This document shows, in pieces, positions 1 to 64,000 of a DNA stretch of 64,000 nucleotides. Source of the stretch: Patescibacteria group bacterium. GTDB taxonomy: Bacteria > Patescibacteriota > Patescibacteriia > UBA9934. The translations under genes and the position numbers were made by a program. The notes below the pieces were generated by a model, which worked only from the letters and a program-made list of their open reading frames with translations, had not been told where the DNA came from and did no database searches. Location of the stretch: assembly GCA_018062825.1 (NCBI GenBank), contig JAGORL010000001.1, positions 247,074-311,073 of the forward strand. The letters run 5' to 3'. Position 1 is the first letter of the stretch. Each line of letters begins with the position of its first letter.

Positions 1-204
1 GCTAGCCCGCTGCTTGTATTGTGGGAGAAGTGGGGAGGAGCACAGGTAAAGGATTCGAAATAAGAAGTAGAAAGGAGACGGTAGGAGTAAAGAGCACGCG
101 ACACTAGTGTCCGTGCTCTTTTGTTCGTGCGCCTGTGCTACTTCCGTCTTTTAACTTTAATCTCAGATGGACATCCCGGGGTTTCACCCCCACTTCCTAC
201 TGCT

Positions 205-219
205 TACTTCCTACTCCCT
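205..219 (+). repeat. CT-rich 15-mer TACTTCCTACTCCCT, copy 1
   Basis: Lies 18 nt upstream of the ATG of the membrane-protein gene at 238. Confidence 0.6.
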
Positions 220-237
220 GCTATACTTACACCAGCT

Positions 238-1761
238 ATGTTCGCCATTATCCTCAACCTTCCACCGGCAGTCCAAGATTTCCTTAACGTAACACCCGTT
301 GAGGATCTTGCTGCGTACGGTTTTCTAATTGCCGCACCATTTCCTATCCTCGGAATTCTTATCTGGGGCATGGTTCAACTCTGGCAAGACTTTAAGCAAG
401 ATAAGTGGACCGCGTCACTCAAGTGGATAACGCTTGATGTAAAAGTGCCAAGAGACACCGTGCAGACTCCAAAGGGTATGGAGAACTTTTTCTCTAACCT
501 GGCTGGTGTGAAAAGCGGACTCACCTGGCGTGAGCGCTGGTTAATAGGAAAAAAGCAGGCTTGGTTTTCTTTTGAACTCATTAGTCAGGGCGGCAAGATT
601 TCTTACCTGATTCGCACCCAAGAAAAGTACCGAGATATTATCGAGGCTGATCTGTACGCTCAGTATCCAGAAGCTCAGATTAGCGAGGTGCCGGATTACG
701 CGGATGAACTCCCTGTTGATTATCCAGATGAAGAATGGGATGTTTTCGGCGCTGAGATTTTGCTTTCAAAGCCAAATTATCTTCCTATTCGCACCTATGA
801 TGATTTTGAGCATCAAGGTGAGAAGGACAATCGTTTCAAAGATCCGATCTTGCCGCTTTTAGAGTTTTTTGGAAAATTGCGTCCAGATGAGCGACTATGG
901 ATTCAGATCATGATTCGTCCGCCAGAGAATAGCGATCACGTAAAAGCTGGCTTAAGTTTCCTCGCAAAGATCATGGGTAAGGAAGAGAAGAAGGCGCCAA
1001 AGGGCACTCTGGCTGAATTAGGTGACGCGCTTGCTGGTCTGCCAAAGGAACTGGTTACCCAAACGATCGGTATGGATTTTGGCGGCGGCGCTGCGGCTCC
1101 GATGGACAAGAAGGATGACTTCCGAGTGTTTAAGCTCACCCCAGCCGATAAGATTATTCTTGATTCGGTTGCTGAGAAGATTGCCAAGGTTGCCTGGGAG
1201 GTAAAGATCCGTTATGTGGCCGCTGGAAAAATGGGATCTTTCCGTAAGGGTCACTTTGCTTCCGGAATGAAGGGTATCCTGCAGCCATTTTCTAGTCAGT
1301 TATTAAATCAGTTAGGCATGCATGGCCCTTCGGTGCCAAACGATGACTACATCTGGTTAGCGTGGCAGATGCCGGGACGTCAGAAGAGATTGGTATCGCG
1401 CTTTAGGAATCGCATTTTTGATGCTGGCGCAACGCCAAGCATCATGAACTCTGAAGAGTTGGCAACCCTTTTCCACTTCCCAGCGTTTGATGCTCGTACG
1501 CCGTCACTGTATGGCGTTGGCGCACGTCGTGCTGAGGCTCCAGAGGAATTGTCATTTGCAGGTCCTGCTGCTCCAAGTACCCCTGGCTGGTCAGAGCTAT
1601 TCTCTGCTAATGTACTTCCAGACGATGAAGAAGCCGCAGGTGAGCCACAAGAAGAGCTACCAGCTCCAGAATTGCCTCGCCCTCACGCTCCAACTCGTCC
1701 CGGTGCGGCTCCAGTCCCAACTGCGGACAGCGCTGATACGCCTCCGAATCTGCCAGTCTAA
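238..1761 (+). CDS. hypothetical membrane protein with two N-terminal TM helices and a large hydrophilic domain; first gene of a pair with the T4CP-like ATPase
   Basis: ORF track 121..1761 starts at an alternative TTG; first ATG is at 238 (MFAIILNLPP...). Hydrophobic segments LTPAMFAIILNL and FLIAAPFPILGILIWGMV. No Shine-Dalgarno; a CT-rich leader precedes it. The stop lies 9 nt before the next gene. Confidence 0.5.
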   Translation: MFAIILNLPPAVQDFLNVTPVEDLAAYGFLIAAPFPILGILIWGMVQLWQDFKQDKWTASLKWITLDVKVPRDTVQTPKGMENFFSNLAGVKSGLTWRERWLIGKKQAWFSFELISQGGKISYLIRTQEKYRDIIEADLYAQYPEAQISEVPDYADELPVDYPDEEWDVFGAEILLSKPNYLPIRTYDDFEHQGEKDNRFKDPILPLLEFFGKLRPDERLWIQIMIRPPENSDHVKAGLSFLAKIMGKEEKKAPKGTLAELGDALAGLPKELVTQTIGMDFGGGAAAPMDKKDDFRVFKLTPADKIILDSVAEKIAKVAWEVKIRYVAAGKMGSFRKGHFASGMKGILQPFSSQLLNQLGMHGPSVPNDDYIWLAWQMPGRQKRLVSRFRNRIFDAGATPSIMNSEELATLFHFPAFDARTPSLYGVGARRAEAPEELSFAGPAAPSTPGWSELFSANVLPDDEEAAGEPQEELPAPELPRPHAPTRPGAAPVPTADSADTPPNLPV

Positions 1762-1770
1762 ACGTATCGT

Positions 1771-3657
1771 ATGAGTGAACAGCGTCCCCGTCTCGACCAC
1801 GAAAACATGATCGTCTACTTCGGCCAAACAAATTTCCGCAATGAAATGCGGAAATTTGGTATTAAGACCGATGATCGTCGTCGGCACGTCTATGTGATCG
1901 GTAAGACGGGTATGGGTAAAACCACGCTCCTTGAAAACATGATCTTAGCGGATATTTACGCTGGGCATGGTTGCTGCTACGTAGACCCGCACGGCGATAC
2001 CGCTGAGAAGCTTTTAGACTACATTCCGGCATGGCGTATTAATGACGTCGTGTACTTCAATCCATCAGACGCGGAACACCCGATCGGTTTCAATATTTTA
2101 GAGGCGATCGATCCGACCATGAAGAACCTGGTGGCGAGCGCCCTCATGTCGGTTTTTAAAAAGATCTGGGAGAACGTGTGGAGTGCACGCATGGAGTACA
2201 TCTTGAACAACACCATCTTGGCGCTTTTGGATACTCCGGGAACCACCATGCTTGGTGTAAACCGCATGTTGTCAGATAAGGATTATCGTTTAGAGATCGT
2301 TAAAAACATCAAAGATCCAATCGTGAAGCAGTTCTGGGTCCAAGAGTTTGCGGCTTATGATGCAAAGTTCGCCACTGAAGCAGTAGCGCCGATTCAAAAC
2401 AAGATTGGTCAGTTTATTTCGTCCGAGGTGATTCGTAACATTGTTGCGCAGGCAAACTCTTCCATCAATCTTCGGGAGATCATGGATAAAGGCAAGATTT
2501 TCATCATCAACCTTTCAAAAGGTCGTGTTGGTGAAGATGCCATGCGTCTTTTGGGCGGCATGCTCATCACTAAAATGCAGGTTGCGGCCATGGAGCGCGT
2601 GAACATGCCAGAAAAAGAGCGTCGCGATTTTTACCTCTACGTGGACGAGTTTCAGAACTTCGCCGTTGATTCCTTTGCGAGCATTCTTTCCGAGGCGCGT
2701 AAGTATCGTTTGAGTTTAATCATGGCGCACCAGTACATTACGCAGCTCTCTGAGCCGGTACGTGATGCAGTTTTCGGTAACGTTGGTACGATTATTTCGT
2801 TCCGTGTTGGCAGTATGGATGCCGAATTCCTTGAAACGGAATTTGCTCCACGCTTTACCGCAAACGACATTCTTAACCTGCCAAAATACGCCATCTACCT
2901 CAAGTTGATGATCGATGGCGTAGCAAGTCAGCCATTTTCGGCCGCCACGTTGCCACCGATTGCTCAGCGCACTGGTTCCATGGAGAAGGTTGTTCAGCAG
3001 TCGCGTGAGCGTTACGGCGGCAACCGTCAGCAGATTCAGGATAAAGTGGCCGTTTGGAGCGGTTTCGGACCAGATACAGACGTTGATGAAAAGATGGCCG
3101 AAGTATCAAAAGCTAAAAAAGATGCCAAGAAAGAGCGTTACATGCACGAGTATACGTGCTCACGTTGCGGTACGGTCTTTAAGTTGCCAATCGAACTTGA
3201 TCGCTCTCGCCCAATCTACTGTGAAGCCTGTAAGCCGATCATTGACTCTGAGCGGCAGAAGCGTGGCGGAAAGCCAAGCGGTGGAGCTAAGGGCCCATCC
3301 TCTAGTGGTGGCTCAAGGCAAGGTGGCGGCGGTGATCGTGCACGAGATCGTCAATCACAGCCAGTTGTCGCACGCCCGCCTTCGGTGCGTGATGGGGAGA
3401 TTATTACAAAGCCTGCGGTTGAAAAGAGTGCATCACTTGCGGATCTTGGCGGCGGTAAGATGCCAGTAAAGGAAGCGCCAAAGCCACAACCGCCAAAAGA
3501 TGAGAGAGCACCCCAAGCACAGGAACAAAGGGCGCCAAAAGAAACGCCATCGGTACAGCCAAAGAAGGAAGAGTTAAAGGCTGACGTTGCTCAGTCTCCA
3601 GCGCTTACTTCAAGTGCTAAGGTTGCCGTCTTACCAAACGAGCGCATCACGTTCTAG
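1771..3657 (+). CDS. TrwB/VirD4/TraD-type (type IV coupling protein-like) P-loop ATPase lacking an N-terminal membrane anchor, with a C-terminal CxxC...CxxC zinc ribbon and a low-complexity K/P/Q-rich tail
   Basis: Walker A VIGKTGMGKTT is followed by CYVDPHGD, which resembles the TrwB IVDPNGD motif. Walker B is FYLYVDEFQNF. C-terminus has CSRCGTVFKLPIELDRSRPIYCEAC followed by a G/S/P/K-rich tail. Confidence 0.65.
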   Translation: MSEQRPRLDHENMIVYFGQTNFRNEMRKFGIKTDDRRRHVYVIGKTGMGKTTLLENMILADIYAGHGCCYVDPHGDTAEKLLDYIPAWRINDVVYFNPSDAEHPIGFNILEAIDPTMKNLVASALMSVFKKIWENVWSARMEYILNNTILALLDTPGTTMLGVNRMLSDKDYRLEIVKNIKDPIVKQFWVQEFAAYDAKFATEAVAPIQNKIGQFISSEVIRNIVAQANSSINLREIMDKGKIFIINLSKGRVGEDAMRLLGGMLITKMQVAAMERVNMPEKERRDFYLYVDEFQNFAVDSFASILSEARKYRLSLIMAHQYITQLSEPVRDAVFGNVGTIISFRVGSMDAEFLETEFAPRFTANDILNLPKYAIYLKLMIDGVASQPFSAATLPPIAQRTGSMEKVVQQSRERYGGNRQQIQDKVAVWSGFGPDTDVDEKMAEVSKAKKDAKKERYMHEYTCSRCGTVFKLPIELDRSRPIYCEACKPIIDSERQKRGGKPSGGAKGPSSSGGSRQGGGGDRARDRQSQPVVARPPSVRDGEIITKPAVEKSASLADLGGGKMPVKEAPKPQPPKDERAPQAQEQRAPKETPSVQPKKEELKADVAQSPALTSSAKVAVLPNERITF

Positions 3658-3659
3658 GT

Positions 3660-4445
3660 ATGACTATCCTGCAGGCGGTGATTCTTGGGGTAGTGCAGGG
3701 GGTTACTGAGTTTCTCCCTGTCTCAAGCTCGGGGCACTTGCTGATTGTGCCGGCGCTTTTAGGCTGGCCAGAGCAAGCTATCGCCTTTGATGTGGCGGTA
3801 CATGTCGCCACACTCGTTGCTGTTGTAGTAGCGCTACGAGAAGAGATTTGGCAAGTAGGTTCGCAAGCAGTGAAGAGCTCGGGACCAGAGCGGAGTTTAG
3901 TGGTTAAAATAATCATCGCTACCATTCCGGCGGCTCTCGTTGCCTTTGCCTTCGGCGATTGGCTCGATCTTGCTCGTACGCCGCTTGTTGTTGGTGGAGC
4001 CTTGATCTTCTGGGGCGTACTTCTTGGCGTTATGGATTATTTTGCCAAAGGCCGCAAGCCAACACTCATCGCCGCTACGTCGTGGCGTGATGCGTTACTA
4101 CTCGGAGCCGCGCAGGCGCTTGCACTGATTCCGGGAACTTCGCGCTCAGGCGTTACGGTCACAACCGGTTTGGCGCTTGGACTTTCAAGAGAGACTGCCG
4201 CGCGTTTTTCATTCCTACTTGCCATTCCGGCAATTGCTGGCGCTGGTCTGCTGACCACGATCGACTCCATACAAAACGGACTCGATGTTGAAATACTACC
4301 TTTGATCGTGGGTTTCTTTAGCTCCATGTTCTCGGGACTCCTCGCGATTCGTCTGTTTCTGTATGTCGCAAAGCACGCCTCGCTCATGAGTTTTGCTGTA
4401 TACCGTGTACTTGTTGGAATTCTTATCCTTTGGTGGTTCATGTAA
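3660..4445 (+). CDS. uppP: undecaprenyl-diphosphate phosphatase
   Basis: VTEFLPVSSSGHL signature; multi-TM protein of about 260 aa. Confidence 0.9.
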   Translation: MTILQAVILGVVQGVTEFLPVSSSGHLLIVPALLGWPEQAIAFDVAVHVATLVAVVVALREEIWQVGSQAVKSSGPERSLVVKIIIATIPAALVAFAFGDWLDLARTPLVVGGALIFWGVLLGVMDYFAKGRKPTLIAATSWRDALLLGAAQALALIPGTSRSGVTVTTGLALGLSRETAARFSFLLAIPAIAGAGLLTTIDSIQNGLDVEILPLIVGFFSSMFSGLLAIRLFLYVAKHASLMSFAVYRVLVGILILWWFM

Positions 4446-4450
4446 TTTGT

Positions 4451-5299
4451 ATGTTGACTCGCGAAATAGCTCCCTGGGTAGATTACGCTTTGCTTGATTC
4501 TGGTAACGGCGAGAAGCTCGAGCGTTTTGGTGATGTCATTATGATTCGCCCCGATCCACAGGCTATGTGGCCACGTGAAGGGCGGAAAGAATGGGAGAGC
4601 GCCCATTTAACATACAAGCGCCAAGGTCGAGAAGGTGAGTGGGTGATTAAGCACGAGGTCCCGGCTATGTGGACGATCGGTTGGGAGGATTTAGTGTTCC
4701 GCATTCGCCCAACGTCCTTTAAGCACACTGGTCTATTTCCTGAGCAAGCAAGTAACTGGCAGTGGCTACGCAAGCACCTGAAGCCAGGTATGCGCGTTTT
4801 AAACCTGTTTGGATACACCGGCGGCGCCTCGGTAGCGGCAGCTAGCGTTGACTGCGATGTCACGCACGTTGATGCGAGTAAGCCGGTAGTTACTTGGGGT
4901 CGTGAGAATTTAGAAGCCTCAAGTCTACAAGAGAAGAAAGTGCGCTGGATCGTTGATGATGCGCAGAAGTTTGTGGCCCGTGAAATCCGTCGTGAAAGTA
5001 AGTACGATGTTATTTTGATGGATCCGCCAGCTTTTGGTCGTGGGCCAGAGGGTGAGGTGTGGCAATTTGAGGATCATCTTGCTGCGCTCCTTGCCGGCTG
5101 TCGTCAGCTTTTGAAGGAAGAGTCAGGAATACTCCTCGTGAACGCCTACTCACTCGGTTTTCCAGCGCTCGCAGTTGAGAACATTGTGAAAACAACCGTG
5201 CCGCAAGCTACCATTGAGAGCGCCGAGCTCACGCTTGAGGAACAAACAAAGCGTAAATTCCTGCTCCCTACGGGTGTTGTAGTGCGCGCTACTTGGTAA
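4451..5299 (+). CDS. class I SAM-dependent RNA methyltransferase (RlmI/YccW-like catalytic domain)
   Basis: SAM-binding motif VLNLFGYTGGASVAAA and a DPPAF motif. ORF track starts at 4430 and overlaps uppP; ATG at 4451 chosen. Confidence 0.65.
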   Translation: MLTREIAPWVDYALLDSGNGEKLERFGDVIMIRPDPQAMWPREGRKEWESAHLTYKRQGREGEWVIKHEVPAMWTIGWEDLVFRIRPTSFKHTGLFPEQASNWQWLRKHLKPGMRVLNLFGYTGGASVAAASVDCDVTHVDASKPVVTWGRENLEASSLQEKKVRWIVDDAQKFVAREIRRESKYDVILMDPPAFGRGPEGEVWQFEDHLAALLAGCRQLLKEESGILLVNAYSLGFPALAVENIVKTTVPQATIESAELTLEEQTKRKFLLPTGVVVRATW

Positions 5300-5301
5300 G
5301 C

Positions 5302-5979
5302 ATGCGCATTCTTTTTGAAGACAATCATCTGATTGCCGTAAATAAACCGTACGGCATGCCAACCCAAGGCGACTCATCGCAAGATCGCGATCTTTTGAAT
5401 TGGATAAAGGATGACATCAAGGTGCGTCACAATAAACCAGGCAATGTTTTCGTCGGTCTTCTTCATCGTTTGGATCGTCCGGTTGGAGGTGTAGTGCTCT
5501 TTGCAAAAACCAGTAAGGCCGCTAGCCGGCTATCCGATCAAATTCGTCGCCACACTGTTGAGAAGGTGTATTGGGCGGTGGTTGAGGGTGAGCCAAAGCA
5601 GCCAAAGGGAAGTGTGGTGCAGTGGCTTGTGAAAGATGAGGCAAAGAATATCGTTACCGCTTTTGACAATGAGGTACCAGGGTCGCTCAAGGCAGAGTTG
5701 ACCTACACGGTTTTGCAAACAAAAGATCAACTATCACTTGTTGAAGTGTATCCAAAAACTGGCCGACCGCATCAGATCAGGGTGGCCATGAAGTCACTCG
5801 GTACGCCGATTGCGGGAGATGCTAAATACGGCGCATCACTCAAGCTCCTTGCCGATGACGGCGGCCCAGCGATCGCTCTTTTTGCGCGTTCATTCGGTTT
5901 TGAGCACCCCATAACAAAAACTCGGCAGACCGTGGTCGCCGAGCCTTCGCTACCAATATTTTCTGAGGTAAAGGGTTGA
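5302..5979 (+). CDS. RluA-family pseudouridine synthase
   Basis: HRLDRPVGGVVLFAKT catalytic motif. ORF track uses TTG at 5293; ATG at 5302 lies directly after the previous stop. Confidence 0.85.
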   Translation: MRILFEDNHLIAVNKPYGMPTQGDSSQDRDLLNWIKDDIKVRHNKPGNVFVGLLHRLDRPVGGVVLFAKTSKAASRLSDQIRRHTVEKVYWAVVEGEPKQPKGSVVQWLVKDEAKNIVTAFDNEVPGSLKAELTYTVLQTKDQLSLVEVYPKTGRPHQIRVAMKSLGTPIAGDAKYGASLKLLADDGGPAIALFARSFGFEHPITKTRQTVVAEPSLPIFSEVKG

Positions 5980-6004
5980 TTTTTTAATGATAAACACCTA
6001 CAAT
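5976..6004 (+). promoter_or_regulatory. candidate sigma70 promoter TTGATT-17-TACAAT for mnmA; transcript would be nearly leaderless
   Basis: The -35 overlaps the rluA-like stop and the -10 ends 9 nt before the mnmA ATG. Confidence 0.3.
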
Positions 6005-6012
6005 ACGCGGTT

Positions 6013-7122
6013 ATGAACAAACCCCGCGTTTTACTTGGCATGAGCGGCGGCGTCGACAGTAGTGTGTCGGCGGTTTTGTTGTTGCAGGCGGGGTATGAAG
6101 TAATCGGTGGCTTCATGAAGAATTGGAGCGACGGCAGCGATGGCCCGGAGTGTTCTTGGCGCACTGAGCGCCGTGACGCCATGCGCGTTGCTGATCAGCT
6201 CGGTATCCCATTTCACACCTTTGACTTTGAGGCTGAGTACCGCAAGCGCGTCTACGAGTACATGATCGCTGAATACAAAGCCGGTCGTACGCCAAACCCT
6301 GATGTACTGTGTAATAAGTACATGAAGTTTGATCTCTTCATGAATGAGGCGCAGAACCTTGGTTGTGATTTTGTAGCAACCGGTCATTACGCTCGTAAGC
6401 TCGTGGATGAGCAAGGGGTTGCGCATCTTTTAGCTGGCGTCGATCAAAATAAAGATCAAACCTACTTTTTGTGTCAGTTAAATCAAGAGCAGATTCGTCG
6501 TTCGCTGTTTCCGATTGGTGACTTAGAAAAAGCAAAAGTGCGCGAAATCGCGCGCGAGGCAAATCTTGTCGTAGCGGATAAGAAGGATAGTCAGGGTATT
6601 TGTTTCGTTGGCAAAGTTGAGATGCAAGATTTTCTTGAGGCACGCATTGCGCCGCATGATGGCAATATCATAACGACGGATGGCAAAGTGCTCGGTCAGC
6701 ACCGCGGTTTTGAGTTTTACACGATCGGCCAGCGTGAAGGTTTAGGCATTGGTGGCGGAACACCGCTTTATGTTGTTGATCGCAAGCCAGAGACAAACGA
6801 GGTGGTAGTGGCGCTTGGCGATGAAGATCCAGCTCTCTACAAGTCAGAACTCACCGCTACTAACCTCACAGAAACCATCCCAGGCAATTTTACCAAGTAC
6901 GCCGATCAAAAAATCACGGCCCGTGTTCGTTACCGCCAACCCCTCGCCGTCTGTTCTTACATTCTACTTTTCAGCCCCAACGAAGTCCGTCAGGACGAAG
7001 TGGGCCCTACTTCCTACTCCCTCCACGTCACCTTCACCACCCCCCAGCGTGCCGTTGCTCCTGGTCAATTCATTGCCTTTTACGTCGGTGACGAGCTGAT
7101 CGGTTCAGGGGTAATTGGGTAA
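6013..7122 (+). CDS. mnmA: tRNA-specific 2-thiouridylase
   Basis: N-terminal PP-loop SGGVDSSV; conserved C-terminal PGQ..FY.GD..IG.G.I. Confidence 0.92.
   Translation: MNKPRVLLGMSGGVDSSVSAVLLLQAGYEVIGGFMKNWSDGSDGPECSWRTERRDAMRVADQLGIPFHTFDFEAEYRKRVYEYMIAEYKAGRTPNPDVLCNKYMKFDLFMNEAQNLGCDFVATGHYARKLVDEQGVAHLLAGVDQNKDQTYFLCQLNQEQIRRSLFPIGDLEKAKVREIAREANLVVADKKDSQGICFVGKVEMQDFLEARIAPHDGNIITTDGKVLGQHRGFEFYTIGQREGLGIGGGTPLYVVDRKPETNEVVVALGDEDPALYKSELTATNLTETIPGNFTKYADQKITARVRYRQPLAVCSYILLFSPNEVRQDEVGPTSYSLHVTFTTPQRAVAPGQFIAFYVGDELIGSGVIG
7008..7022 (+). repeat. CT-rich 15-mer TACTTCCTACTCCCT, copy 2 (inside the mnmA coding sequence)
   Basis: Exact match to copy 1; sits within a pyrimidine-rich stretch. 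Confidence 0.6.
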
Positions 7123-7164
7123 TATAGACGAGGCGAAGTTTTTTCGTTAAAGTAGGTGCGATTT

Positions 7165-8967
7165 ATGGTCCCCCAAGAGCGCATTCGTAACTTCTGCATT
7201 ATTGCCCACATCGATCACGGAAAATCCACGCTTTCCGATCGTCTTTTGGAGTTAACAAAAACCGTGGAAAGCCGCCAAATGAAGGATCAGCTCCTTGATT
7301 CCATGGACATTGAGCGTGAGCGCGGTATTACTATCAAGCTCGCCCCGGCGCGCATGAAATGGACCAAAGATGGCACGGAGTACACCCTGAACTTAATCGA
7401 CACTCCAGGGCACATTGACTTCAACTACGAAGTATCGCGTTCCCTCGCCGCTGTTGATGGCGCTGTTTTACTTGTCGACTCAACCCAAGGCGTGCAGGCG
7501 CAAACCGTCGCTAACCTCTATTTAGCAATGGAGGAGAATTTGGAGATCATCCCGGTCTTAAACAAAATCGATCTTCCCGCTGCTGATGTGCCACGCCGCA
7601 AGGCCGAGCTCATGAAGCTCATTGGTTGCAAGGAGGAAGACATCTTGGCGGTCTCAGGAAAAACCGGTGAGGGCGTGCCGGCGCTTCTTGATCGCGTTAT
7701 TGAGCGTGTGCCGCCACCAGTTGGTGAATCAACCGGCGCTCCGCGCGCTGTTATTTTTGATTCCGCCTACGATGATTACAAGGGCGTTGTGGCCTACGTG
7801 CGCGTGATTGACGGCAAGTTCAACAAGCGTGACAAGATTCGCATGGTCGCAACAGATGCTGAGGGCGAAATCTTAGAGCTCGGCGCTTTGAAGCCAAAGT
7901 TTTCTCCGCTTGAATATTTAGAAACCGGTCAGATCGGTTACATTGTTACTGGCTTGAAAGACATTCGCGCCTGTCGCGTGGGTGACACCATTACGGTGGA
8001 CGGCAACGTTGTGCAGCCGCTTGAGGGCTACCGTGAAGTTCGCCCGATGGTCTTTGCTGGCGTCTTCCCGGCGTCTGGTGATGAATACCCAGAACTTCGT
8101 GAAGCGATGGATCGTTTGAAGTTGAATGATGCTGCGCTTGTCTATGAGCCAGAGCATTCGCCAGCGCTTGGCTATGGTTTCCGCTGTGGATTCTTGGGCA
8201 TGCTGCACCTTGAAATTCTCAAGGAGCGCTTGAACCGTGAATACAATCTTGATCTTGTGGTAACACTACCATCGGTTGCCTACCGCGTATTCATGAATAA
8301 CAAGCCAGGAGAGCATCACGTGATTAAGGGCGCGCTTGATTTGCCAGATCCTGGCCTTACTGAGCACGTTGAAGAGCCTTGGGCAAAGGTGGATATTATT
8401 ACGCCAGCTGATTACATTGGTAACGTCATGTCACTATGTCAGGAGCGCCGCGGTGTGTACTTAAATACTGAGTATCTCTCAGAGGGTCGCGCCATGCTCC
8501 ACTACGAGATTCCACTCTCAGCCATCATCGTTGACTTCAATGATCGCCTTAAGGGCGCAACAGCTGGTTATGCCTCGCTGACATACGATGTATTTACGTA
8601 TCGTGAAGCTGATATCGTAAAGCTTGATATCGCTGTTGCTGACGATCGAGTAGATGCCTTTGCAAGTTTGGTCTACCGAGAAGATGCCGAGCGCATCGGC
8701 CGACGTGTACTCGAGATTTTGCAAGAGAGCATTCCGCGTACGCAATTCGTTATTAAACTCCAGGCGTCAGTTGGTGGTAAAGTAGTAGCAGGTGAGCGTA
8801 TTAGTGCGTTACGCAAAGATGTAACTGCTGGCCTGTACGGTGGTGATGCTACGCGTAAGCTCAAGCTTCTTGAAAAGCAGAAGAAAGGAAAGAAGAAGAT
8901 GATGAGCATGGGTGTTGGTAAGGTGGATATTCCAGGTGAAGCCTACTTAAAAGTATTGAAGAGATAG
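7165..8967 (+). CDS. lepA: elongation factor 4 (translational GTPase LepA)
   Basis: IRNFCIIAHIDHGKSTLSDRLL and DTPGH motifs. ATG at 7165 has AGGTG 6 nt upstream; ORF track GTG at 7156 lies inside that SD. Confidence 0.95.
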   Translation: MVPQERIRNFCIIAHIDHGKSTLSDRLLELTKTVESRQMKDQLLDSMDIERERGITIKLAPARMKWTKDGTEYTLNLIDTPGHIDFNYEVSRSLAAVDGAVLLVDSTQGVQAQTVANLYLAMEENLEIIPVLNKIDLPAADVPRRKAELMKLIGCKEEDILAVSGKTGEGVPALLDRVIERVPPPVGESTGAPRAVIFDSAYDDYKGVVAYVRVIDGKFNKRDKIRMVATDAEGEILELGALKPKFSPLEYLETGQIGYIVTGLKDIRACRVGDTITVDGNVVQPLEGYREVRPMVFAGVFPASGDEYPELREAMDRLKLNDAALVYEPEHSPALGYGFRCGFLGMLHLEILKERLNREYNLDLVVTLPSVAYRVFMNNKPGEHHVIKGALDLPDPGLTEHVEEPWAKVDIITPADYIGNVMSLCQERRGVYLNTEYLSEGRAMLHYEIPLSAIIVDFNDRLKGATAGYASLTYDVFTYREADIVKLDIAVADDRVDAFASLVYREDAERIGRRVLEILQESIPRTQFVIKLQASVGGKVVAGERISALRKDVTAGLYGGDATRKLKLLEKQKKGKKKMMSMGVGKVDIPGEAYLKVLKR

Positions 8968-8968
8968 T

Positions 8969-9070
8969 ATGAACGTGCACGAAAAGCGTCGGAAGCGACT
9001 CATGGCAATTCTCGCCAGCCTCATCTTGACCTCCATGATCATCTCCATGTTTGCGTATTCATCGTTCTAA
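8969..9070 (+). CDS. possible 33-aa hydrophobic micro-protein (MNVHEKRRKRLMAILASLILTSMIISMFAYSSF)
   Basis: ATG lies 1 nt after the lepA stop. Basic N-terminus followed by a single TM-like segment. Not in the ORF track; weak support. Confidence 0.2.
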   Translation: MNVHEKRRKRLMAILASLILTSMIISMFAYSSF

Positions 9071-9097
9071 GAAGTGAGGGGCAAATACATTATGTTG

Positions 9098-9137
9098 AAA
9101 ACACTCAGGCGCCAAAAAATGGCCCTGAGTGTTTTTT
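9098..9137 (+). terminator. rho-independent terminator after lepA
   Basis: AAAACACTCAGG...CCTGAGTGTTTT 12-bp stem followed by a T-tract. Confidence 0.7.
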
Positions 9138-9278
9138 CTACGATAAAAATCATCCCCAGCAGCTCCTAACAAAATACCACTCACTTTTGTATGCTTCTTG
9201 TGGTGGGGCAAGGCGACTTGGTGCATAGCGTATTTCTAAGATAATCGTAGGAATACGTTAAATACTAAGGCGATTTCT

Positions 9279-10979
9279 GTGTCTAAAGTCTGGTCAATCG
9301 CGCCCCGAGTCTCACAAGACATCGTGGCGCATCTTTTGCAAAGTCGGGGAGTACAAGAAACGGAGGTGTTCCTGCATCCTGACTGGGAGCGCGATACGCA
9401 TGCTCCAGCGGTTTTTACCGCCATGGAACAGGCCGTTGAGCGTGTGCTTTTTGCGTTAAAAAACGGTGAGGCAATCGTCATTCACGGTGACTATGACGCT
9501 GACGGCGTTTCTGGTTCAACGCTTCTATATACCGCGCTTCGTGATATCGCTGAGCGCCTAAAATACCCATTTGCTGTTAACGTCTTTTTGCCAGACCGTG
9601 AGCAGGATGGTTACGGCGTAGCTATACATACGGTCGATCGTTTAGGTGCCGAGGGCGTGAAAGTACTCATCACGGTTGATTGTGGCATTGCAAACGGCCT
9701 TGAGCTGGCTCGTGCTAAGGAGCTTGGCATGGATACTGTTGTTTGTGACCATCACCAGATGGGCGAACATTATCCAAGCGATGCAATCGTGCTGCACCCC
9801 TTAGCTCCCGGTGAGTCGTATCCAAACAAGGTGCTGTGCGGCACTGGTGTCGCTTTCAAGTTTGCCAGCGCTTTATTTATGAAGGCTCGCACGCTTGGCG
9901 CCAACTTTCCTGAGGGCGTTGAAAAGTGGTCACTTGATCTTGTTGCGGTCGCAACCGTGACGGACGTCATGCCGCTACTTGGTGAGAATCGCGCACTCGA
10001 ATATTTCGGTTTAAAAGTGCTTGCTAAAACTCGCCGTCCAGGCTTGCGGGCGATCATGGATATCTCTGGCACCGATCCTGCCACGGTTGATACGCAAGGT
10101 ATCGGCTTTCGCATTGGTCCGCGTTTAAATGCGGCGGGTCGTTTAGCCTCAGCAACGCTCGCCTTTAACGTCCTTGCCGCCACAGACGACACGTCGGCTC
10201 GCCTTGCTGCGCTCAAACTCGAGAAGCTTAATCGTGAACGTCAGGCTGTCTTTCAGACGTCCTATGCGCTCGCAAAAATCCAAGCCGCTGAACTCGCCAA
10301 AACGTCGCAAGTACTCGTGGTCTACGATAAAGATTGGCTTCCGGGTATCGTCGGCCTCATTGCTGGTCGCCTGGTAAATGATTTCAGCTTGCCGGCCTTT
10401 GCTTTTACAAGCGTTGGCGATCATGTGGTCGGTTCTGGTCGCAGTGTTGGTGGTTTGCATTTAGTGCAAGCCATGGATGCCTGTGATCATAATTTGTACG
10501 TGAAGCGCGGTGGTCACCCCCAGGCCTGCGGCTTAACCCTGAAGGGTGAGGAAGAAGTAGGGAAGTTTCGTCATGAAATAAATGCGTACGCTGCCCATTT
10601 CTTTGGGGCAGCGGGTGTAGTAGATAAGCTCAATATTGATGGCGAACTTGCACTTGCCGAGGCTACTCTCGGACTTGCTAAAGAAGTACAAGCGTGCGCG
10701 CCGTTTGGTGAAGGTAATCGTCAACCGGTCTTTGCTACCCTCAGCGCTAAAGTGATCGATGCTGTGCCAATGGGAGCGAGCGGTTCGCATCTACGTTTAC
10801 AGGTGCGCGATAAATCCGGCTCGCAAGCTAAACTTATCGGTTTTGGTTTTGGCGATCTTGGTTCCTCGCTCAAGATCGGCGAAGAGCTTGATGTGGCGTA
10901 TGAACTTGGCGAAAACATCTGGAACGGTCGCACTGAAGTACAATTACGTCTTGTTGATGTTCGCCGTGGCGAAAAGTAA
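9279..10979 (+). CDS. recJ: single-stranded-DNA-specific exonuclease RecJ
   Basis: DHH motifs HGDYDADGVSG and DHHQMGE. GTG start as in the ORF track. Confidence 0.9.
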   Translation: MSKVWSIAPRVSQDIVAHLLQSRGVQETEVFLHPDWERDTHAPAVFTAMEQAVERVLFALKNGEAIVIHGDYDADGVSGSTLLYTALRDIAERLKYPFAVNVFLPDREQDGYGVAIHTVDRLGAEGVKVLITVDCGIANGLELARAKELGMDTVVCDHHQMGEHYPSDAIVLHPLAPGESYPNKVLCGTGVAFKFASALFMKARTLGANFPEGVEKWSLDLVAVATVTDVMPLLGENRALEYFGLKVLAKTRRPGLRAIMDISGTDPATVDTQGIGFRIGPRLNAAGRLASATLAFNVLAATDDTSARLAALKLEKLNRERQAVFQTSYALAKIQAAELAKTSQVLVVYDKDWLPGIVGLIAGRLVNDFSLPAFAFTSVGDHVVGSGRSVGGLHLVQAMDACDHNLYVKRGGHPQACGLTLKGEEEVGKFRHEINAYAAHFFGAAGVVDKLNIDGELALAEATLGLAKEVQACAPFGEGNRQPVFATLSAKVIDAVPMGASGSHLRLQVRDKSGSQAKLIGFGFGDLGSSLKIGEELDVAYELGENIWNGRTEVQLRLVDVRRGEK

Positions 10980-10985
10980 AATCAT

Positions 10986-11411
10986 ATGCAGATAGAATTT
11001 CGACGTTTACGAGAGGATGTTCCAGTGCCTGAGTATAAGACCGCCGGCGCGGTTGCCTTTGATCTCGCCGTTATCGAAGGCGCAACTCTCGCTTCCGGCG
11101 AGCGCATGCTCTTACCAACAGGGCTTGTCGTTCGTGTTCCAGAAGGTCATGCTCTTATCCTGGCGTCTCGCTCAAGTAATGCCAAGAAAGGCATTCGGTT
11201 AGCAAATAGCGTTGGCGTTATCGATCAAGACTATTCAGGACCAGAAGATGAATTGCGTATTGCCGTGCATAACTTCGGCAGCGAACCATATACGATCGAG
11301 AAATACGATCGTATCGCGCAAGGGCTCATCGTTCCAATTGCTCGTGCTACATTTGTGGAGCCACAAGACTGGGACGGATCTAATCGGGGAGGCTTTGGAA
11401 CAACTGGTTAA
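10986..11411 (+). CDS. dut: dUTP diphosphatase
   Basis: Dut motifs AGAVAFDL, RSS and GVIDQDYSG, plus C-terminal RGGFGTTG. Confidence 0.9.
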   Translation: MQIEFRRLREDVPVPEYKTAGAVAFDLAVIEGATLASGERMLLPTGLVVRVPEGHALILASRSSNAKKGIRLANSVGVIDQDYSGPEDELRIAVHNFGSEPYTIEKYDRIAQGLIVPIARATFVEPQDWDGSNRGGFGTTG

Positions 11412-11414
11412 TCT

Positions 11415-11837
11415 ATGAAAAAAGAGGTCTTCATGTTTTCAGATGGGGGAGCGCGCGGTAATCCAGGCAAGGCCGCCGGCGCCGCTGTTTTATATGAGAA
11501 AGATGCTAAGGGTGCGCTAACTCTTGTGGGGGAGGCGTCGCAGTATTTTGATCACGCCACCAATAACGTTGCCGAATATACTGGCATTGTCGTCGGTTTA
11601 GAAAAAGCGCACGAGCTTGGGTATACAGACGTGGTCGCTAAGATGGATTCGGAACTCGCGGTAAAGCAATTAAATGGGGAATACCGAGTTAAAAACCCAG
11701 AACTCGCGAAACTCTTCCTCAAAATCCATAATCTTAAAACGCATTTTCGCTCTGTTTCCTTTACGCACATTCGCCGAGCCGAGAATGCTGCCGCTGACGC
11801 ACTCGTAAACAGAGTAATTGATGCGCACGTGCTATAA
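11415..11837 (+). CDS. RNase HI-family protein (RNase H-like)
   Basis: FSDGGARGNPG, TNNVAEYTG and a C-terminal ..AD.L motif are typical of the RNase HI fold. Confidence 0.7.
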   Translation: MKKEVFMFSDGGARGNPGKAAGAAVLYEKDAKGALTLVGEASQYFDHATNNVAEYTGIVVGLEKAHELGYTDVVAKMDSELAVKQLNGEYRVKNPELAKLFLKIHNLKTHFRSVSFTHIRRAENAAADALVNRVIDAHVL

Positions 11838-11848
11838 TTAAGCCATCT

Positions 11849-12982
11849 ATGGGTCTCTTTGGTGGTAACAAAAACGCAGAGGAGCAGTTTGTTGGCGTGG
11901 TTGGCGTTGATATTGGTACCTCCGGTATCAAAATGGTCGAATTAACCCCGGAAAAGGGTCGACCAAAGCTCTCAACCTACGGCTATTCGGATGAAAAGAC
12001 TCCGTCGCCGGTTGCGCCGCAGTATATTGATAATCCGGAAGCTGCTGCCGAGGTTCTTCGCTCTGTTTACAAAGAGGGACGTTTTCGTGCTACTAAAGCC
12101 GTTGCAGCCTTGCCGGGCTCTGAGGTATCACACGCCATTATTACGCTCCCAGTCCCTCGCTCCGCTAAGGAAGATCTGAAGCCGCTCATTGAGGCGCAGG
12201 CTCGTAAATTCTTGCCACTTCCACTGGAGGAGATGATCTTAGATTCTCAGATTCTAGATAAGAATCTATTGCCAAAAGATGAAAAGTCCGTTGCTGCTCA
12301 GGCTGATCTTGAAATGGCTTCCGGTAATCGCAAGTTTATTCGTGTTCTTGTGACTGGCGCCCCAAAAACCCTCGTCACTAAGTATGTTGCAGCTTTTAAG
12401 GCAGCCAAGCTTGAACTCACCTCGTTAGAGACTGAAGTTTTTGCGGTCACTCGTTCGCTTGTTGGTAAAGATAAGTCGCGCATCATGATTGTTGATATTG
12501 GCGCGCATCGTACAAATATCACTATCGTTGACCAAGGGGTTCCTTACTTGTCACGCGGTATCCGCTCCGGCGGCGCGGCTATTACTCAGGCGCTGGCAAG
12601 CGGCATGAATACCGCCTTTGATGAAGCTGAAAGCATGAAGCGTGATCTAGGCTTCCGCCAAGATGCCGGCTTACCGAAGCCGCTTGAAGAGGCCTTGAAA
12701 CCGATCGTTCATGAGATGAAGTACGCTATTCAGCTCTATGCTGATCAGGAATTCCATGAGAACAAATCAGTAGAAAAGGTTATTCTCACCGGTGGTTCGG
12801 CGCTTCTCCCGGGACTAGTTGATCACTTTGTACGTGAACTCGGATTGAACGTGTACATCGGTGACCCCTGGGCACGTATCGCGTCACCAATGGAGGCGCG
12901 TGGTGTACTTGAAGAGGTAGGAACGCGTATGGCAGTGGCGGCTGGCTTAGCCTTGAGAGCCTTTGATACCGACAAAACGTAA
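11849..12982 (+). CDS. pilM: type IV pilus assembly ATPase-like protein PilM
   Basis: Actin-like fold motifs VGVDIGTSGIKMV and a later DIGA...T; size about 375 aa. Confidence 0.8.
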   Translation: MGLFGGNKNAEEQFVGVVGVDIGTSGIKMVELTPEKGRPKLSTYGYSDEKTPSPVAPQYIDNPEAAAEVLRSVYKEGRFRATKAVAALPGSEVSHAIITLPVPRSAKEDLKPLIEAQARKFLPLPLEEMILDSQILDKNLLPKDEKSVAAQADLEMASGNRKFIRVLVTGAPKTLVTKYVAAFKAAKLELTSLETEVFAVTRSLVGKDKSRIMIVDIGAHRTNITIVDQGVPYLSRGIRSGGAAITQALASGMNTAFDEAESMKRDLGFRQDAGLPKPLEEALKPIVHEMKYAIQLYADQEFHENKSVEKVILTGGSALLPGLVDHFVRELGLNVYIGDPWARIASPMEARGVLEEVGTRMAVAAGLALRAFDTDKT

Positions 12983-12984
12983 CT

Positions 12985-13371
12985 ATGCCTCCGGGAAAAC
13001 CGGGAATCTTTTTAGCGATGTGTGACCGCCGGTTGCGCGACATTCTCGCGGAACGGTTTTCGCTTGAAGGTTGGCGTAGTCAGGCGGGGGATAGCTTTCT
13101 TGATATCGAGCGCAAAGCAGCCCGCTTTCGCCCAACAGTGATCGTGATCGATTCGCAATGCGTTTCCAGTATTACCGATACCATTAAACGCGCTCGTTCA
13201 CTTCCAACGCTTTTAAAAACCCACATCCTGATTTACGCTCCTCATATGGAGCGCGAACAGATCGATGCCGTGCTGACCGCGGGAGCACAAAGTGTGCTGC
13301 TTGCTACGCATATCACCGCCAAGGATGTAATTAACGCTGCCAAAGACCTGTTAAAGCCGGGTCGGGTATAA
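12985..13371 (+). CDS. degenerate CheY-like receiver (REC) domain protein
   Basis: PTVIVIDSQC occupies the phospho-acceptor Asp position, but the conserved T/S and K are not obvious. It sits inside the pilus block where PilN/PilO would be expected. Confidence 0.4.
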   Translation: MPPGKPGIFLAMCDRRLRDILAERFSLEGWRSQAGDSFLDIERKAARFRPTVIVIDSQCVSSITDTIKRARSLPTLLKTHILIYAPHMEREQIDAVLTAGAQSVLLATHITAKDVINAAKDLLKPGRV

Positions 13372-13380
13372 TAGCCGCAT

Positions 13381-13866
13381 ATGCAAAGGATGGAAGTATT
13401 GATCGTCGGGTTACTCATTGGTGCCATCGGGCTTGTCTCTGGGCTTTCAGTCATGGGAGCTCGTGCTCGCTTGCGAGACGTCACGCGCCTGGCGCATGTG
13501 CGTGAATTACAGATGGGTCTAGAGTTTTCGTTTGCTAACCGCGGTACCTATCCAGTTGTTACTACACCAATTGCGCTTGGTGAGGCGCGCACTATTTGTT
13601 TAAGTGCAAACGGGTTTAACCCGCCATGCGGAGAGAACGAGGTACCATACATTGAGTTCGTGCCAGCGCCACCAAGCGCGGGCTTGTCTGGCAAGGCTGC
13701 ATGTGACGGCGTGCGCAATGGCTATTGTTACGCCTCAGATGGGGAGTCATTCCGCATCACTTTTGAACTTGAAAAAGCCAACCGTCAGCTTGGTCTGCCA
13801 AAGGGTGCCAACTGTGCTACGGAAAATGGCATAACCCCTGGCGTTTGTCAGGCTTTTGCGCAGTAG
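13381..13866 (+). CDS. type IV pilin-like protein with an atypical N-terminus
   Basis: Begins MQRMEVLIVGLLIGAIGLVSGL, a hydrophobic alpha1-N-like segment with Glu at position 5 but no G|F cleavage motif. C-terminal Cys pair CATENGITPGVC. Confidence 0.5.
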   Translation: MQRMEVLIVGLLIGAIGLVSGLSVMGARARLRDVTRLAHVRELQMGLEFSFANRGTYPVVTTPIALGEARTICLSANGFNPPCGENEVPYIEFVPAPPSAGLSGKAACDGVRNGYCYASDGESFRITFELEKANRQLGLPKGANCATENGITPGVCQAFAQ

Positions 13867-13867
13867 T

Positions 13868-14662
13868 ATGTTGCCAATCATCGCTATCCCACTAGCAGCG
13901 GTTCTCGGTCTTTTTGCTGGCGGCTTTGCGAACGCCGGCATCATGCGCACCAAGGAGACCTTGTCCTTTACTGCCAACCGTAAGTGCTCAATGTGTGCAC
14001 ACCCAATGCACGGTCACGACACGCTACCAATCGTAGGCTATCTTGGGTTACGTGGTCGTTGCCGGAAGTGTAAGGCCGTTATTCCATGGCAGTACCTCAT
14101 GACTGAAGTGGCCATGGCGGGTCTCTTTGCGCTTTTTGCCTGGCGGGCTTTTACACTGTTCGGCGCTCCAATTGAAGTTGAGGCTTCAGAGGCAATTCTA
14201 CTGTTCGCTCGTGACGCTGGAGTAAGTTTCTTCCTCGTGCTCATTTTCATGTTTGATTGGCGTGCGAGCGTGATTCCTGATCGCCTCAGCATTCCCGCCA
14301 TGTTTATAGCATTACTTGCTAACATCTTGCTTGGCATGCCAGCCACCGATGTTCTACTTGGCGGCTTACTTATCGGTTCTTTCTTTGCAATGCAGTTTTT
14401 CCTCACACGTGGTCAGTGGGTTGGTGGTGGAGATATTCGCATGGGATTACTCATGGGCTTCTTACTTGGTCCGTGGGTCGGTATTGCTGCGTTACTCTTG
14501 TCCTACATTTTTGGAGCATTGGTCGGTATCTTCCTGATCGCCACTGGTCGGCGTCAGCTTTCAAGTCATGTGCCATTTGGCACGTTTATGGCGGTTGCTA
14601 TACTCATCTGTATGCTTGCCGGCGCGCCAATTGTCGACCTCTACATCAAAGCCTTAACGTAG
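13868..14662 (+). CDS. pilD: prepilin peptidase (A24 family)
   Basis: CSMC...CRKC zinc site and multi-TM topology. ORF track TTG at 13856 overlaps the pilin gene; ATG at 13868 chosen. Confidence 0.85.
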   Translation: MLPIIAIPLAAVLGLFAGGFANAGIMRTKETLSFTANRKCSMCAHPMHGHDTLPIVGYLGLRGRCRKCKAVIPWQYLMTEVAMAGLFALFAWRAFTLFGAPIEVEASEAILLFARDAGVSFFLVLIFMFDWRASVIPDRLSIPAMFIALLANILLGMPATDVLLGGLLIGSFFAMQFFLTRGQWVGGGDIRMGLLMGFLLGPWVGIAALLLSYIFGALVGIFLIATGRRQLSSHVPFGTFMAVAILICMLAGAPIVDLYIKALT

Positions 14663-14663
14663 T

Positions 14664-15314
14664 ATGGAACGATCGCTTGATAATGAGCGAGGAGCACCTC
14701 TTGTTGAAGATCAAGAGGTGCTTTTAGAAATGCCAGAGGCGCCTGAGGAAATGGTTGCTCGCGTTGATGTCATGAATGAAGCTGAAGCTAATGACTTTCA
14801 CGAAGCATTCGCCGAAGAGCTACAGATGGGGGATGACGGGATTGAGGAGTACGAAGGGGAGCTTGAAGAGATAGACAGCGAAGTCGCTGAGCGTTTCTGG
14901 GCTGAGGGTGAGCGCATGACCAAAGAGCAGCTCATGCGACGATTGTCGTTAGCAGAACGAGCCGCTGAGTCATCGCAAAGAGTCTTAGCAACCCTGGATC
15001 TTGATTCCCGGGAAAAAGCCGTTGAGGCAGCCCTTGGCCTTGTGCCGATGCTCAATTTCTTACAAGGCGTAGCTGGGCGTCGCATTAAGGTTGATGGTGG
15101 CGTACGTCTTGAGCCAATGAAGCCAGGTGAGCGTATGGTGGCAATGGTGTCTGACCTGATGCCTGTGCCAGGAACAGGATTTGTTCTGGAGCGTGCCTAT
15201 CAACAGGCGGTAAAACGTGGTTTAGATGAGCGCATGCATGAAGCAGCTAATGATATAGGTTTGAAAGTCGCGATGCAGCCAACGGTGCAGTCGTTACTTC
15301 GCGCCTTTGCTTAA
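14664..15314 (+). CDS. acidic hypothetical protein
   Basis: ORF immediately after the pilD stop; Glu/Asp-rich N-terminal half. Confidence 0.5.
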   Translation: MERSLDNERGAPLVEDQEVLLEMPEAPEEMVARVDVMNEAEANDFHEAFAEELQMGDDGIEEYEGELEEIDSEVAERFWAEGERMTKEQLMRRLSLAERAAESSQRVLATLDLDSREKAVEAALGLVPMLNFLQGVAGRRIKVDGGVRLEPMKPGERMVAMVSDLMPVPGTGFVLERAYQQAVKRGLDERMHEAANDIGLKVAMQPTVQSLLRAFA

Positions 15315-15315
15315 T

Positions 15316-15558
15316 ATGACAACTCCTAAAGAATTAGCGCACCTTTTGGCGCACAGTAAAATGGCAACTGCTGAAAAAGAGTATTGGGCCGAACTTGTGC
15401 CGCTCTTACCAAAAAAGATGCGTGAAGAATTTGCCGGTTTCTTAACGGCCGAAGAGGCAGAACGCAGGCGTTTCGCCGCCCGCCTCAAATCAGAAGTCGC
15501 CAAAAGTCGTGATCAGAAAAAGATTGAGGAATTGCGTCAAAAATTGAGGGAAGAATAG
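15316..15558 (+). CDS. small hypothetical protein (about 80 aa, helical and charged)
   Basis: ATG at 15316 follows the upstream stop. ORF track TTG at 15307. Confidence 0.4.
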   Translation: MTTPKELAHLLAHSKMATAEKEYWAELVPLLPKKMREEFAGFLTAEEAERRRFAARLKSEVAKSRDQKKIEELRQKLREE

Positions 15559-15576
15559 TAGCTAATATTAGCCAAT

Positions 15577-15610
15577 AAAATAGCCTTTTGCGTTGACAAA
15601 AGGCTATTTT
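15577..15610 (+). terminator. perfect 13-bp inverted repeat AAAATAGCCTTTT/AAAAGGCTATTTT (terminator-like)
   Basis: 8-nt loop followed by a T-rich tract; overlaps the -35 of the promoter downstream. Confidence 0.55.
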
Positions 15611-15621
15611 TGTAATATTAT
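15593..15621 (+). promoter_or_regulatory. near-consensus sigma70 promoter TTGACA-17-TATTAT
   Basis: Read directly from the sequence; drives the GC-rich small gene starting at 15674. Confidence 0.6.
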
Positions 15622-15673
15622 CTAAAGTTAGGATGTAGGTATAAGTCGTTCCTTTTACCGCCTGGAGGCACTT

Positions 15674-16006
15674 GTGAAGAAGTTCATCTCCGCCCTCGTC
15701 GCCCTCGCCCTGGTCGCGTCCGCCGCCGTCTTCTTCGTGAAGATGAACGAGGACAAGTCCGAGGACGCCGTCATCGTTGTGGCCGACTCGTTGTGCAACG
15801 ATGAAGACTGGCAGACGTGGGTTTATGCCAAGACCTTCGTCACTCCGGAGATCGCGCTGAGCGAGCGCGATGGACAGATCTACGCTCCAGCGATCGAGCT
15901 GATCGAGCTCGATGGCCAGGTCTACCAGATCAACGCCAGCGCCCAGGGGCCGTTTGTCTGTGGGAAGGTGGACGAGAATCTCGTCTGCCATGCGGTGGGC
16001 GAGTGA
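15674..16006 (+). CDS. small secreted protein (signal peptide MKKFISALVALALVASAAVFF), GC-rich islet
   Basis: GTG start with GGAGG 5 nt upstream. About 65% GC with strong GC3 bias, unlike the flanking sequence. Confidence 0.55.
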   Translation: MKKFISALVALALVASAAVFFVKMNEDKSEDAVIVVADSLCNDEDWQTWVYAKTFVTPEIALSERDGQIYAPAIELIELDGQVYQINASAQGPFVCGKVDENLVCHAVGE

Positions 16007-16038
16007 CTACGTGAGCGCTTCGTTTCGCCTTCGGGTGA

Positions 16039-18189
<2,151 letters not shown>

Positions 18190-18211
18190 CTGACCTTGAT
18201 CAAGAGTCTTC

Positions 18212-18286
18212 CCCGAACGTAAGTGAGGGGTCTTGGTCCTGCACTTTGGCCTGACGCGAAAGCTAGATCCCTCACTTACGTTCGGG
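18212..18286 (+). other. long hairpin with a perfect 18-bp stem (CCCGAACGTAAGTGAGGG / CCCTCACTTACGTTCGGG) and a 39-nt loop, followed by a CT-rich leader to gatC
   Basis: Inverted repeat read directly from the sequence in the ligA-gatC intergenic region. No T-tract follows on the + strand. Confidence 0.5.
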
Positions 18287-18358
18287 AAGGGCTTCTGCGG
18301 CTACCTCTCACCTCCAACCTTTCACTTTCCTTAACTTTCCGCTACTCTTTACCCCAGT

Positions 18359-18640
18359 ATGGATTTCTCACTAGACCACGTAGCAAAGTTAGCAAAATTA
18401 CAGCTAACATCAGAGGAAAAAGAGCTCTTTGCTCGCCAATTTCCTGCAATCTTAGAGTACGTTGATCGCCTGCGTACGGTTGATACGGCGCACATTGATG
18501 CCCGTGCTTATCTCACTGATGCCGTAAACGTTTGGCGTGAAGATGCTCCAGCCGCTCAGGTTGATGAGCGCAATGCTGTGATTGATTCCTTCCCAAAGAA
18601 GGCTGGTGACGCTTTGGAAGTTCCTGGAATTTTCTCCTAA
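18359..18640 (+). CDS. gatC: Asp-tRNA(Asn)/Glu-tRNA(Gln) amidotransferase subunit C
   Basis: 93 aa. VAKLAKLQLTSEE..L followed by DR/VDT motifs is typical of GatC. Confidence 0.85.
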   Translation: MDFSLDHVAKLAKLQLTSEEKELFARQFPAILEYVDRLRTVDTAHIDARAYLTDAVNVWREDAPAAQVDERNAVIDSFPKKAGDALEVPGIFS

Positions 18641-18644
18641 ACGT

Positions 18645-20096
18645 ATGAGTAACTGGCTATCCGCGACTGAGATTCGCGCTGGTATTGAGAGTGGGCTATT
18701 CACTGCCGAATCAATCGTTCAAAAAACGCTTGATGATATTGCGGCCCGCGATGGTGACATCGGCGCCTTCCTGCAGGTATTTACCGACCGTGCGCTCAAG
18801 CAAGCGCGCGCGATCGACGCTCTTAAGAAAGAAGGCAAAGAGCTACCTCGTCTTGCCGGTGTCCCTGTTGCTATCAAGGACAACATGCTCTTGGCGCACG
18901 AAACAGCTAGTGCCGGCTCCAAGATGTTGAAAGACTATAAGGCAACCTACACCGGAACAGCTGTTGCTCGTTTGGAAGCCGCTGGAGCAATCATCATCGG
19001 TCGCACAAACATGGATGAATTTGCGATGGGTTCCTCTACCGAAACGTCTGCCTACCGCATTACGCATAACCCATGGGATCTTACTCGTGTTCCTGGTGGT
19101 TCGTCGGGTGGTTCAGCGGCGGCTGTTGCTGCTGGCTTTGTGCCGGTATCGCTTGGTTCTGATACGGGTGGTTCTATCCGTCAGCCAGCAGCGCTTTGTG
19201 GCATCGTTGGCTTGAAGCCAACCTACGGTCGCGTTTCGCGCTACGGTTTGATCGCCATGTCTTCGAGCTTAGATCAGATTGGTCCATTTGCTCGCACCGT
19301 TGAAGATGCTGCACTCATTTTGAGTGTCATGGAGGGTAGGGATGAAAAAGATGCCACCTCGCTTGAGGTAGCAGAGTCAGCTGCTCCAGAGGTGCTATCA
19401 CCAAGTTTCGAAGGACTCCGCATCGGTGTTCCGTCACAGTATTTTATTGACGGGATGGATGAAGAGGTTCGCAAGGCTGTTGAAGAGGCGATCACAGTTT
19501 TCAAAGATCATGGCGCTATCGTAAAAGAGATTTCGCTCCCACTCACTGATGCCGCGCTTCCGGCGTACTACATTTTGCAGCCAGCAGAAGTCAGTAGCAA
19601 CATGGGGCGTTATGATGGTATGCGTTACGGCACGCGCGCGCCCGGCACGCTTGATGAATCGTATCTTGCAGCGCGCGGTGAAGGCTTTGGCCCTGAGGTC
19701 AAGCGCCGTATCATGCTTGGTACGTACATCTTGTCCGCGGGTTACTACGATGCGTACTATAAGAAAGCGTTAGCTGTTCGTCAGGCGCTTCGTATGGAGT
19801 TTGATGCCGCCTTTAAAGATGTCGATCTCATCCTTGGTCCAACTTCACCGGCAGTTGCCTGGAAGCTTGGAGAGCGTTTCAATGATCCGATCGCCATGTA
19901 CCTAGCAGATATTTTTACTACTGCCGCTAACATTGCTGGTATCCCAGGTATCTCAATTCCATGTGGATTTGCACACGGCCTACCGGTAGGTCTCCAGTTG
20001 CAGGCACCATTCATGCATGATGTGCATTTGCTGCGTGCCGCTACTGCATATCAAAAAGTAACTGATTGGCACTTGAAAACCGCTGCAGAAGTATGA
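18645..20096 (+). CDS. gatA: Glu-tRNA(Gln) amidotransferase subunit A
   Basis: Amidase signature [31 protein letters not shown] at 18645 follows the gatC stop. Confidence 0.95.
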
Positions 20097-20908
20097 TCCC
20101 GTACATATCGTGGCACACGATAGCAATCGGCCCTCTCACCGTGCAGGTGTGGGGGCTTTTTGTTGCTGCAGGTTTTGCGCTCGGCACGCTTGTGGCTGCT
20201 CATGAGGCGCGTAAACGAGGGTTGAAGCCAGGGATTGTGCTTGATATTGCGCCGCTTCTGTTATTGGCCGCCATGATCGGTGGTCGTCTCTTTCACGTCT
20301 TTATCTACGACCCAAGTTACTACTTCGCAAACCCTTTAGAAATTCCGATGATCTGGAAAGGGGGAGCATCTATTTTTGGTGGTTTTCTCGGTGCACTCGT
20401 AGCTGCTTTGTGGTACATGCGAAAAAAACAGGTTGATGTTTGGAAGTACGCAGATGTGCTCGTATTCGGCTTGCCATTTGGTAAAGCGATCGGTCGCCTC
20501 GGTTGCTTCTTTATCCATGATCACCCCGGAACAGCCACCGACTTCATAATTGGCGTGAAATATCCTGATGGGGAAGTGCGTCACGACCACGGCCTCTATT
20601 TAGCGATCAACGGCGCGCTCATGGCGATCGTCTTTATGGTGATGGCACGCAAGCCGCGCGCTGACGGTTTTTACATCGGTCTTTTTTGCGCTTGGTACGG
20701 CGTCGTACGTTTCTTTCTCGACTTTTATCGGGTTGCCGATGCTCGGTATCTTGGTTTAACTCCAGCGCAATACCTCTGCATTGTCATGACTATATTTGGT
20801 ATAGCGGTTCTTGTGTGGATAACAAAAAGACAGAAAAAGCCCGTATCGGTAAACTCGGAGGCGTCGGTAGCCCCGGAATTACCGGAGTCTACCTCAAAAG
20901 TTTCCTAA
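20093..20908 (+). CDS. lgt: prolipoprotein diacylglyceryl transferase
   Basis: Lgt motifs GGRLFHV and GLPFGKAIGRLGCFFIHDHPG. ATGA overlap with the gatA stop. Confidence 0.9.
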   Translation: MIPYISWHTIAIGPLTVQVWGLFVAAGFALGTLVAAHEARKRGLKPGIVLDIAPLLLLAAMIGGRLFHVFIYDPSYYFANPLEIPMIWKGGASIFGGFLGALVAALWYMRKKQVDVWKYADVLVFGLPFGKAIGRLGCFFIHDHPGTATDFIIGVKYPDGEVRHDHGLYLAINGALMAIVFMVMARKPRADGFYIGLFCAWYGVVRFFLDFYRVADARYLGLTPAQYLCIVMTIFGIAVLVWITKRQKKPVSVNSEASVAPELPESTSKVS

Positions 20909-20917
20909 TATTTTCGT

Positions 20918-21661
20918 ATGTCTGAAGAAACAAAAGGTGGAGGATTTTTTGATGGAAATCCAAAAACCATGTTCCTGTTCGGCTTTGTATCCGGCGTCGC
21001 CGTCGTGCTCATCCTGAACTCACTTCTTGGCGGCTTCAATGTAAACGCTGCCGGCGGTAATAATAAGAACAACACCGGAAAGGTTGTTGTGCCAACCCAA
21101 CAGGTTGTAAACACCGCAACGGGTCAGCCAGCAGGTGAACTAGCTGCAGTAACAGATGACGAACACATTCTTGGCGATTTGAGTAAGGCTAAGGTTGTCC
21201 TCGTTGAGTACTCAGACTTCGAGTGTCCTTTCTGTGCCAACCACCACCCAAGCATGCAGCAAGCAGTAGCGGAGTACGGTGATGACGTCGCCTGGGTATA
21301 TCGTCACTTCCCACTGTCATTCCACCCACAGGCGCAGCCAGCTGCTATCGCTAGTGAGTGTGCTGCAGATCAGGGAGAGTTCTGGGCCTACGCCGACGCT
21401 CTTATTGAAAACCAGGCTAGTCTTGGTCCAGCATACTACTCAGATCTAGCAGGTGAACTTGGTCTCAATGTAAACACCTTTAACAACTGTTTAGAGGACG
21501 CTGAGGTAGCTCAGCGCGTAACGGACGATATGAACTCCGGTCGCGCTGCTGGTGTAAGTGGCACCCCAGCAACGTTTGTGAACGGCACGCTTATCTCTGG
21601 CGCGGTCCCATACGCTTCCTTGAAGCAGGTGATCGATGCCGCGCTCGCAACCGCAGAATAA
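20918..21661 (+). CDS. membrane-anchored DsbA-family thiol:disulfide oxidoreductase
   Basis: N-terminal TM segment and a thioredoxin-fold CPFC active site. Confidence 0.8.
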   Translation: MSEETKGGGFFDGNPKTMFLFGFVSGVAVVLILNSLLGGFNVNAAGGNNKNNTGKVVVPTQQVVNTATGQPAGELAAVTDDEHILGDLSKAKVVLVEYSDFECPFCANHHPSMQQAVAEYGDDVAWVYRHFPLSFHPQAQPAAIASECAADQGEFWAYADALIENQASLGPAYYSDLAGELGLNVNTFNNCLEDAEVAQRVTDDMNSGRAAGVSGTPATFVNGTLISGAVPYASLKQVIDAALATAE

Positions 21662-21677
21662 TAAGGCAGAAACCAAT

Positions 21678-21730
21678 ACCCCGCGCCGTTTTCCCTGGAA
21701 TGGGTTGATGCAGCGCGGGGTTTGTGTTTC
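21678..21730 (+). terminator. rho-independent terminator after the dsbA-like gene
   Basis: ACCCCGCGC...GCGCGGGGT stem followed by TTTGTGTTTC. Confidence 0.65.
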
Positions 21731-21756
21731 TATACAGGCAAACAATTAGCTATCCT

Positions 21757-22434
21757 ATGGATCAAACAACACAACCAGCACCACAGGGACAGAAGAAAGG
21801 CCTTTCCACCTCAACCAAAGTAATCATTGGTGTCTTGGTTGCCATGGTACTTTTCGGCATGCTCGCCATTATTGGCGGCGCTATTGTGATAATGGTCGTG
21901 GCTAAGAATATCAAGGAAGCCAACATGGACAGCTACACGTACTCAGATTGGGAGTACACATCCTATGATGACGCCTCTACATCCTGGACCCCGTACACGG
22001 ACACCTTCGGTCGTTTCAGCGGTAGCTTCCCAGCCTACCCAACATATGAAACGGATAGCACGCCAATCACTGGCTCTGACGTTTTAGTATGGTACGACAT
22101 GTACTCCAGTGAAGATCTTGATGGCTACTACAGCATCACGGTCTCTGAGTATCCAGTAGAGATCGATCTTGGTGAGCCAGAAGCAAACTTGAACAATGCT
22201 CTTGATGGCTTGTTGGCTTCAACCGGTGCAAGTCTCGTTACCTCTGGGTTTGAAAGCGTGGAGGGAAACACGGCGCTTTATTACCTAGCCTCTACAAGCG
22301 ACGGCATTTACCTTGAGGGTAAGTCGATCGTGCAGGGCCAAGTGCTCTACCAGCTCATGGTAGCGTATGAAGATGAGGCCGCTTCCGCAGAAGGCCGTGA
22401 ACAGTTCTTCAGCTCCTTTGAACTCAATCAGTAG
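21757..22434 (+). CDS. hypothetical single-TM protein with a Y/T/S/D-rich extracytoplasmic domain
   Basis: TM segment VIIGVLVAMVLFGMLAIIGGAIVIMVV. ATG at 21757; ORF track starts at GTG 21724. Confidence 0.5.
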   Translation: MDQTTQPAPQGQKKGLSTSTKVIIGVLVAMVLFGMLAIIGGAIVIMVVAKNIKEANMDSYTYSDWEYTSYDDASTSWTPYTDTFGRFSGSFPAYPTYETDSTPITGSDVLVWYDMYSSEDLDGYYSITVSEYPVEIDLGEPEANLNNALDGLLASTGASLVTSGFESVEGNTALYYLASTSDGIYLEGKSIVQGQVLYQLMVAYEDEAASAEGREQFFSSFELNQ

Positions 22435-22447
22435 AATAGTCACTAGC

Positions 22448-22479
22448 AAAATAACCCCTCGTGGGGTTATTTTGTTTTT
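22448..22479 (+). terminator. rho-independent terminator (AAAATAACCCC tcgt GGGGTTATTTT)
   Basis: Perfect stem followed by a T-tract. Confidence 0.75.
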
Positions 22480-22537
22480 CGCGTACTTCGGGTACTGTAC
22501 CGCCGGCTACTGACAAACACCCGACCGTGAGGTTGCA

Positions 22538-23377
22538 ATGACGCCACAAGACCGACACTTCCGACAGCTCCTCGAGGAGCGCTGGTCGGCCGGCAAGTTC
22601 GTCTGCATTGGGCTCGATACGGATCCCGACAAGGTTCCTGAGGTCGTCGTCCGAGAGCCGGATGACCCGCACGCCTTCCTAGCCTTCAACAAGGCCATCA
22701 TCGAGGCAACTGGTGACATCGCTGGCGCCTTCAAGTTCAACAGTGCCTTCTACGAAGCGCACGGCGTCGCTGGCCTCATGGGGCTGCGTGACAGCATCAG
22801 GACGGCTCACCGCATCGCGCCCGGCGTACCGGTGATCCTCGACGCCAAGCGCGCCGACATCGACAATACGAACAGCGGCTACGTGCGCTTCGCCTTCGAC
22901 ATCATGCAGGCAGACGCCATCACGGTGAGTCCGTACCTCGGCCGCAAGGCGCTCAAGCCATTCCTCGAGTGCAAGAACAAGGGAATCTTCGTGCTGTGCC
23001 GTACGTCCAACGACGGCGCCGGCGAGTTCCAGGATCTCGAGTGCGGCGGCCTGCCGCTCTACGTGCACGTGGCTCGCAAGGTCGCCACGACCTGGAACGA
23101 GAACGGCAACTGCGGCGTGGTCGCTGGCGCAACGCGCCCGAGTGAACTCGCTACCGTTCGCTTCCAGGTCAACGATCTGCCGATCCTCATCCCTGGCATC
23201 GGGGCTCAGGGCGGGGACGTGGAAGCGACCGTCAAGGCCGGCAAGTGCTCGCGCGGCCGTGGCATGCTCGTGAACTCCTCACGTGGCATCATCTACGCTT
23301 CCTCGGGCAATGACTTCGCGAACGCTGCCCGCCTGGAAGCCCTGCGCCTGCACGAACTCATCACGAGCTTCCTGTAG
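22538..23377 (+). CDS. pyrF: orotidine 5'-phosphate decarboxylase (type 2), GC-rich islet
   Basis: DAKRADIDNT and GIGAQGGD motifs. About 65% GC with GC3 bias; GAGG ribosome-binding site. Confidence 0.85.
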   Translation: MTPQDRHFRQLLEERWSAGKFVCIGLDTDPDKVPEVVVREPDDPHAFLAFNKAIIEATGDIAGAFKFNSAFYEAHGVAGLMGLRDSIRTAHRIAPGVPVILDAKRADIDNTNSGYVRFAFDIMQADAITVSPYLGRKALKPFLECKNKGIFVLCRTSNDGAGEFQDLECGGLPLYVHVARKVATTWNENGNCGVVAGATRPSELATVRFQVNDLPILIPGIGAQGGDVEATVKAGKCSRGRGMLVNSSRGIIYASSGNDFANAARLEALRLHELITSFL

Positions 23378-23419
23378 CAGGCACCGCAACCGACCCCTAC
23401 GCGGGTCGGTTTTCTGTTT
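23357..23419 (+). repeat. direct repeat copy A (pyrF 3' end plus terminator hairpin AACCGACCC..GGGTCGGTT)
   Basis: About 88% identical to 24175..24236. The hairpin arms are conserved; differences are confined to the loop and a 2-nt indel. Confidence 0.7.
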
Positions 23420-23447
23420 AAAAATATCAGCAATTAGTAGAAAATTA

Positions 23448-23476
23448 TTGACAAAATGCCAATTTTATGCTAATAT
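23448..23476 (+). promoter_or_regulatory. near-consensus sigma70 promoter TTGACA-17-TAATAT
   Basis: AT-rich spacer. Drives the GC-rich membrane-protein gene, whose ATG at 23540 has GGAGAGG upstream. Confidence 0.6.
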
Positions 23477-23539
23477 ATTGTGTCTTTATTGACCTTTCGG
23501 CGCCATCAGCCGACTGAGAAACACAGAAGGAGAGGCGCC

Positions 23540-24166
23540 ATGATCGCGCTGATCGTCAAGGTGCTATTCTGGTCAGTCTTCGCCACCATCCTGGCCTGCC
23601 TGGAGATCGAGAGCGAAGGGAAGTACGGGTGGGCGCACAAGGCGCCGACCTGGTACCGCACCACCGGGTTCTTCGGGAAGCTGTACGGCATGATCATGGG
23701 CGGCAAGCCGCTCACCGGCTACCACCTGTTCATGTTCCTCTTCACCTTCATGATCTTCCACGTTCCGTTCTTCTCGGGCGTGGTGTGGTCGGCCGAGGGC
23801 GAGCTTCTCGCCTGCGCGATGTACTTCGCCTGGTGCACGCTGTGGGACTACATCTGGTTCGTGTTGAACCCCGCCTACGCTGGTCGATTCACGCGCAACA
23901 ACGTGTGGTGGCACTCCGGAAGCCCCTGGATCTTCGGACTGTTCCCGCTCGACTACCTGTCGGGCGTCACGCTCTCCTTGGGTCTCGCTGGAGCCGCCGC
24001 CTGGCACTCGGGAGAAGCTCAGCTCTTCGTCGATCACCTCGCGGTCCTCATCGGATTCGGGGCCTACGTCGCACTCATGCACTTGTGCGCGCCCGCCTAC
24101 CGCTACTGGTATGGCTACATGCGCCTGAGTGATGACCGCGACAAGGTCGACATCGTCTATCCCTGA
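23540..24166 (+). CDS. hypothetical integral membrane protein (about 208 aa, W/F/Y-rich TM helices), GC-rich
   Basis: ATG with GGAGAGG 5 nt upstream; ORF track starts at 23480. High GC3 bias. Confidence 0.55.
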   Translation: MIALIVKVLFWSVFATILACLEIESEGKYGWAHKAPTWYRTTGFFGKLYGMIMGGKPLTGYHLFMFLFTFMIFHVPFFSGVVWSAEGELLACAMYFAWCTLWDYIWFVLNPAYAGRFTRNNVWWHSGSPWIFGLFPLDYLSGVTLSLGLAGAAAWHSGEAQLFVDHLAVLIGFGAYVALMHLCAPAYRYWYGYMRLSDDRDKVDIVYP

Positions 24167-24174
24167 CAGGCAAG

Positions 24175-24236
24175 CTCATCACGAGCTTCCTGCAAGGCGC
24201 CGCAACCGACCCCCACGTGGGTCGGTTTTCTGTTTT
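24175..24236 (+). repeat. direct repeat copy B (non-coding copy of the pyrF 3' end plus terminator)
   Basis: See copy A. Followed by a T-tract, so it probably also terminates the membrane-protein gene. Confidence 0.7.
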
Positions 24237-24294
24237 GCAATTTTAAAAGAAGACCGAGCATCCAGGCGTGGATACTCGGGCGGGGGAGCGTTGG

Positions 24295-24732
24295 CTACCG
24301 CGGGCGCGGGTGCCTGTAGCTCGGTTGGTTGTCGGCTGCACGGGCGTACAGGGCAACAATCGGATGAATGCGCGGCTTGCAGCGCTCGCGCAGGGCCTTG
24401 AAGGCGGCTTCGGTGATGTCGACCTCCTCGAAGCTGAGGCTGAACTCGCGCATGTACCGCTCGATGTCGTCGAGCAGTTCGTGGGTAGTACGGCCGCTCT
24501 GGAAGTTCTCGATGTGCTCGAGGTGGCTACGTGCCTTGTGCAAGCGGTACTCGCGAGCACGTGAACGCAGAGTGTCGAGCGTAGTGTTGTAGTCTGCCGG
24601 AAGGCGTTTGCCTTCTACGCAGAGACGATACGTGTTGTAGAGGCTCTCGAGCGCGTTGTGGCGCAAGGCGATCTGGTAGGTCATCACCTCCTCTGCGGTG
24701 GGTTTCTCTGGCCGAACAGGACTGATGGGCAC
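24295..24732 (-). CDS. hypothetical alpha-helical protein (145 aa), GC-rich
   Basis: GTG start with GGAGG 6 nt upstream. Contains an Rx4H-like motif (RSHLEH). Function unknown. Confidence 0.45.
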   Translation of the reverse strand: MPISPVRPEKPTAEEVMTYQIALRHNALESLYNTYRLCVEGKRLPADYNTTLDTLRSRAREYRLHKARSHLEHIENFQSGRTTHELLDDIERYMREFSLSFEEVDITEAAFKALRERCKPRIHPIVALYARAADNQPSYRHPRPR

Positions 24733-24801
24733 GGGACACCTCCAAAGAGGCGCATAAAGGATAGCAGAAAAGGGAAAAAGCCGCTAAGATATTCACCGTA
24801 T

Positions 24802-24876
24802 CGGGCTATAGCGCAGCGGTAGCGCGCTTGCATGGGGTGCAAGAGGTCGTGGGTTCGATCCCCACTAGCCCGACCA
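24802..24876 (+). tRNA. tRNA-Pro (anticodon GGG)
   Basis: Cloverleaf read by hand: C1:G72, D-stem GCGC/GCGC, anticodon loop AUGGGGU with G37, T-loop TTCGATC and an encoded CCA. Confidence 0.8.
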
Positions 24877-24905
24877 GACAATGAGCACTTGCTATACTTG
24901 TTTAT

Positions 24906-25835
24906 ATGTTTCTCCTGTTTGCAAGTATTGCGAGTCTGATACTGCTCGTACTCGCCGCGCGCTTTGTTATTGCCGAGGTTGACGTTCTCTCTCGTGCGCT
25001 CCACTCGTCTCGATTCGGCCTCTCTTTTTTACTACTAGGTTTTTTAACATCACTCACGGAGATTGCTGTTGCTATTAATGCACAGGCAGATGGTCATCCA
25101 GAGATTTACGCTGGAAACTTAATTGGCGGAGCGTTTGTTATCCTGCTCCTCATTATTCCGTTTTTAGCAATTTTAAAACGCGGCCTACCACTGCAAAAGC
25201 ACCTTCCGCCCTCCACGCTTTTTCTATTTTGTGGATTGATGGGTTTGCCAGTACTTGTTGCGCTTGATGGCATGATTGGCGTTGCCGATAGTATCGCGCT
25301 GATTTTGGCGTATGCAGCATTCGTTTTTGCTACGCTCATGAAATCAGGGGCGTCATTTAATATCAGTGTCGTTTTCACTAAAAAAGTCGGCATCAGTTTT
25401 ATCAAAATCTGTTTGGCCAGTGTTGCTATCTTTGCGAGTTGTCACTACCTCGTGCTTGGAACAGAAGAATTGGCAGCGATCCTCGGTTTTCCAGCCTTCG
25501 TGGTCAGTATCATTCTTCTGGCTCTTGGTACAAACATCCCAGAGTTGTCACTAGCAATTGCCTCCATTGTAAAAAAGAAAGCCGATGTAGCCCTCGGGGA
25601 TTACGTTGGTTCCGCTTCATTGAATGCTCTGATCCTCGGAGGATTTTCCCTCATGAACGGTCCATACAGTTTAGGGATCACAAAATATCAAACAGTGCTT
25701 TACATCTTCCTGTTAAGCCTTCTCATCTTCCTGGTAGCCGCCTACACCAAAAAGCGTATTTCGCTCTATGAGGCCATGGCGCTCATCGCTTGCTACGGAG
25801 CAATTCTCGCCTTTCAAGCATTCATGCATTTCTAA
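24906..25835 (+). CDS. Ca2+/Na+ antiporter (CaCA family, YrbG-like)
   Basis: Two alpha-repeat signatures, LTSLTEIAV and GTNIPELSLAIASI; about 10 TM helices. Confidence 0.85.
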   Translation: MFLLFASIASLILLVLAARFVIAEVDVLSRALHSSRFGLSFLLLGFLTSLTEIAVAINAQADGHPEIYAGNLIGGAFVILLLIIPFLAILKRGLPLQKHLPPSTLFLFCGLMGLPVLVALDGMIGVADSIALILAYAAFVFATLMKSGASFNISVVFTKKVGISFIKICLASVAIFASCHYLVLGTEELAAILGFPAFVVSIILLALGTNIPELSLAIASIVKKKADVALGDYVGSASLNALILGGFSLMNGPYSLGITKYQTVLYIFLLSLLIFLVAAYTKKRISLYEAMALIACYGAILAFQAFMHF

Positions 25836-25836
25836 C

Positions 25837-25864
25837 AAAAAACCTGCCATATCGGCAGGTTTTT
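25837..25864. terminator. bidirectional terminator between convergent genes
   Basis: AAAAACCTGCC atatc GGCAGGTTTTT, a hairpin flanked by A- and T-tracts. Confidence 0.75.
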
Positions 25865-25867
25865 AAT

Positions 25868-27283
25868 TTATCGGGTAGATGTCGGGTAAAGCCAGACAGG
25901 ACTTGTATCACCAGCTGACCAGGTAGCAAAGTCGGTGAACTGCGTGTTCTCAAAAACATACACCGGACTTGGGTCACCATTCATGTTGAGCCATGAGACT
26001 TCAACGGTATACGTTCCAGGATTCATTGGGATGGTCACGCTTGTTTCCGGCGATGCTTGCGCGCTACCCCAAGGTGAATTGCGTGTTGCCGTGTCAGGAA
26101 TGGTTGATGTGAACTCGTCAACAACTCCTAAGACACGATAGCGAATATCGGTATAGCTATCGTAGATAACAAACGTAAGCATTGATTCATTCTCTGGTCC
26201 GGCGGGGTTAACAACAAGCACGATCGGATTATCAAGCATGGCGCTGACCGTAGAATCTGCAAACTGATTCTTGTATGTATTGATAAGCGTACGAACCCCG
26301 TCATACATGAAGGTATTAATGAAATACACCTCGAGGTTATCAGTTGGTGGCAGGGAAGTAAGAGCGGTAACGACCTCCTTCAGTTTTGCTTGATCTGAAG
26401 TAGTCCACTTTTGCTGTTCGCTTGCAGAGAGCTCGTTAGCGTAAACATACGTACCAACGACGCTATACTCATTCATGAGCCAGTACAAAAGAACAGATGA
26501 GTCGCCGTAAAGCGTGCGAACAGTGTCGTAATGCGCGCGGCGCTGCGCGGTGTCTTTCATGAGCGCGCCTTCCATAAGTGCCGCCACAACATTTGCCGGC
26601 TGATCATCCGCAAGCTCTCGATAGAGTGTAGCAAGCTCATTCTTGCTCATTTCGTACTTAGCGATCAGATTAAAATTTTGGTAGGCATCAATATACGGAT
26701 AACCGTACGCAAAGAACTCTCGGTACGCAGCAACTGCTTCATCATTCTTACCTTGTGACGCATAAAGAACGGCGTTGCCGTACCACTCCTCTGCAGTATC
26801 AGGGCGAGTGGTGATCGACCCTTGCTCGGCGGCCTGAAGATCGGCTTTGAGTTCACCAAGCTGCAAGAGAATCTGAGCGGTGTCGCCCTTAATGTCAGCG
26901 GTCGTGCGCTTAATCTCGTTAACATCCTCCTGCAAAATGCCGATCGATCGCTGCAAGTCCTCAACGCCTGGAACGGTAGCCGCTAAAACACCATTCTTCG
27001 GACCGGCAACATGCACCAGGGCAAAGATCGCCCAAATGATGGCAAACACCCCAAAGAACACTACGCGAGTTTTTGCGGCCTCTTGCTTGGTAACGACGTT
27101 ATCGCGTCTGAAGTAGAGATAAAAAATCGAGGTGATACCAACGCCAACGAGCGAGGCGATAAGAAGGTAAAGTGACAAATTCGCAAGCGGAGAGAGGACA
27201 TCGTTCACAAAGCCGCCAATACCACCAATTGTGCCGAAAAGCGGAAGATTTTGACGAATGTATTGCTTGATGGAGTCGATCAT
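25868..27283 (-). CDS. hypothetical protein with an N-terminal TM helix, a coiled-coil segment and an extracellular domain
   Basis: ORF track start 27412 would overlap the divergent MFS gene. The internal ATG (MIDSIKQ) at 27283 leaves a 104-bp divergent promoter region. Confidence 0.5.
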   Translation of the reverse strand: MIDSIKQYIRQNLPLFGTIGGIGGFVNDVLSPLANLSLYLLIASLVGVGITSIFYLYFRRDNVVTKQEAAKTRVVFFGVFAIIWAIFALVHVAGPKNGVLAATVPGVEDLQRSIGILQEDVNEIKRTTADIKGDTAQILLQLGELKADLQAAEQGSITTRPDTAEEWYGNAVLYASQGKNDEAVAAYREFFAYGYPYIDAYQNFNLIAKYEMSKNELATLYRELADDQPANVVAALMEGALMKDTAQRRAHYDTVRTLYGDSSVLLYWLMNEYSVVGTYVYANELSASEQQKWTTSDQAKLKEVVTALTSLPPTDNLEVYFINTFMYDGVRTLINTYKNQFADSTVSAMLDNPIVLVVNPAGPENESMLTFVIYDSYTDIRYRVLGVVDEFTSTIPDTATRNSPWGSAQASPETSVTIPMNPGTYTVEVSWLNMNGDPSPVYVFENTQFTDFATWSAGDTSPVWLYPTSTR

Positions 27284-27386
27284 AATGACTCGAATAATGC
27301 CACAAAAAGCGCCCGATGTCCACTTGCGTGCGGTATGATGGAAACATTGCTCATTAGCAAAATATAGGTATACTTGTGCCCTCTCT

Positions 27387-28703
27387 ATGACCATCGCCAA
27401 GCACCGCAGCATATTTTACGCCCTGCTCACCAATGCCCTTGTTGTTGTTGTCACAAACTCGTTCGTCTGGTTTGCGGTGACTTTCTGGGTGTATTTGGAG
27501 ACGCGATCAGTTATCGCTACGTCACTTATCGCCGGCATGTATACCGTAGCTAATGCGGTGTCAGCACTTTTTTTTGGCGCGCTCGTGGATCATAATAAAA
27601 AGAAGACGGCCATGGTCTTCTCGACCGTCATCTCGTTTATCGCTTATGCCGCCGGGCTCATTATTTTGCTCGCCGCCGGCTCTGATCGTTTTACAGACAT
27701 CACCTCGCCAGTTTTGTGGGTCTGGGTCGGGCTCCTCCTTTTTGGTTCGATCATCGGTAATATTCGCACCATCGCCTTATCAACAACGGTGCCAGTGCTT
27801 TTTGAAGAGAAGGATCGGGGTCAGGCCAACGGTCTCATTGGCACAACAAACGGCATTGCCTTTGCTATCACGTCAGTTGCTAGCGGTATTGTGATTGGTT
27901 TCTTTGGTATGGATATCGCGCTCATGGTGGCGGTGCTGTGTATGGCGCTTGCTATCGTGCACCTATCGTTTATCAAAATCCCAGAGCCAGAAATCGTTGT
28001 CGATCATGCTAAGCCTCGCCGCGTTGATCTGTGGGGAACGTTCAAAGTTGTTCGTGCCATACCGGGATTGCTAGCACTTATTTTCTTCACCACGTTTAAC
28101 AACTTTCTTGGGGGAGTATTCATGGCGCTCATGGATGCTTACGGGTTGTCTCTCGTGTCCGTGCAGGCTTGGGGTCTTATGTGGGGCGTGTTAAGCACGG
28201 CGTTTATTGCAGGTGGCTTACTGATTGCTAAATTTGGACTTGGCAAAAATCCACTACGAACCATGATCATGATTAACATGATCACCTGGAGTGTTTGTAT
28301 CTTCTTCACCATTCAAGAGTCGATCGTGCTTACAGCGATCGGTCTTTTTACCTGGATGATCTGCGTGCCGTTTATTGAGGCTTCTGAGCAAACAATTCTG
28401 CAAGGCGTTGTGCCACAAGAACGCCTAGGACGCGTGATTGGTTTTGCGCAAAGCGTTGAATCAACCGCATCACCGGTAACAACCTTGTTCATCGGGCCGC
28501 TAACGCAGTGGTTCTTCATCCCATTCATGACAACCGGTGCTGGCGTTACCCTCATTGGTGGTTGGTTTGGAGTGGGGGATGCTCGTGGTATTGCGCTCGT
28601 GTTCACCGTTGCCGGCATTCTTGGACTCACCGTAACTCTCGCTGCACGCTTTTCGGCTTCGTACCGCCGTTTGTCACATACGATTGCTACCACAATGAAG
28701 TAA
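27387..28703 (+). CDS. MFS transporter
   Basis: 12-TM topology with MFS-like loops. Confidence 0.85.
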   Translation: MTIAKHRSIFYALLTNALVVVVTNSFVWFAVTFWVYLETRSVIATSLIAGMYTVANAVSALFFGALVDHNKKKTAMVFSTVISFIAYAAGLIILLAAGSDRFTDITSPVLWVWVGLLLFGSIIGNIRTIALSTTVPVLFEEKDRGQANGLIGTTNGIAFAITSVASGIVIGFFGMDIALMVAVLCMALAIVHLSFIKIPEPEIVVDHAKPRRVDLWGTFKVVRAIPGLLALIFFTTFNNFLGGVFMALMDAYGLSLVSVQAWGLMWGVLSTAFIAGGLLIAKFGLGKNPLRTMIMINMITWSVCIFFTIQESIVLTAIGLFTWMICVPFIEASEQTILQGVVPQERLGRVIGFAQSVESTASPVTTLFIGPLTQWFFIPFMTTGAGVTLIGGWFGVGDARGIALVFTVAGILGLTVTLAARFSASYRRLSHTIATTMK

Positions 28704-28708
28704 AAAAA

Positions 28709-28744
28709 GACCCGAACGGTTCGCAGGTGTGCGTCGTTCGGGTC
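28709..28744. terminator. hairpin GACCCGAACG...CGTTCGGGTC with a 16-nt loop
   Basis: Preceded by an A7 tract, which gives a U-tract for the minus-strand gene ending at 28743. May also act on the + strand MFS transcript. Confidence 0.5.
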
Positions 28745-29330
28745 AGCGCGTCGGCAGTTCGCTAATGCGCTGCAGGAGTTCCAAGAGATCGTCAGGCCGC
28801 TCGTAGGCATCCGGCATCGCGATCTCGATTGCGATCGGGTCATGCACGAGCGACTGGTGGCTGATCAGCCAGCTCGGCGGATCATGAGAGTCCGTGCGAG
28901 TCGGTGTGATGATCTTCGTGATGCGTTCGGGGCGATCGAATCGTCCACGCTTCTTCGCCGTTGCGATCTGCGAGGCGATCGAATCATCCACACTGTGGGC
29001 CGGCAGTACCCCGCGGATGAAGTCCGCATTCGGCAGGAGTCGGCGCACATAGAAGCGCAGGCACGTAAGCGGATAGCCGCGTGCCAGCACGGCTGCGCAC
29101 ACCGGATCAAGTTCCGGCGTGTGCTGACCAAGTTCCGGAGCGCTGACTACCAGCTTGCGCATGCTCGCCGTACTGTGACGAATCTGCACCGTGCCACGGA
29201 ACTGGCTGATGTAGTCAGGTACGCCCGCGGTCGTGGTGCGCAGGAGGTAGCGACAGCGGTTTACGATCGCCACCATCATGAAGCTCTGACCATCGGCGTG
29301 TTCGCAGATGATCTCGATCGCAATATCCAT
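28743..29330 (-). CDS. hypothetical protein, GC-rich, with possible 2H-phosphoesterase-like H-x-[ST]-x motifs (RHSTA, SHQSL)
   Basis: ATG with GGAGG 4 nt upstream; about 60% GC. The motif assignment is tentative. Confidence 0.45.
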   Translation of the reverse strand: MDIAIEIICEHADGQSFMMVAIVNRCRYLLRTTTAGVPDYISQFRGTVQIRHSTASMRKLVVSAPELGQHTPELDPVCAAVLARGYPLTCLRFYVRRLLPNADFIRGVLPAHSVDDSIASQIATAKKRGRFDRPERITKIITPTRTDSHDPPSWLISHQSLVHDPIAIEIAMPDAYERPDDLLELLQRISELPTR

Positions 29331-29500
29331 GAGGCCTCCAAGAAGAAGGGACGCAAGCGGACTCTAGCAAGAGAAGCGCAGGATGAAAAGAGTGCTCCCT
29401 TGCAAGAGGTACCAAGAAGTCTGTATAAAAAGGCGGATTCTATAGGGATCTTGCCGTTCTTAAGTGGACGAGCTAGCATGCCAAGGCCTAGGGGGAGTAC

Positions 29501-30097
29501 ATGCCAAAGAAGCTGCTCATCACCGGTGGACCGGGGGGTGGAAAGTCAACCATCATTCGTAGCCTCAAGGAGGAGTTCGAGGGACGTATTGTGTGCGTCC
29601 AGGAGGCAGCAACGCTGCTGCTCGCTACCGGCTTCCCGCCGCCTGGCGAGTCACCGCACCCGGATGATCTTGTTGCCTTTCAGCGCAAGATCTTCACGAC
29701 CATCATGGACCTCGAGTATCACGCCATGAGCTACGCGACACGTGAAGGCATTCCGCTCGTCGTGTGCGACCGCGGTCTCCTCGACGGGGAGGCCTACATG
29801 AACAGCCGTGAGGAGTTCATGCGCACGGTCGGCATCACGGATCGCGCGATGTTCCTGAATGGCTACGACGAAGTGCTCTACGTGGAATCGCCGGCGCCTT
29901 CTGCAGACTTCGTCTGGTCGCGCACGGCGGGCAACGAACACCGCATGGAGCACGATCGCTCCATCGCAGCCAAGATCGAAGGTCGGACTTGGGAAGCATG
30001 GCGCGATCACCCCAAGATCCGCCACATTCCTCACACCTGGGGGTTTCAAGGAAAGGGCGTCATCGTTCGTGCCCGCGTCCTCGAGCTCCTGGAGTAA
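29501..30097 (+). CDS. P-loop NTPase of AAA_28 / NadR-kinase-like type, GC-rich
   Basis: ITGGPGGGKST Walker A, EAAT, and VVCDRGLLDGEAY are typical of AAA_28 kinases. GGGGGAG ribosome-binding site. Confidence 0.55.
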   Translation: MPKKLLITGGPGGGKSTIIRSLKEEFEGRIVCVQEAATLLLATGFPPPGESPHPDDLVAFQRKIFTTIMDLEYHAMSYATREGIPLVVCDRGLLDGEAYMNSREEFMRTVGITDRAMFLNGYDEVLYVESPAPSADFVWSRTAGNEHRMEHDRSIAAKIEGRTWEAWRDHPKIRHIPHTWGFQGKGVIVRARVLELLE

Positions 30098-30146
30098 ACG
30101 AAGACCTCGTTCGTCGGTATATCCGAGAACGAGGTCGTTTTTATTT
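30098..30146. terminator. bidirectional terminator (GACCTCGTTC...GAACGAGGTC followed by TTTTTATTT)
   Basis: Sits between the convergent AAA_28 gene and the ABC exporter gene, whose stop is at 30145-30147. Confidence 0.7.
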
Positions 30147-31884
30147 AACTCTGGCGTTGTTTGTGAAGCAGCATGTCCATAGCCTCAGTAAGTGAGCCCG
30201 CTGGTGTAATCGCCCCACTATTAACGAAGAAGATTTCGTCAGCGCTCTCAATGGTGTTCAAGCGGTGGGCAATAATCACGCGCGTAGTCGATGCTGGTAG
30301 CGCCGTTAAAGCCTTCTCAAGAAGCTGCTCAGTAACCGTATCAATATTAGCCGTCGCTTCATCAAGGATAAGAAGTTCTGGGCTACGTAGAATTGCTCGC
30401 ATGAAAGCTACAATCTGCTTTTGGCCAGCGCTGAGCGTGCCACCGGTTGTGCCGATCGTGGTCAGGAGTCCTTGCTCAAAGCGTTCAAGTAAGTCAGTGA
30501 GGCCGAGGTCGGTGAGAAGCTCAGTTAACTGATCATCGGTTAGCGAGCTGTAGCGATCATTGCCGTACAAGATATTGTCACGTACGGTTCCGGCGAGAAG
30601 AAACGGATCCTGCAAGATAAAGCCGATCCTCATTGCTCGCTCTACATCGGTATATGAACGCAAGTCTTTGCCGTGGAGCCGCACGGTTCCAGAAGTAGGA
30701 TCATACAAACGCGCCATAAGTGACGCTGTCGTTGTTTTGCCGCCACCCGTTGGACCAACAAGTGCGTACGTTTTCCCAGCCTCAAGCTGCAGATTAATAT
30801 TTTGCAAAACCGTCTTGCCGTCAGGATAGGCAAACTGCACGTCGCTAAAGGTGAGAAGCTTGTTGTTGTTTACTGGAGCTGTATCAGGAATGGTCTGCAT
30901 GTCTGAAGTGAGACTCAAAAGGTGCTCAATACGATCACCAGCCGAGAGCGCTCCCTGCAGTGATCCCCAGAACATGGCCACCTGACGTAGTGGATCATAG
31001 AAGCGCATGATGTACGTCAAAAAACTCACAAGAACACCAAGAGTGATTGATCCACTGGCGATAAGCGTGATGCCGTAGGTGATTGCAATAACCTGAGCTA
31101 CCTGACTCATGAAGGTATACAGTGGGTTCAAGGCGTGATTTGCGAGCTCTGTTTGCTGGGATGCTACGTAATTTGCGGCATTAGATTCACTTAGGCGGGT
31201 GCGGAAGTAGTCTTGGCGATTAAAAACCACCATGACTTTAAAGTTTTCGATATTTTCCTGAACCGCAGCACTAAACTGACCGGTTGTTTGTAGGCTCGCG
31301 GCGTTCTTGCGCTTAATATAGGAGGCGGTAATTTTAGCAATCACCAAAAGCACGAGCGCTGGCGCAAGACTTGCTGCACCAAGGCGTAGATCGGTAAGTA
31401 AGAGTGCAATACCAGAGCCGATAATCATGAAGGCATTGCCAACAAACTGCATGATCGCCTGTGAAAAAAAGTTGTTCAACTTTTCGGTGTCATTGTTAAT
31501 ACGAGAAATAAGATCTCCAGCCTTATTCTGATTGAAGAAGGCCATCGGCATGGCAGAAATCTTAGTGAAGATGGTGTTACGCAGATTGAAGATCAAGCGC
31601 TGACCAACGCCGCCCATGGCAGTTGTTTGTACGTACATGGCAATAAACGTACCGATAAAAAGAGCACCAAGTTGCAATGCTACAAACAGGAGTCCGGCTT
31701 CATCATTTACTAAGATGTAGTCATCAAGAGCACGACCAATCAGCGTTGGAGCCAGAAGCTGAAACAGTGAGCTAAGTAAGATAGCAATAACCGCTACCGT
31801 CATCGGAAGCTTTTCATGGCGAAGGAACTGCCAGAAGAAGCGGAGCTTAGTTTTGCCTGGTGGCTTATTCAGCTGATAGTTCAT
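30145..31884 (-). CDS. ABC exporter, fused permease/ATP-binding subunit (MsbA/MdlB-like), half of a likely heterodimer
   Basis: 6-TM domain followed by an NBD with LSAGQKQ and ILDEAT motifs. ATG (MNYQLNK) overlaps the upstream gene's end by about 20 nt. Confidence 0.88.
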   Translation of the reverse strand: MNYQLNKPPGKTKLRFFWQFLRHEKLPMTVAVIAILLSSLFQLLAPTLIGRALDDYILVNDEAGLLFVALQLGALFIGTFIAMYVQTTAMGGVGQRLIFNLRNTIFTKISAMPMAFFNQNKAGDLISRINNDTEKLNNFFSQAIMQFVGNAFMIIGSGIALLLTDLRLGAASLAPALVLLVIAKITASYIKRKNAASLQTTGQFSAAVQENIENFKVMVVFNRQDYFRTRLSESNAANYVASQQTELANHALNPLYTFMSQVAQVIAITYGITLIASGSITLGVLVSFLTYIMRFYDPLRQVAMFWGSLQGALSAGDRIEHLLSLTSDMQTIPDTAPVNNNKLLTFSDVQFAYPDGKTVLQNINLQLEAGKTYALVGPTGGGKTTTASLMARLYDPTSGTVRLHGKDLRSYTDVERAMRIGFILQDPFLLAGTVRDNILYGNDRYSSLTDDQLTELLTDLGLTDLLERFEQGLLTTIGTTGGTLSAGQKQIVAFMRAILRSPELLILDEATANIDTVTEQLLEKALTALPASTTRVIIAHRLNTIESADEIFFVNSGAITPAGSLTEAMDMLLHKQRQS

Positions 31885-33571
31885 AGGTATTGGTACTGCG
31901 TTGTGACTCAACGATTTGGGCGTACTCAGGTGATTGTTTGAGAAGGGAAGTATGCGTGCCGGTGGCCAGGATCTCACCCTCCATAAGGAGGATGACATTG
32001 TCATACGCCTCAGCGGTTGCCACTTTTTGCGTTACCGAGACAAGTGTGAGATCTGGGTAGTTGCGATTGAGATTCTCTAGAATTTTCTGTTCAGTACGGA
32101 TATCAACACGTGCTGTGAAGTCATCCAGGTAGAGAATCTTTGGATGCTGCGCTAGCGCACGCGCTAGCATGACGCGCTGCTTTTGTCCGCCCGAGAGGCT
32201 TGTACCGCGTTCAGATACGATCGTTTGCAAGCCGTCAGGAAGGGAAGTGATGAAGTCACGCAGTTCTGCAGTATCAATCGCAAGCGCAACATCAGCATCG
32301 CTCACTTCACGGCCAAAGCGAATGTTCTCAAGAATGGTCATGTTGAAGAGTGCACTATCTTGAAAAACAATGCCGAGCTCTTTGCGAAGTGCGGCCTGAT
32401 TGTATTCATGAACCGGCACGTCGTCATACGTGATAGTTCCGGCGGTTGGCGCGGTAAGTCCGGCAAGTAAGTAGAGAAGCTGTGTTTTGCCGGCAGCCGT
32501 TGGTCCAATGATCGCTGTCTTGGTTTTTGGTTCAATCGTAAACGTAGCATCACGCAAAACACTCGTGGTTTCGTACTGAAGTTGAACACCACTCACGGCA
32601 ACTCGACCAAGGAAGGTTGCAGGCGTAATACTACCAACCTCTTTCACAGAGGCGGTTAACACTTCCGCTACGCGTCCATATGATGCCGCCGCCCGACCCA
32701 TCATGGTACCCATGAAGCCAAGCATGAACAACGGAAAGATAAGAATGGTGAGGTAGTTCATGAAGGCAGCAAACTCACCAACGCTCAAATTGCCATCAAT
32801 AATGTAGTGACCGCCAAGAAGCACCATGATAATCATGGCGCTATTAGCAATGAGGGTAATGATCGGAATAAGGGCAGCAAAGGTTTTGAGGATCTGCATG
32901 CCGGTATCACGCGCATCGCTATTTGCCTTTACAAAACGCTCGTACTCAAGTGCTTGTGCATTTAGAACGCGAATAAGCGCTGATCCAAGAATGCTTTCGT
33001 TAATAACCGTATTGAGGCGATCAATAACCTGCTGACTCTTTAAAAACAAGGGACGAATGCTAGAAAACAAAGTAAAGATCGCAATCGCAATCAGCGGCAC
33101 AATAGCAACAACCGCAGCGCCAAGTCGCAAGTGAATAGAGAGAAGAAATGCCGCTGCACCAATGATGATAAACACCGAAGAAAAAAGCGTCGGAATTGCT
33201 TGCGAAACAAATTGCTTGGTTGCATCAATGTCAGAAGTGAAGTTAGTTAGAAGTACGGAAGGCGTTTTGTTTTGCACGAACAGAAAATTCTGTTCAGAAA
33301 TGCTCGTAGCGAGTTGATCACGCAAATCCCGAGCAACGCGTTCGCTAACACGCGTCTGAACAAAAACAAGTAACGCGCCACAGATTAAAATAAGGGCAGC
33401 GAGTAGGCCGAACTGCCAAATAACGTTCAGGCTATCGTAGGTGCCGGTGGTATAGGAGGTGATTGCTCGTGAGATAAAGCTTGGAACAAGAAGGTTCAAG
33501 AAGCTTTGCGTAAGTGCAAGAAGCACGAGCGCCAGGATGAAGAATCGATACGTTTTAATGAGGGTCTGCAT
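31865..33571 (-). CDS. ABC exporter, fused permease/ATP-binding subunit, partner subunit
   Basis: TM domain followed by an NBD with GPTAAGKT, LSGGQKQRV and ILYLDD motifs. Confidence 0.88.
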   Translation of the reverse strand: MQTLIKTYRFFILALVLLALTQSFLNLLVPSFISRAITSYTTGTYDSLNVIWQFGLLAALILICGALLVFVQTRVSERVARDLRDQLATSISEQNFLFVQNKTPSVLLTNFTSDIDATKQFVSQAIPTLFSSVFIIIGAAAFLLSIHLRLGAAVVAIVPLIAIAIFTLFSSIRPLFLKSQQVIDRLNTVINESILGSALIRVLNAQALEYERFVKANSDARDTGMQILKTFAALIPIITLIANSAMIIMVLLGGHYIIDGNLSVGEFAAFMNYLTILIFPLFMLGFMGTMMGRAAASYGRVAEVLTASVKEVGSITPATFLGRVAVSGVQLQYETTSVLRDATFTIEPKTKTAIIGPTAAGKTQLLYLLAGLTAPTAGTITYDDVPVHEYNQAALRKELGIVFQDSALFNMTILENIRFGREVSDADVALAIDTAELRDFITSLPDGLQTIVSERGTSLSGGQKQRVMLARALAQHPKILYLDDFTARVDIRTEQKILENLNRNYPDLTLVSVTQKVATAEAYDNVILLMEGEILATGTHTSLLKQSPEYAQIVESQRSTNTYELSAE

Positions 33572-33593
33572 ACTAGCGGTGGTGATTATAATT

Positions 33594-34019
33594 TTAGGTG
33601 CTATCCATTAGTGACTTTGTGAGTTCAGAAGCGGTGCCTTCTAGCTCAGCTATGCTCGCTGGCACCCGGTGTTCAACGCCTTCAGCTGCTACGAATAATC
33701 TGCGTAAGCTATGCTTGCTAGGTACAACGTGCAGATGAAGATGATTCTGTGAGCGAAAGCCCCAGCCATTAACAATAGCTAGACTGGTTTCTCCAGTTAG
33801 CTTTTCGACCGCTCGCATGCAACGGTCGGAGAGTGATAAAAAGGCCTGAGATTCTATTGGCTTGAGATCGCTAAGATTTTCAACGTGACGAACCGGAAGA
33901 ATCATGACGTGGCCTTTCTTGACAGGGCTGTCATTAATGATCGCAAAAACCGACTCGTCTTGATAAACAACGCGGTACGTTTCATTAATTAAGGCATTGC
34001 ACAACACGCAGGCGTCCAT
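33594..34019 (-). CDS. HIT-family hydrolase
   Basis: Histidine triad HLHLHVVP. Confidence 0.9.
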   Translation of the reverse strand: MDACVLCNALINETYRVVYQDESVFAIINDSPVKKGHVMILPVRHVENLSDLKPIESQAFLSLSDRCMRAVEKLTGETSLAIVNGWGFRSQNHLHLHVVPSKHSLRRLFVAAEGVEHRVPASIAELEGTASELTKSLMDST

Positions 34020-34110
34020 AATCGGGATTGTATATTAAACAGGGTACAGGTTATCGGGGATAGTGCAATCTTGCCCCCAATCAGATATTCAGGTATAGTT
34101 TCGTCGCTTT

Positions 34111-34198
34111 GGAGAGGTCGCATAGTGGCCTAGTGCGCACGCTTGGAAAGCGTGTGAATCGAAAGGTTCCGAGAGTTCGAATCTCTCCCTCTCCGCCA
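34111..34198 (+). tRNA. tRNA-Ser (anticodon GGA)
   Basis: Acceptor GGAGAGG/CCTCTCC, anticodon loop TTGGAAA, long variable arm, T-loop TTCGAAT and an encoded CCA. A small terminator hairpin follows (CTCAC..GTGAG plus T-tract). Confidence 0.85.
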
Positions 34199-34293
34199 GA
34201 AAATGTTCTCACTTTGGTGAGGACTTTTTCTTTTTGGAAATAATAAACCCCACAACCTGCCGCACGTCTTTCATTCAGCGAAAGATGCGTACA

Positions 34294-34845
34294 TTAGTTG
34301 TGGGGGCGGGGCGGCAGGAGTATGTCAGCCCAGGAAAAGAGCGCGAGCTGCGCGGGATCGATGACCGTGATGGCATCGAAGCCCTGCGACAGCTCGACGT
34401 GTTGGCGGTGGAAGAGTCGGTAATCACGACGGCAGCCCTCCTCGACAGCACGGCGGCTAAGTTTCGTCGGCTGCTCGCGCGCCAGGAATTGTCGCACAAC
34501 TAAGTCTTCCGACGTCACGAAGTGCCAACCCTCAATCTCGTCCGCCCCAAGCCCGCGCAAGAGTTTAGCAATCATCACACGTTCCTGCGCGAACCCGTTC
34601 CACATATCTAGAATCAGTATCGCATTTTCCCGTTGTAGTAGTATCCCTACACGCTCGAAGAGCACCTGAGCGGCATAGGCATGTTCGCCCTGATAAGGGC
34701 TGAGCATGGTGGCGCCAAACAGTTCACGCAGAATTGCGTCACGTTCGATTAGTGCCACATCTGACCTCCGGGCGAGAACCTCCTGACACAGGGTACTTTT
34801 TCCGGCTCCACGTGGGCCAATCGTCAAAATGACCTTCTTCATCAT
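34294..34845 (-). CDS. P-loop kinase-like protein (AAA_33/zeta/PNK-like), GC-rich, next to the 3' end of tRNA-Ser
   Basis: Walker A GPRGAGKST and hydrophobic-strand-Asp ILILD. GAGGG ribosome-binding site; about 62% GC. Confidence 0.55.
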   Translation of the reverse strand: MMKKVILTIGPRGAGKSTLCQEVLARRSDVALIERDAILRELFGATMLSPYQGEHAYAAQVLFERVGILLQRENAILILDMWNGFAQERVMIAKLLRGLGADEIEGWHFVTSEDLVVRQFLAREQPTKLSRRAVEEGCRRDYRLFHRQHVELSQGFDAITVIDPAQLALFSWADILLPPRPHN

Positions 34846-34960
34846 GCCCTCATTGGCTTGAGGTTGCTGAATAAACTTAACAAAGCCAGCTCTTTAACAC
34901 AAATACTAATACGTTCGCTAACAGGCGTTTAATTAGCCGGTTTTATGCTAGAATAGACCC

Positions 34961-35347
34961 ATGAAACGGTCCTATACCAGTACTCAAGTTCCTCAGCCGC
35001 TCGCGGTCTTGCGCCGTGCCGGTTATGCCGCTTTCCGGGACCCAAATACCGGGGAAGAGAGCTTTATTTTACGTTTAGGCGCCGGCTACTACCCTCGGTA
35101 TCACCTGTACGTTGAGCTCGTGCCTGGTGGCTATTCCTTTAATCTGCACCTTGATCAAAAGCAGGCGTCATATGAAGGGGCCTCGGCCCATAATGGCGAG
35201 TATACTGGGCCAATTATTGAAAAAGAGTTAGAACGCATTGATAAGTGGGCACGGGCGGTCTATATTGAACTTATGCAAAAGCCGGCACAGGAAGCAGCGG
35301 CTGCTAAGACAAAGCGTGGCTTATTAGGTGGTCTATTTGGTAAGTAA
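34961..35347 (+). CDS. hypothetical protein (128 aa)
   Basis: ORF with a C-terminal GLLGGLFGK tail; no recognised motif. Confidence 0.45.
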   Translation: MKRSYTSTQVPQPLAVLRRAGYAAFRDPNTGEESFILRLGAGYYPRYHLYVELVPGGYSFNLHLDQKQASYEGASAHNGEYTGPIIEKELERIDKWARAVYIELMQKPAQEAAAAKTKRGLLGGLFGK

Positions 35348-35349
35348 TT

Positions 35350-35604
35350 ATGTCGATCAAAGATGAGGCAAAGAAATTAAAAAGTGCCGTACTGGAATCG
35401 ACTATTTCCTATTTTATTGCAGCCTTGTCAGTTGTGGCTGGTTTAGCGTGGAATGATGCCATCGCTAGCTCCATCGCTGTTCTTTTCCCAGGAGACGCCT
35501 CAAGTATCATCGCGAAATTCACATACGCCGTTTTTGTCACCATTCTTGTGGTACTCTTAACAGTAGGAATAAAGCGTCTAATGAAAAAAGACGAAATATC
35601 CTGA
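35350..35604 (+). CDS. small two-TM membrane protein
   Basis: 84 aa with hydrophobic segments ISYFIAALSVVAGLAW and FTYAVFVTILVVLLTV. Confidence 0.5.
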   Translation: MSIKDEAKKLKSAVLESTISYFIAALSVVAGLAWNDAIASSIAVLFPGDASSIIAKFTYAVFVTILVVLLTVGIKRLMKKDEIS

Positions 35605-35617
35605 ACATTTCAAAGCT

Positions 35618-36304
35618 ATGAAAGCCGTCATCCTTGCCGCTGGTAAGGGTGCACGCCTTCGTCCACTCACTGATTACGTACCAAAGCCGCTTCTGGACGT
35701 TGGCGGTGCGCCACTGATTACCCGCACACTCATGAGTTTGCCTCGGGCTGTCACCGAGATCCATATCGTTGTCGGCTACATGGGCGAGAAGATACTCACC
35801 GCACTCGGCGGCCATTTTGCTGGTCGACCGATTTTTTATCATCAGCAAGAAACATTGAACGGAACCGGGGGCGCCATGATGCTTTTGAAGGATGTTATCG
35901 ACGGCCCGACACTTATTTTAAATGCTGACGACCTATACTCCGGAGATGACCTAGCTCGTTTATCAGAATATCCGCTCGCTATTCTTGCGAAAGAGCGCAC
36001 CCGTGGTACCGTGCCTAATCCATTGTCCGTGCGTCACGGTTTTCTAAATGGTTTCGCACGTTTGCCGCAGCATCAGTACGCGCCACTGGAAAATTGTGGC
36101 GCTTACCTTGTCGATAAACGTTACTTTTCAGTGCCGCCGGCTATGATTCAAGTGCGTGATCAGATGGAGTACAGCCTGCCGCACGCTTTTGTTGAACTTG
36201 CGAAAAATGAACTCGTGAGCGTCGTTCGAGCAACGTTTTGGATGCCGGTTGGCACACCGGAACAGCTCGCGGTCGCAAGAGACCTCGTAAACCTTGGGAG
36301 ATAG
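35618..36304 (+). CDS. sugar-phosphate nucleotidyltransferase (NTP_transferase family)
   Basis: N-terminal AVILAAGKGARLRPLT signature. Confidence 0.8.
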   Translation: MKAVILAAGKGARLRPLTDYVPKPLLDVGGAPLITRTLMSLPRAVTEIHIVVGYMGEKILTALGGHFAGRPIFYHQQETLNGTGGAMMLLKDVIDGPTLILNADDLYSGDDLARLSEYPLAILAKERTRGTVPNPLSVRHGFLNGFARLPQHQYAPLENCGAYLVDKRYFSVPPAMIQVRDQMEYSLPHAFVELAKNELVSVVRATFWMPVGTPEQLAVARDLVNLGR

Positions 36305-36351
36305 TGTAAAAGCTGGTAAAAATGGCGGTATTGTGCTAACCTTCGCCAGTT

Positions 36352-37218
36352 ATGCCAGCAGCCAATTTTCATAAAGATGACCTGCGGGACTGTGCAGCGC
36401 TTGTTAAAAAGACCAAAGAACGAGCTTTTTTTGCTGTTAAATTTCTACCAAAAGACGCAAGAGATGCGGTTTTAGTCCTACGAGCCTTTGTGCACATCGC
36501 CCTGTCTCATAAAGATGCGGGCGATGCGCAGAAGCTCGCCATCTTCAAGGATGCCTGGCGCGCGGCTCTTATCTCAGCCCCACCGATAAGCATTCCAGCG
36601 GCTTGGTTCTCGGTCTTGCGTGCCACAAGTGAGGTATTCCGTGTTTATAAAATTAGCGCCGCGGAAGGAGACCTCTTTTTTACCGCCTTAGAAAAAGATT
36701 TAGATCGTGGTTTGTGTGTGCCGCAATCTGATATCGATGAGATTGAGGCGGGTATGGCAGCGATTGGTCGCATGTTCGCTAAAGCCGTGCAGTGTGAGGA
36801 TGAGCGCGGCGTAATCGCCTGCGGAGAGGTTGCGCGTGCCATGTATCGCACCGAGAGTCTTGTGCGGTTTGAAGCGAGCGTAGTAAAGCATCGTCGCGTT
36901 TCCATGAGTGTTGAGATGTGTAGATCAGTAGGGGTTGAAGACGAGCACGTAACTGCCGGTCGAGTATCACCGGAACTCATAGCGCTGTTCAAGAAACACA
37001 TTTTTGAAACCCGTCAGATCTATCGTGGTGCTGAACGCGCGCTTGCACTACTTCCCATGGGATCATCCCGAGCGGCGCGTGTTATTGCCGCAATATACGA
37101 ATCAAAACTTGATCGCGTTGTTGCACAAAAATACGATGTCTTCCATGGAGCTCGCAAGCCATCCATCACTATGCGTCTACTTGTGTCTATTCGTCTCTGG
37201 ATACGTTTACGCGGCTAG
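36352..37218 (+). CDS. squalene/phytoene synthase-family protein with degenerate Asp-rich motifs
   Basis: FFAVKFLPKDARDAVLVLRAF resembles the CrtB/HpnD N-terminus. The expected ADDIVD motif is replaced by SHKDAGD and the second DxxxD region is also altered. Confidence 0.6.
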   Translation: MPAANFHKDDLRDCAALVKKTKERAFFAVKFLPKDARDAVLVLRAFVHIALSHKDAGDAQKLAIFKDAWRAALISAPPISIPAAWFSVLRATSEVFRVYKISAAEGDLFFTALEKDLDRGLCVPQSDIDEIEAGMAAIGRMFAKAVQCEDERGVIACGEVARAMYRTESLVRFEASVVKHRRVSMSVEMCRSVGVEDEHVTAGRVSPELIALFKKHIFETRQIYRGAERALALLPMGSSRAARVIAAIYESKLDRVVAQKYDVFHGARKPSITMRLLVSIRLWIRLRG

Positions 37219-37271
37219 CCTGGACGCAACAAAACCCGTCGATTCGTCGTTTGCACGACAAGTGACGGGTT

Positions 37272-37712
37272 TTACGTTTGGTGACGCGCTCGCAGCGCAA
37301 CCACCAGGTCCGCGACAATCGGGATGAGTCGATTCACAATCGGCGCCATGAGAAGCGACGTGAGAAAGGTGACCCCGATCGCCTTCGGCAAGTTCGCGGC
37401 CGGCGTCAGGAAAACGACGATCGACGTGAAGGTCGTCGTTTGAGCGACGGCGTACGTGACGCCGCGCACAAAATCCTGACGCATCGTGTGTTCACCACCG
37501 AACCTGTCGACGGCATACGTAGCGATGCGCGTGTAGTACACGCCTAGCCACGTTTTCACAATGATGAGTCCGAAGGCAGCGATCACTGACGCCTGGCCGC
37601 TAAGGCCGGCGAGGTAATAGTTCTTCAGGACCACGAGAAGTGCCCCAAAGAAAAACACCAGTGCGCCAGCGGTCTTGCTGCCGTCACCGGGTTGGTAGGG
37701 GAGTTTTGGCAC
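37272..37712 (-). CDS. hypothetical 4-TM membrane protein, GC-rich
   Basis: GTG start with AAGGAGA upstream; ORF track TTG at 37742. About 60% GC. Confidence 0.5.
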   Translation of the reverse strand: MPKLPYQPGDGSKTAGALVFFFGALLVVLKNYYLAGLSGQASVIAAFGLIIVKTWLGVYYTRIATYAVDRFGGEHTMRQDFVRGVTYAVAQTTTFTSIVVFLTPAANLPKAIGVTFLTSLLMAPIVNRLIPIVADLVVALRARHQT

Positions 37713-37747
37713 GAAAGTCTCCTTGGAAAGAGCGACGTGCAAGGGTA

Positions 37748-38254
37748 CTAGATTTGAGTACGTTTTGCAATAGCAAGACGAGCCTCAGGATCGGCTTCGG
37801 CGTACTCTTTGAGCTTATGTAAAAGAATGCGAGGGGTACTAGCAACGGTGAAGTTGAGATACGTCATGATGGCTTTCAGAAGCCAGTGCTTTGGCGTGAT
37901 GGTGAGTTCATGCGTCAGTCGTGAGCCATCTCTTTCGCGTGTCATGACATAGCGACTTGTCGAGGACGAATGATCGCTCTCGGCTGTATAGGAGAACTCA
38001 ATCCCCGGTGAGGCGATAAGCACTTTGCCAGTACTCATGATTTTCGCTGAGGAGCCGCCGTGAAAGCGATCATTATCAACGCTAAAACGAAAAGTTGAGC
38101 CGCTCTCAACGTCACCATCCCATTCCCAGTGCACGAGGGTATACATCCAGCCGCGTATATGCGTTGGATCAGTTAGAAGTTCATATACCTGCTGTGGCGG
38201 AAGATTAATGAAGATGGAGTTCGTGTAGGTTCGATACATAGTGTGTACAGGCAA
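37748..38254 (-). CDS. SRPBCC-superfamily protein (polyketide cyclase / AHSA1-like)
   Basis: Size and N-terminal pattern (INLPPQQVYELLTDP..GW) fit the SRPBCC fold. Confidence 0.55.
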   Translation of the reverse strand: MPVHTMYRTYTNSIFINLPPQQVYELLTDPTHIRGWMYTLVHWEWDGDVESGSTFRFSVDNDRFHGGSSAKIMSTGKVLIASPGIEFSYTAESDHSSSTSRYVMTRERDGSRLTHELTITPKHWLLKAIMTYLNFTVASTPRILLHKLKEYAEADPEARLAIAKRTQI

Positions 38255-38301
38255 CTATATAAAGGCGTTTGTTTCCTTTATGATGCCAGAGACTTTTACG
38301 T

Positions 38302-39090
38302 ATGGCTATTAAAAATGAACTCTGGGTGCTGGGTGTCGGGTGTGGGGTACTAGGCCTATTAGGTTTTATGTCAGGGCAGGCGCCGCTTCCAAGTGCGTTC
38401 TCTTGGCTGCCGATCATAAGCGTTGTTCTCTTAGCGCTACCTGGATACTTCGCCTTTGTGTCAGACGCCGGTGACAAGCGTGGGGGAGCGGTGCTTATCA
38501 TGCTCGCCCTTGTTGGGCTAGGTATTGAGTACATCGGTGTTACTACCGGTTGGCCGTACGGAACCTTTGCTTACAGTGAGGTGATGGGCGAGAAACTTTT
38601 TGGCGTCGTTCCGTGGACTGTAGCTTTCGCTTGGCCGCCACTTGTTCTTGGTGCGCTGTACGCTGTGAAGTCTATTAACCATTGGCCGCTTGCTGTGCGC
38701 GCTTTGCTTGCTGCACTTCTTTTAGTGGTGATCGATCTAGCCCTTGATCCAGCAGCCGTAGCTCAAGCATTTTGGACCTTTACACCACCGGGGCCATATT
38801 ACGGTGTACCGTGGGTGAACTACGCTGGTTGGCTATTGAGTGGCTTTATTGGAAGCGCCTTGGCGCTGAGTGTGATTAAAAAGAGCGCGCACCACCTGTC
38901 TTGGCGCACAGCCTCAAGTGCAGTCTTATCGATCGCATTCTTTACGGGTGTAAATGCGTCGTATGGTCTGTATGTTCCTATGCTTGTTGGTTTGCTGTTG
39001 ATCGCTGCCTTTTTCTTTGTTCAAGGGAAACGTTTTGTTCGCATCTATGCACATCTCGCAGCTCGCAAGGCACAGCAGGGCCAGAAATAA
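38302..39090 (+). CDS. COG2324 / DUF422-type carotenoid-biosynthesis membrane protein (CruF-like)
   Basis: Multi-TM protein with GWPYGTFAYSE and GVPWVNYAGW motifs. Confidence 0.55.
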   Translation: MAIKNELWVLGVGCGVLGLLGFMSGQAPLPSAFSWLPIISVVLLALPGYFAFVSDAGDKRGGAVLIMLALVGLGIEYIGVTTGWPYGTFAYSEVMGEKLFGVVPWTVAFAWPPLVLGALYAVKSINHWPLAVRALLAALLLVVIDLALDPAAVAQAFWTFTPPGPYYGVPWVNYAGWLLSGFIGSALALSVIKKSAHHLSWRTASSAVLSIAFFTGVNASYGLYVPMLVGLLLIAAFFFVQGKRFVRIYAHLAARKAQQGQK

Positions 39091-40405
39091 GCACGCCATC
39101 GGTGACGGCCCAATCGTGTACTGGATGAATCGTGAACTGCGCTCCAAAGAGAACGCAGCGCTTTTGTACGCGCAAGAAATTGCCATTGAACACAAGCGGC
39201 CTCTCATTGTCGTTTACAATCTAGTTGCAAATTATCTCGGTGGCGGTACTCGGCAATTTGATTTTAAAACATCATCATTTACTGAACTGCACGAAGCGTT
39301 CGCAGTAAAAGAGATCCCGTGGCACGTCATTGTCGGTGAAAGCGAAGAGCTGATTACCTTCTTCACTAAGCATAACGCCGGCGCTGTTATAACTGACATG
39401 TGCCCACTACGCATTTCGCAAAAGTGGGTGAGTGCAATTGCAAAAAAGATGCCGGTTGCGGTTATTGAAGTGGACGCACACAACATCGTGCCTGTCTGGA
39501 CTGCATCTTCTAAGCAGGAATTCGCAGCCCGCACGCTGCGCCCCAAGCTTCATAAGCTCTTGCCTGACTACCTGATCGAACTCCCTCCGTTACGCAAACA
39601 CCCATTTCCAGCGCCTGGAGCGCCATATCATGACGCCGTGATTAAAAAGCTCCGTGCTCCTCTGAAAGAGATGATGCCGGTGTCATTTATTTCAGGAGAG
39701 AAGGCTGCGCATAAGGCTCTACAGGATTTTTTAAAGCATCGACTCATAGGTTACGCAGAGCGTCGCAACGATCCAACCAAAGATGGTATCTCCCATCTGT
39801 CACCATACTTGCACTACGGCATGATTGCGCCACTGACGGTAGCGTTAGCTGTTCGTGGGGCTGATGCGCCACGCGCTGACAGGGATGCGTATCTTGAAGA
39901 ACTCATTGTGCGCCGCGAGCTCGCTGATAATTTCTGTTTTTACAATCCGTACTACGATAGCGCGGAAGGATTTCCTAATTGGTCCAAAGCAACACTTGAT
40001 CAGCATGCTAAAGACAAACGAGACAGTCTCTACTCGTACATGCAATTTGAGAAATCACAAACACATGACCCATTGTGGAACGCAGCGCAGCGGCAAATGG
40101 TGCAGTCGGGAAAGATGCACGGTTACTTGCGTATGTACTGGGCAAAGAAGATCTTAGAATGGACGCCATCAGTTGCAGAAGCAATGCGCATCGCAATTAA
40201 ATTGAACGATACGTATGAACTTGATGGTCGTGATCCAAACGGGTACGTAGGAATTGCGTGGTCAATTGGTGGCGTGCACGATCGTGCATGGTTTCCGCGA
40301 CCAATTTTTGGCACAGTGCGTTACATGAGTGCAAATGGGTGTGCAAGTAAGTTTGATGTTGATGCATACATTGCACATTGGAGTGGCGTGCAGAAACTCA
40401 TGTAG
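39047..40405 (+). CDS. phr: deoxyribodipyrimidine photolyase, class II
   Basis: GPIVYWMNRELR N-terminus and GKMHGYLRMYWAKKILEW FAD-binding signature. Start overlaps the previous gene by about 44 nt; ORF track starts at 39017. Confidence 0.9.
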   Translation: MHISQLARHSRARNKHAIGDGPIVYWMNRELRSKENAALLYAQEIAIEHKRPLIVVYNLVANYLGGGTRQFDFKTSSFTELHEAFAVKEIPWHVIVGESEELITFFTKHNAGAVITDMCPLRISQKWVSAIAKKMPVAVIEVDAHNIVPVWTASSKQEFAARTLRPKLHKLLPDYLIELPPLRKHPFPAPGAPYHDAVIKKLRAPLKEMMPVSFISGEKAAHKALQDFLKHRLIGYAERRNDPTKDGISHLSPYLHYGMIAPLTVALAVRGADAPRADRDAYLEELIVRRELADNFCFYNPYYDSAEGFPNWSKATLDQHAKDKRDSLYSYMQFEKSQTHDPLWNAAQRQMVQSGKMHGYLRMYWAKKILEWTPSVAEAMRIAIKLNDTYELDGRDPNGYVGIAWSIGGVHDRAWFPRPIFGTVRYMSANGCASKFDVDAYIAHWSGVQKLM

Positions 40406-40482
40406 CGTACCTGTTGATGAATAGGCTTGTGATGTACGCGCATCGCACATATGATGAGTGAGACTTGTCATCACAAAAAACT

Positions 40483-40968
40483 ATGCGCATTACCTCACCA
40501 GCGTTTCGCAATGGAGAGAAGATCCCACCACAGTTCACCTGTGATGGCGACGACGTCAATCCAGAATTGCGAATCACTGGCACGCCAGCGAGTGCAAAGA
40601 GCGTAGTTATCATTGTTGATGACCCAGCTTCACCAAGTGGTAACTGGTTGCACTGGAGCTTGTGGAATCTTGATCCAAAAATTTCCATCATTGAGGAGGA
40701 TAGCGTGCCGCGCGGCGCCGTACTGGGGGAGACTGATTTTTCTGAAGTCGGGTATGGTGGTCCGTGTCCAAGTTACGGAGAGCATGAATATCGCTTCATG
40801 GTCTTTGCCCTTGATACCACGCTTGCGTTGGCTGAGGGCGCACCACGCCACATTTTAGAAGCTGCCATGGACGGTCACATTATTGATGAAGCCTCGCTTA
40901 CCGGTCGCTACCAGCGCGTAAAGAAAGAACCCCGTGTCTCCAAAAAACGAGCAACTGTTAAGGCTTAG
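40483..40968 (+). CDS. YbhB/YbcL-family Raf-kinase-inhibitor-like (PEBP) protein
   Basis: FTCDGDDVNP, DPASPSG.W.HW and YGGPCP.G.H.Y.F motifs. Confidence 0.85.
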   Translation: MRITSPAFRNGEKIPPQFTCDGDDVNPELRITGTPASAKSVVIIVDDPASPSGNWLHWSLWNLDPKISIIEEDSVPRGAVLGETDFSEVGYGGPCPSYGEHEYRFMVFALDTTLALAEGAPRHILEAAMDGHIIDEASLTGRYQRVKKEPRVSKKRATVKA

Positions 40969-41023
40969 GAACTTGTACCAGGGGTGCCTAGACGAAGGGG
41001 CTAGAGGTTTGTAAGCTCACCCC

Positions 41024-42892
41024 ATGCAGGACGTAAAAGAGCTCATTAAGGCCAAGGTCGATGTCGCTGACCTGATTGCCGACTACGTTCCATTGAAGCC
41101 CGCCGGCAGCGGGAGTTTTAAAGGTGTCTGCCCATTTCACGCGGAGCGCACGCCGTCGTTTCATGTCAGCCGAGAGCGCCAGATCTGGCGTTGTTTTGGT
41201 TGTGATAAAGGGGGAGACGTCTTCTCCTTCATGATGGAAATGGAAGGCGTTACGTTTCCTGAAGCTCTGCGCTTACTTGGTACAAGAGTTGGTGTTGAAG
41301 TGCCGGAGTATCGCCCGGTTAGTAAAGAGCAGGCTTCAAAAAGAGAGACATCGCTGCAGATTCATGACGTTGCTGCTAAGTACTACGCTGCGCTTCTTGA
41401 GCGATCAAGTGAAGGCAAAATCGCTCGTGAGTACGTTGCGTCCCGAAAGCTAAGTCCCGAGCTCATTGCTAAGTTTCAGATCGGTGCCGCGAGTGACGCC
41501 TGGGATGGCCTAACGCGCCTACTCAAGCAAAAAGGATACACCGAGCAAGCAATGCTTGAGAGCGGTTTGTGCTTAAAGCGTAAAACAGGTGACGGTCTAG
41601 TTGATCGTTTTCGTAATCGTTTAATGATTCCGATCTGCGACGCTCAAGGCAAAGTGATCGCTTTCACTGGTCGCATTATTCCGGCCGCTGTCCCAGTGGG
41701 TGTTGATCCAGGTGGCAAATATGTCAATTCACCAGAAACCGAGATCTTCAAAAAAGGTGAAGCACTCTATGGTTTGCATCTAGCAAAGACCGCCATTCGC
41801 AAGTCAGGTGAGGCGATTATTGTTGAAGGCAACCTAGATGTCGTCGCATCCCACAAGGCTAATGTTGAAAATGTCGTCGCCGCCTCTGGCACCGCGTTAA
41901 CCGAAGCGCAGTTGCGCTTGCTTTCACGCTACACTAAGCGCATCACATTTTGCCTTGATGATGACGATGCCGGCTTTGCCGCTGCTAAACGCGTTTTAGA
42001 ACTTGCTATCAAATTACAGTCAGCCCACGATTCTCTACGTTTAGAGGTGCGTTGTTTATCTATTCCGGAAGGCCTTGGCAAAGATCCGGATGACGTTGTC
42101 ACCAAAAGCCCGGAAGCTTGGCAACAGATCGTCACGCACAGCGAGGAGGCTATTGAGTACTTTTTCAAAAAGACCCTGCGGCGCTTTGAAGAGGCGGGTG
42201 GAGCAGGGAATGTAAACGAGCGCACCAATTTGATCGACGAACTCTTGCCAGAGGTTGCGCGTTTGCGCCGTCCGGATGAGCGTCACCTCTACCTGTTGCG
42301 TTTAGCTGATGTCACCCACGTTGATACGGATATTTTGCGGGAAATGCTCGCAGCCGAGGTTGCTAAGCGTTCAAAAGAGTCTTTGGGTCCAGCGTTGCAG
42401 TCAACCAAAGCGAAAGTGCCCGTTGAAAACACCCAAAGCAAGGCAGCCGCCTTTTTACTAGGCATCGCGCTCGTCTACGAGGAGCTTATTCCGCATATTT
42501 TGGCTGACGTTAAAGAAGAATTAATCACTGATCCGTGGAAAACGCTTTACGCCCATCTGCGCGTCCTGTATACTCATTCCGAACTGCCGCCTTCCTCTGA
42601 CACGCAAATAAACCCATTTTCGCGTCTTCGGGCATATCTCGATGCACAAGGAGAAGGATCGCTTACGAGCGTCCTTGACTCACTTGCGCTAAGAACTGAC
42701 GAGATCCTTGCCGGACTGACGCCCGAGCAGATCAGAGGTGAAGTTGATCGGCACCGCGAGCTCTTTTCTGATGTCTTCAGAAAACAGCACCGCAAAGAAC
42801 TCGAGGCTGCAATTCGGCAAGCCGAACTATCCGGCGATACCGACCGCCTTACCGAGCTTCTCACACAATATTCTTTGTTGCTGCGCACTTAG
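41024..42892 (+). CDS. dnaG: DNA primase
   Basis: Zinc-binding CPFH..CFGC and a TOPRIM domain (EGNLDV, DDDDAG). Confidence 0.95.
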   Translation: MQDVKELIKAKVDVADLIADYVPLKPAGSGSFKGVCPFHAERTPSFHVSRERQIWRCFGCDKGGDVFSFMMEMEGVTFPEALRLLGTRVGVEVPEYRPVSKEQASKRETSLQIHDVAAKYYAALLERSSEGKIAREYVASRKLSPELIAKFQIGAASDAWDGLTRLLKQKGYTEQAMLESGLCLKRKTGDGLVDRFRNRLMIPICDAQGKVIAFTGRIIPAAVPVGVDPGGKYVNSPETEIFKKGEALYGLHLAKTAIRKSGEAIIVEGNLDVVASHKANVENVVAASGTALTEAQLRLLSRYTKRITFCLDDDDAGFAAAKRVLELAIKLQSAHDSLRLEVRCLSIPEGLGKDPDDVVTKSPEAWQQIVTHSEEAIEYFFKKTLRRFEEAGGAGNVNERTNLIDELLPEVARLRRPDERHLYLLRLADVTHVDTDILREMLAAEVAKRSKESLGPALQSTKAKVPVENTQSKAAAFLLGIALVYEELIPHILADVKEELITDPWKTLYAHLRVLYTHSELPPSSDTQINPFSRLRAYLDAQGEGSLTSVLDSLALRTDEILAGLTPEQIRGEVDRHRELFSDVFRKQHRKELEAAIRQAELSGDTDRLTELLTQYSLLLRT

Positions 42893-42937
42893 CGTACGCA
42901 ACGTAATGCCTGACGACATCGAAGGACCTGTCTTTTG

Positions 42938-44233
42938 ATGTTCGCCGTGACTATGGCTGCCAAAAAAACAACCCGTTCCGTGAAAAACGAAAAGAAAGAG
43001 GTAAAGGCTACCAAGAAGACCGTTGCTGCCAAAGCAAAGAGTAAGCCGGTAGCTAAAAAAGTCGCTGCTGCTCCTAAGAAGGCCGTAAAAGCCGTAGTCG
43101 CCGCACCGCGCCCGCAGCTCAAGCCAGATAAAAAGAGCGCCGCTCCAACAGAGGAGGTCTTGAATCGTATTATTGAGCGCGGCATGACCCGTGGCTTCAT
43201 TACCGAGAACGAACTTCTCTTTTCCTTTGGCTTCATTGAGGATCACCTGGATATCCTTGAGGAGCTTTTAGAAAAAATTGAACGCAAAGGTCTGCACTTC
43301 GTAGAAATGCGCGAAGGATTCCTCGGTGGCAACAAGTCACGTGATGAGGTATACGATAAGTTGCGTATCACGGTAGATAAAAAGGCTGACACCAGTGTTT
43401 CACTTGAGCTGACGCAAGATAGTATTCAAATGTACTTGCGTGAGATTGGTAAGATTCCGCTTTTGAATGCTGAAGAAGAGGTTGCTCTTGCTCGTCGTAA
43501 AGAGCGTGGAGATAAGGAGGCTGATCGCCGCCTGATTGAAGCGAACTTACGTCTTGTTGTTTCGATCGCTAAAAAGTTCGTTGGTAAGCAATTGTCTCTC
43601 CTTGATCTTATTCAGGAGGGTAACGTTGGCTTGTTCCGTGCCGTAAAGAAATTTGAGTACCGCAAAGGTTTCAAGTTCTCAACGTACGCCACCTGGTGGA
43701 TTCGCCAAGCGATTACCCGCGCGCTCGCTGACCAATCCCGCACCATTCGTATTCCAGTGCACATGGTAGAAACCATTAACCGTTTCAAGCAGGTTGAGCG
43801 CCGCCTCATTCAAGACCTTGGCCGCGAACCGCTTTTAGAAGAGTTAGCTGCGGAAATGGACCTACCTCTTGAGAAGGTACAGCACATTCAAAAGATCTCG
43901 CAGGAAACGGTTTCACTTGATACTTCAGTCGGTGATGACGATGACGATTCAAAGCTTGAAGACTTCATTGAGGACGTTAAGAACATCTCGCCAGATAAGG
44001 CCGCTGCTCGTCAGCTCTTGCGTGATTACGTCTTGGAAGCAATGAAAGATCTTACGCCACGCGAACAGAAGATTCTAGAGATGCGTTTCGGCTTAGAGGA
44101 CGGCGTTAGCCACACGCTTGAAGAGGTTGGTCGAGAATTCGATGTGACGCGTGAGCGTATTCGTCAGATTGAGGCTAAGGCGCTTGAGAAGATTCAGCAA
44201 AAAGAAATCATTCAAAAGCTTCGCGATTATTAA
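42938..44233 (+). CDS. rpoD: RNA polymerase sigma factor RpoD with an N-terminal lysine/alanine-rich histone-H1-like tail
   Basis: Regions 2-4 are recognisable ([49 protein letters not shown]). The N-terminus has [41 protein letters not shown]. Confidence 0.95.
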
Positions 44234-44239
44234 AAACCT

Positions 44240-44941
44240 ATGCGACGTCTCTGGCTTCTTCCGCCGGTTATTGCTCTTGCCGGCTTATCAATCTACGTGA
44301 TTGTTCTATCACAGCAGGTCAAAACGCTATCTGAGCGAGCCATTGCTAATGAAGTGATCTTGGCACAAAGCAGTCTGTTGCCTCCGGAAGAAGATGCCAA
44401 ATGCTCACGTCGTCAGCATAGCTACGGACTCATTGATGAAGAATCATTACTTGCGTCCGTGGGCGCTACGCATACAGACATCGCAATTCCAGGTGAGACC
44501 TTTGTAGGCGCCTGCGAGTACTCGGGAACAACCTACCAATTGTATGATCGCACCGGTCTCGAATTTAATAGTCGAGAAACCGAAGGTGACAGCTGGGCGG
44601 TTGCTATGAGCACAGATGACGGTTGGGAAATTCTCAATTTCACCACGGCTGACACCTCTGCCGATTCACCACAGTGTTTTTTCTCAAGTCTCTTTGCACC
44701 AGTTAGGCGCGGTGAGCGAGAAAACCTGCACATCGAATGTGAATCAGTGCAAGGAGGATCAGTGCTTGGCACTGGTCTCGTACAAGAGTCATTCGTTGTT
44801 CAGCCAGCTATTCCAGAAGTAACCGCCTGGTACAGCTGTGTTTCTGAAGCGATTGTGATCAGTACCCCAGATAATCAAGGTGTGAAGCAAATTAATAATG
44901 TAACTTGTACGTCGGTTTACGAACAGGGAATTGAAGAGTAG
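44240..44941 (+). CDS. hypothetical membrane-anchored secreted protein
   Basis: N-terminal anchor LWLLPPVIALAGLSIYVIVL; Cys-containing exported domain. Confidence 0.5.
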   Translation: MRRLWLLPPVIALAGLSIYVIVLSQQVKTLSERAIANEVILAQSSLLPPEEDAKCSRRQHSYGLIDEESLLASVGATHTDIAIPGETFVGACEYSGTTYQLYDRTGLEFNSRETEGDSWAVAMSTDDGWEILNFTTADTSADSPQCFFSSLFAPVRRGERENLHIECESVQGGSVLGTGLVQESFVVQPAIPEVTAWYSCVSEAIVISTPDNQGVKQINNVTCTSVYEQGIEE

Positions 44942-44954
44942 TGCGGAAACAAAA

Positions 44955-44986
44955 AAGCACTGACATATTGTCAGTGCTTTTTTGTT
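44955..44986. terminator. bidirectional terminator AAGCACTGACA tat TGTCAGTGCTT followed by TTTTTT
   Basis: Perfect 11-bp stem flanked by A6 and T6 tracts, between convergent genes. Confidence 0.8.
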
Positions 44987-45000
44987 TAGCAATCTGTCGT

Positions 45001-46812
45001 TTAAACGTCGCTGGCGTTAGAGCGGCCTGAGCGCTTGCGTTCGTTTTCAGTGAGGAACTTCTTGCGCATGCGAACGTTTTCCGGCGTGACCTCTACGTAC
45101 TCGTCAGAGTCAATGTACTCAAGAGCTCGCTCAAGGTTCATGTCGATGGCCGGCGTAATAACCACGATGTGGTCAGCAGAGGAGGCGCGCATGTTAGTGA
45201 GCTGCTTTTCCTTGATAGCATTCACGGTCATGGTTTCCTTGGCGCTTTCACCGATCACCATGCCCTCATAAATCTCTGTACCTGGAGCAACGAACATAGC
45301 ACCGCGCTCCTGGATCATAGCAAGTGCGTACGGAGTGGTCTTACCAGTTTCGCCAGAAATGATTGAACCAGATGTGCGGCGGTTGATTTCACCCTTATGA
45401 GGAGCGTAACCAGAGAAGATGTGGGAGAAAGTTCCTTGTCCCTTGGTGATCGTCATGAACTCGGTGCGGAAGCCCAGGATACCGCGGGTTGGCATGGTGT
45501 ATTCCAGACGTGTTGAGCCATTTTCGCTCATCATGTTGGTCATGTCACCCTTGCGCTTGCCGAGCTTTTCAATCACGGAACCGGCGTATTCATCCGGTAC
45601 GTCGATAACCACAGACTCCATCGGCTCCATCTTGACGCCGTTTTCTGTCTTCATGATTACCTGTGGCTGGGAAACCTGGAGCTCAAAGCCTTCACGGCGC
45701 ATCTGCTCAATCAAGATAGCTAAGTGCATTTCACCACGACCAGAGACGCGGAACTCACCGTCACTGAGCGGGAACTCCACTTGTAGTCCAACGTTGATTT
45801 CAAGCTCGCGCTCCAAGCGCTCACGAATTTGGCGGGAAGTAACAAGTGAGCCTTCACGTCCCGCAAAAGGGGATGAGTTAGGCATGAAGTTCATGGTAAG
45901 CGTAGGGCCATCAATGGCGAGAGTTGGCAGAGCCTCAGCGTCTGGGGCTTCAGCAATCGTTTCACCTACGTAAATCTCTGGAAAACCAGCGACCTGCACA
46001 ATGTCACCAGCAACTGCTTCATTCACTTCAACCTTGGTCAAACCTTGGTGGGTGTAAAGCTTGGTGATCTTGCCGGTGTAACGATTGCCATCTTGCTTAA
46101 TAACCGTCACGGTTGAATTCATTTTGATCGTTCCCTCAACGATACGACCTACCGCAATACGACCAACATAGTTATCGTATTTAAGGTTGGCAACCTGCAT
46201 GACCATCGGCTTATCAGTTTCGCTCTTTGCTGCAGGAACAGACTTCAAGATGAGGTCAAACAACGGGCGCAAATTCTTGCTCTCATCATTAAGATCCATT
46301 TTAGCAATACCATCGCGACCGATGGTGTAAATGTGCTGGAAATCAAGCTGAGCATCGGTAGCTCCAAGCTCGACGAACAAGTCAAAAATCTGGTTATGAA
46401 CCCAGTCAGGGCGAGCTGTTGGCTTGTCGATCTTGTTGATAACAACAATCGGCTTCAAACCAAGCGCCAGCGACTTACGCAAAACGAACTTAGTCTGAGG
46501 CATTGGGCCCTCGTAGGCGTCTACAAGCAAAAGCACGGAGTCCACCATGCGAAGAACGCGCTCAACCTCGCTACCGAAGTCAGCGTGACCTGGGGTGTCA
46601 ACGATGTTGATCTTGACGCCATCAACGACGATCGCGGTGTTCTTTGCGTAAATGGTAATTCCGCGCTCTTTTTCAAGCTCGTTACTGTCCATGACGCAAT
46701 TTTCAATAACGTCACGATCAGAAAAGGTGCCAGACTGCTGAAGCATGGCGTCTACAAGTGTGGTCTTACCGTGGTCAACGTGAGCAATGATGGCGATGTT
46801 TCGAAATTCCAT
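45001..46812 (-). CDS. typA: translational GTPase TypA/BipA
   Basis: RNIAIIAHVDHGKTTLVD and DTPGHADF motifs. ATG (MEFRN) at 46812; the ORF-track extension to 46887 is rejected. Confidence 0.95.
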   Translation of the reverse strand: MEFRNIAIIAHVDHGKTTLVDAMLQQSGTFSDRDVIENCVMDSNELEKERGITIYAKNTAIVVDGVKINIVDTPGHADFGSEVERVLRMVDSVLLLVDAYEGPMPQTKFVLRKSLALGLKPIVVINKIDKPTARPDWVHNQIFDLFVELGATDAQLDFQHIYTIGRDGIAKMDLNDESKNLRPLFDLILKSVPAAKSETDKPMVMQVANLKYDNYVGRIAVGRIVEGTIKMNSTVTVIKQDGNRYTGKITKLYTHQGLTKVEVNEAVAGDIVQVAGFPEIYVGETIAEAPDAEALPTLAIDGPTLTMNFMPNSSPFAGREGSLVTSRQIRERLERELEINVGLQVEFPLSDGEFRVSGRGEMHLAILIEQMRREGFELQVSQPQVIMKTENGVKMEPMESVVIDVPDEYAGSVIEKLGKRKGDMTNMMSENGSTRLEYTMPTRGILGFRTEFMTITKGQGTFSHIFSGYAPHKGEINRRTSGSIISGETGKTTPYALAMIQERGAMFVAPGTEIYEGMVIGESAKETMTVNAIKEKQLTNMRASSADHIVVITPAIDMNLERALEYIDSDEYVEVTPENVRMRKKFLTENERKRSGRSNASDV

Positions 46813-46830
46813 AGGGTGAAAATTGACCGA

Positions 46831-46859
46831 ATGATAGCTGATTTTTTTGTTTTTGGCAA
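46831..46859 (-). promoter_or_regulatory. sigma70-like promoter TTGCCA-17-TATCAT for typA (minus strand)
   Basis: Reverse complement of 46831..46859. The -10 lies about 18 nt upstream of the ATG, so the leader is short. Confidence 0.45.
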
Positions 46860-46885
46860 GTCGTAAGGGGGATGGAGTGAAAATC

Positions 46886-46913
46886 AAAAAACGGCCAGTA
46901 TTGGCCGTTTTTA
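46886..46913 (-). terminator. terminator hairpin ACGGCCA gtat TGGCCGT flanked by A and T tracts
   Basis: Immediately downstream of the minus-strand gene whose stop is at 46914. Confidence 0.65.
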
Positions 46914-48383
46914 TTAATCTTCGTAACGGATAAGCTCGTTTGCAAAGAATTCCTCTGCTCCTTGACCTAGCTCCTTGGCCTCACTAAACACCTTCTCAGC
47001 CCTTGCTTCCTGTGCTTGCAGAAGGGCGTCGACCATCTTATGCACCGAGCCGTTCGGATTTTTTTCAAGGGCTGCGAGCTTTTTTAGCGCCAGTTCAGCA
47101 TCTTGTTCGGCCTCTCGAAACTGCTCAATGCCGGCTTGCAAAGGCTTACCGTCATAGTTTGTTGAATCTTGCATGAAGCCATCGCGAATGATGTTGTGGG
47201 TATTCCAGCCACTAAGTGATGTGCCAACCTGTGTCCACTCATTATCTAGGTGAATGATCGCGCGGATGCTTTCCTTGGCGGCATTGGCAGCATCTTGGCG
47301 GAGTTCAGGGTTGGCATCAACATCGAGCGCTTCCAGTACCTCCATTGAAAAGGCATCCGCAAAATCATAACGCTCTTGCTTGTCTTTGGCGCGATGGTCA
47401 GCGTAATGCGCTGAATAATTATCAGCGTCATATTCATACATGCCATACATACCCATGCGAATATCTGGTGCCTGAAGAACGCTATTACGCATAACGTCCG
47501 CATGTGTACGCAGATTAGCTGGCGAGTAATCGGTAAGCGCGCTGAGCATGCCGGTAAACTCTTGGTTATGCTGCATGCGCAATTGATCACCATACGCATC
47601 GAAAACTTTGCGTACATCAAGCTTTTGTCCGCTGTCGGTGGCGTACGATCCGGTATTAGCTTCGATCATGCTAAAAAGCGCCTTGGCACGAGTCTTGTTA
47701 AAATCAGCTTCACGTTTTGTGAGGCCAGAAGTATCTGGATTCAGGAGCTGGTCTGTCCAGGTGTCATTGAGGAGGCTGAGCATTTCCGCGCGCGTCGCCG
47801 CTTCACCTCCTTCAAAGGTGATCGTTTCCTTCATGTCAGTAAGATGCTCAAAGCGTAGACCGTGATCACGTGCCGCACGTTCAATGGTTGTATCAAGAAT
47901 CTCGGCATGAATAGCCTCACGCGCTTCACCACGTTCAAACGATGTCTCGATCGCTTCCTTGCCAGTCGAGATGGATTGCCCGATGCCAAAAAGTCCAGCG
48001 GCACCAAAGAGCACTTTTCCCACTTTTGATTGAGCAAATTTACGCAGGACCTGATTTCCGCGGTAGGAGGCAAAATCCTCTTCTGTTGGATCACTGTCAT
48101 CAATGCTATCGGGCGACTTGAGAGATTCGCTCAAGATTGAGTGCTCTGGAATGGCGGTAAAATCTTTAGGCAAGGTTTCAGCACTAAGAGCCTGAAGAAA
48201 GGCTTTATCAAGGAGTCGTGCTCGAAGTTCCGCGGGGGATACGATCTGCTCTGTGGCTGGGGCCTCAGCGGCTTCTGCAAAATCAGCGCCTTTCTCATGG
48301 CGATTAGCCTCTTTGCGTTCTGGGATACGCGGCTTTTCACTTGGTGAAACTGCGCCAACTCCAGATTCTCGTCCATGCATCAT
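46914..48383 (-). CDS. large hydrophilic hypothetical protein (about 490 aa), divergent from the ECF sigma gene
   Basis: ORF track start 48536 would overlap the divergent sigma gene; internal ATG (MMHGRESG) chosen. Acidic and helical; no recognised motif. Confidence 0.45.
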   Translation of the reverse strand: MMHGRESGVGAVSPSEKPRIPERKEANRHEKGADFAEAAEAPATEQIVSPAELRARLLDKAFLQALSAETLPKDFTAIPEHSILSESLKSPDSIDDSDPTEEDFASYRGNQVLRKFAQSKVGKVLFGAAGLFGIGQSISTGKEAIETSFERGEAREAIHAEILDTTIERAARDHGLRFEHLTDMKETITFEGGEAATRAEMLSLLNDTWTDQLLNPDTSGLTKREADFNKTRAKALFSMIEANTGSYATDSGQKLDVRKVFDAYGDQLRMQHNQEFTGMLSALTDYSPANLRTHADVMRNSVLQAPDIRMGMYGMYEYDADNYSAHYADHRAKDKQERYDFADAFSMEVLEALDVDANPELRQDAANAAKESIRAIIHLDNEWTQVGTSLSGWNTHNIIRDGFMQDSTNYDGKPLQAGIEQFREAEQDAELALKKLAALEKNPNGSVHKMVDALLQAQEARAEKVFSEAKELGQGAEEFFANELIRYED

Positions 48384-48477
48384 ATGTGAGCAGTTTACAG
48401 GCCTAGAACCGGCCTTAATAGGGCATGTGGGGATAGGAATTGAAAGATTTTGAGAAAGGGCGCGTACTATAAGGTAC

Positions 48478-49032
48478 ATGGCCGTGAATCTGACAGATGC
48501 GCAGCTTGTTGCAGAAACCCTGCGGCACCCGCACATGTTTCGAGAAATCGTGCAGCGCTACGAAGCGCCTCTTTTGCGATACATTCGTCGCCTTGGTCTT
48601 CATGATGAAGCAGAGGATATTTTGCAGGATTCATTTTTAAAAGCCTATCGTTATTTAGGAAGTTTTGACCCATCGTTGAAATTCTCTTCCTGGATGTATC
48701 GTATTGCCCACAATACCGCCATGAGCGCTCACCGAGCTCGTCAGGTGCGCCCAGTAGTTGAAAGAAGCGAGGAATCGCAGAAAGCATATGACTCCATGGC
48801 CGCCGAGCTCGATGTCAGTCAAGACTTGGATCAAGAAATACTCAAAGAACATCTAGAGGAAGCGCTCGCTCGGATTGATAAAAAGTATCAGGCTGTCATT
48901 GTACTCAGATACTTTGAGGAACGAACGTACGATGAAATATCGGACATTCTCAGACTGCCGGTAAAGACCGTCGGCACACTCCTACATCGCGCCAAGAAAC
49001 AGTTGCAAGATAAAGTCACTCCAGGCCTATGA
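48478..49032 (+). CDS. ECF-type sigma-70 family RNA polymerase sigma factor
   Basis: Region 2 (LLRYIRRLGLHDEAEDILQDSFLKAYR) and region 4 (YDEISDILRLPVKTVGTLLHRAKK). Confidence 0.85.
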   Translation: MAVNLTDAQLVAETLRHPHMFREIVQRYEAPLLRYIRRLGLHDEAEDILQDSFLKAYRYLGSFDPSLKFSSWMYRIAHNTAMSAHRARQVRPVVERSEESQKAYDSMAAELDVSQDLDQEILKEHLEEALARIDKKYQAVIVLRYFEERTYDEISDILRLPVKTVGTLLHRAKKQLQDKVTPGL

Positions 49033-49796
49033 CAAACCTCGCTGATACCATTCTCAAAAAAGTCGAGGACGATAAAATCACCCCAATTCCGGCGTGGTAC
49101 TTCACGCTCGTGAATATCGGGTTCTGGGCCATGTGGGCCGCTTCGCTGCTTCTAGGTGGCGCAAGCATGACCATGATTATCTTCATGCTCGTTCACGCTG
49201 GTTGGGAATTCCAGCCAGTAGTAACGCCATCACCCGCGCGTTTCTTAGGGCTTGTCATTCCGTATTTGTGGATCGCTTCACTTGGTGTGATGGTGGTTTT
49301 AAGTTGGTTTCAGATTCGCCACACGCGCCACGGGTACAAATACTCATTTACGTGGCTTATTATCGTTAGCCTGTTGGCGAGCATCATCTTTGGCTTTGCG
49401 GGTTACCTTTTTGGCGTTGGTCGCCTGATTGATAACGCGGGTTGGCGATATGCCGGTCCTGTCTATGAGCGTTTCCAGCCACAGCCGCTTAAAAATATGC
49501 CGCAGGAGTACGGTTTATTGGCGGGTGTTGTGGTTGAAAAGCCGGCAGACCAACTGGTTATTATTAGAACGTTTAACGGCGAACGTTGGACGGTTTCTGT
49601 TGCTCGTTTGAGTAGTCAGGATTTGGCAAAGCTTGAAGAGGTGCGTCGGGTGCTGTTCCATGGTTATGTTCTTGAAGTTGAAAAAACCTTCGAGGCCTGT
49701 GAAATCATTGAGCCAATGATGGTGCGTGAAAGAAAGGAAGTGCCAAAACGTATTACTGATTGTGAAGGGCAAGAGGCCTCTTCCTTTCATGAGTAA
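49029..49796 (+). CDS. membrane protein, candidate anti-sigma factor
   Basis: ATGA overlap with the sigma gene stop; 4 predicted TM segments plus a C-terminal soluble domain. Assignment rests on operon position only. Confidence 0.4.
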   Translation: MTNLADTILKKVEDDKITPIPAWYFTLVNIGFWAMWAASLLLGGASMTMIIFMLVHAGWEFQPVVTPSPARFLGLVIPYLWIASLGVMVVLSWFQIRHTRHGYKYSFTWLIIVSLLASIIFGFAGYLFGVGRLIDNAGWRYAGPVYERFQPQPLKNMPQEYGLLAGVVVEKPADQLVIIRTFNGERWTVSVARLSSQDLAKLEEVRRVLFHGYVLEVEKTFEACEIIEPMMVRERKEVPKRITDCEGQEASSFHE

Positions 49797-49811
49797 TTTA
49801 TAAAACTTTCT

Positions 49812-50483
49812 ATGAATATTGTATTTGGCGCAAAGGCTCTAGCATTAACTATTCCGGCTCTTGGTGCCGCCGTTGGTGGCACGGCCCTTGTTACGCAAGA
49901 TGCTCAGGCCCATCTAATGAACGTTTCTGGTGCTGAGCGTCAGGAGATTCGTACGGAGCGCCGTGAAGATGCCAAGGCTGTTAAAGCCGCTATTGAAACA
50001 AATGATTTTGCGGCTTTTCAAGAAATCTCTACTGAGCGTCCCGGTCTTGCTGAGATTACTACTGAACAGTTTGCTGTCATGGTTGAGGCCAATGCCTTAA
50101 AGGAGGCGGGGGATCATGAAGCGGCCCGTGCGCTGATGCAAGAGGCCGGACTAGAGCTGCCACGCCCATTCCACGGTCACCGTGGTCGTGCAGCGCTCAC
50201 AGCTGAAGAGCGTGAAGATATGAAGGCAGATATGGAGGCGGTACGCACAGCATTGAATGATCGTGATTACGCCTCGTATCTTGAGCTCACTCCTGATCGT
50301 CCGTTCTTAAATCAGGTAACGCAGGAGCAGTTTAATGTCCTTGCTGATGCCCAGGAGCTACGTGAGGCCGGTGATTTTGAAGGAGCAATTGATCTTCTTC
50401 AAGAAGCTGGTCTTGAGCACGCTGGTCCAGGCGGAAAGTTTGGCCACCGAGTTGTGCGCGGCAATGAGTCAGTACAAGAGTAA
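49812..50483 (+). CDS. secreted protein with two tandem repeats of about 100 aa
   Basis: Signal-like N-terminus. Repeat units ..FAAFQEISTERPGLAEITTEQFAVMVEANALKEAGDHEAA.. and ..YASYLELTPDRPFLNQVTQEQFNVLADAQELREAGDFEGA.. Confidence 0.5.
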   Translation: MNIVFGAKALALTIPALGAAVGGTALVTQDAQAHLMNVSGAERQEIRTERREDAKAVKAAIETNDFAAFQEISTERPGLAEITTEQFAVMVEANALKEAGDHEAARALMQEAGLELPRPFHGHRGRAALTAEEREDMKADMEAVRTALNDRDYASYLELTPDRPFLNQVTQEQFNVLADAQELREAGDFEGAIDLLQEAGLEHAGPGGKFGHRVVRGNESVQE

Positions 50484-50485
50484 AT

Positions 50486-50512
50486 AAAAAACGCCCAACC
50501 GGGCGTTTTTTA
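50486..50512. terminator. bidirectional terminator AAAAACGCCC aacc GGGCGTTTTT
   Basis: Between convergent genes. Confidence 0.8.
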
Positions 50513-50513
50513 T

Positions 50514-51968
50514 TTAGATCAGTGTGCCAAGATCAAGTTCCTGGGTAAAGGTGATCTCTTTCACGAAGTCTGGAGCGTGGCTAACCATGATCATTGCGCC
50601 TTCATATTTCTGGAGCGCGCGAGCAATCACTGGAAGATGACGGAAGTTGATGTGATTGGTTGGCTCGTCGAGAATAAGGAGGCCTGGCTTTTGTAGCACG
50701 AAGCGTGCAAAACACAGAAGTCCTTTTTGACCTTCAGAGAGCGCGCCGACCTTGGTACCGATAACGTCAGTCGTCAGCAGGAAATGAGCACCAACGGCAC
50801 GAATAGTTTGATCATCCGGCACTTTCATCATGCTAGCAAGCGACTGGTACGCTGTCTGATCAAAATCTAATCCTGAGAAGTCCTGGCGATAGTAGCCAAC
50901 GCTCACATCTTTCGCGATTGAAGCACCCTCATCTGACTCGTCAGCAAGAGAGCGTAGGAATGTACTCTTGCCAATACCGTTCGGGCCAGAGATAAGGAGG
51001 CGCTGGCCTTTACGCAAATAGAGCTTGCGTTCAACGCGGTGCGGCTCATGATTCTTAATCACCTTGATCGACGAAATAGTCAGGACGTTGTCAGACCATG
51101 GTTGTGTTGGAATTTCAAAGTCACGAATGGTGCGATCATCCTTGCGTACATCAACCATGTTTTCTTCTGCGTCACTCACTTGATCACGCAACTTGCTGGC
51201 AAGCTTACGCATCTTTCCACCTTTTTGTGCAAAGAAGTTAATCTTATCTTTACGATCCTGGATCTCTTTCAAAAGGCGAGCGTTCTTCATGCGATCACGT
51301 TCCAAGCGAGCGGTGATCTCCTCAACCACGTCAAAGTAGTTACCTTCATAGCGATCAACCTTGCCGCTATAGACATCAAGATGCAAAACGCCTTCAGTAA
51401 AGGTATTTAAGAAATCAGCATCGTGCGAGATGACGAGTACTGTCTTTGGATACATGATGAGAAACGCGGTGAGGTGCGCGATGCCATCGGTATCAAGATT
51501 GTTCGTTGGCTCATCAAGAAGCAGGATTTCAGGCTCCTGGATAAGAGCGTAGGCAAGTAAGAGTCGTGCCTGTTGTCCGCCGGAGAAATCCTTGATCTTC
51601 TTATCAAGCGGGGTTTGGAGGTTGACCGTCTCCAATACTTCAGTGATCCGGCGATCAAGATCGTAGAGCTTTTCCTCAAACGCTGTAGCAAAGAACTCGG
51701 AAACCGTAAGTTCCATGCGCTCACGTGGCATGACCTGAGTAGCGATCGCGACCTTAGCTCCTTGCTTAAGGTGAATCTGGCCACGGTCGGGCTGGAGCGC
51801 GCCAGTAAGAAGTTTAAAAATTGTGCTCTTTCCAGCGCCATTTTGGCCCATAACGGTGATCTTGGCGTTCTCACGCACAGAGAATTCAGCCTCGTCGAGC
51901 ACGAGATTTTCTGCATCGTAACCAAAGGTTACTTTGTCAAAGCGAATGACGACATCTCCATGATCCAT
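50514..51968 (-). CDS. ABC-F family ATPase (two tandem ABC domains, no TM domain)
   Basis: Two Walker A motifs (GQNGAGKST, GPNGIGKST) and two signature motifs (FSGGQQARL, LSEGQKGLL). Confidence 0.85.
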   Translation of the reverse strand: MDHGDVVIRFDKVTFGYDAENLVLDEAEFSVRENAKITVMGQNGAGKSTIFKLLTGALQPDRGQIHLKQGAKVAIATQVMPRERMELTVSEFFATAFEEKLYDLDRRITEVLETVNLQTPLDKKIKDFSGGQQARLLLAYALIQEPEILLLDEPTNNLDTDGIAHLTAFLIMYPKTVLVISHDADFLNTFTEGVLHLDVYSGKVDRYEGNYFDVVEEITARLERDRMKNARLLKEIQDRKDKINFFAQKGGKMRKLASKLRDQVSDAEENMVDVRKDDRTIRDFEIPTQPWSDNVLTISSIKVIKNHEPHRVERKLYLRKGQRLLISGPNGIGKSTFLRSLADESDEGASIAKDVSVGYYRQDFSGLDFDQTAYQSLASMMKVPDDQTIRAVGAHFLLTTDVIGTKVGALSEGQKGLLCFARFVLQKPGLLILDEPTNHINFRHLPVIARALQKYEGAMIMVSHAPDFVKEITFTQELDLGTLI

Positions 51969-52114
51969 AAGCGAAAGTTAAAATTGCGCTGAAGTAAACC
52001 ATGATTTGAGCTTTTGTACAAGGGCAAGAACGGGGAGCTTGACCTATCAAGGGAATCCTATATTCTCGGTACGTGGTCACTTCCATTATCTTAAAACGAC
52101 CACAAAAATACCCT

Positions 52115-52657
52115 ATGTCGCACCCACTCGTGAACCAAAAGGTTCCAAGCGTGGTCTTTAAGACCCGTGTCCGAGATGAATCGATCGGCGGTGAGAACCC
52201 TTTCCGCTGGGAAGATAAGTCAACAGATCAGATCTTCTCAGGTAAAAAGGTGGTAGTTTTCTCTCTACCTGGCGCATTTACCCCAACCTGCTCTTCAACA
52301 CACGCTCCTGGCTACGATGCCAAGCATGAAGAATTTAAGAAGCATGGTGTTGATCAGGTTATCTGTCTGTCAGTGAATGATGCCTTTGTCATGAAGCAGT
52401 GGGCAGACAAGCTCGGTCTCAAGAATGTGTACATGTTGCCAGATGGTAATGCCGAGTTTACCCGCAAAATGGGCATGCTCGTACGCAAAGAGAACCTTGG
52501 CTTTGGTGAGCGATCATGGCGCTACTCTATGCTTGTAGAGGATGGAACCATCAAAAAGATGTTTGTCGAGCCAGGCTTTGCCGATGATTACGAACAAGAT
52601 CCATTTGAAGTGAGTGATGCCGATACCATGCTCAAGTGGTTGAGTGAGCAGAAGTAA
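52115..52657 (+). CDS. peroxiredoxin (Prx5-like)
   Basis: PGAFTPTCS peroxidatic-Cys motif. ORF track starts at 52073; ATG (MSHPLV) chosen. Confidence 0.8.
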
Positions 52658-52711
52658 GAAAAAAAAGACCCATGCGCAAGCCTGGGTCTTTTGCTACACT
52701 ACGGTGAACGT

Positions 52712-53881
52712 ATGAATGATAAAGTATTTTACAGTAAACTACAGGCTCGGCATGTGTCATTGCAAGAGATTTTGAAGAACCCAAGCTGGTTTCAGGATGT
52801 TCCGGCTGATTGGTGGGTGATCGTCACCGACATTCAAGGTTCAACAAAAGCCATGGAGGCTGGCCGGGGAAAAGATATCGGTACAATTGCCGGCAGCTGC
52901 GTGATCGCATGTTTGAATATTGCCAAGCAACTCAAGATTGATGTGCCATTTTTCTATGGTGGCGATGGTGCAACATTTATTGTGCCAGGAGCGTGCGTAG
53001 AGCAGATGGTAGCGGCACTTAAGGATTTGCGAATGAACGTAGCGAAAACCTACGGCTTACCGCTCAGAGTCGGAGCGGTGCAGGTACAGAAAATTTATGA
53101 TCAAGGCGTTCAATTAAGACTGGCAAAGTGGTCAGTAGCGCCTGGATACTTACAGGCAGTAGCGCTCGGTAATGGGCTACCAATGGCGGATAAGCTCATT
53201 AAAGCCGAGCGTGGCGACAAGGGTGACGATATGCCTGCCATGGGAAAGGTGGATCTTGAAGGATTGATGTGCCGCTGGAATGCAATCGATCCAAAAGAGC
53301 CGCGAGAAGAGGTGGTGTGTGTGATTCTTGAGGCTACAGAAGTTGCAAAACAGGGCGAGGTATATGCCAAGGTCATTGATCTTATTGATGATATCTACGG
53401 CTCGTATCACGATCGTCACCCAGTGCAAAAACAGATGATGACTCCGGCGGTAAGTTGGCCAGGCATTGCGCGACGTGAAAAACTCGGGAGCGGTCGGCGC
53501 TTGTCCTTGCGTATGTTTGATGAAGCAGCACGCGCTATGATGCATGCGGTTATTTTCCGCTTTGGCTTGCGTATTGGTAGCTTTGAGCCAGCAGAGTATC
53601 TGCGCCAACTCATGCTCGCAACCGATACGTTGCACGTTGGCGGAACCATGCACACCATTATTTCCGGAACCGCAGAGCAGCGCCGAAAGCTGCGTGAGGC
53701 GCTGGATACGCTTGAGGTAGACAAAGAGATACTATACGGACTTGCCGCTTGCCCATCTTCAGTTATGACGTGTTACGTGCAGCGCCTTGATGAAGGCGGT
53801 CATATGCACTTTGTTGATGGTGCGGGTGGGGGATACACGCTCGCGTCACGCGAGTGGAAAGCAAAACGCGTAACCAAGTAA
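52712..53881 (+). CDS. hypothetical protein, possibly DUF3095-like with a nucleotidyl-cyclase-like N-terminus
   Basis: WVIVTDIQGSTKAME resembles the class III cyclase FADIVGFT region. The family assignment is from memory and uncertain. Confidence 0.4.
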   Translation: MNDKVFYSKLQARHVSLQEILKNPSWFQDVPADWWVIVTDIQGSTKAMEAGRGKDIGTIAGSCVIACLNIAKQLKIDVPFFYGGDGATFIVPGACVEQMVAALKDLRMNVAKTYGLPLRVGAVQVQKIYDQGVQLRLAKWSVAPGYLQAVALGNGLPMADKLIKAERGDKGDDMPAMGKVDLEGLMCRWNAIDPKEPREEVVCVILEATEVAKQGEVYAKVIDLIDDIYGSYHDRHPVQKQMMTPAVSWPGIARREKLGSGRRLSLRMFDEAARAMMHAVIFRFGLRIGSFEPAEYLRQLMLATDTLHVGGTMHTIISGTAEQRRKLREALDTLEVDKEILYGLAACPSSVMTCYVQRLDEGGHMHFVDGAGGGYTLASREWKAKRVTK

Positions 53882-53914
53882 AACAAACACGAGCCATTGG
53901 CTCGTGTTTGTTTT
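53881..53914. terminator. bidirectional terminator AAACAAACACGAGCC attg GCTCGTGTTTGTTTT
   Basis: Perfect 15-bp stem. Confidence 0.8.
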
Positions 53915-53916
53915 GT

Positions 53917-54906
53917 CTAATCACGCTCAACCGTTTCACTGATGCGATACTTTGGGAAGAAGCCATCAGGTAAGTCATGCACGAGCTTTGCCCAGTCCTC
54001 ACCGTAAAGTTCGGTAGCAAGTTCAGAGCTTGGTACCCAGTGAAGGGCGCCATTCTTACCCACGGTGTAGATCTTTGGATCACTCATGATCTTAAGTAAG
54101 TATGAGCCGGGTTTGTAGGTGACGACGCCTTTAATCGGAAGCGCTGCCATCTCGTCGGTGGTAATGATTTCAACATCGTCAAAATCCTCATACCACGAGA
54201 AGAACGTTTTCTCATTTTGAAAGACATAGCGCCCGCCGTCTGAGCCACAGTAATACACTGTCGATACGTCAGGGGTGCGAATTAAGCTATCGGAAGTGCA
54301 GGATTCTGGATAATCAGCGATTTCAAGATCCTTGTCATCATTGATTGATGTTGCTCGTGAACGCTCAAGCTCAATGTTATAGGTAAGAGATCCCTCTGCG
54401 GCAATAAGTGAAGCGTAGGGGTTAATAGCGGTGTCCCCATCATAAATTTCAAAGTGCAGATGCGAACCAATGCTCTCAGCATTGCCGCTATCGCCAACGT
54501 ACGCAATATGCTGTCCACGTGTAACGCGTGTACCGTCACGTACCCCATCTGCATACGCGTAGCGTACGCCGCCATCGCCGTCGTCAGTTCCTGGAGTGTC
54601 GTTATTAAGGTGGATGAAATTATACGTATACCCATCATCGCCTCGAAGCGTCATCATGTAGCCATAGCTTGGTTCCGTGGTTGGCGCAAACGTAATGCGA
54701 CCATCCGTAGGGGCAAGTACACGAATCATTTTATCAGCCATGAGGTCAATGGCATTATGCTGCCGACCGCCACTACGAGACTGCGTAAAGTCATCAATAA
54801 ACGTTGCTGGTCCATCGACGGGAAAGGTAATATCAATAACCGTCTGTGCATGAGCCAAAGTTGGCACAAAGGCAATCAAGAGCGCAAAGAAAAGAAGATG
54901 ACGCAT
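53917..54906 (-). CDS. M23-family metallopeptidase (secreted)
   Basis: HxxxD (HNAIDL) and HLHFE zinc ligands plus a signal peptide. ATG (MRHLLFF) chosen inside the ORF-track frame. Confidence 0.85.
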   Translation of the reverse strand: MRHLLFFALLIAFVPTLAHAQTVIDITFPVDGPATFIDDFTQSRSGGRQHNAIDLMADKMIRVLAPTDGRITFAPTTEPSYGYMMTLRGDDGYTYNFIHLNNDTPGTDDGDGGVRYAYADGVRDGTRVTRGQHIAYVGDSGNAESIGSHLHFEIYDGDTAINPYASLIAAEGSLTYNIELERSRATSINDDKDLEIADYPESCTSDSLIRTPDVSTVYYCGSDGGRYVFQNEKTFFSWYEDFDDVEIITTDEMAALPIKGVVTYKPGSYLLKIMSDPKIYTVGKNGALHWVPSSELATELYGEDWAKLVHDLPDGFFPKYRISETVERD

Positions 54907-54982
54907 ATACAGGTGACTATAACCGAACGTGAACAAAAAAGAAAAACCACCCCGTGATAAGTGCGGAGTGGTTTTTGGGTGA

Positions 54983-55405
54983 TTATTCGCCAAGTGTCAG
55001 TGGAATCTGGGTCATGTTAATTTCACGACCAGAGTCATCGGTGTTATAAAGTTCAAGCGTAATGCTAGGGCCGGTCGGAGAGAACATGTACACGGCATTA
55101 AATACGTACGTTCCATCAGGTTGTGGCATTACTTCCGAAGTAACGTTCCAGCTGCCATCGCTCTCAATGACACGAGCGTAGATTTTTAGCTCAGGATTAG
55201 TGGTTGTACCCTCAATGCGTAGCGGACTGGTAACGGTTGCATTTGCGGCAGGCGTGGTAACTACGGTATCAGCGGACATTTGCAGGCCACTCATATCATC
55301 ACCATTCATCATGCCACCATTATCACTTGTTCCAGAGCAGCCTGCACCAAGAAGTGCCACGCTGGCCATGATCATTACTACACCAGATAGAAGCTTTTTG
55401 CTCAT
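54983..55405 (-). CDS. lipoprotein (lipobox LLGAGC)
   Basis: Signal peptide plus lipobox; the mature domain is Thr/Gly-rich. Confidence 0.55.
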   Translation of the reverse strand: MSKKLLSGVVMIMASVALLGAGCSGTSDNGGMMNGDDMSGLQMSADTVVTTPAANATVTSPLRIEGTTTNPELKIYARVIESDGSWNVTSEVMPQPDGTYVFNAVYMFSPTGPSITLELYNTDDSGREINMTQIPLTLGE

Positions 55406-55453
55406 AAAATAAAGATACGAATATAAAAGTATGATACCTTATGCCTCGAAAGT

Positions 55454-55894
55454 ATGGGAAGTAAAATAGCGCTACCTACCGTAAAAATTGGCAAATACGC
55501 AATTAAACGCAAACGCGGTTTATCAGGCTTGGGTCTTTTTGCGTTAGAGGCAATTCCAAAAGGCGAGTATGTGGTGGAGTACTGGGGGCGCATGTTGAAT
55601 GATGCCGAGGCTCAGCAAACTGGCGGTAAGTACCTTTTTGAACTCAGCAAGCATCGAACGATCGACGGTTCATCGCGGGATAATCTAGCGCGTTATATCA
55701 ACCACGCCTGCCGACCAAATTGTGAAATTGAGATCAAGAAAGGTCGCGTGCTCATCTTCTCAAAGAAGGCAATCAAAGCCGGTGAAGAATTAACCTACGA
55801 TTACGGTAAAGAGTACGTTGACGAATTCATTAAGCCTTACGGATGCCGGTGCGCCACCTGTGCCGCGAAGAAACAAAAAACTCCCACCGCCTAA
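55454..55894 (+). CDS. SET-domain protein (putative protein-lysine N-methyltransferase)
   Basis: SET signatures NHACRPNC and ELTYDY, plus a C-terminal Cys cluster CRCATC (post-SET-like). Confidence 0.8.
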   Translation: MGSKIALPTVKIGKYAIKRKRGLSGLGLFALEAIPKGEYVVEYWGRMLNDAEAQQTGGKYLFELSKHRTIDGSSRDNLARYINHACRPNCEIEIKKGRVLIFSKKAIKAGEELTYDYGKEYVDEFIKPYGCRCATCAAKKQKTPTA

Positions 55895-55909
55895 GCGGGG
55901 GAGTTTTTT
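55877..55909. terminator. terminator hairpin AAAACTCCC-ACCGC ctaa GCGG-GGGAGTTTTTT
   Basis: The stop codon of the SET-domain gene lies in the loop. Sits between convergent genes. Confidence 0.65.
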
Positions 55910-55911
55910 AG

Positions 55912-56541
55912 TTATTCAGCGCTCTCGCCGGCGTTAGCCTGGGCGATGATTGCGTTCAACGTTGTAAGAATGGTATCGAGCTTAGCATTAATTGCTGCAA
56001 GCTCTGCACTAGTGTTGCCACCAGTTGCCTGTTCAGCACGAGGTGCTGAGTAGCTTGGTGTTTCCTGACGCTCACCTGCACCTGCTCCTGCTCCTTCACC
56101 ACCGGTGAAGCAAGGCTTGCAGTAAACTGGGCGAGTGCCCATTGGGCGGAAAGGAACTTCACAGCGTGTTCCGCAAGAGCTGCACTCCGTGTTGAACATC
56201 TGCTTCTCTTCACGGTCTCCGTACGAAGGGCGTGAGAATGAGCTTGAACGCTCTTCGCCACCGCCTTCATTCTTGAAACAATCACGGCAGTAAACCGGGC
56301 GACCCTGCGTAGGACGGAACGGTACGCGGCAAGCGTTACCACAACCAGCACACGTAGCATCATGAAGGTCTGGACGAGCGGCATCGCGATCAGCGCTACC
56401 ATTGCTCCAAGCTCCACGACCACCAACACCACCCTTATGACCACCAAAGCGGTTACCACCACCACCGAACTTTTTACCACCAAAACCACCACGGCTCTTA
56501 TAGCCACCACTTGAACGATCGTCGCGAGAGAAATTCTTCAT
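55912..56541 (-). CDS. Gly/Arg-rich protein with two tandem CxxCG...PFRP...RPVYCxxC zinc-ribbon modules
   Basis: N-terminal RGG/GGF low complexity; CAGCGNACRVPFRPTQGRPVYCRDC and CSSCGTRCEVPFRPMGTRPVYCKPC; C-terminal helical tail. Confidence 0.6.
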   Translation of the reverse strand: MKNFSRDDRSSGGYKSRGGFGGKKFGGGGNRFGGHKGGVGGRGAWSNGSADRDAARPDLHDATCAGCGNACRVPFRPTQGRPVYCRDCFKNEGGGEERSSSFSRPSYGDREEKQMFNTECSSCGTRCEVPFRPMGTRPVYCKPCFTGGEGAGAGAGERQETPSYSAPRAEQATGGNTSAELAAINAKLDTILTTLNAIIAQANAGESAE

Positions 56542-56575
56542 AGATATTTCGCGAAGGTTAGCAGATTTTTAGAAA

Positions 56576-57478
56576 TCATGCAAGTGCTGACTGGCTTTCC
56601 TCGCATTTTACTGAGCAATATTGCGGCTTTTGAGCACAATCCTCGCAAATAATAAGTTGACGGTGACACTCGTCAATCGCGCAATTGCCAAAGCGTTCTG
56701 ACCCGTTTTTACATGAGACGCAGCGGCCAATAACCGGATAATTATCTGTAAAATTCTCGGTAAGGCGATCATCAAATACGTAGAGCGAACCCTGAAACTC
56801 TTGGCCAGGATACTGCTTCATGTAGGTGCCGATACCGCCATGCAGTTGGTACACGTCTTCAAAGCCCTGCTGTTTCAAAAAGCCCGAAGCCTTCTCGCAG
56901 CGAACGCCATACGTGCAGACGGTAAGCACCTTTTTCTTTTTGATCTCAGTGAAGTTCTTAGCAATCTCCGGAAGATCTCGGAAGTTGCGCATGCCGCTTT
57001 CACGCGATCCCACAAAGTGACCAACGTTATATTCGTAGTCATTGCGCATGTCGATGATTTCAAAGTCTTCACCATTTTCAAACCAGCGCTTCAACTCTTC
57101 AGCGGAAATATGTTTACCGGTAACCTCATTCGGATCAATGTCTTGATCTTGAGCAAGTCCGGTAGCAACGATCTCAGTTCGAACCTTGATCTTCAATTTA
57201 GGAAACGCTTTGCCAGTTCCAGGGCTCGACTTAAACCAAACGTCAGAAAAGTTACCAAAGGTGCCAGTTGAACCATCCTGCGCGTGCATCTGTTCTTCAA
57301 AAGCACGAACATTCTCCGGTACTCCTTCAACGGTACCGTTGATACCTTCTTGAGCAAGAAGAATGCGGCCTTTGAGCGACAGCTTTTCGCATGTTGTTCG
57401 TAGCCACATCATAAAACCAGCCGGATCCTTGATCGGCGTGTATTTATAGAAGATGATGATTTCGTAGGCGGATTTCAT
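56576..57478 (-). CDS. trhO: rhodanese-domain tRNA uridine(34) hydroxylase (TrhO/YceA family)
   Basis: UPF0176 N-terminal domain, rhodanese Cys loop CTYGVRC and a C-terminal Cys-rich tail. Confidence 0.8.
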   Translation of the reverse strand: MKSAYEIIIFYKYTPIKDPAGFMMWLRTTCEKLSLKGRILLAQEGINGTVEGVPENVRAFEEQMHAQDGSTGTFGNFSDVWFKSSPGTGKAFPKLKIKVRTEIVATGLAQDQDIDPNEVTGKHISAEELKRWFENGEDFEIIDMRNDYEYNVGHFVGSRESGMRNFRDLPEIAKNFTEIKKKKVLTVCTYGVRCEKASGFLKQQGFEDVYQLHGGIGTYMKQYPGQEFQGSLYVFDDRLTENFTDNYPVIGRCVSCKNGSERFGNCAIDECHRQLIICEDCAQKPQYCSVKCEESQSALA

Positions 57479-57537
57479 GGCAAAAGAGTACTAAAATTAT
57501 CAAAAAAAGAAAAGTCAGGAGGCTTGAGATATAAAGA

Positions 57538-57567
57538 CGCACCATGCCGACGTGCCGGCATGGTGCG
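57538..57567 (-). terminator. terminator hairpin with a 12-bp stem CGCACCATGCCG / CGGCATGGTGCG
   Basis: Downstream of the minus-strand GC-rich gene ending at 57577; followed by a T-rich tract on that strand. Confidence 0.6.
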
Positions 57568-57576
57568 TGGTGCTCG

Positions 57577-57888
57577 CTACCGCGTCTCGCGAGCCTTAAG
57601 GACGAAGTCGAGCTTGTTCATGACCTTCATCGTACGCTCAGCCTCGACCACACCAAGCGTCGTGATGCGGTACTTGGTGTCAGGGTTGCGGCCGGCGCCA
57701 GTAACAAGTCCGGCGTCGATGAACTTGCTCAGCACTTCGCGCACCTCTGCGATCACGAGGCTGACCTTGGCATCGGTGAGGCCGATCATGCGCTCACGAA
57801 TGCGTTCAGCCGTGAAGCCGCTATCGGAGTCGTTGCGGTCGACGTACAGGGAGCACAGGATTGGAGCAGCGAAGAGTGTGTGATGCAT
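57577..57888 (-). CDS. small GC-rich hypothetical protein, possibly a winged-helix DNA-binding protein
   Basis: ATG (MHHTLF) with GGAGG 5 nt upstream. The C-terminal half (TGAGRNPDTKYRITTLG) looks like a wing/turn. The assignment is weak. Confidence 0.4.
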   Translation of the reverse strand: MHHTLFAAPILCSLYVDRNDSDSGFTAERIRERMIGLTDAKVSLVIAEVREVLSKFIDAGLVTGAGRNPDTKYRITTLGVVEAERTMKVMNKLDFVLKARETR

Positions 57889-57934
57889 GTAACCTCCGGC
57901 GCTAAAGTAAGCCAAATTTTATGAAAAGTCAAGC

Positions 57935-58228
57935 CTAAGGCTTGATGAGGGTAAGTATAAAATCAATATCTTTTCCGGTTTCAGCACCGATTATCTGACG
58001 CACTTCCTTTTTCAACGGCAGAAGAAAACCAGTCCTCTTATCAGGGAAAATGGCGGTTTCCCAGCTATGAGCGCCGACTCTTACCATCACCTTACGAGAT
58101 CCCCAGCCTTTTGCTCGAGGCAGGGTGGCAATCGAATCACTGACCTCTCGTGGCAGACTGACGAAATACCAAGAGGCTTTTTCACCAGGATACTTCCACA
58201 TTGAAGCCGTGAAGTGAAACAACTTCAT
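57935..58228 (-). CDS. DUF1905-like small protein
   Basis: 97 aa; W..PG.K.SWYFV.LP...S......KGWGS.KV.V.VG...W.T.IFP pattern. Confidence 0.55.
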   Translation of the reverse strand: MKLFHFTASMWKYPGEKASWYFVSLPREVSDSIATLPRAKGWGSRKVMVRVGAHSWETAIFPDKRTGFLLPLKKEVRQIIGAETGKDIDFILTLIKP

Positions 58229-58229
58229 A

Positions 58230-59462
58230 CTAACAGAGTTTCATTCCCACCAGCCGACCAGCCGCCCAGGAGGCCTGCAGATTGAAGCCACCAGTAAAAC
58301 CATCAACATCCATAATCTCTCCGGCAAAATAAAGGTCGGGGCAAATAGTGCTTTCCAGTGTTGCTGGATCAATTTCCGAAAGAGGAACCCCACCAGCCGT
58401 TACAAACTCATCACCGGCACCGCGCTGCACAACGTGCAGCGGAATTGCTTTGAGCCAATTGCAAACACGCAAGACATCTTTCTTGCTGATTTCATTAACA
58501 CGTTTTGTAACATCAAGAGCAAGTTCAGAAACGATAACCGCCGCGAGTGAATGTGGCACAAAGAATCCAAGCGTGTTTACAAATTGCTTCTGCGAATTTA
58601 ACGCCATGATGTGCTCCAAGTCTACGCGAACGCTATCGATTGATTGTTCTGGAAAAAGATCGATCGTAATTGGGAGTGGCTGCTGAGCATTGTACGTTTC
58701 AAAAGCTACAAGCGATGACAACGCAAAAACCGCTGGACCACTAACGCCTTTGTGCGTAAAGAGAAACGGTCCGGTAAAGCGCTGCTTCTTTTCGCCATGT
58801 GAAGAGATTGTCGCATTTGGAAAAGATAATCCTGACAGCTGTGTTGGCCACGTCTCTTGCGTGAAAAAAGCATTCAAGCTCGGAGCGAGTTTGGTGATGG
58901 TGTGACCAAGTGCAATAGCAAATGCATAGCCATCTCCGGTTGAGCCTGTTTGCCGATACGCTTGTCCGCCAGTTGTGAGTACGATTCGATCAACAACAAG
59001 CGGTTCAACCTGATCTTTCATGGTCAGCACGAACTCATTATTCTCCTTTGCAACGGAAAGCAGTGTTGTCTTAAGAAATACGCGAACGTTACTGTTCGCA
59101 AAGAGGCGTTCAAAAACCGCCACAATATCGTGACCATCATCAGAGGCGGGGAAGGCGCGGTTATCAGCTTGAATCTTCAGCGGCACGCCATGATCTTCAA
59201 ACCAATTATAAACAGCGTCCGGTGGAAAGTTATACATGGCCCGCGTCAGAAACTTATTGCCACGTGGATATTTAGTGAGGAGCGTTCGTACATCGTGAAT
59301 GCCGGTTGTAACGTTACAGCGACCACCACCGGAAATGATAACCTTCTTTCCAAGACCATTATTTCGTTCAATCAAAAAAATATCAGCAGCAGGATGTTGC
59401 TCCTGAAGCGTTGCGGCACACATCATCCCAGCCGCGCCTCCGCCGATAATCGCAATACGCAT
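58230..59462 (-). CDS. HI0933-family NAD(P)/FAD-dependent flavoprotein (BaiN-like)
   Basis: N-terminal Rossmann motif IAIIGGGAAG and GGGRCNVT. ATG at 59462; ORF track TTG at 59471. Confidence 0.85.
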   Translation of the reverse strand: MRIAIIGGGAAGMMCAATLQEQHPAADIFLIERNNGLGKKVIISGGGRCNVTTGIHDVRTLLTKYPRGNKFLTRAMYNFPPDAVYNWFEDHGVPLKIQADNRAFPASDDGHDIVAVFERLFANSNVRVFLKTTLLSVAKENNEFVLTMKDQVEPLVVDRIVLTTGGQAYRQTGSTGDGYAFAIALGHTITKLAPSLNAFFTQETWPTQLSGLSFPNATISSHGEKKQRFTGPFLFTHKGVSGPAVFALSSLVAFETYNAQQPLPITIDLFPEQSIDSVRVDLEHIMALNSQKQFVNTLGFFVPHSLAAVIVSELALDVTKRVNEISKKDVLRVCNWLKAIPLHVVQRGAGDEFVTAGGVPLSEIDPATLESTICPDLYFAGEIMDVDGFTGGFNLQASWAAGRLVGMKLC

Positions 59463-59503
59463 AACGCCCAAGTCTAGGGTAAAAAATCGAAAAAGTAAAG
59501 AAA

Positions 59504-60190
59504 CTAGCCAAATCGTTTCACTACCCCTTCAAGCCATGCGCGCTGCCAGTAGGCAAAAATACAAAGTACAAGAAGCACAGCGGCGGTGATTGCAACAAGA
59601 ATGTACTGCGCATCTGCAACCCCAGCGCCGAGCATCGCAAGCACGAGCGATCCCGGGAGTCTACCAATAAGAGAAACGGCAATAAGCGTTCGCAAGCGAA
59701 TTACCGTTAGCCCCGCTAGGTAACAAATAAGATCGTCAGGAAAAGCGGGAAGAAGAAAGATAAGCATGAACGCTGCTACGCCATGCGTTTTACTCAGGTA
59801 GTCAAAACGCTTCATGACGTCTTTTGGCACCATGAGTTCGGCAAGTGGTCGACCAAAATAGCGTGATAGTGCAAAGATGGCAGTAAAGCCAATAGCGCTA
59901 CCGATCATGGCATAAAGCGTGCCAAGCCAGGTGCCAAATAAATAACCACCCAAAAAGCCGGTTACTTGGCCGGGGATGGGCGCAAAGAATACTTGCGCAA
60001 CCTGCATAGCGATAAAGACGATCGGGCCCCACGCACCTGCTCGCCGCACGAACTGCTCAGCTTGCGCCGGATCGGTAATAATCGCGAGTTGCGGCCATAA
60101 GAAATACGCCGCAATCGCAAGTACGCCCATTACTGACAAAAATGCCGTAACGGTGCGCACGGTCAGAAAAGATGATCTGTGATTCTGCAT
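59504..60190 (-). CDS. DedA/TVP38/TMEM64-family membrane protein
   Basis: Conserved F.P.PG...G.L.G core (FFAPIPGQVTGFLGGYLFG). The start is uncertain; ATG at 60190, 60226 or TTG at 60244 are all possible. Confidence 0.75.
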   Translation of the reverse strand: MQNHRSSFLTVRTVTAFLSVMGVLAIAAYFLWPQLAIITDPAQAEQFVRRAGAWGPIVFIAMQVAQVFFAPIPGQVTGFLGGYLFGTWLGTLYAMIGSAIGFTAIFALSRYFGRPLAELMVPKDVMKRFDYLSKTHGVAAFMLIFLLPAFPDDLICYLAGLTVIRLRTLIAVSLIGRLPGSLVLAMLGAGVADAQYILVAITAAVLLVLCIFAYWQRAWLEGVVKRFG

Positions 60191-60256
60191 AGTAAAAGCA
60201 TAGCAGAAAAGAAACACCACGAGCATATACTCGTGGTGAATCAATTGCGCCGTGCT

Positions 60257-61135
60257 TTAGCTCTCTGACTGCATCATGACACTACGCTTATCGATCAGGT
60301 ACTGCACCATGACCTTTGCGATGTCTACTTCCGTAACGCGTTGCGTGATCGCAAAGTTGTTTGGGAAGTTTACTTCAGCAATGTGTGGCTGATCATGAAC
60401 GTCAAACAAGAGATCTACGCCAGCTGTTTCAATGCCGAGTGTTTGCACAGCCTTCACTGCCATGGCTGCAATTTCTGGCGTTGGGGTGAAAACGTCACGG
60501 CGCTGCTCGGTATCATCTCCAGAGTTTGTGCGGAACTCATCGCCCATAGCGTAGGCAATGTGGCCAGCTGCAACCTTATCTCCCACAACAACCACGCGAG
60601 CGTAGTACTTGTGTTCAACATACTTGCGAAGCAAGATGGCCGTTTCCTGTGAGCGGAAGAAGTCGAGGAGTGACTTCAGGCTTGGCATGGAGTCAACGCG
60701 GATAACGCCAACGCCATGTGAACCGCCACGAACCTTCACAATAACAGGGAAGTTACCCAGGCTGTTTACGGCTTGCTCGATACCGGCATCGGTATTTGGA
60801 ATGAATGGAACCGTTGGGATAGCCGGAAGATTGTAGTGCTGGTGGGTAAAATAGGAACAACCAATAACACCCATGGCTGAGCGCCAATCATGATAAAAAG
60901 TAGTGCACTCCGGAGTAACCATGAGCTGCTCCGCAAGTTTAGCCTTTTTGCCTGTAGCAATACGATAAAAAAGATCGTCGCTTCCAAGTTTTGGCAGGTC
61001 TTCAAGGTTCTGTGTTTCAAGATCGTAGAAGACGCAATCGATACCAAGTGACGCACACGCTGTCGCAAGTAGTGAACCAATGCTTTCCGGGTGTGAGGAC
61101 ATCTGCTGTCCCCACGTAAGCAAGTGGAGGGTCAT
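60257..61135 (-). CDS. ATP-grasp domain protein (RimK-like ligase)
   Basis: VIVKVRGGSHGVGV, YVEHKYYARVVVVGD and GVDLLFD..PHIAEVN motifs. Confidence 0.7.
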   Translation of the reverse strand: MTLHLLTWGQQMSSHPESIGSLLATACASLGIDCVFYDLETQNLEDLPKLGSDDLFYRIATGKKAKLAEQLMVTPECTTFYHDWRSAMGVIGCSYFTHQHYNLPAIPTVPFIPNTDAGIEQAVNSLGNFPVIVKVRGGSHGVGVIRVDSMPSLKSLLDFFRSQETAILLRKYVEHKYYARVVVVGDKVAAGHIAYAMGDEFRTNSGDDTEQRRDVFTPTPEIAAMAVKAVQTLGIETAGVDLLFDVHDQPHIAEVNFPNNFAITQRVTEVDIAKVMVQYLIDKRSVMMQSES

Positions 61136-61238
61136 AAGCCGGAGAAGTTAGTGAGCAAAAATCTCGCCGATCATAGCGAATTTTGAAACATTTGTAAAGG
61201 TTTTTGCGTAGTAAAAAGTCGAGTTTTTACACTTTTAT

Positions 61239-61988
61239 TTACATTTCTGCATTTTCAAGTGCATGATCACCCACCTGAGTGCGTACAAGATGCAAAAGAA
61301 GAGCGCCGGATCCGAGCCGTTCGCCAAGGAGTTTGGCTAGTGAGCGAATGTAGGTTCCGGACGAAACGCGCAGCGTTACTTCCGCGGTCAAAACGTCAGG
61401 TGCTTCCGGGGCGTTAAGGAGATTTTGCCACGCCTGCGTGATTGCCACTTGGCGAAAGTCGCCACGAACGCGAGCGATGCATTGCGTGATGTCGGTAAGA
61501 AGGTGCGCCGGCGAGACCTGATCGCAGCGAATATCCTCAATAAGCGCAACGCTCATAGTAGTCGTCGGGATCGTAACGTCGCCGAGCGATCCAGTGTTTG
61601 CGTAATGATGCAGCGGTTTGCCACCAACTTTTCGGGCTGAATATGCTGGAAAGGGAAGCGTGTGATCGCCAAGAAGGTTATGGATCGCAGTTGCGACTTC
61701 TTCAACCACTGGAGTGATGCCGGTTGCCTGTGGCATGCCAAGCGCATCATGCGTATCACTTGTAAAACCAAATAAGATCGTAGCTCGGTATACCTTGGTT
61801 AATTTTTCAAACTCACTTTTCTTGTGGCGATCATCGCCGGAAAGAATGAGGACAACGCCTTCAGCCATTGGGTCAAGTCGACCGGCGTACGTCATCGGTA
61901 CATCAAAAAGCGTCGGGTCAGTTTCCCGAAGCTTAACGATCATATCAAGCGGCGTCGCGCCGATCGGCTTGTTAACAACGTGAAGCAT
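61239..61988 (-). CDS. truB: tRNA pseudouridine(55) synthase
   Basis: YAGRLDPMAEGV catalytic Asp motif and GTYIRS. Confidence 0.9.
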   Translation of the reverse strand: MLHVVNKPIGATPLDMIVKLRETDPTLFDVPMTYAGRLDPMAEGVVLILSGDDRHKKSEFEKLTKVYRATILFGFTSDTHDALGMPQATGITPVVEEVATAIHNLLGDHTLPFPAYSARKVGGKPLHHYANTGSLGDVTIPTTTMSVALIEDIRCDQVSPAHLLTDITQCIARVRGDFRQVAITQAWQNLLNAPEAPDVLTAEVTLRVSSGTYIRSLAKLLGERLGSGALLLHLVRTQVGDHALENAEM

Positions 61989-61993
61989 GTGGG

Positions 61994-62527
61994 CTAACCA
62001 GCATTTTCAGCGATTTCTTTGAGTGCAGCAAGACCGCGATCAAAATCTTTCTGAAGAGCCTTCTCCATGCTAAAAAGAACCGCAAAGATTTTCATGGTGA
62101 ACGGATTGGTGCCAGTCATAATCCAGGTAACGCGAGTGCCGCCTGCTTCCGGAGTGAATCTGAAAGTTGTTTGATTCATCGCTTCAAATGGTTTGATGAA
62201 CTGAAGATCGATCTTGATTTCATTTGGCGCATCACTCGAGGTGATCGTCATCTTTCCCTCGCCAACCTTACCGTTACCAGACCAGCTATAGGTTGCGCCA
62301 GTGCCGTGTGATGGCTCGCTATACTCTTTCTTCATGGAGTCATCCATCTTTTCCCAAGGAGACCAAGCTTTCCAAGCTTTGAAATCATTGATATGCGTAA
62401 AGATTCTTTCAGCAGACGCGTTTATGACGATCGATCGTTCATAACGAAAGTCATTTGGAAGCGTGGCGACATAGCCAAGAAAGACAATGCCGGCAAAGAG
62501 TAGTGCAATAAAGAGTGCGAGAAGCAT
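61994..62527 (-). CDS. membrane-anchored SRPBCC-family protein
   Basis: N-terminal TM segment (LLALFIALLFAGIVFLGYV) followed by an SRPBCC-like domain. Internal ATG chosen; ORF track extends to 62638. Confidence 0.5.
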   Translation of the reverse strand: MLLALFIALLFAGIVFLGYVATLPNDFRYERSIVINASAERIFTHINDFKAWKAWSPWEKMDDSMKKEYSEPSHGTGATYSWSGNGKVGEGKMTITSSDAPNEIKIDLQFIKPFEAMNQTTFRFTPEAGGTRVTWIMTGTNPFTMKIFAVLFSMEKALQKDFDRGLAALKEIAENAG

Positions 62528-62624
62528 AATGATGTAATTTAGAAGTACTGTGAAAAACAGTACATTGTTTAAGTAATTAATAAAAGCGAGGCATTCGCTT
62601 TTTGGAAAGTGTTGAAAATGAAAA

Positions 62625-62647
62625 CCCAGACGCGCCATGCGTCTGGG
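62625..62647 (-). terminator. terminator hairpin CCCAGACGC gccat GCGTCTGGG
   Basis: Downstream of the minus-strand RCC1-like gene; followed by a T-tract on the minus strand. Confidence 0.65.
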
Positions 62648-62767
62648 TGTGGCTAAAGTTCAAGCAGGATATTTGTCGTAATTTGTCCTGGAGAACTTTA
62701 GTAGCGCTAGTGAGGGCAGAGCGTATGTTGAATCGCTCGAATGACACTCACTATGTGAAGGGATGAA

Positions 62768-63964
62768 CTACCAGTACTGCGGGGTGCAGCTGGCGTAGCG
62801 CGCCGGCCACTGGCCGGCGTTCGAGCCGCCCCAGCAGATGGCCTCGCCGAACTCGTACGGGACGAGGCTACTCGAGCCGTCGACCGCGTCCTTGGGGTCG
62901 TCGATGACCCCGCACATCCTGCCGCCGCTGTCGGTCACCGAGACCTCGACCCGCGAGCGCCAGGTGACCGGACCGTTCGGGCCCTGCGGGATGTAGTACC
63001 GGTTGGCCGGCACGCCGTAGTCATCGAACATCACGGCGTGATGCACGCCGTCGGGGCTGGTGTTGTTGTCATCCGTCCAGAGGTAGACGGACCCGTCCGA
63101 GAGCATCGCGGCCCCAAACATGTGACCGATCTCGGTGGTCTCCCAGGAGATGATGTCGACGTCGCTCGGAATGCCGCGCTGCCCGGGGACGGGGCCGTTC
63201 GCGATGAACGAGCTGCACGCACTCGTTGTGACGCACCACATGTCGAGGGTGCCGTCGTCCTGCACCGCGCCGGCGATGTACCGCCCGACCTCCACCGCCG
63301 TATACGTGCCGGTGGAGGGCTTGTTGGCGTGGGTCGACAGGGCCGTATCGCCCCAGCAGCTCACGCCGCCGTTCGTGATCCCGACGGCGCACCCGACGTC
63401 ACGCCCCACACCGAGCTCGGTGAAGCCGGTCGTGGTGGGGAGCGCACTGCCGAACGCGCCGGCCGTGTTGCCCCAGATCCGCACCTGCCCGTTCTCGTCG
63501 AGGACGCCGAAACGTCCGGTCGAGCCCGAGGAGAGCGCGCTGTAGGGCTCGCCACCCGTCGGATGGGAGATGATCGTGCTGTAGCCGAAGCAGTTGAGAG
63601 CCCCGGAACCGGAGAGGATCGCGCAGCTCCACTCATAGTAGCCGCTCGACGCCCCCTCGCCGATCATGGGGTAGGCGAAGTTGCCGGCCGCGTACGGGGA
63701 GCCGACCGAGTAGGGCTCGGCCTGCCAGGTGCCGTTCGCGCTCGAGCTCCACGTGCCATCGTCGTTCAGCCACGAGACCGCCCCGTGACTCGAGGACGGG
63801 AAGATCTGCAGCGGGCAGACGTCCGGCAGATCCGGGATGCATTCCGGCTCGAGCTCCTCGACCGGCACGCAGCCGGCGTTGCACTCCTGCCCGCGCGCGT
63901 CGGTCGCGACGAGCGTCAGGCACAGGAGCATGGTGAAGGTGACAAGGTGCTTGTGATCGTGCAA
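62768..63964 (-). CDS. secreted RCC1-like repeat (beta-propeller) protein, strongly GC-rich
   Basis: TTG start with GAGGAA upstream and a signal peptide. Repeated G.V.CWG motifs (GQVRIWGNTAG, GGVSCWGDTA, GEAICWGGSNAG). About 68% GC. Confidence 0.55.
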   Translation of the reverse strand: MHDHKHLVTFTMLLCLTLVATDARGQECNAGCVPVEELEPECIPDLPDVCPLQIFPSSSHGAVSWLNDDGTWSSSANGTWQAEPYSVGSPYAAGNFAYPMIGEGASSGYYEWSCAILSGSGALNCFGYSTIISHPTGGEPYSALSSGSTGRFGVLDENGQVRIWGNTAGAFGSALPTTTGFTELGVGRDVGCAVGITNGGVSCWGDTALSTHANKPSTGTYTAVEVGRYIAGAVQDDGTLDMWCVTTSACSSFIANGPVPGQRGIPSDVDIISWETTEIGHMFGAAMLSDGSVYLWTDDNNTSPDGVHHAVMFDDYGVPANRYYIPQGPNGPVTWRSRVEVSVTDSGGRMCGVIDDPKDAVDGSSSLVPYEFGEAICWGGSNAGQWPARYASCTPQYW

Positions 63965-64000
63965 GTCAATTTCCTCAAATGCGCATCACGTTATGATGCG

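Follow-up and report, generated by a model that had tools for sequence, protein, structure and literature searches.

Genes A and B, which adjoin each other in an ultra-small bacterium of the Patescibacteria, encode two proteins that we interpret as the halves of one type IV coupling ATPase, of a "long N-domain" kind found across the Patescibacteria, serving a type IV secretion system (T4SS) encoded elsewhere. We put the probability of this reading at about 50%. [quoted passage not shown]

Locus and gene neighborhood

Gene A (positions 238 to 1761, forward strand) encodes a 507-aa DUF8128 (PF26449) protein that is identical to NCBI KBC55_01290 and forms the N-terminal part of the split ATPase. 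Gene B (1771 to 3657, forward strand) encodes the 628-aa coupling ATPase, which is of the VirD4/TrwB type and has no anchor. In the open reading frames (ORFs) of the window, the 64-kb stretch of DNA analyzed, 9 nt separate A from B and 2 nt separate B from uppP (BacA; 3660 to 4445, forward strand; Pfam BacA, 5e-75), which is probably cotranscribed with gene B. The two-gene arrangement just upstream of uppP described in an earlier note on this DNA is therefore borne out. The frame of gene A is open from position 121, and the ORF calls gave two candidate starts, TTG at 121 and ATG at 238. The TTG was ruled out because it lies inside a terminator hairpin, and the true start is therefore the ATG at 238. 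This intrinsic terminator (89 to 125, forward strand; 13-bp hairpin, dG of -19.2 kcal/mol, then TTTTGTT) follows the 3' end of secF (1 to 63, forward strand), whose frame 1 ends in ASPLLVLWEKWGGAQVKDSK and a stop codon, the same C terminus as that of the SecF upstream of A on native contig L001. The terminator splits the A-B transcription unit from secDF. The pattern scanner made no call here, as the hairpin loop is below its minimum.

Among 79 related loci, secD-secF lies directly 5' of A in 61 and uppP lies 3' of B in 43. The secDF linkage has the appearance of lineage synteny, since Kazan, Gracilibacteria, and Saccharibacteria do not retain it and instead have gatCAB, ligA, genes of the pentose-phosphate pathway, or a sigma-like gene as neighbors. 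The GC content is even across the region (~0.50), and type IV pilus genes lie 8 to 11 kb downstream (pilM, 11849 to 12982; pilD, 13856 to 14662). No T4SS, relaxase, or VirB4 Pfam domains were found in the ~52 ORFs of the window, tblastn with VirB4 and relaxase queries gave no match in it, and T4SS genes were absent within 8 kb on either side of the locus in 84 Patescibacteria records. Nor were any integrase, methylase, relaxase, or further MADS genes found adjoining the pair. The A-B locus is chromosomal and has a housekeeping context.

The motor encoded by gene B

Protein B, which has >8,000 homologues, is very probably a member of the VirD4 clade. The Walker A motif (GKTGMGKT, residues 44 to 51; 1900 to 1923, forward strand) is followed by YVDPHGD, and G44, T46, G47, G49, and K50 are invariant. 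In the Walker B motif (YLYVDE, residues 288 to 293; 2632 to 2649, forward strand), which extends to YLYVDEF at residue 294, V291, D292, E293, F294, and the following Q295 are invariant. Between the two motifs lies an all-alpha insert (residues ~112 to 230; 2104 to 2460, forward strand) with seven helices in the AF2 model, which is equivalent to the all-alpha domain of TrwB. The model of B is poor at residues 298 to 384. Three Pfam matches exceeded their gathering cut-offs, namely, TrwB_AAD_bind (52.2 bits; cut-off, 20.5), T4SS-DNA_transf (35.4; 20.1), and TraG-D_C (26.2; 22), and there was no CagE_TrbE_VirB or AAA_10 match. Sequence searches of the PDB returned TrwB and DotL only. With hhalign, B aligned with TrwB over 268 columns, continuously across TrwB residues 118 to 392 (94% probability; E, 1.3e-7), and the alignment with TrwK/VirB4 was limited to the P-loop. 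In Foldseek, DotL, TrwB, and Cagbeta (3e-7 to 7.5e-7) scored better than VirB4 (1e-4) and HerA (1e-3). A HerA, FtsK, or VirB4 type was rejected for B, as profile and fold searches group it with TrwB/VirD4; the TrwB/VirD4 assignment first made by reading the sequence thus holds. The same is true of the lack of a TM anchor, with hydropathy below 1.5 in every 19-aa window of B. Across classes, B is 53 to 85% identical.

The zinc ribbon and low-complexity tail noted earlier were also recovered. The ribbon (CxxC-x17-CxxC; residues 459 to 490; 3145 to 3240, forward strand; pLDDT, 86 to 94) is of the zf_Tbcl_2/TIGR04272 type, with scores below the cut-offs of both Pfam (25.2 bits versus 27) and NCBIfam (24.3 versus 36), and C463, C466, C484, and C487 are invariant in 35 homologues. 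CxxC-x17-CxxC was present in 66/66 full-length split orthologues versus 0/74 fused ones, so the ribbon is confined to the split lineages and is not family-wide. The tail (residues 500 to 628; 3268 to 3654, forward strand) is rich in G, S, P, K, Q, and A, is modeled as disordered (pLDDT, <50), and differs in length and sequence among homologues.

The membrane protein encoded by gene A

Gene A has >340 homologues, with 2,518 representative clusters at 50% identity, and PF26449 is present in all homologues. Chance can be set aside as an explanation for either gene. The AF2 model of A has a pLDDT of 76 overall and >90 in the core. A had been described as an anchor with two TM segments and a large domain. 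The domain was confirmed, but only one stretch has a 19-aa Kyte-Doolittle mean above 1.5 (residues ~23 to 49; 304 to 384, forward strand), and we assign to it a single TM helix; the model places helices at residues 21 to 32 and 34 to 60. The topology would be N-out/C-in, since fused orthologues have no second TM segment before the ATPase. The cytoplasmic DUF8128 core (residues ~60 to 420; 415 to 1497, forward strand) is predicted from the AF2 model to have the fold of the VirB4 NTD; the resemblance is structural only, with no sequence signal between A and VirB4 by hhalign. A disordered acidic, Pro-rich tail (1498 to 1758, forward strand; pLDDT, <50) ends in a near-invariant PPNLPV at the C terminus (1741 to 1758), in which conservation is 90% or higher at P502, N504, L505, and P506. 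In fused orthologues, a PPxNLP motif immediately precedes the N terminus of the ATPase. The N-terminal hydrophobic segment is missing in 31/74 fused orthologues, some of them possibly through miscalled start codons, indicating that the conserved contribution of A is its domain rather than its anchor.

Split and fused forms

The earlier note had proposed a split coupling protein and a synteny check of the pair, and both bear on the unity of A and B. In 75 of the 76 genome loci that were informative, the gene directly 3' of A and in the same orientation is B; these include the loci of Moraniibacteriota, where A is only 27 to 34% identical and B is 53 to 67% identical. Fused single-chain orthologues confirm the split. 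Proteins of 750 to 825 aa without a zinc ribbon occur in WWE3, Kazan, Gottesman-, Peregrini-, Gracili-, and Saccharibacteria, and more than 100 proteins of this length (WWE3, Gottesman-, Kazan, Peregrini-, and Gracilibacteria) combine PF26449 with PF10412, PF01935, or PF12696. At locus L080, from a Saccharibacteria metagenome-assembled genome (MAG), one ORF encodes in succession a TM helix, DUF8128, PPSNLP, and the ATPase. Furthermore, the phage family phrog_5156 matches A (5.6e-6) and B (5.5e-62) at consecutive profile positions.

In Southlakia epibionticum ML1, SEML1_0293 (921 aa, with PF10412 at residues 402 to 719 in the published domain table) has the size and layout of the fused form. 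From its size, its domain positions, and the fusion in the Saccharibacteria MAG, it is most likely the fused orthologue of A-B, from which it differs in being a single chain with no zinc-ribbon annotation. It is flagged as core and as belonging to a Patescibacteria-enriched family. SEML1_0293 was called non-essential by Tn-seq, and its normalized reads fell about 4-fold over the time course (5817 to 2940 to 1372) while those of its neighbors stayed flat. The T4SS is essential in Southlakia, VirB4 and pilins included, as is SEML1_0142, a different T4CP-like ATPase paralogue that could be the true coupling protein. The gene upstream of SEML1_0293 carries sigma70_r4 and HARE-HTH domains. As a separate observation, a reading of the sequence suggests the same domain pair in the gene upstream of A at Moraniibacteriota-type loci.

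Comparison with known systems

The type IV coupling proteins (T4CPs) TrwB of R388, VirD4, DotL, and Cagbeta have the same motor as B, with Walker A plus VDPxGD, an all-alpha insert, and a Walker B of the form hhhhDE plus F/L. In contrast to B, which is anchored through the one helix of its partner protein, they carry the TM domain in the same chain, and they have no counterpart of the ~360-aa VirB4-NTD-like domain added by A. The pair is also set apart by the C-terminal zinc ribbon of B, by its lack of adjoining relaxase or T4SS genes, and by its status as a chromosomal core gene, and B scores far under every NCBIfam T4CP equivalog cut-off (e.g., 48 versus 250). The predicted fold of A is like that of the NTD of VirB4 (TrwK of R388), but the motor of B is of the VirD4 type, and Patescibacteria possess a separate bona fide VirB4 that is distinct from A-B. 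An arrangement like that of A-B is found in pGO1 (monoderm MPF-FATA), where TrsD, related to the VirB4 N terminus, lies directly upstream of the ATPase TrsE. However, TrsD is 227 aa long and has no profile similarity to A, TrsE is a VirB4 rather than a T4CP, and both genes sit inside a complete conjugation operon.

Members of phrog_5156 (SPO1 gp27.4, phage G gp156, and Geobacillus phage PK2.1 gp44) fuse a DUF8128-like N region, marginally similar to A, to the same ATPase, and the profile of B is closer to gp27.4 (98% probability; E, 6e-14) than to TrwB. They are Bacillota phage genes that lack the zinc ribbon and lie beside VirB4-, VirB6-, VirB2-, and relaxase-like genes. In phage G, gp156 comes immediately after the VirB4-like gp155, with the TrbL/VirB6-like gp153 two genes further upstream; in SPO1, the Replic_Relax gene gp27.3 comes after gp27.4; and in PK2.1, a weak VirB2-like gene precedes gp44. 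On a Priestia plasmid, a relative and a VirB4-like ORF are 6 kb apart. The similarity to the phage proteins is remote, with A matching them at E values of ~1e-3 to 1e-6 only.

Link to type IV secretion and alternative functions

T4CP homologues were counted in 2,918 of 3,035 Patescibacteria genomes in 2025, with only 148 close to virB4, and relaxases are scarce, at 109 in 3,035 genomes (PMC12102498). VirB4 occurs in 2,417 Patescibacteria genomes, fewer than have T4CP homologues, so the pair may exist without a T4SS in some genomes; this comparison of counts is confounded by MAG incompleteness and by the second T4CP-like paralogue. About 80% of Patescibacteria genomes carry a VirB4 system at another locus, in a cluster without a coupling protein, and the Southlakia T4SS cluster has no recognizable coupling protein (PMC10633639). 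The earlier note was correct that the locus is chromosomal with no T4SS genes nearby. However, independence from a T4SS does not follow, because of these VirB4 systems elsewhere in the genomes and because the Bacillota relatives adjoin VirB4-, VirB6-, and relaxase-like genes. With no T4SS gene found in the window or near the locus in the 84 records, the tie to type IV secretion is indirect. We consider the chances evenly balanced that the A-B unit works with a distal T4SS and not alone.

A role in DNA uptake or export, as suggested in the earlier note, may be viewed as a live rival. A-B would then be a secretion-independent nucleic-acid motor, a bacterial counterpart of archaeal CedB/CedD or a stand-in for ComFA, which would import DNA or RNA of host or environmental origin, or export DNA, by a route other than a T4SS, for example ComEC plus the type IV pilus; we regard this as possible but rather unlikely. 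In CedD of Saccharolobus, a TM segment and a VirB4-NTD-like domain are combined with an ATPase; CedD is chromosomal with no relaxase and is needed only for DNA import (PMC11868833), so that layout, location, lack of a relaxase, and dispensability for growth are common to CedB/CedD and A-B. B also has weak NCBIfam matches to CedD (5e-7) and CedB, but these are marginal (28.7 bits versus a cut-off of 600), CedB and CedD belong with HerA and VirB4 by their ATPase domains whereas B is VirD4-like, and no CedA-like channel gene adjoins A-B. The zinc ribbon and basic tail of B would suit nucleic-acid binding. Host RNA uptake by Patescibacteria (bioRxiv 10.64898/2026.06.21.733656), the greater frequency of the family relative to VirB4, and the pilM and pilD genes downstream are consistent with such a motor, but comEC, dprA, and pilus genes show no conserved association with the pair outside the shared synteny block. 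In Southlakia, comEC is dispensable in coculture, as is SEML1_0293, and no gene is named ComFA in the annotation tables; however, a motor on which nucleotide supply depended would be expected to be essential. Furthermore, the only informative contexts of relatives hold parts of T4SSs.

The predicted VirB4-like fold of A, its position between secDF and uppP, and the essential VirB2-like pilin arrays in Patescibacteria T4SS clusters would each be explained or accommodated by a VirB4-like assembly ATPase or envelope-biogenesis factor acting on membrane proteins, either extracting VirB2-like pilins or aiding Sec-dependent export. This is improbable given the strong terminator between secF and A, the loss of the secDF linkage in three lineages, the VirD4-type motor, and the essentiality in Southlakia of pilins and VirB4 but not of SEML1_0293.

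The match of PADLOC mad8 to B (1.7e-19), with weak HerA and DndH matches, and the relatives in phages and a plasmid could point to a mobile-element or defense remnant or cargo, such as an orphan conjugative coupling protein or a MADS/HerA-type ATPase without a host function. We disfavor this as very unlikely: the family is found in nearly all Patescibacteria and is flagged as core, B is well conserved across classes, synteny is stable and housekeeping, GC content is uniform, no integrase, relaxase, methylase, or other MADS genes adjoin the pair, and no member of the family was found in IMG/VR with gene A patterns, which are specific to Uhrbacteria-type sequence. Equally hard to credit is an FtsK-like DNA pump serving division or the segregation of chromosomes, for although B is a membrane-tethered member of the FtsK-HerA superfamily with a weak FtsK_SpoIIIE P-loop match (0.011, Pfam), it lacks a gamma domain and groups with VirD4, and Southlakia already has a canonical, essential FtsK (4TM, alpha, beta, and gamma domains).

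Proposed role in Patescibacteria

In the coupling ATPase that we favor, A very probably provides one membrane helix together with a cytoplasmic domain of the VirB4-NTD fold, and B the motor, which is of the VirD4/TrwB type and consists of a RecA-like domain for nucleotide binding into which an all-alpha segment is inserted. B of the split lineages has also gained the C-terminal zinc ribbon and disordered tail. The PPNLPV C terminus and VirB4-like domain of A may dock on the N-terminal face of B, rebuilding the single chain of other Patescibacteria lineages, and the assembly would form a membrane-proximal ring like TrwB and VirB4. With ATP, the assembly would deliver a substrate from the cytoplasm into a conduit in the envelope. 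This substrate would most likely be nucleic acid or nucleoprotein, with nucleic acid itself given roughly an even chance, and the conduit would most likely be the monoderm-type VirB4 system at a separate locus, whose cluster lacks a coupling protein. The role of A-B would be accessory and would not be required for laboratory growth on the host. The family has been counted and annotated previously, but its architecture was so far undescribed, and the A-B pair is a conserved core feature of Patescibacteria.

Gene layout and genomic context

At its start the window holds the final 20 codons of secF, which are followed by a strong hairpin terminator (89..125, ΔG −19.2 kcal/mol, then a T-run). Gene A (238..1761, plus strand) encodes a 507-aa protein identical to NCBI KBC55_01290, and gene B (1771..3657, plus strand) encodes a 628-aa ATPase. 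A TTG at position 121 was rejected as the start of gene A because it lies within the secF terminator; every homologue starts at the codon corresponding to ATG 238, which we take as the start here as well. The spacers are 9 nt between A and B and 2 nt between B and uppP. In the native contig, secA, several other genes, secD and secF lie upstream, and the pair's neighbours include secDF, uppP, an rRNA/tRNA-modification-type methyltransferase, rluA, mnmA and lepA. The remaining genes of the window are housekeeping genes, among them those for a SAM methyltransferase and an rluA-type synthase and mnmA, lepA, recJ, pilM, pilD, ligA, gatA, lgt, dnaG and rpoD. GC content is flat (~0.50) across the region.

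A domain scan of ~52 ORFs in the 64-kb window detected no type IV secretion system (T4SS), relaxase or VirB4 domains, and tblastn with TrwK (the VirB4 of R388), TrsE, two VirB4-like phage or plasmid proteins, TrwC and a Replic_Relax protein found none of them, at BLAST sensitivity, in 1.2 Mb of sequence flanking these genes in 84 Patescibacteria records, where the sole match was the P-loop of B itself. An association of B with a relaxase or VirB4 was thus absent from the window and these flanks and was seen only for distant phage and plasmid relatives. The earlier note had described the pair as lacking nearby T4SS genes and as chromosomal in appearance, next to a housekeeping gene, and both descriptions were borne out. 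Within the window, phmmer found no paralogue of A or B, the sole extra match (55915..56568) being a shared zinc-ribbon domain. A candidate second A-B copy at 45001..46887 and 46914..48536 (628 and 540 aa) proved to be TypA/BipA and an unrelated protein.

Several other features of the window were recorded. The genes pilM (PilM_2, 5.5e-42) and pilD, for an A24 prepilin peptidase, lie at 11849..14662 (plus strand), 8 to 11 kb downstream of the pair on the same strand. Type IV pili mediate competence and host attachment in Saccharibacteria. Genes for an SQS_PSY phytoene/squalene synthase, a Caroten_synth protein (3.4e-44) and a DNA photolyase stand side by side at 36352..40405, a light-related set that is unexpected for a metabolically reduced Patescibacterium. 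Local GC rises to 0.56 to 0.59, against a background of 0.50, at 22001..24000, 28001..30000 and 62001..64000. The ORFs at 21724..22434, 23480..24166, 28842..29729 and 62768..63964 have no Pfam match, and ORFs overlap on both strands at 23480..24166. Two large ORFs, 25868..27412 (minus strand, 514 aa) and 46914..48536 (minus strand, 540 aa), also lack a Pfam match; the latter adjoins typA and by coincidence has nearly the length of the TTG-extended gene A.

Gene B encodes a VirD4/TrwB-type motor

The Walker A (GKTGMGKT, residues 44 to 51) and Walker B (YLYVDE, 288 to 293) motifs of B are both intact and are invariant in 35 homologues. B scored above the gathering cut-offs of the Pfam profiles for coupling proteins (T4CPs, of the VirD4/TrwB type), namely TrwB_AAD_bind (52.2 against 20.5), T4SS-DNA_transf (35.4 against 20.1) and TraG-D_C (26.2 against 22). 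Searches of PDB sequences with B alone or with a 35-sequence profile matched only TrwB and DotL. By hhalign, the B profile aligned with TrwB at 94% probability (E 1.3e-7, 268 columns), in one unbroken stretch that takes in Walker A, the all-alpha region and Walker B, whereas with TrwK/VirB4 only the P-loop aligned, at a probability of 2.5%. Foldseek ranked DotL, TrwB and Cagbeta first, then VirB4 and then HerA. The motor of B therefore belongs to the VirD4/TrwB clade, and the earlier assignment to the TrwB type rather than to a HerA/FtsK clade agrees with both profile and Foldseek rankings. The HerA/FtsK placement was rejected, as HerA structures rank below T4CPs and VirB4 and FtsK_SpoIIIE stayed below its cut-off (15.7 against 24); DUF87 was barely over its own (23.8 bits). 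VirB4-type profiles (AAA_10, CagE_TrbE_VirB and P-loop_TraG) gave no match over cut-off either (P-loop_TraG, 13.5 against 25.8; NCBIfam VirB4_CagE, 18.9 against 643). None of the NCBIfam equivalogs for characterised T4CP subfamilies was reached (conju_CD1115, 48 against 250; SXT_TraD, 44 against 366; TOL TraD, 27 against 648), nor were those for Ced proteins (CedD, 28.7 against 600; CedB, 19.2 against 700).

The AF2 model of B has a mean pLDDT of 66 and is poor at residues 298 to 384 despite high conservation there, probably due to a shallow alignment of very similar sequences. It places seven helices at residues 115 to 225, between the Walker motifs; together with the continuity of the hhalign alignment, these point to a predicted T4CP-type all-alpha insert in the nucleotide-binding domain. 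No hydrophobic segment was found in B, confirming that the ATPase carries no membrane anchor, so that the N-terminal TM domain of a T4CP is missing from this chain.

The motor is followed by three helices, a CxxC-x17-CxxC zinc ribbon (pLDDT 86 to 94, all four Cys invariant) and a disordered tail. The ribbon is present in 66/66 full-length split B proteins but in 0/74 full-length fused proteins, in which the A and B parts form one chain. The ribbon and tail noted earlier on the ATPase are thus real, with invariant Cys, but the ribbon is limited to the split lineages. A 209-aa stand-alone protein (55912..56541, minus strand) contains two copies of the same ribbon (zf_Tbcl_2, E 1.8e-30), which seems to be a reusable module in the source genome.

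Gene A encodes a DUF8128 protein with a probable VirB4-like fold

Gene A had no match in local Pfam, NCBIfam or PDB sequences. PF26449 (DUF8128) is assigned to the identical protein and to all listed homologues; this is the protein database's precomputed Pfam assignment, from a model that the local Pfam copy did not return. A profile search with A recovered 2,518 representative clusters, and no mention of DUF8128 was found in the literature searched. The protein consists of a hydrophobic helix (~23 to 49), a conserved core (~60 to 420) and a tail that is acidic, Pro-rich and disordered and has a near-invariant PPNLPV-COOH at its end. Two TM helices, as proposed earlier, were not supported, as only residues ~23 to 49 are hydrophobic.

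The top Foldseek matches of A were eleven TrwK chains, several of them without the Hcp1 fusion. The VirB4 structure 4ag5, which comprises the C-terminal ATPase only, was matched by B and not by A. For these two reasons the match of A probably falls on the VirB4 N-terminal domain, and A would have a domain of this type at the structural level. The link is structural only, since no sequence-level kinship of A to TrwK/VirB4, TrsD or any PDB chain could be found. B is the better conserved of the two proteins, with 60 to 90% identity among the best 120 homologues and 53 to 67% where A shows only 27 to 34%.

A and B form one unit that is split or fused by lineage

We compared 79 loci from GTDB species representatives, including Moraniibacteriota and one Saccharibacteria MAG. 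Of the 76 loci that extend far enough, 75 have B immediately after A in the same orientation, and the pair is therefore conserved as neighbours. The only informative locus without an ATPase after DUF8128 is from the Parcubacteria MAG "viral-cat_58_25" (locus L078, 2057..3301), where the DUF8128 gene is followed by an ORF of 100 aa and an unrelated gene of 431 aa; this exception could reflect loss, rearrangement or misassembly.

In the Saccharibacteria MAG (locus L080) a single ORF comprises, in this order, a TM helix, DUF8128, ..EPPSNLP.. and ..FGLSEGDDRLRHMYVIGKSGTGKST.., and a search with this ORF returned >100 proteins of 750 to 825 aa that combine PF26449 with T4CP or DUF87 domains. Fused proteins came from WWE3, Gottesmanbacteria, Kazan, Peregrinibacteria, Gracilibacteria and Parcubacteria. 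In the split form the break falls precisely behind the ..NLP motif, and the N-terminus of B (YFGxTNFRN..FGIKTDDRRRH) aligns with what is the linker in the fused chains. These single-chain orthologues, with the break after ..NLP, substantiate the earlier idea of a split coupling protein. The fused chains lack a TM segment between DUF8128 and the ATPase, which means that DUF8128 must lie in the cytoplasm. The anchor is a single helix, supplied by A in trans or, in 43/74 fused orthologues, by an N-terminal hydrophobic segment in cis; the other 31/74 show none. Anchoring thus appears common and not universal, and some of these 31 may have miscalled start codons.

DUF8128 is the only constant partner of the ATPase across the phylum. 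The order found in Uhrbacteria-type loci (a 116-aa coiled-coil gene, secD, secF, A, B, uppP and the methyltransferase) is widely kept, and secDF lies upstream in 61/79 loci. In Kazan-type and Gracilibacteria-type loci, the fused gene stands among gatCAB, ligA, murAB or pentose-phosphate genes. The linkage of secDF and uppP is hence lineage-limited, and they were rejected as constant partners. A third conserved partner gene was rejected as well, since the small genes flanking the Kazan-type locus are unrelated to the 116-aa coiled-coil gene and are not kept elsewhere.

Two further observations concern the loci compared. In Moraniibacteriota-type loci (L068 to L079), the gene directly upstream of A reads by eye as sigma70_r4 plus HARE-HTH, and SEML1_0294 of Southlakia epibionticum, upstream of the probable fused orthologue SEML1_0293, is annotated with these two domains and is essential; this neighbour could be a conserved regulatory link. 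Many loci (among them L003, L005 to L008 and L012) are titled "uncultured Gammaproteobacteria bacterium" and are Patescibacteria by gene content, with a secDF-DUF8128-T4CP-uppP block 50 to 85% identical to the window. The labels of these MAG records appear to be wrong.

Relatives in phages and on a plasmid

The PHROG family phrog_5156 (824 profile positions) covers both genes, matching A at 71 to 286 (5.6e-6) and B at 406 to 804 (5.5e-62). With a fused orthologue as query, tblastn found phage G gp156 (E 9e-35), SPO1 gp27.4 and its relatives, Geobacillus phage PK2.1 gp44 (84% coverage) and a Priestia megaplasmid locus. The B profile aligned with gp27.4 at 98% probability (E 6e-14), closer than TrwB. 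The match of the A profile to the phage N-regions was weak, with motifs in register (PELARIIHMP and EELATLFHFP).

In large Bacillus phages, the genes beside these relatives resemble a conjugation module (TrbL_4, a VirB4-like protein, a Replic_Relax nickase, a partition protein and a weak VirB2-like match). In phage G (L088, 1233..6797), gp153 (TrbL_4, VirB6-like) and the VirB4-like gp155 precede gp156. In SPO1 (L087, 3227..8737), gp27.3, a Replic_Relax gene, overlaps gp27.4 at its end, with an actin-like partition gene upstream. In PK2.1 (L086, 6450..9034), gp43 matches VirB2/TrbC below threshold. The DUF8128-T4CP relative on the Priestia plasmid is 6 kb away from a VirB4-like ORF. A scan of IMG/VR for viral relatives, with patterns specific to the Uhrbacteria-type sequence, found none.

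PADLOC matched B to mad8 of the MADS defence system at 1.7e-19, better than its match to the Pfam T4CP profile. We rejected a defence role, as no multi-gene MADS locus accompanies the match and the neighbours are secDF, uppP, mnmA, lepA and the like. Some defence ATPases may lie in the same soluble VirD4-like branch as B.

Possible function and significance

VirD4-type T4CP homologues have been counted in Patescibacteria, with 5,713 in 2,918/3,035 genomes, of which 148 are near virB4, alongside VirB4 in 2,417 genomes and 109 relaxases (PMC12102498). In that study, Quinonero-Coronel et al. (2025) state that T4CP exaptation "cannot be ruled out." T4CP-type ATPases, of which the DUF8128-T4CP family is one of two paralogue groups, thus occur in ~96% of the genomes surveyed. 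In Southlakia, SEML1_0293 (921 aa, PF10412 at 402 to 719; PMC10633639 tables) is, we infer from its size and domain layout, the fused orthologue. It is flagged "core" and "Patescibacteria-enriched" and is non-essential at all three time points, with normalised reads falling from 5817 to 2940 to 1372 while its neighbours stay flat; SEML1_0142, a different T4CP-like protein, and FtsK are both essential (PMC10633639). Earlier work already records that these T4CP homologues exist and are abundant, and it includes the DUF8128 profile and one Tn-seq phenotype. In the literature searched, we found no description of the VirB4-N-domain fold of DUF8128, of the lineage-specific split coupled to zinc-ribbon gain, of the near-perfect A-B synteny or of the connection with phrog_5156, whose members stand in T4SS-like modules of phages.

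The A-B unit would act as a coupling-type ATPase that forms a ring close to the membrane, and in which the VirB4-like domain and terminal peptide of A may dock on B. We favour a role with a T4SS encoded elsewhere in the genome, at a probability of about 0.5, because the essential Southlakia T4SS cluster has no recognisable coupling protein (Wang et al. 2023, PMC10633639), because T4CP genes are often apart from virB4, and because the only informative contexts of the relatives are T4SS-like. T4CPs are not known to be needed for pilus biogenesis, their dispensability being established for Agrobacterium VirD4. A dispensable coupling protein would thus be compatible with an essential T4SS, which is a further reason to favour this role.

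The main rival, which we consider appreciably less probable, is a T4SS-independent motor, either Ced-like or linked to competence. CedD combines a TM segment, a VirB4-NTD-like domain and an ATPase and is required only for DNA import (PMC11868833). This layout is common to A-B, the family is more widespread than VirB4, and the zinc ribbon is present; however, Ced ATPases have the domain layout alone in common with A-B, and the equivalog scores are far under cut-off. An FtsK-like pump (B groups with VirD4 in profile and fold searches), a mobile-element remnant (flat GC, housekeeping neighbours) and an envelope-biogenesis factor (lineage-limited secDF and uppP) are each unlikely.

Patescibacteria make up a large share of bacterial diversity and rely on host cells for nucleotides and lipids. 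Their orphan T4CP homologue is now a defined, testable object, a two-part machine that is split or fused by lineage, whose N-module would have a VirB4 N-domain fold and whose nearest relatives outside the phylum lie in VirB4/VirB6/relaxase-like modules. This coupling-protein architecture departs from the textbook arrangement, in which a two-TM anchor precedes the nucleotide-binding domain, and the TrsD/TrsE and CedB/CedD arrangements parallel it. We regard the finding as a useful, testable refinement and not a surprise of principle. Because Southlakia epibionticum is amenable to genetics and can do without its probable orthologue, the predictions for A-B are directly testable in this organism.

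A broader reading, by analogy with Ced and of low probability in our judgement, is that DUF8128-T4CP is the motor of a Patescibacteria-specific exchange or scavenging of nucleic acids with the host; the combination of VirB4-N and VirD4 motor could also preserve an intermediate in VirB4/VirD4 divergence. A cultivated Patescibacterium takes up host RNA, according to a 2026 preprint. If true, the exchange reading would provide a molecular handle on DNA/RNA acquisition by nucleotide-auxotrophic epibionts.

Follow-up and report, generated by a model that had tools for sequence, protein, structure and literature searches.

The question raised by this locus is whether a type IV coupling protein (T4CP)-like ATPase and a Gly/Arg-rich protein, encoded in the same 64-kb stretch of Patescibacteria DNA (the window), are functionally linked by a cysteine module that they share. 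A six-frame scan of the window identified exactly three CxxC-x17-CxxC modules, with the spacing exact in all three copies (Table 1), confirming the claim of a first-pass annotation that the module is present in the ATPase and twice in the Gly/Arg-rich protein; the interval given there for the ATPase copy, 3151-3234, brackets the module. Chance origin was ruled out by shuffling: the regular expression of the annotation matched three times in the window against a mean of 0.0 in 200 shuffles, and the bare CxxC-x17-CxxC pattern three times against 0.03 expected from shuffled sequence. Likeness also reaches upstream of the first cysteine (MHEYTC in the ATPase; LHDATC and MFNTEC in the Gly/Arg-rich protein). 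Separate scans for tRNAs and Rfam families across the window returned two tRNAs only, which have no bearing on the fingers.

Table 1. Positions of the three fingers, their host proteins and associated features in the window.
Feature	Position	Strand	Basis
Conserved upstream membrane partner, DUF8128-like, 546-aa ORF	121-1761	+	likeness to orthologous neighbours
Orphan T4CP (VirD4/TrwB)-like ATPase, 628 aa, without transmembrane segment	1771-3657	+	Pfam, Foldseek
ATPase finger, divergent, LPIELD variant, CSRCGTVFKLPIELDRSRPIYCEAC	3157-3231	+	aa 463-487 of ORF 1771-3657; six-frame scan
Post-finger helix (aa 488-499), then disordered Pro/Lys/Gly/Ala/Ser-rich basic tail (aa 501-628, net charge +9)	3232-3654	+	AF2, composition
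Gly/Arg-rich 'CxxC-x17-CxxC domain-containing protein', 209 aa	55912-56541	-	PF23477 and TIGR04272, two copies
Conserved C-terminal amphipathic helix, aa 177-206, AELAAINAKLDTILTTLNAI...	55924-56013	-	AF2 helix 177-206, pLDDT about 92
Canonical finger 2, CSSCGTRCEVPFRPMGTRPVYCKPC	56110-56184	-	aa 120-144 of ORF 55912-56541; six-frame scan
Canonical finger 1, CAGCGNACRVPFRPTQGRPVYCRDC	56278-56352	-	aa 64-88 of ORF 55912-56541; six-frame scan
N-terminal Gly/Arg-rich disordered region, aa 1-50	56392-56541	-	sequence; AF2 pLDDT <50

Profile matches assign the module to a domain already catalogued as Pfam PF23477 (zf_Tbcl_2, "probable treble clef zinc finger"), to which NCBIfam TIGR04272 ("CxxC-x17-CxxC domain") is equivalent. 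Curated cut-offs of 27 bits (PF23477) and 36 bits (TIGR04272) were applied. The Gly/Arg-rich protein exceeded both with two copies each, scoring 104.8 bits (E 1.8e-30) against PF23477 and 105.6 bits against TIGR04272, and its single fingers reached 66.5 bits (finger 1) and 54.2 bits (finger 2) on PF23477. Both of its fingers have the cysteine spacing of the family and the complete signature V-P-F-[RK]-P ... [RK]-P-V-Y-C. The full-length ATPase scored just under the PF23477 cut-off (25.2 bits, E 1.3e-5) and under that of TIGR04272 (24.3 bits), and its finger isolated as a 37-aa segment passed the former with 29.9 bits. PF23477 was also the commonest family on ATPase fingers, matching 32 of 32 with the best E-value among families. 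Taken together, these scores point to the ATPase finger being a divergent PF23477 member, and within the clade of the window it represents a derived form (CTRCxKxFxLPVELDRSRPIYCE[ED]C), with scores at the cut-offs or slightly under them, in which the fifth cysteine found at position 8 in 79% of canonical copies is replaced by Phe. The PF23477 matches, together with alignment of an ATPase-finger profile to a canonical-finger profile (hhalign, 97.4% probability, E 1.2e-11), support common descent of the three modules as copies of a single zinc-binding domain. The finding is thus already known in substance, the domain being promiscuous as well as catalogued: both host proteins are annotated with it in public databases, where homologue records are titled 'CxxC-x17-CxxC domain-containing protein'.

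Zinc is bound by two small proteins of this domain family from Methanosarcina mazei, as determined by ICP-MS (PMC12704099); these are stand-alone proteins, unlike the two hosts in the window, and a 67-aa Methanosarcinaceae ORF with the canonical motif was present among the loci of the census described below. The window's fingers presumably bind zinc likewise. Neither the protein nor the profile gave a significant match in sequence searches of the PDB, and no papers were found on PF23477, PF13451, TIGR04272, zf_Tbcl or DUF8128; PF23477 is a family with no solved structure, whose tested function is limited to zinc binding in Methanosarcina.

The fold was assigned from AF2 predictions. In finger 1 of the Gly/Arg-rich protein C64 and C67 lie between strands E60-64 and E70-73, and C85 and C88 at the start of helix 86-92 (pLDDT 85-92); finger 2 comprises strands E116-119 and E126-129 and helix 142-147. 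In the ATPase, C463 and C466 lie between E459-462 and E469-472, and C484 and C487 just before the post-finger helix (pLDDT 86-91). The predicted fold is a treble clef, in which a beta-hairpin carries the first CxxC at its turn and a short helix has the second at its N-terminus. The module had been described initially as a zinc ribbon, a description that does not hold for either model, since the second CxxC runs into a helix rather than a second hairpin. A classical zinc ribbon was rejected on the same ground and on weak matches to Zn_ribbon_8 (14-20 bits against a cut-off of 34.4).

The ATPase was assigned to the T4CPs by its matches to PF10412 (TrwB_AAD_bind; 52.2 bits, cut-off 20.5) and PF02534 (T4SS-DNA_transf; 35.4 bits, cut-off 20.1), a visible Walker A motif (GKTGMGKT) and a best Foldseek match to TrwB (1e9r, E 6.5e-12, target TM-score 0.57); an identical protein in NCBI is recorded from Patescibacteria as a 'type IV secretion system DNA-binding domain-containing protein', and no NCBIfam equivalog cut-off was reached. 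Motor fold and Pfam families are thus those of TrwB, VirD4, TraD and DotL. The C-terminal extension that follows the motor is comparable in position to those of TraD and DotL; the TraD tail binds TraM, and the DotL tail binds adaptors. Classical T4CPs possess an N-terminal transmembrane domain, whereas the ATPase contains no 19-residue window with Kyte-Doolittle hydropathy above 1.6 and is instead preceded by a separate DUF8128 membrane protein; an extension consisting of a zinc finger and a basic disordered tail, as present here, was not found described for classical T4CPs. They are, moreover, encoded with a virB4 type IV secretion system and/or a relaxase, and the ATPase adjoins neither, sitting in a housekeeping secDF-uppP locus. 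A 2025 survey counted 5,713 VirD4-like T4CPs across 2,918 Patescibacteria genomes, of which just 148 lay near virB4, and its authors considered that these proteins may have been exapted (PMC12102498).

The upstream ORF stops 9 nt before the ATPase start, probably begins in truth at the ATG at 238, and has hydrophobic segments near its N-terminus. It matched no family in a local copy of Pfam; its link to DUF8128 was drawn from a precomputed match on its counterpart on a JGI contig, which carries PF26449, and from 49% identity to another orthologous neighbour, the gene upstream of a Uhrbacteria ATPase orthologue. The gene order secDF-DUF8128-ATPase-uppP is conserved across orthologous loci; the ATPase gene has as neighbours uppP, mnmA, the DUF8128 gene and genes for a methyltransferase and a pseudouridine synthase, and secDF joins them in the orthologous loci.

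A finger with CxxC-x17-CxxC spacing was found in 239 of 240 ATPase orthologues, at the same position in 120/120 close orthologues (the window's clade) and in 119/120 of the Minisyncoccia clade, and PF23477 is annotated on 119/120 sister-clade orthologues. The finger is therefore ancestral and fixed in the orphan T4CP-like ATPase of Patescibacteria. Its surface differs by clade. The Minisyncoccia-clade finger is canonical-like, with F12 and P14 in 100% of copies, a net charge of +2.9 and the basic PF[RK]P surface kept. In the window's clade F12/R13/P14 are replaced by V/E/L (the LPVELD type) and R23/D24 by E/[ED], which are the most conserved exposed positions of canonical copies, and the mean net charge is 0 as against +1.2 for canonical copies. 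The window's own ATPase finger keeps P11, R18, P19, I20 and Y21, with I/E/L in place of F12/R13/P14. In the AF2 model the finger is placed rigidly after conserved helices 404-456, and pLDDT falls below 50 from residue 501 on. A Gly/Arg-rich stretch after the finger was considered as a feature common to both host families and rejected, as Pro and Lys predominate in the tails of orthologous ATPases, where Gly makes up about 7% and RG/GR dipeptides number 0.8 per 80 aa.

The Gly/Arg-rich protein belongs to a large Patescibacteria family; 83 homologues were retrieved, several of them named from Patescibacteria. Members begin with an RGG-like disordered N-terminus, in which the length of the G/R stretch varies across the alignment; one to three canonical fingers follow, then a conserved C-terminal helix and, in most cases, a tail rich in Lys. 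The canonical fingers share a conserved face of aromatic and basic residues (F, R/K, R/K, Y, F). Within the C-terminal helix K187 is invariant and D189 and L195 are nearly so, and the helix probably serves oligomerisation. Judged from these sequence features, the protein is most likely a small oligomeric nucleic-acid-binding or chaperone protein, with RNA as the favoured ligand.

PF23477 comprises 7,255 clusters at 50% identity, distributed over many bacterial and archaeal phyla. Host architectures were surveyed by a degenerate DNA pattern scan covering VPFRPxxxRPVYC copies only (at least 120 loci), so that the proportions are biased. Among the matches listed, 97 of the 118 host ORFs from GTDB species genomes also carry zf_Tbcl (PF13451), nine are DEAD-box helicases and one is a T4CP; small zf_Tbcl+zf_Tbcl_2 proteins and DEAD-box helicases, both bearing the same canonical finger, were thus the commonest architectures sampled. 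The Gly/Arg-rich family of Patescibacteria differs from the zf_Tbcl+zf_Tbcl_2 proteins in the absence of PF13451 and in its tandem PF23477 copies and its N- and C-terminal elements. DeaD and cold-shock-domain fusions were found among the homologues, and the partners in the sample and in these fusions all handle nucleic acid. Unrelated architectures with the domain therefore range from small zf_Tbcl+zf_Tbcl_2 proteins through DEAD-box helicases and a cold-shock-domain protein to T4CP-like ATPases and multi-finger proteins rich in Gly/Arg.

It is therefore probable that the three modules represent one known domain, PF23477/TIGR04272, acquired independently by the two hosts and serving each separately. 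The domain associations and the surface composition suggest that it is most likely a zinc module of a generic kind, a nucleic-acid binder with RNA as the probable ligand, recruited independently by each host; the nucleic-acid- or protein-binding role proposed at first pass is plausible. In the Gly/Arg-rich protein, the canonical fingers would bind nucleic acid, most likely RNA, and the protein, as a small oligomer, would act in such binding or as a chaperone. In the ATPase, whose motor is encoded together with its DUF8128 membrane partner in the housekeeping secDF-...-uppP locus, the finger lies between the C-terminal helices of the motor and the long basic disordered tail, and finger and tail may recognise an adaptor or the substrate on the cytoplasmic side of the ring, by analogy with the TraD and DotL tails. 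As the canonical basic and aromatic face is lost in the window's clade (LPVELD...CE[ED]C), the ligand of the ATPase finger has probably changed.

That neutral to acidic character of the window-clade ATPase finger, its rigid placement after helices 404-456 and the closest folds (PHD, RING, FYVE, E7 CR3 and CsfB, which mostly bind protein or lipid) are also consistent with fingers that bind no nucleic acid and are zinc-stabilised structural or protein-protein modules instead, a reading we consider rather unlikely. Under it, contacts of the ATPase finger could be with the DUF8128 partner or an adjacent subunit, and those of the fingers in the small proteins with the ribosome or RNA polymerase.

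It is improbable that the ATPase and the Gly/Arg-rich protein share a docking partner, as was originally proposed from their common finger, or operate in a single pathway. The same domain stands beside basic disordered regions in both proteins, both families are widespread in Patescibacteria, and the Minisyncoccia ATPase finger keeps the canonical surface, which makes a shared ligand class, such as nucleic acid, plausible; a shared ligand class is, however, not a specific functional link. The outcome that the first-pass annotation named as refuting its own reading, a widespread generic family on many unrelated proteins of the genome, largely applies: PF23477 occurs on many unrelated hosts and in phyla without this ATPase, the genome itself having been covered over the 64-kb window, so the sharing of a finger does not show that two proteins work together. 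The window's ATPase finger, in addition, no longer has F12, R13 or P14, and its charge is neutral where canonical fingers are basic. Nor is there synteny: the two genes were never neighbours in any locus examined, and no conserved operon surrounds the Gly/Arg-rich gene, whose neighbourhoods differ between genomes. Under the proposed link, the Gly/Arg-rich protein might, for example, be a substrate for the T4CP-like motor or act as an adaptor bound to its cargo.

Similarly doubtful is the proposal that the universally conserved, virB4-independent motor of Patescibacteria is a dedicated nucleic-acid translocase. Its finger and tail would then recruit the polymer or thread it, while the abundant Gly/Arg-rich multi-finger proteins would coat or chaperone that polymer; if so, the two hosts would have the domain in common because they handle one class of substrate. 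Such a system, made up of the soluble ATPase and its DUF8128 membrane protein, could serve uptake, export or scavenging of DNA or RNA, much as Ced- or FtsK-like systems do by functional analogy.

The reminiscence of YacG, a DNA gyrase inhibitor, noted at first pass is correct for a local CxxCG...PFRP string (E. coli YacG does contain CPTCGK...SPFRPFC) and for a four-cysteine zinc site, but membership of the YacG type is effectively refuted at the family level, as the window's fingers have no match to PF03884 at E up to 10, PF23477 in turn does not match YacG (which reaches 85.8 bits on PF03884), the YacG ligands are spaced CxxC-x15-CxxxC and followed by a C-terminal gyrase-binding segment, and hhalign gave 36.6% probability over 18 columns that do not cover the second cysteine pair.

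With the module itself being a known and most likely generic domain, probably recruited separately by the two hosts, the residual value of the finding is modest but real. Among orthologues of the Patescibacteria orphan T4CP, an enigmatic protein, nearly all (239/240) carry a PF23477 finger, and the division by clade between a canonical basic finger and a neutral VELD finger provides a concrete handle on what this motor recognises.

A six-frame scan of the whole window identified three CxxC-x17-CxxC modules matching the description (see table), and the regular expression of the first-pass annotation gave 3 matches compared with 0.0 per shuffle (200 shuffles), bearing out its observation that the same cysteine module occurs once in the ATPase and twice in the Gly/Arg-rich protein. 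The remaining CxxC...CxxC pairs differ in spacing and are carried by a prepilin peptidase and a TrhO-like rhodanese. The former, a prepilin (type IV leader) peptidase A24 (13856-14662(+)) in which the same cysteine scan found an N-terminal pair, indicates that type IV pilus machinery is present in this window.

Coordinates of the finger copies, their host genes and the gene following the ATPase
Feature	Position	Strand	Basis or remark
P-loop ATPase, 628 aa	ORF 1771-3657	+	sequence
ATPase finger CSRCGTVFKLPIELDRSRPIYCEAC	3157-3231	+	six-frame CxxC-x17-CxxC scan
uppP (BacA)	3660-4445	+	next gene after ATPase
Gly/Arg-rich protein, 209 aa	ORF 55912-56541	-	sequence
Gly/Arg-rich protein finger CAGCGNACRVPFRPTQGRPVYCRDC	56278-56352	-	six-frame CxxC-x17-CxxC scan
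Gly/Arg-rich protein finger CSSCGTRCEVPFRPMGTRPVYCKPC	56110-56184	-	six-frame CxxC-x17-CxxC scan

The module was assigned to Pfam PF23477 zf_Tbcl_2 ("probable treble clef zinc finger"; curated cut-off 27 bits), equivalent to NCBIfam TIGR04272 ("CxxC-x17-CxxC domain"; 36 bits). The Gly/Arg-rich protein, with its two copies together, scored 104.8 bits against the former and 105.6 bits against the latter; the full-length ATPase scored 25.2 bits, just below the first cut-off, and 24.3 bits, also below the second (E ~1e-5), and its finger alone (a 37-aa segment) 29.9 bits against PF23477. This family matched 32/32 sampled orthologous ATPase fingers, for which it was the commonest and best-scoring, and alignment of the ATPase-finger profile with that of the canonical finger (the VPF[RK]P-type copy with a basic face) using hhalign gave 97.4% probability (E 1.2e-11). 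Judged by sequence, the ATPase copy is a divergent one. AlphaFold2 models of both proteins contain the same module (pLDDT 85-92) and predict a treble clef rather than the classical zinc ribbon proposed initially, since the first CxxC lies at a beta-hairpin turn and is followed by a loop and a second CxxC entering a helix. PDB searches with protein and profile queries found no solved structure matching by sequence; zinc binding by two small Methanosarcina mazei proteins of this domain family has been demonstrated using ICP-MS (PMC12704099). The suggested resemblance to YacG holds for a local string (CPTCGK...SPFRPFC) but not for the finger type, which was rejected as the HMMs do not cross-match, the ligand spacing is unlike and the hhalign comparison reached a probability of 36.6% across 18 columns, leaving out the second Cys pair.

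A search with the canonical-finger profile returned 7,255 clusters (50% identity) at E <=1e-3 and 4,397 at E <=1e-10, the best matches being proteins of 130-340 aa with 2-5 finger copies each. Across GTDB species genomes, an exact DNA pattern for VPFRPxxxRPVYC was found at no fewer than 120 loci; the matches listed encompass Chloroflexota, Bacillota, Acidobacteriota, Eremiobacterota, Patescibacteria, Verrucomicrobiota and Omnitrophota, together with archaeal Methanosarcinaceae, Bathyarchaeia and Nitrosopumilus. Among these listed matches, PF23477 was present in 118/118 host ORFs and PF13451 zf_Tbcl additionally in 97/118, small two-finger proteins of 91-170 aa; nine of the 118 were DEAD-box helicases (finger N-terminal in 8/9) and one was a T4CP orthologue. 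DEAD-box helicases with a canonical finger at the N-terminus (residues ~21-86) were observed in Chloroflexota/Dehalococcoidia (loci L052, L070, L072, L073, L082, L092, L094 and L098). Further fusions comprise a C-terminal finger in DeaD (JGI fragment P0074) and a cold-shock-domain protein. The module is thus a widespread Pfam family on unrelated proteins, largely the outcome named beforehand as counting against a specific link.

The motif occurs at approximately residue 460 in 120/120 close ATPase orthologues (60-90% identical; consensus CTRCgKxFxLPVELDRSRPIYCE[ED]C) and, in 119 of 120 cases, at the same position in the sister clade Minisyncoccia (~54% identical; L017:5280-6908, P0349-P0468), and is therefore an integral, ancestral part of the ATPase family. 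Minisyncoccia fingers are canonical-like and basic (F12 and P14 100%, R18 93%, Y21 98%; net charge +2.9), whereas in the window clade F12/R13/P14 are replaced by V/E/L and R23/D24 by E/[ED], with a mean net charge of 0; the VELD form is therefore a lineage-specific derivative that has lost the most conserved canonical face. The switch between basic canonical and neutral LPVELD surfaces is clean and clade-specific. Well-predicted helices (404-456) lead up to the finger, beyond which lie a short helix and then a tail that is disordered, basic and rich in Pro and Lys. Orthologue tails (window 3232-3654(+); P0086-P0107) are likewise disordered and Pro/Lys-rich with a common DGE-[IV]-x-KP...SLxxL motif; many carry a KKRKRRRKK-type polybasic patch, which the window ATPase lacks, and three (P0179, P0199, P0203) contain a second finger.

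The ATPase core matches the T4CP families PF10412 and PF02534, and a Foldseek comparison of its model with solved structures ranked TrwB first (E 6.5e-12), ahead of DotL, Cag-beta, HerA and VirB4. No transmembrane segment was found in a hydropathy scan of the whole protein. A conserved membrane protein of ~500 aa (121-1761(+), probable start 238) ends 9 nt upstream; it shares 49% identity with the protein encoded upstream of a Uhrbacteria orthologue, and its JGI-contig counterpart carries PF26449 DUF8128. The order secD-secF-DUF8128-ATPase-uppP recurs in the Uhrbacteria genome and the JGI contig. The locus is of housekeeping type rather than part of a conjugative element, in agreement with a 2025 survey in which only 148 of 5,713 VirD4-like T4CPs from 2,918 Patescibacteria genomes lay near virB4, and which raises possible exaptation and does not mention zinc (PMC12102498). 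The ATPase and its DUF8128-like partner resemble a housekeeping 'coupling protein' split in two, and no T4SS lies nearby.

Homologues of the Gly/Arg-rich protein come mainly from Patescibacteria, several already being named "CxxC-x17-CxxC domain-containing protein" in public records. Their alignment opens with MKNFxR and a Gly/Arg-rich stretch that varies in length; an invariant first finger comes next, then a linker and second finger missing from some members (P0002 has three fingers), and a conserved helix QLxAINAKLDxIL (window aa 177-206, 55924-56013(-); pLDDT ~92), followed in most members, although not in the window protein, by a Lys-rich tail. This strongly conserved, amphipathic helix (K187 invariant, D189 and L195 nearly so) is probably an oligomerisation element. 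In the window the gene has a TrhO-like gene on one side and a SET-domain gene on the other; in other genomes it adjoins a Pif1-like helicase or lies near DEAD-box and cold-shock genes, and at the loci examined no conserved neighbourhood was found and the ATPase was never adjacent. The rhodanese (UPF0176_N, Rhodanese and Rhodanese_C; 56576-57478(-)), directly upstream on the same strand, has its own Cys cluster (CVSCKNG...CEDC), and the SET-domain gene (146 aa, PF00856 84.9 bits; 55454-55894(+)) is convergent. A promoter-like site (56676-56649(-)) and a terminator-like hairpin (55899-55883(-)) flank the Gly/Arg-rich gene. Just downstream of the SET/Gly/Arg-rich pair are a small protein resembling a lipoprotein that gives a weak Gmad2 Ig-like match (54983-55405(-)) and an M23 peptidase whose C-terminal extension is long (53917-54993(-)).

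The shared module had been taken to suggest a common partner or functional link of the two proteins. This reading is unlikely because the domain is found on many kinds of protein, the finger types of the two proteins in this genome differ at exposed conserved positions, the ATPase finger is inherited vertically with the motor and the two genes lack synteny at the loci examined; the module reflects common descent of a mobile domain and is not evidence of a specific link. A ligand class common to both proteins' fingers is plausible. As every partner domain handles nucleic acid (DEAD-box, cold-shock domain, T4CP, RGG-like and Lys-rich tails) and the canonical face combines aromatic with basic residues, a zinc-stabilised nucleic-acid binder, probably for RNA, is favoured. 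It would act within a chaperone-like oligomer in the Gly/Arg-rich protein and, by analogy with the TraD and DotL tails, within a C-terminal recruitment module in the ATPase. Public annotation already contains the domain, the two protein families and the finger/T4CP-homologue fusion (a precomputed PF23477 match on the identical NCBI ATPase; JGI and NCBI protein names), and the finding is real but ordinary. Mild interest is left in the function of PF23477 and in what role the finger plays on the orphan Patescibacteria T4CP, where it is invariably present and takes two surface forms.

Follow-up and report, generated by a model that had tools for sequence, protein, structure and literature searches.

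A GC-rich islet of a Patescibacteria genome with a membrane-protein gene between two copies of a predicted pyrF terminator

Patescibacteria (CPR) have tiny genomes with few recognisable mobile elements, and gene gain is therefore poorly documented in these bacteria. In a 64,000-nt stretch (hereafter the window) from a Patescibacteria group bacterium with a genome of approximately 50% GC (GCA_018062825.1 JAGORL010000001.1:247074-311073), three GC-rich genes, namely pyrF, a gene for a 208-aa membrane protein and an orphan gene for a 145-aa protein (ORF145), lie between the terminator of the backbone gene hyp236 and tRNA-Pro(GGG). This arrangement raises the question of how and in what order these genes arrived, and how one of them came to lie between two copies of its neighbour's terminator. 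The answer that we consider probable is acquisition in two layers, in which the membrane-gene unit was inserted with duplication of the pyrF terminator.

Layout, composition and integrity of the locus

All features which an earlier note on this DNA had described at 22480-24800 were found, displaced by 1 nt at most. The membrane ORF starts with the ATG at 23540, not 23541. The locus consists of the following elements:

21724-22434: backbone gene hyp236
22450..22479, plus strand: terminator-like hairpin and T-run of hyp236, left edge of the GC-rich islet
22538-23377, plus strand: pyrF, orotidine-5'-phosphate decarboxylase type 2, 279 aa, older part of the islet
23357..23419, plus strand: repeat copy 1 (last 18 nt of pyrF, stop codon, spacer, predicted terminator hairpin 23388-23411, T-run)
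23420..23447, plus strand: AT-rich 28 nt from terminator copy 1 to the -35 hexamer
23448..23476, plus strand: predicted sigma-70-type promoter TTGACA-17-TAATAT with TG before the -10 hexamer, 10/12 consensus matches
23498..23512, plus strand: predicted hairpin CGGC-N7-GCCG of the 5'UTR, with GACC before it; conserved among the unit's closest relatives
23527..23535, plus strand: ribosome-binding site AAGGAGAGG, ending 4 nt before the ATG at 23540
23540..24166, plus strand: membrane protein, 208 aa, helical, of a strongly conserved family, the probable inserted cargo
24167..24174, plus strand: junction filler CAGGCAAG, 8 nt
24175..24235, plus strand: repeat copy 2 (18-nt pyrF tail with the stop codon destroyed, predicted terminator hairpin 24204-24227, T-run)
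24254..24279, minus strand: predicted intrinsic terminator of ORF145, facing repeat copy 2 (11-pair stem followed by TCTTCTTTT, terminator scan)
24295-24732, minus strand: ORF145, orphan all-helical protein, 145 aa, convergent with pyrF, older part of the islet
24802-24876, plus strand: tRNA-Pro(GGG), Rfam match, right edge of the islet

The hyp236 hairpin, AATAACCCC-TCGT-GGGGTTATT followed by TTGTTTTT, was read directly from the sequence and is not listed by the terminator scan. GC rises from 0.41 to 0.63 at this left edge, and the intergenic stretch 3' of the hairpin can be aligned by eye with the sister genome L004. On the right, 69 nt separate the start of ORF145 (GTG, with GGAGG 6 nt upstream) from tRNA-Pro(GGG), in agreement with the 70 nt noticed earlier. 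The islet is thus located 5' of the tRNA gene. Pfam scans across the 64 kb, which covered 61 ORFs (outside the islet those of at least 150 aa), found no integrase or transposase (Phage_integrase, Resolvase and transposase families), and no direct repeat of a tRNA fragment involving 24802-24876 was found in the repeat scans of the window. With no integrase and no tRNA repeat, tRNA-Pro(GGG) is not demonstrably an integration site. The tRNA-Pro sequence at the end of the L004 contig is on the opposite strand. tRNA genes lie within approximately 1 kb of the membrane gene in L011, L029, L050, L033 and L037, loci which are partly non-independent. The window also encodes an RpoD-like sigma factor (42935-44233).

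The GC content is 0.64 in pyrF, 0.62 in the membrane gene and 0.61 in ORF145, and GC3 is 0.83, 0.89 and 0.78, respectively (z = 3.2-4.4 relative to the 53 other ORFs of the window, mean 0.516, sd 0.084). The atypical composition noticed before (about 65% GC with a GC3 bias) is therefore real. It may be asked whether it reflects transfer at all, or gene-specific selection on codons or composition in three native genes. The GC content of the membrane gene exceeds that of its flanks by 0.08-0.18 in many Patescibacteria, vertically related pairs included, and the excess persists in the related genomes L033 and L037, so that a part of it could be gene-specific rather than a signal of transfer; pyrF also has a higher GC content than its flanks in several relatives (L088-L090, L107 and L119). 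A native origin of all three genes is nevertheless quite unlikely. The excess sits in GC3 (0.78-0.89 vs. 0.52) and extends to the unrelated orphan ORF145, the median difference between pyrF and its flanks is only +0.01 at 67 pyrF loci, the membrane-gene copies of Wildermuthbacteria and Thermoleophilia match the GC content of their hosts, and the cassette is physically missing from two relatives.

The abrupt switches in composition at 22480 and near 24800 might also be taken for a chimera of assembly or binning, in which a fragment of a GC-rich organism was joined to the mid-GC backbone. This is hardly conceivable, since the window is identical base-for-base to three independent Logan assemblies over 1.5-2.8 kb, one of which spans 22003-24845 and covers both outer junctions of the islet, and the left junction is the same in L004.

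The older genes and the order of events

The order of events was derived from a comparison with two genomes only, L004 and L182, both represented by short Logan contigs. The sister L004 has the same synteny as the window, ligA-gatC-gatA-lgt-dsbA-hyp-pyrF followed by a convergent ORF145 homologue (92% identity for GatA, 90% for Lgt and 89% for DsbA). Its pyrF and ORF145 are equally GC-rich, but it has a single copy of the terminator and no membrane gene. The more distant L182 (pyrF 66% and ORF145 48% identical to those of the window) likewise has convergent pyrF and ORF145, back-to-back terminators, a single copy of the pyrF terminator and no cassette. The ORF145 terminator is conserved in both. 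Since the convergent pair occurs with one terminator and without the membrane gene in both genomes, the membrane unit entered the window lineage later, at an older islet made up of pyrF and ORF145. The dS values between the window and L004 are 0.84 for pyrF and 0.83 for ORF145, within the backbone range of 0.63-1.62. The earlier note had treated the islet as one acquisition; this is contradicted by the presence of pyrF and ORF145 at the same place in L004, where they are as GC-rich and have diverged along with the backbone, and hence predate the cassette. Its other suggestion, that a self-promoted membrane gene was inserted at the pyrF terminator with duplication of the target, is in agreement with the single-copy state of the two relatives.

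The older gene pyrF can be assigned with TIGR02127 pyrF_sub2 (238.2 bits, cut-off 110.6, residues 8-264 aligned to profile positions 1-260 of 261) and with PF00215 (95.9 bits). In an alignment of 43 sequences including the window protein, 61 columns are invariant and so kept in its product. Among them are D102, K104 and D107 (Asp-x-Lys-x-x-Asp), K66 and the GxGxQGG loop, which we take to be the catalytic and active-site residues. The nearest homologue is the pyrF at the same locus of L004 (75% identity), similarly GC-rich; the next relatives are approximately 60% identical and mostly unnamed metagenome proteins, and the named ones belong to Patescibacteria. A high-GC Gram-positive donor of pyrF, as had been predicted, was therefore rejected; nearest homologues of similar GC in the same lineage had been named in the earlier note as a finding against its reading.

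No pyr gene other than pyrF was detected in the window: the Pfam scans of the 61 ORFs gave no other pyr family, and tblastn with two Patescibacteria PyrE proteins gave no match in the window or in L004 at E <= 1e-3. The isolation of pyrF noticed earlier was thus confirmed within 64 kb. In 20 related loci, pyrE is adjacent to pyrF or within approximately 1 kb of it, and the two genes adjoin in most closer relatives for which the flanks are long enough. As the usual neighbour is absent here and in L004, the nucleotide-salvage capacity ascribed to pyrF is doubtful. The dN of pyrF exceeds that of the backbone enzymes 3- to 7-fold. We found no paper on pyrF/pyrE in Patescibacteria.

The older layer would thus consist of pyrF without pyrE and the convergent orphan ORF145, acquired between the hyp236 terminator and the tRNA-Pro region. 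The two genes, together with their back-to-back terminators, would then have diverged alongside the backbone and lost their GC3 excess only partly.

The duplicated terminator, the inserted unit and its relatives

The near-consensus promoter and the membrane gene are bracketed by a 61/63-nt direct repeat, for which about 88% identity and conserved hairpin arms had been claimed. The alignment showed 18 identical nucleotides, a 2-nt indel and 41 nt at 93%, i.e. 57 of the 63 aligned columns (90.5%). The hairpin arms AACCGACCC and GGGTCGGTT are identical in both copies and the differences are confined to the loop and to the nucleotides 5' of the stem. No match to either half of the repeat was found elsewhere in the 64 kb at up to three mismatches (none is expected in shuffled sequences), and no other direct repeat of at least 30 nt is present in the window, save one chance-like match at 73%. 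Within the 64 kb the repeat is thus specific to the locus, as the earlier note had supposed, and not a widespread terminator sequence.

In the terminator scan, both copies showed 9-pair stems (6 GC) with loops of 6 nt, followed by the tail TTCTGTTT. The hairpins, which are located 11 nt after the pyrF stop codon (copy 1) and 38 nt after that of the membrane gene (copy 2), form in the predicted folds, and a folding energy of -35.2 kcal/mol (z = -5.7) was obtained for the copy-2 region. Judged from the consensus, both are probably intrinsic (Rho-independent) terminators with a presumed termination activity, copy 2 being the putative current terminator of the membrane gene. The conserved terminator which follows the homologues (CTCGCGCACCCGCGCGGCAAAGAGC...GGGTGC and a T-run) is missing from the window unit, and the duplicated pyrF terminator occupies its place.

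Both copies are 82-83% identical to the single copy of L004 and 90.5% identical to each other, although gene conversion between them could inflate this similarity and blur the timing. The history might have run in the opposite direction, with the cassette ancestral at the site and lost from L004 and L182, since recombination between direct repeats of 61-63 nt gives an exact deletion with a single remaining copy, the state of these two genomes. Such a history is distinctly improbable. The cassette would have to have been lost twice independently, or its presence to have been polymorphic in the ancestor, either copy resembles the other more than it does that of L004, the GC3 of the cargo is the highest of the three genes and the cargo is thus the least ameliorated, and nowhere else, in 80 loci, does a membrane gene lie within 8 kb of pyrF.

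On the right of the duplication, the flank of copy 2, TTTTAAAAGAAGACCGAG, matches the spacer of L182, i.e. the ancestral junction. The end itself can be placed only to 24235-~24247, in AT-rich DNA, where a weak extra similarity (TGCCAATTTTA vs. TGCAATTTTA) would allow a longer duplication followed by deletion; an extension of the repeat in this direction was considered and dropped, the short matches being only suggestive. On the left, the edge of the duplicated segment lies within the quasi-palindrome AGCTC-ATCAC-GAGCT at the 3' end of pyrF, and the filler together with the start of copy 2 forms a near-perfect palindrome, CAGGCAAGCTC-ATCAC-GAGCTTCCTG (24167-24192). The inverted-repeat scan found no arms at 23420-23450 pairing with 24160-24175, i.e. 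no terminal inverted repeats.

In the younger layer, confined to the window lineage, approximately 755 nt (23420-24174) would have been inserted between the two facing terminators. The insert would comprise the AT-rich upstream stretch, the near-consensus sigma-70 promoter, the conserved 5'UTR, the strong ribosome-binding site and the 208-aa gene, and would have arrived without the terminator that follows this gene in relatives. Along with the insertion, 61-63 nt of the resident sequence (the final 18 nt of the pyrF coding region together with the hairpin and T-run of its terminator) would have been duplicated in direct orientation. Owing to this duplication pyrF would retain its terminator, and the incoming gene would gain one which halts antisense transcription into ORF145. 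Duplication and insertion are inferred to be one event, probably independent of a recombinase, e.g. template switching during replication or microhomology-mediated repair at the quasi-palindrome. Template switching at quasi-palindromes is an established mutational mechanism in bacteria, described in E. coli (PMC7202029). A hint of it here comes from the one 8-nt filler, which turns the quasi-palindrome of the pyrF tail into a near-perfect one.

The same end structure, A-t-[X]-a'-t, would result from several steps: a tandem duplication of pyrF with its terminator, followed by replacement or deletion of the second pyrF body on the arrival of the promoter and the membrane gene. Arrays with shared modules do exist in the phylum, as the tandem array of L011 shows, where a remnant of the membrane-gene 3' end (TTCTG) is kept upstream. 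But this pathway needs three events where one suffices, the second pyrF body would have left no trace beyond 18 nt, and the filler is templated by the palindrome and not pyrF-like; we regard it as unlikely. A single crossover of a circle carrying the membrane unit and a pyrF tail with terminator into the resident terminator (Campbell-type integration) would also produce exactly this topology, and the differences between the copies would then possibly reflect the divergence of donor and recipient. However, both copies share derived states relative to L004 (CCTG, CCGC and CCCY), so the donor segment would have to originate from the same lineage. Moreover, no relative has the membrane gene beside pyrF, and 61-63 nt at approximately 90% identity are a poor substrate for homologous recombination. 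Such an integration is very improbable.

Insertion of a self-contained unit, the preferred reading, is also consistent with the conservation of its parts. The TTGACA-17-TAATAT promoter described earlier was found 64 nt before the ATG of the membrane gene, with TG upstream of the -10 hexamer; its activity is predicted from the consensus. Equivalent TTGACA-17-TAnnnT promoters precede the homologues in L005, L007, L010, L011, L173 and others, and in at least five other genomes the same promoter architecture is combined with the leader GACC..CGGC-N7-GCCG. The leader hairpin has five predicted pairs with no compensatory change in a six-locus alignment, and its structure is thus not proven. A riboswitch or other known RNA in the 5'UTR was rejected, as tRNA was the sole Rfam match at E <= 1 and there is no covariation support. 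Of the 28 nt before the promoter, the first seven (AAAAATA) match the spacer of L004, and the remainder may be upstream promoter DNA of the donor, although the origin of such low-complexity sequence is uncertain.

The nearest relatives of the membrane protein (59-67% identity) are from Patescibacteria, several of them with GC-rich genomes, and the expected high-GC Gram-positive donor did not appear: the homologues from Actinomycetota (Thermoleophilia) form a separate clade with 45-50% identity. No donor with a protein identity above 67% was found. In the clade of the window cargo, GC3 is 0.80-0.97 and the flank GC content of the hosts 0.46-0.67; the source was most likely a GC-richer Patescibacterium. 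Sequence and structure searches matched the membrane protein to no known family or fold, no structure match meaningful for function was obtained for it or for ORF145, and we found no paper on the family. Its invariant acidic and histidine residues suggest a membrane-embedded enzyme or a protein binding ions or substrates.

Functional coupling of the membrane protein with pyrF is unsupported, as none of the 80 other loci pairs the two genes within 8 kb. In L005 the homologue lies among dcd, dut, gmk, thyX, tmk and a gene for a PRK-family kinase (PF00485); no such link was seen in the contexts L169, L171 and L173. Neighbour clustering found no conserved neighbour in Patescibacteria, with crude ORF calling that, in high-GC loci, divided the membrane gene itself among several clusters. 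A phage or defence origin was discarded as well: PHROG and PADLOC gave no matches, and the scan of viral contigs yielded only distant homologues (27-42% identity) in giant-virus MAGs.

Direct hairpin-containing repeats flank 3 of the 31 Patescibacteria copies of the membrane gene (window, L011 and L012) and none of 266 control genes at the same score threshold, the controls being taken from 42 comparable Patescibacteria loci which include the 31 membrane-gene loci themselves. In the tandem array of L011, 27-31 nt of T-run and -35 sequence and a 53-58-nt terminator are shared around different cargos, which is better explained by tandem duplication of a unit with replacement of its cargo. The three cases may therefore not share one mechanism. 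A much broader proposal would be that promoter-gene(-terminator) micro-units spread without recombinases at hairpin and terminator DNA, re-copying approximately 55-65 nt of the target on both sides, and that shared modules serve as portable homology for cargo swaps, as in L011. The three loci would then be independent footprints of the process and the cargo a new superfamily of Patescibacteria, Thermoleophilia and giant viruses. We consider this proposal rather unlikely to hold.

Significance and comparison with known systems

One acquisition can be followed here at base resolution, as the states before and after it are both available. Apparently, a single gene that brings its own promoter can enter between convergent terminators, and the resident terminator is duplicated for its use. 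Should one mechanism underlie the hairpin-flanked pattern of the two further genomes as well, it would point to recombinase-independent gene gain at terminators. The membrane-protein family deserves attention in itself, as it is highly conserved, unannotated and widespread in CPR and occurs also in Thermoleophilia and giant-virus MAGs; so do the retention of pyrF without the usual pyrE and the orphan gene linked to this pyrF in three genomes (window, L004 and L182). Current understanding is not overturned by these findings, which describe a well-resolved and fairly ordinary small-scale gene acquisition and no new principle.

The pyrF of the window belongs to the same type-2 clade as that of the pyrF-pyrE pair of Patescibacteria (approximately 60% identity) and keeps all invariant residues, but its neighbour is the convergent orphan ORF145 instead of pyrE. 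With genomic islets next to tRNA genes or in intergenic regions the locus shares the GC3 deviation (z = 3-4.4), the position, bounded by a backbone terminator on one side and a tRNA gene on the other, the cargo of unknown or accessory function and the absence of the cassette from relatives. In contrast to tRNA-linked islands, it lies 5' of the tRNA and has no integrase, mobility genes or tRNA-derived repeat; all three genes are of atypical composition but only the membrane unit is absent from relatives. It also differs from such islets in having two layers, the older of which is common to relatives.

Like IS elements and MITEs, the insert is bracketed by a direct duplication of resident sequence. 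Target-site duplications of IS elements are typically 2-14 bp long, whereas the duplication here is 61-63 nt, and terminal inverted repeats and a transposase are lacking; the sole ORF inside the insert codes for the membrane protein, no transposase family was matched, and the insert is plainly a promoter with a gene. Integron cassettes are similar in being single-gene units each followed by an imperfect-palindrome element, and L011 has two different cargos in tandem between near-identical boundary modules. However, the units described here have their own promoters, and their palindromes are followed by T-runs and were scored as intrinsic terminators. No intI-type integrase was found in the 64 kb, and no GTTRRRY/RYYYAAC core sites were seen by eye. 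With template switching at quasi-palindromes (PMC7202029) the locus has in common the duplication edge within a quasi-palindrome, the filler that perfects the palindrome, the re-copied resident flanks and the dispensability of a recombinase. In the classical cases a single palindrome undergoes point or short-patch changes, whereas in the window approximately 750 nt of foreign DNA would have been captured, with one junction of this kind.

The repeat-bracketed gene and its islet

The earlier note had described a membrane-protein gene and its promoter, bracketed by a direct repeat within a GC-rich islet, and this arrangement was confirmed. The GC content is 0.605 over 22480-24800 and 0.504 outside the region. 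The islet and its right border contain the following features:

22538-23377, + strand, pyrF, 279 aa (TIGR02127 pyrF_sub2, 238 bits against a cut-off of 110.6)
23357-23419, repeat copy 1 (last 18 nt of pyrF, terminator hairpin and T-run)
23448-23476, + strand, predicted promoter TTGACA-17-TAATAT with an upstream TG, between the two repeat copies and ahead of the membrane-protein gene
23540-24166, + strand, membrane-protein gene, 208 aa, ATG at 23540
24175-24235, repeat copy 2
24254-24279, - strand, predicted ORF145 terminator, facing repeat copy 2
24295-24732, - strand, ORF145, 145 aa
24802-24876, tRNA-Pro(GGG)

The two repeat copies match in 57 of 63 aligned columns (18 identical nt, a 2-nt indel and 41 nt at 93%). 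The stem arms of the hairpin are the same in both, the differences being confined to the loop and the 5' spacer, and both copies score as intrinsic terminators in predictions from sequence. The duplication is locus-specific within the 64 kb: neither half was found elsewhere with up to 3 mismatches, nor was any further convincing direct repeat of at least 30 nt. Between the copies, the promoter is followed by a strong ribosome-binding site and the gene, and the copied pyrF tail starts 8 nt past the stop codon. GC3 is 0.83 in pyrF, 0.89 in the membrane-protein gene and 0.78 in ORF145, compared with a mean of 0.516 (sd 0.084) for the remaining 53 ORFs of the window. The window belongs to a Patescibacteria genome: its membrane protein has the same sequence as NCBI 'hypothetical protein KBC55_01410 [Patescibacteria group bacterium]', encoded on a 406-kb contig. 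An assembly chimera was excluded, since three independent Logan assemblies match the window sequence exactly over 1.5-2.8 kb, one of them covering 22003-24845.

Two layers of gene gain

The closest pyrF (75% identity) lies on a 12-kb Logan contig of a sister genome (L004) with the same gene order as the window at 16-24.8 kb: ligA, gatC, gatA, lgt, dsbA, a gene for a 234-aa protein, pyrF and a convergent ORF145 homologue. GatA, Lgt and DsbA are 92%, 90% and 89% identical, respectively. L004 lacks the membrane-protein gene and has the pyrF tail and terminator only once, with 29 nt separating this terminator from that of ORF145. Similarly, a fragment from a more distant relative (L182; pyrF 66%, ORF145 homologue 48%) has the two genes in convergent orientation with their terminators back to back and lacks the cassette, and its spacer TTTTAAAAAGAAGACCGAG agrees with the right flank of copy 2 in the window. 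The window copies are 90.5% identical to each other and 82-83% identical to the L004 copy, relative to which they have common derived states; this argues that the duplication arose in the window lineage after its split from L004 and that the empty site is ancestral. Cassette loss in L004 and L182 would result in the same end topology as a target duplication and is considered very improbable.

In L004, pyrF and ORF145 are also GC-rich (GC3 0.75 each vs about 0.48 in the backbone), and their dS values between window and L004 (0.84 and 0.83) fall within the backbone range of 0.63-1.62, which identifies the pair as acquired earlier, since then diverging together with the genome and partly ameliorated. 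Their dN values (0.17 and 0.32) are higher than those of the backbone (0.02-0.06). The membrane-protein gene, with the highest GC3 of the three genes, is younger. Insertion of a self-promoted gene with target duplication, as proposed in the earlier note, is thus supported by the single terminator copy and missing cassette of both relatives, whereas the origin of the whole islet in a single event is not, because pyrF and ORF145 are already present there. For a CPR genome, the locus is a well-resolved case of gene gain on a small scale, in two layers.

In the window pyrF, each of the 61 residues that are invariant in its clade is conserved. Across 67 pyrF loci, the median GC difference between gene and flanks is +0.01, the outliers being the window (+0.12), L004 (+0.10) and a few relatives. 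In 20 related loci, a Pribosyltran-family gene (pyrE) is the direct neighbour of pyrF or no more than about 1 kb away; pyrE is absent from the 64-kb window and from L004. Pfam scans of 61 window ORFs detected no other pyr families, which bears out the isolation of pyrF within the 64 kb. The nucleotide-salvage capacity ascribed to it was not supported, as a lone OMP decarboxylase is by itself no salvage route. The orphan ORF145 retrieved only itself in a word-based search and 6 proteins (31-63% identity) in an exhaustive phmmer search. Its structure was predicted to consist entirely of helices (pLDDT 81.5), and neither a fold match nor a PHROG or PADLOC hit was obtained. ORF145 is linked to pyrF in three genomes, and a more distant homologue (in L183) adjoins SNase, PBP and DnaG genes.

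Several further observations concern the surroundings of the islet. The contig of a strain variant (L006, Logan SRR26425201), which differs from the window at 23 of 1181 nt (98% identity), ends at window position 23382, inside repeat copy 1. The backbone gene to the left of the islet (hyp236, 21724-22434), which has no family, is only 61% identical to its counterpart at L004 5187-5891, with saturated dS, while the housekeeping proteins are about 90% identical; it evolves fast. A conserved hydrophobic ORF of 56-60 aa (…FKWRVGLVGT.IG…AKL.GA) lies past ORF145 in L004 (7380-7788) and L182 (51-233) and is absent from the window, and the tRNA-Pro sequence at the end of the L004 contig is on the strand opposite to the window arrangement. 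Both observations mark the islet's right edge as a rearrangement point.

Relatives and anatomy of the inserted unit

Homologues of the membrane protein numbered 308 in the first search, with 229 loci in GTDB species genomes. The closest (59-67%) are from Patescibacteria, and those of the Actinomycetota class Thermoleophilia, where gene GC equals host GC, form a separate clade at 45-50%; the predicted high-GC Gram-positive donor was therefore not supported. In the neighbour-joining tree of the family, the only tree built, the window protein groups in a Patescibacteria clade with GC3 0.80-0.97 and host flank GC 0.46-0.67. Gene GC is equal to that of the GC-rich host in L009, L010, L013 and L007, and 0.10-0.15 above the host in the window, L008, L011 and L023, which fits transfer from GC-richer Patescibacteria. 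In many mid- and low-GC Patescibacteria the gene is 0.08-0.18 above its flanks in GC (GC3 0.65-0.91; L008, L011, L015, L018, L020, L023, L024-L026, L029, L030, L032, L033 and L037). This excess is also kept in the vertically related L033 and L037, and gene and host GC are equal in Wildermuthbacteria and Thermoleophilia; repeated transfer or gene-specific codon bias could account for it.

In the nearest relatives (L005, L007, L010, L011 and L173) the gene is a stand-alone unit with a TTGACA-17-TAnnnT promoter, a GACC..CGGC-N7-GCCG leader, an AGGAGG ribosome-binding site and its own conserved terminator, CTCGCGCACCCGCGCGGCAAAGAGC...GGGTGC followed by a T-run. The window unit has kept the promoter and leader, and the conserved terminator is missing. 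Together with the pyrF-tail copy 8 nt past the stop codon, this places the putative insert at about 23420 to 24174. As pyrF was found within 8 kb of the gene at none of 80 other loci, their adjacency in the window appears to be an accident of insertion and not an operon. The 5'UTR element GACC(C)-N2-3-CGGC-N7-GCCG (window 23478-23539; also in the leaders of L005, L007, L008, L010, L011 and L173) matched nothing in Rfam and showed no compensatory changes. Instead of a riboswitch, it may therefore represent a small structural element or one that binds a protein. In L005 (2065-12025) the homologue (66%) lies amid genes for dCTP deaminase, dUTPase, guanylate kinase, a PRK-family kinase (PF00485), ThyX and thymidylate kinase; since this context is not present in L169, L171 and L173, it is probably coincidental.

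An alignment of 46 members revealed 35 invariant positions, and the family motifs include E-IE-EG-x-GWA, PTWYR, GKPLTGYH, WDYxWFVLNP, WWH and MRxxDDRD. The AF2 model is helical and confident (pLDDT 90, pTM 0.85), and a role in catalysis or ion binding is suggested by invariant acidic residues and histidines that are buried. Pfam, NCBIfam, PHROG and PADLOC assigned the protein to no family, and neither PDB sequences nor known folds gave a match. Distant homologues (27-42%), shorter and AT-rich, occur in giant-virus MAGs (L174-L181, IMG/VR GVMAG contigs); they have no Pfam match and retain the motifs E-IE-EG-x-GW, Y/GYH, (E/W)D-x-WF-x-LNP and WW. The superfamily thus extends well past Patescibacteria.

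Elsewhere in the window, a 398-aa ORF without Pfam match (62768-63964, - strand) has the most extreme composition (GC 0.68, GC3 0.93, z = 4.9). GC rises at 62800 from 0.39-0.48 to about 0.70, and the upstream side of the ORF runs past the window end; here, too, a single GC-rich gene has probably been acquired. GC3 is also raised in an ORF for an AAA_28-domain protein (29501-30097, + strand; 0.74) and in a 156-aa ORF without family (37272-37742, - strand; 0.73), and small GC-rich acquisitions may be dotted through the genome. DNA-uptake or transfer machinery is encoded at 1771-3657 and 11849-14662, where genes were found for a type IV coupling protein resembling TrwB/TraG and for PilM and a prepilin peptidase of the type IV pilus; it could be relevant to the entry of foreign DNA. 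At 36352-40405, a gene of the squalene/phytoene synthase family (PF00494) is close to one for a PF04240 'carotenoid biosynthesis protein' and one for a DNA photolyase, a light-related set that seems unexpected in a reduced Patescibacteria genome.

Recurrence and possible origin of the duplication

Direct repeats bracket the membrane-protein gene at 3 of 31 Patescibacteria loci (scores 46.5 in the window, 47.5 in L011 and 30.5 in L012), whereas none of 266 control genes, scored in the same way at 42 comparable Patescibacteria loci of which 31 were the membrane-gene loci themselves, reached 30 (maximum 28.5). In L012 (60-1094), a hairpin with a perfect 15-bp stem, GAAGTGGCCCGTCTC-TAR-GAGGCGGGCCACTTC, stands on either side of the unit; the duplication includes a left flank with some similarity, and tRNA-Val is 1.1 kb downstream of the unit. 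L011 (1089-2596) carries tandem cargos, a 111-aa ORF and the membrane-protein gene, downstream of tRNA-Pro(TGG). Each cargo has the same 27-31 nt ahead of it (T-run and GAGCYGCCAGGATTGAC, containing the -35 element) and the same 53-58-nt terminator behind it, and a TTCTG remnant of the membrane-gene 3' end is found ahead of the upstream copy. This array looks rather like the product of tandem duplication, with cargo exchanged between common promoter and terminator modules. In the window, tandem duplication followed by replacement would produce the end topology of a target duplication, and is judged unlikely. The repeat sequences of the three loci are mutually unrelated, although all contain hairpins; the recurrence of hairpin-flanked units is suggestive, not conclusive.

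No integrase or transposase was detected in Pfam scans of 61 window ORFs, and no terminal inverted repeats were found. Campbell-type integration would again give the same end topology and can be considered extremely improbable. The left edge of the repeat falls inside a quasi-palindrome at the pyrF 3' end, AGCTC-ATCAC-GAGCT, which the 8-nt junction filler CAGGCAAG converts to the near-perfect palindrome CAGGCAAGCTC-ATCAC-GAGCTTCCTG. Replication template switching at quasi-palindromes is a known process in bacteria (PMC7202029). Switching at the pyrF 3' end would re-copy the flanks and leave a templated filler, and these junctions make it, if only weakly, the likeliest mechanism of the duplication. 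Selection probably favoured the outcome, in which pyrF would retain its terminator and the new terminator of the newcomer would shield the convergent ORF145. The locus is distinguished by its uncharacterised cargo and by an unusually long target duplication containing a terminator. The target duplications of transposons are far shorter than the 61-63 nt duplicated here, and re-copied flanks with a templated filler are a footprint of the sort that template switching at quasi-palindromes leaves.
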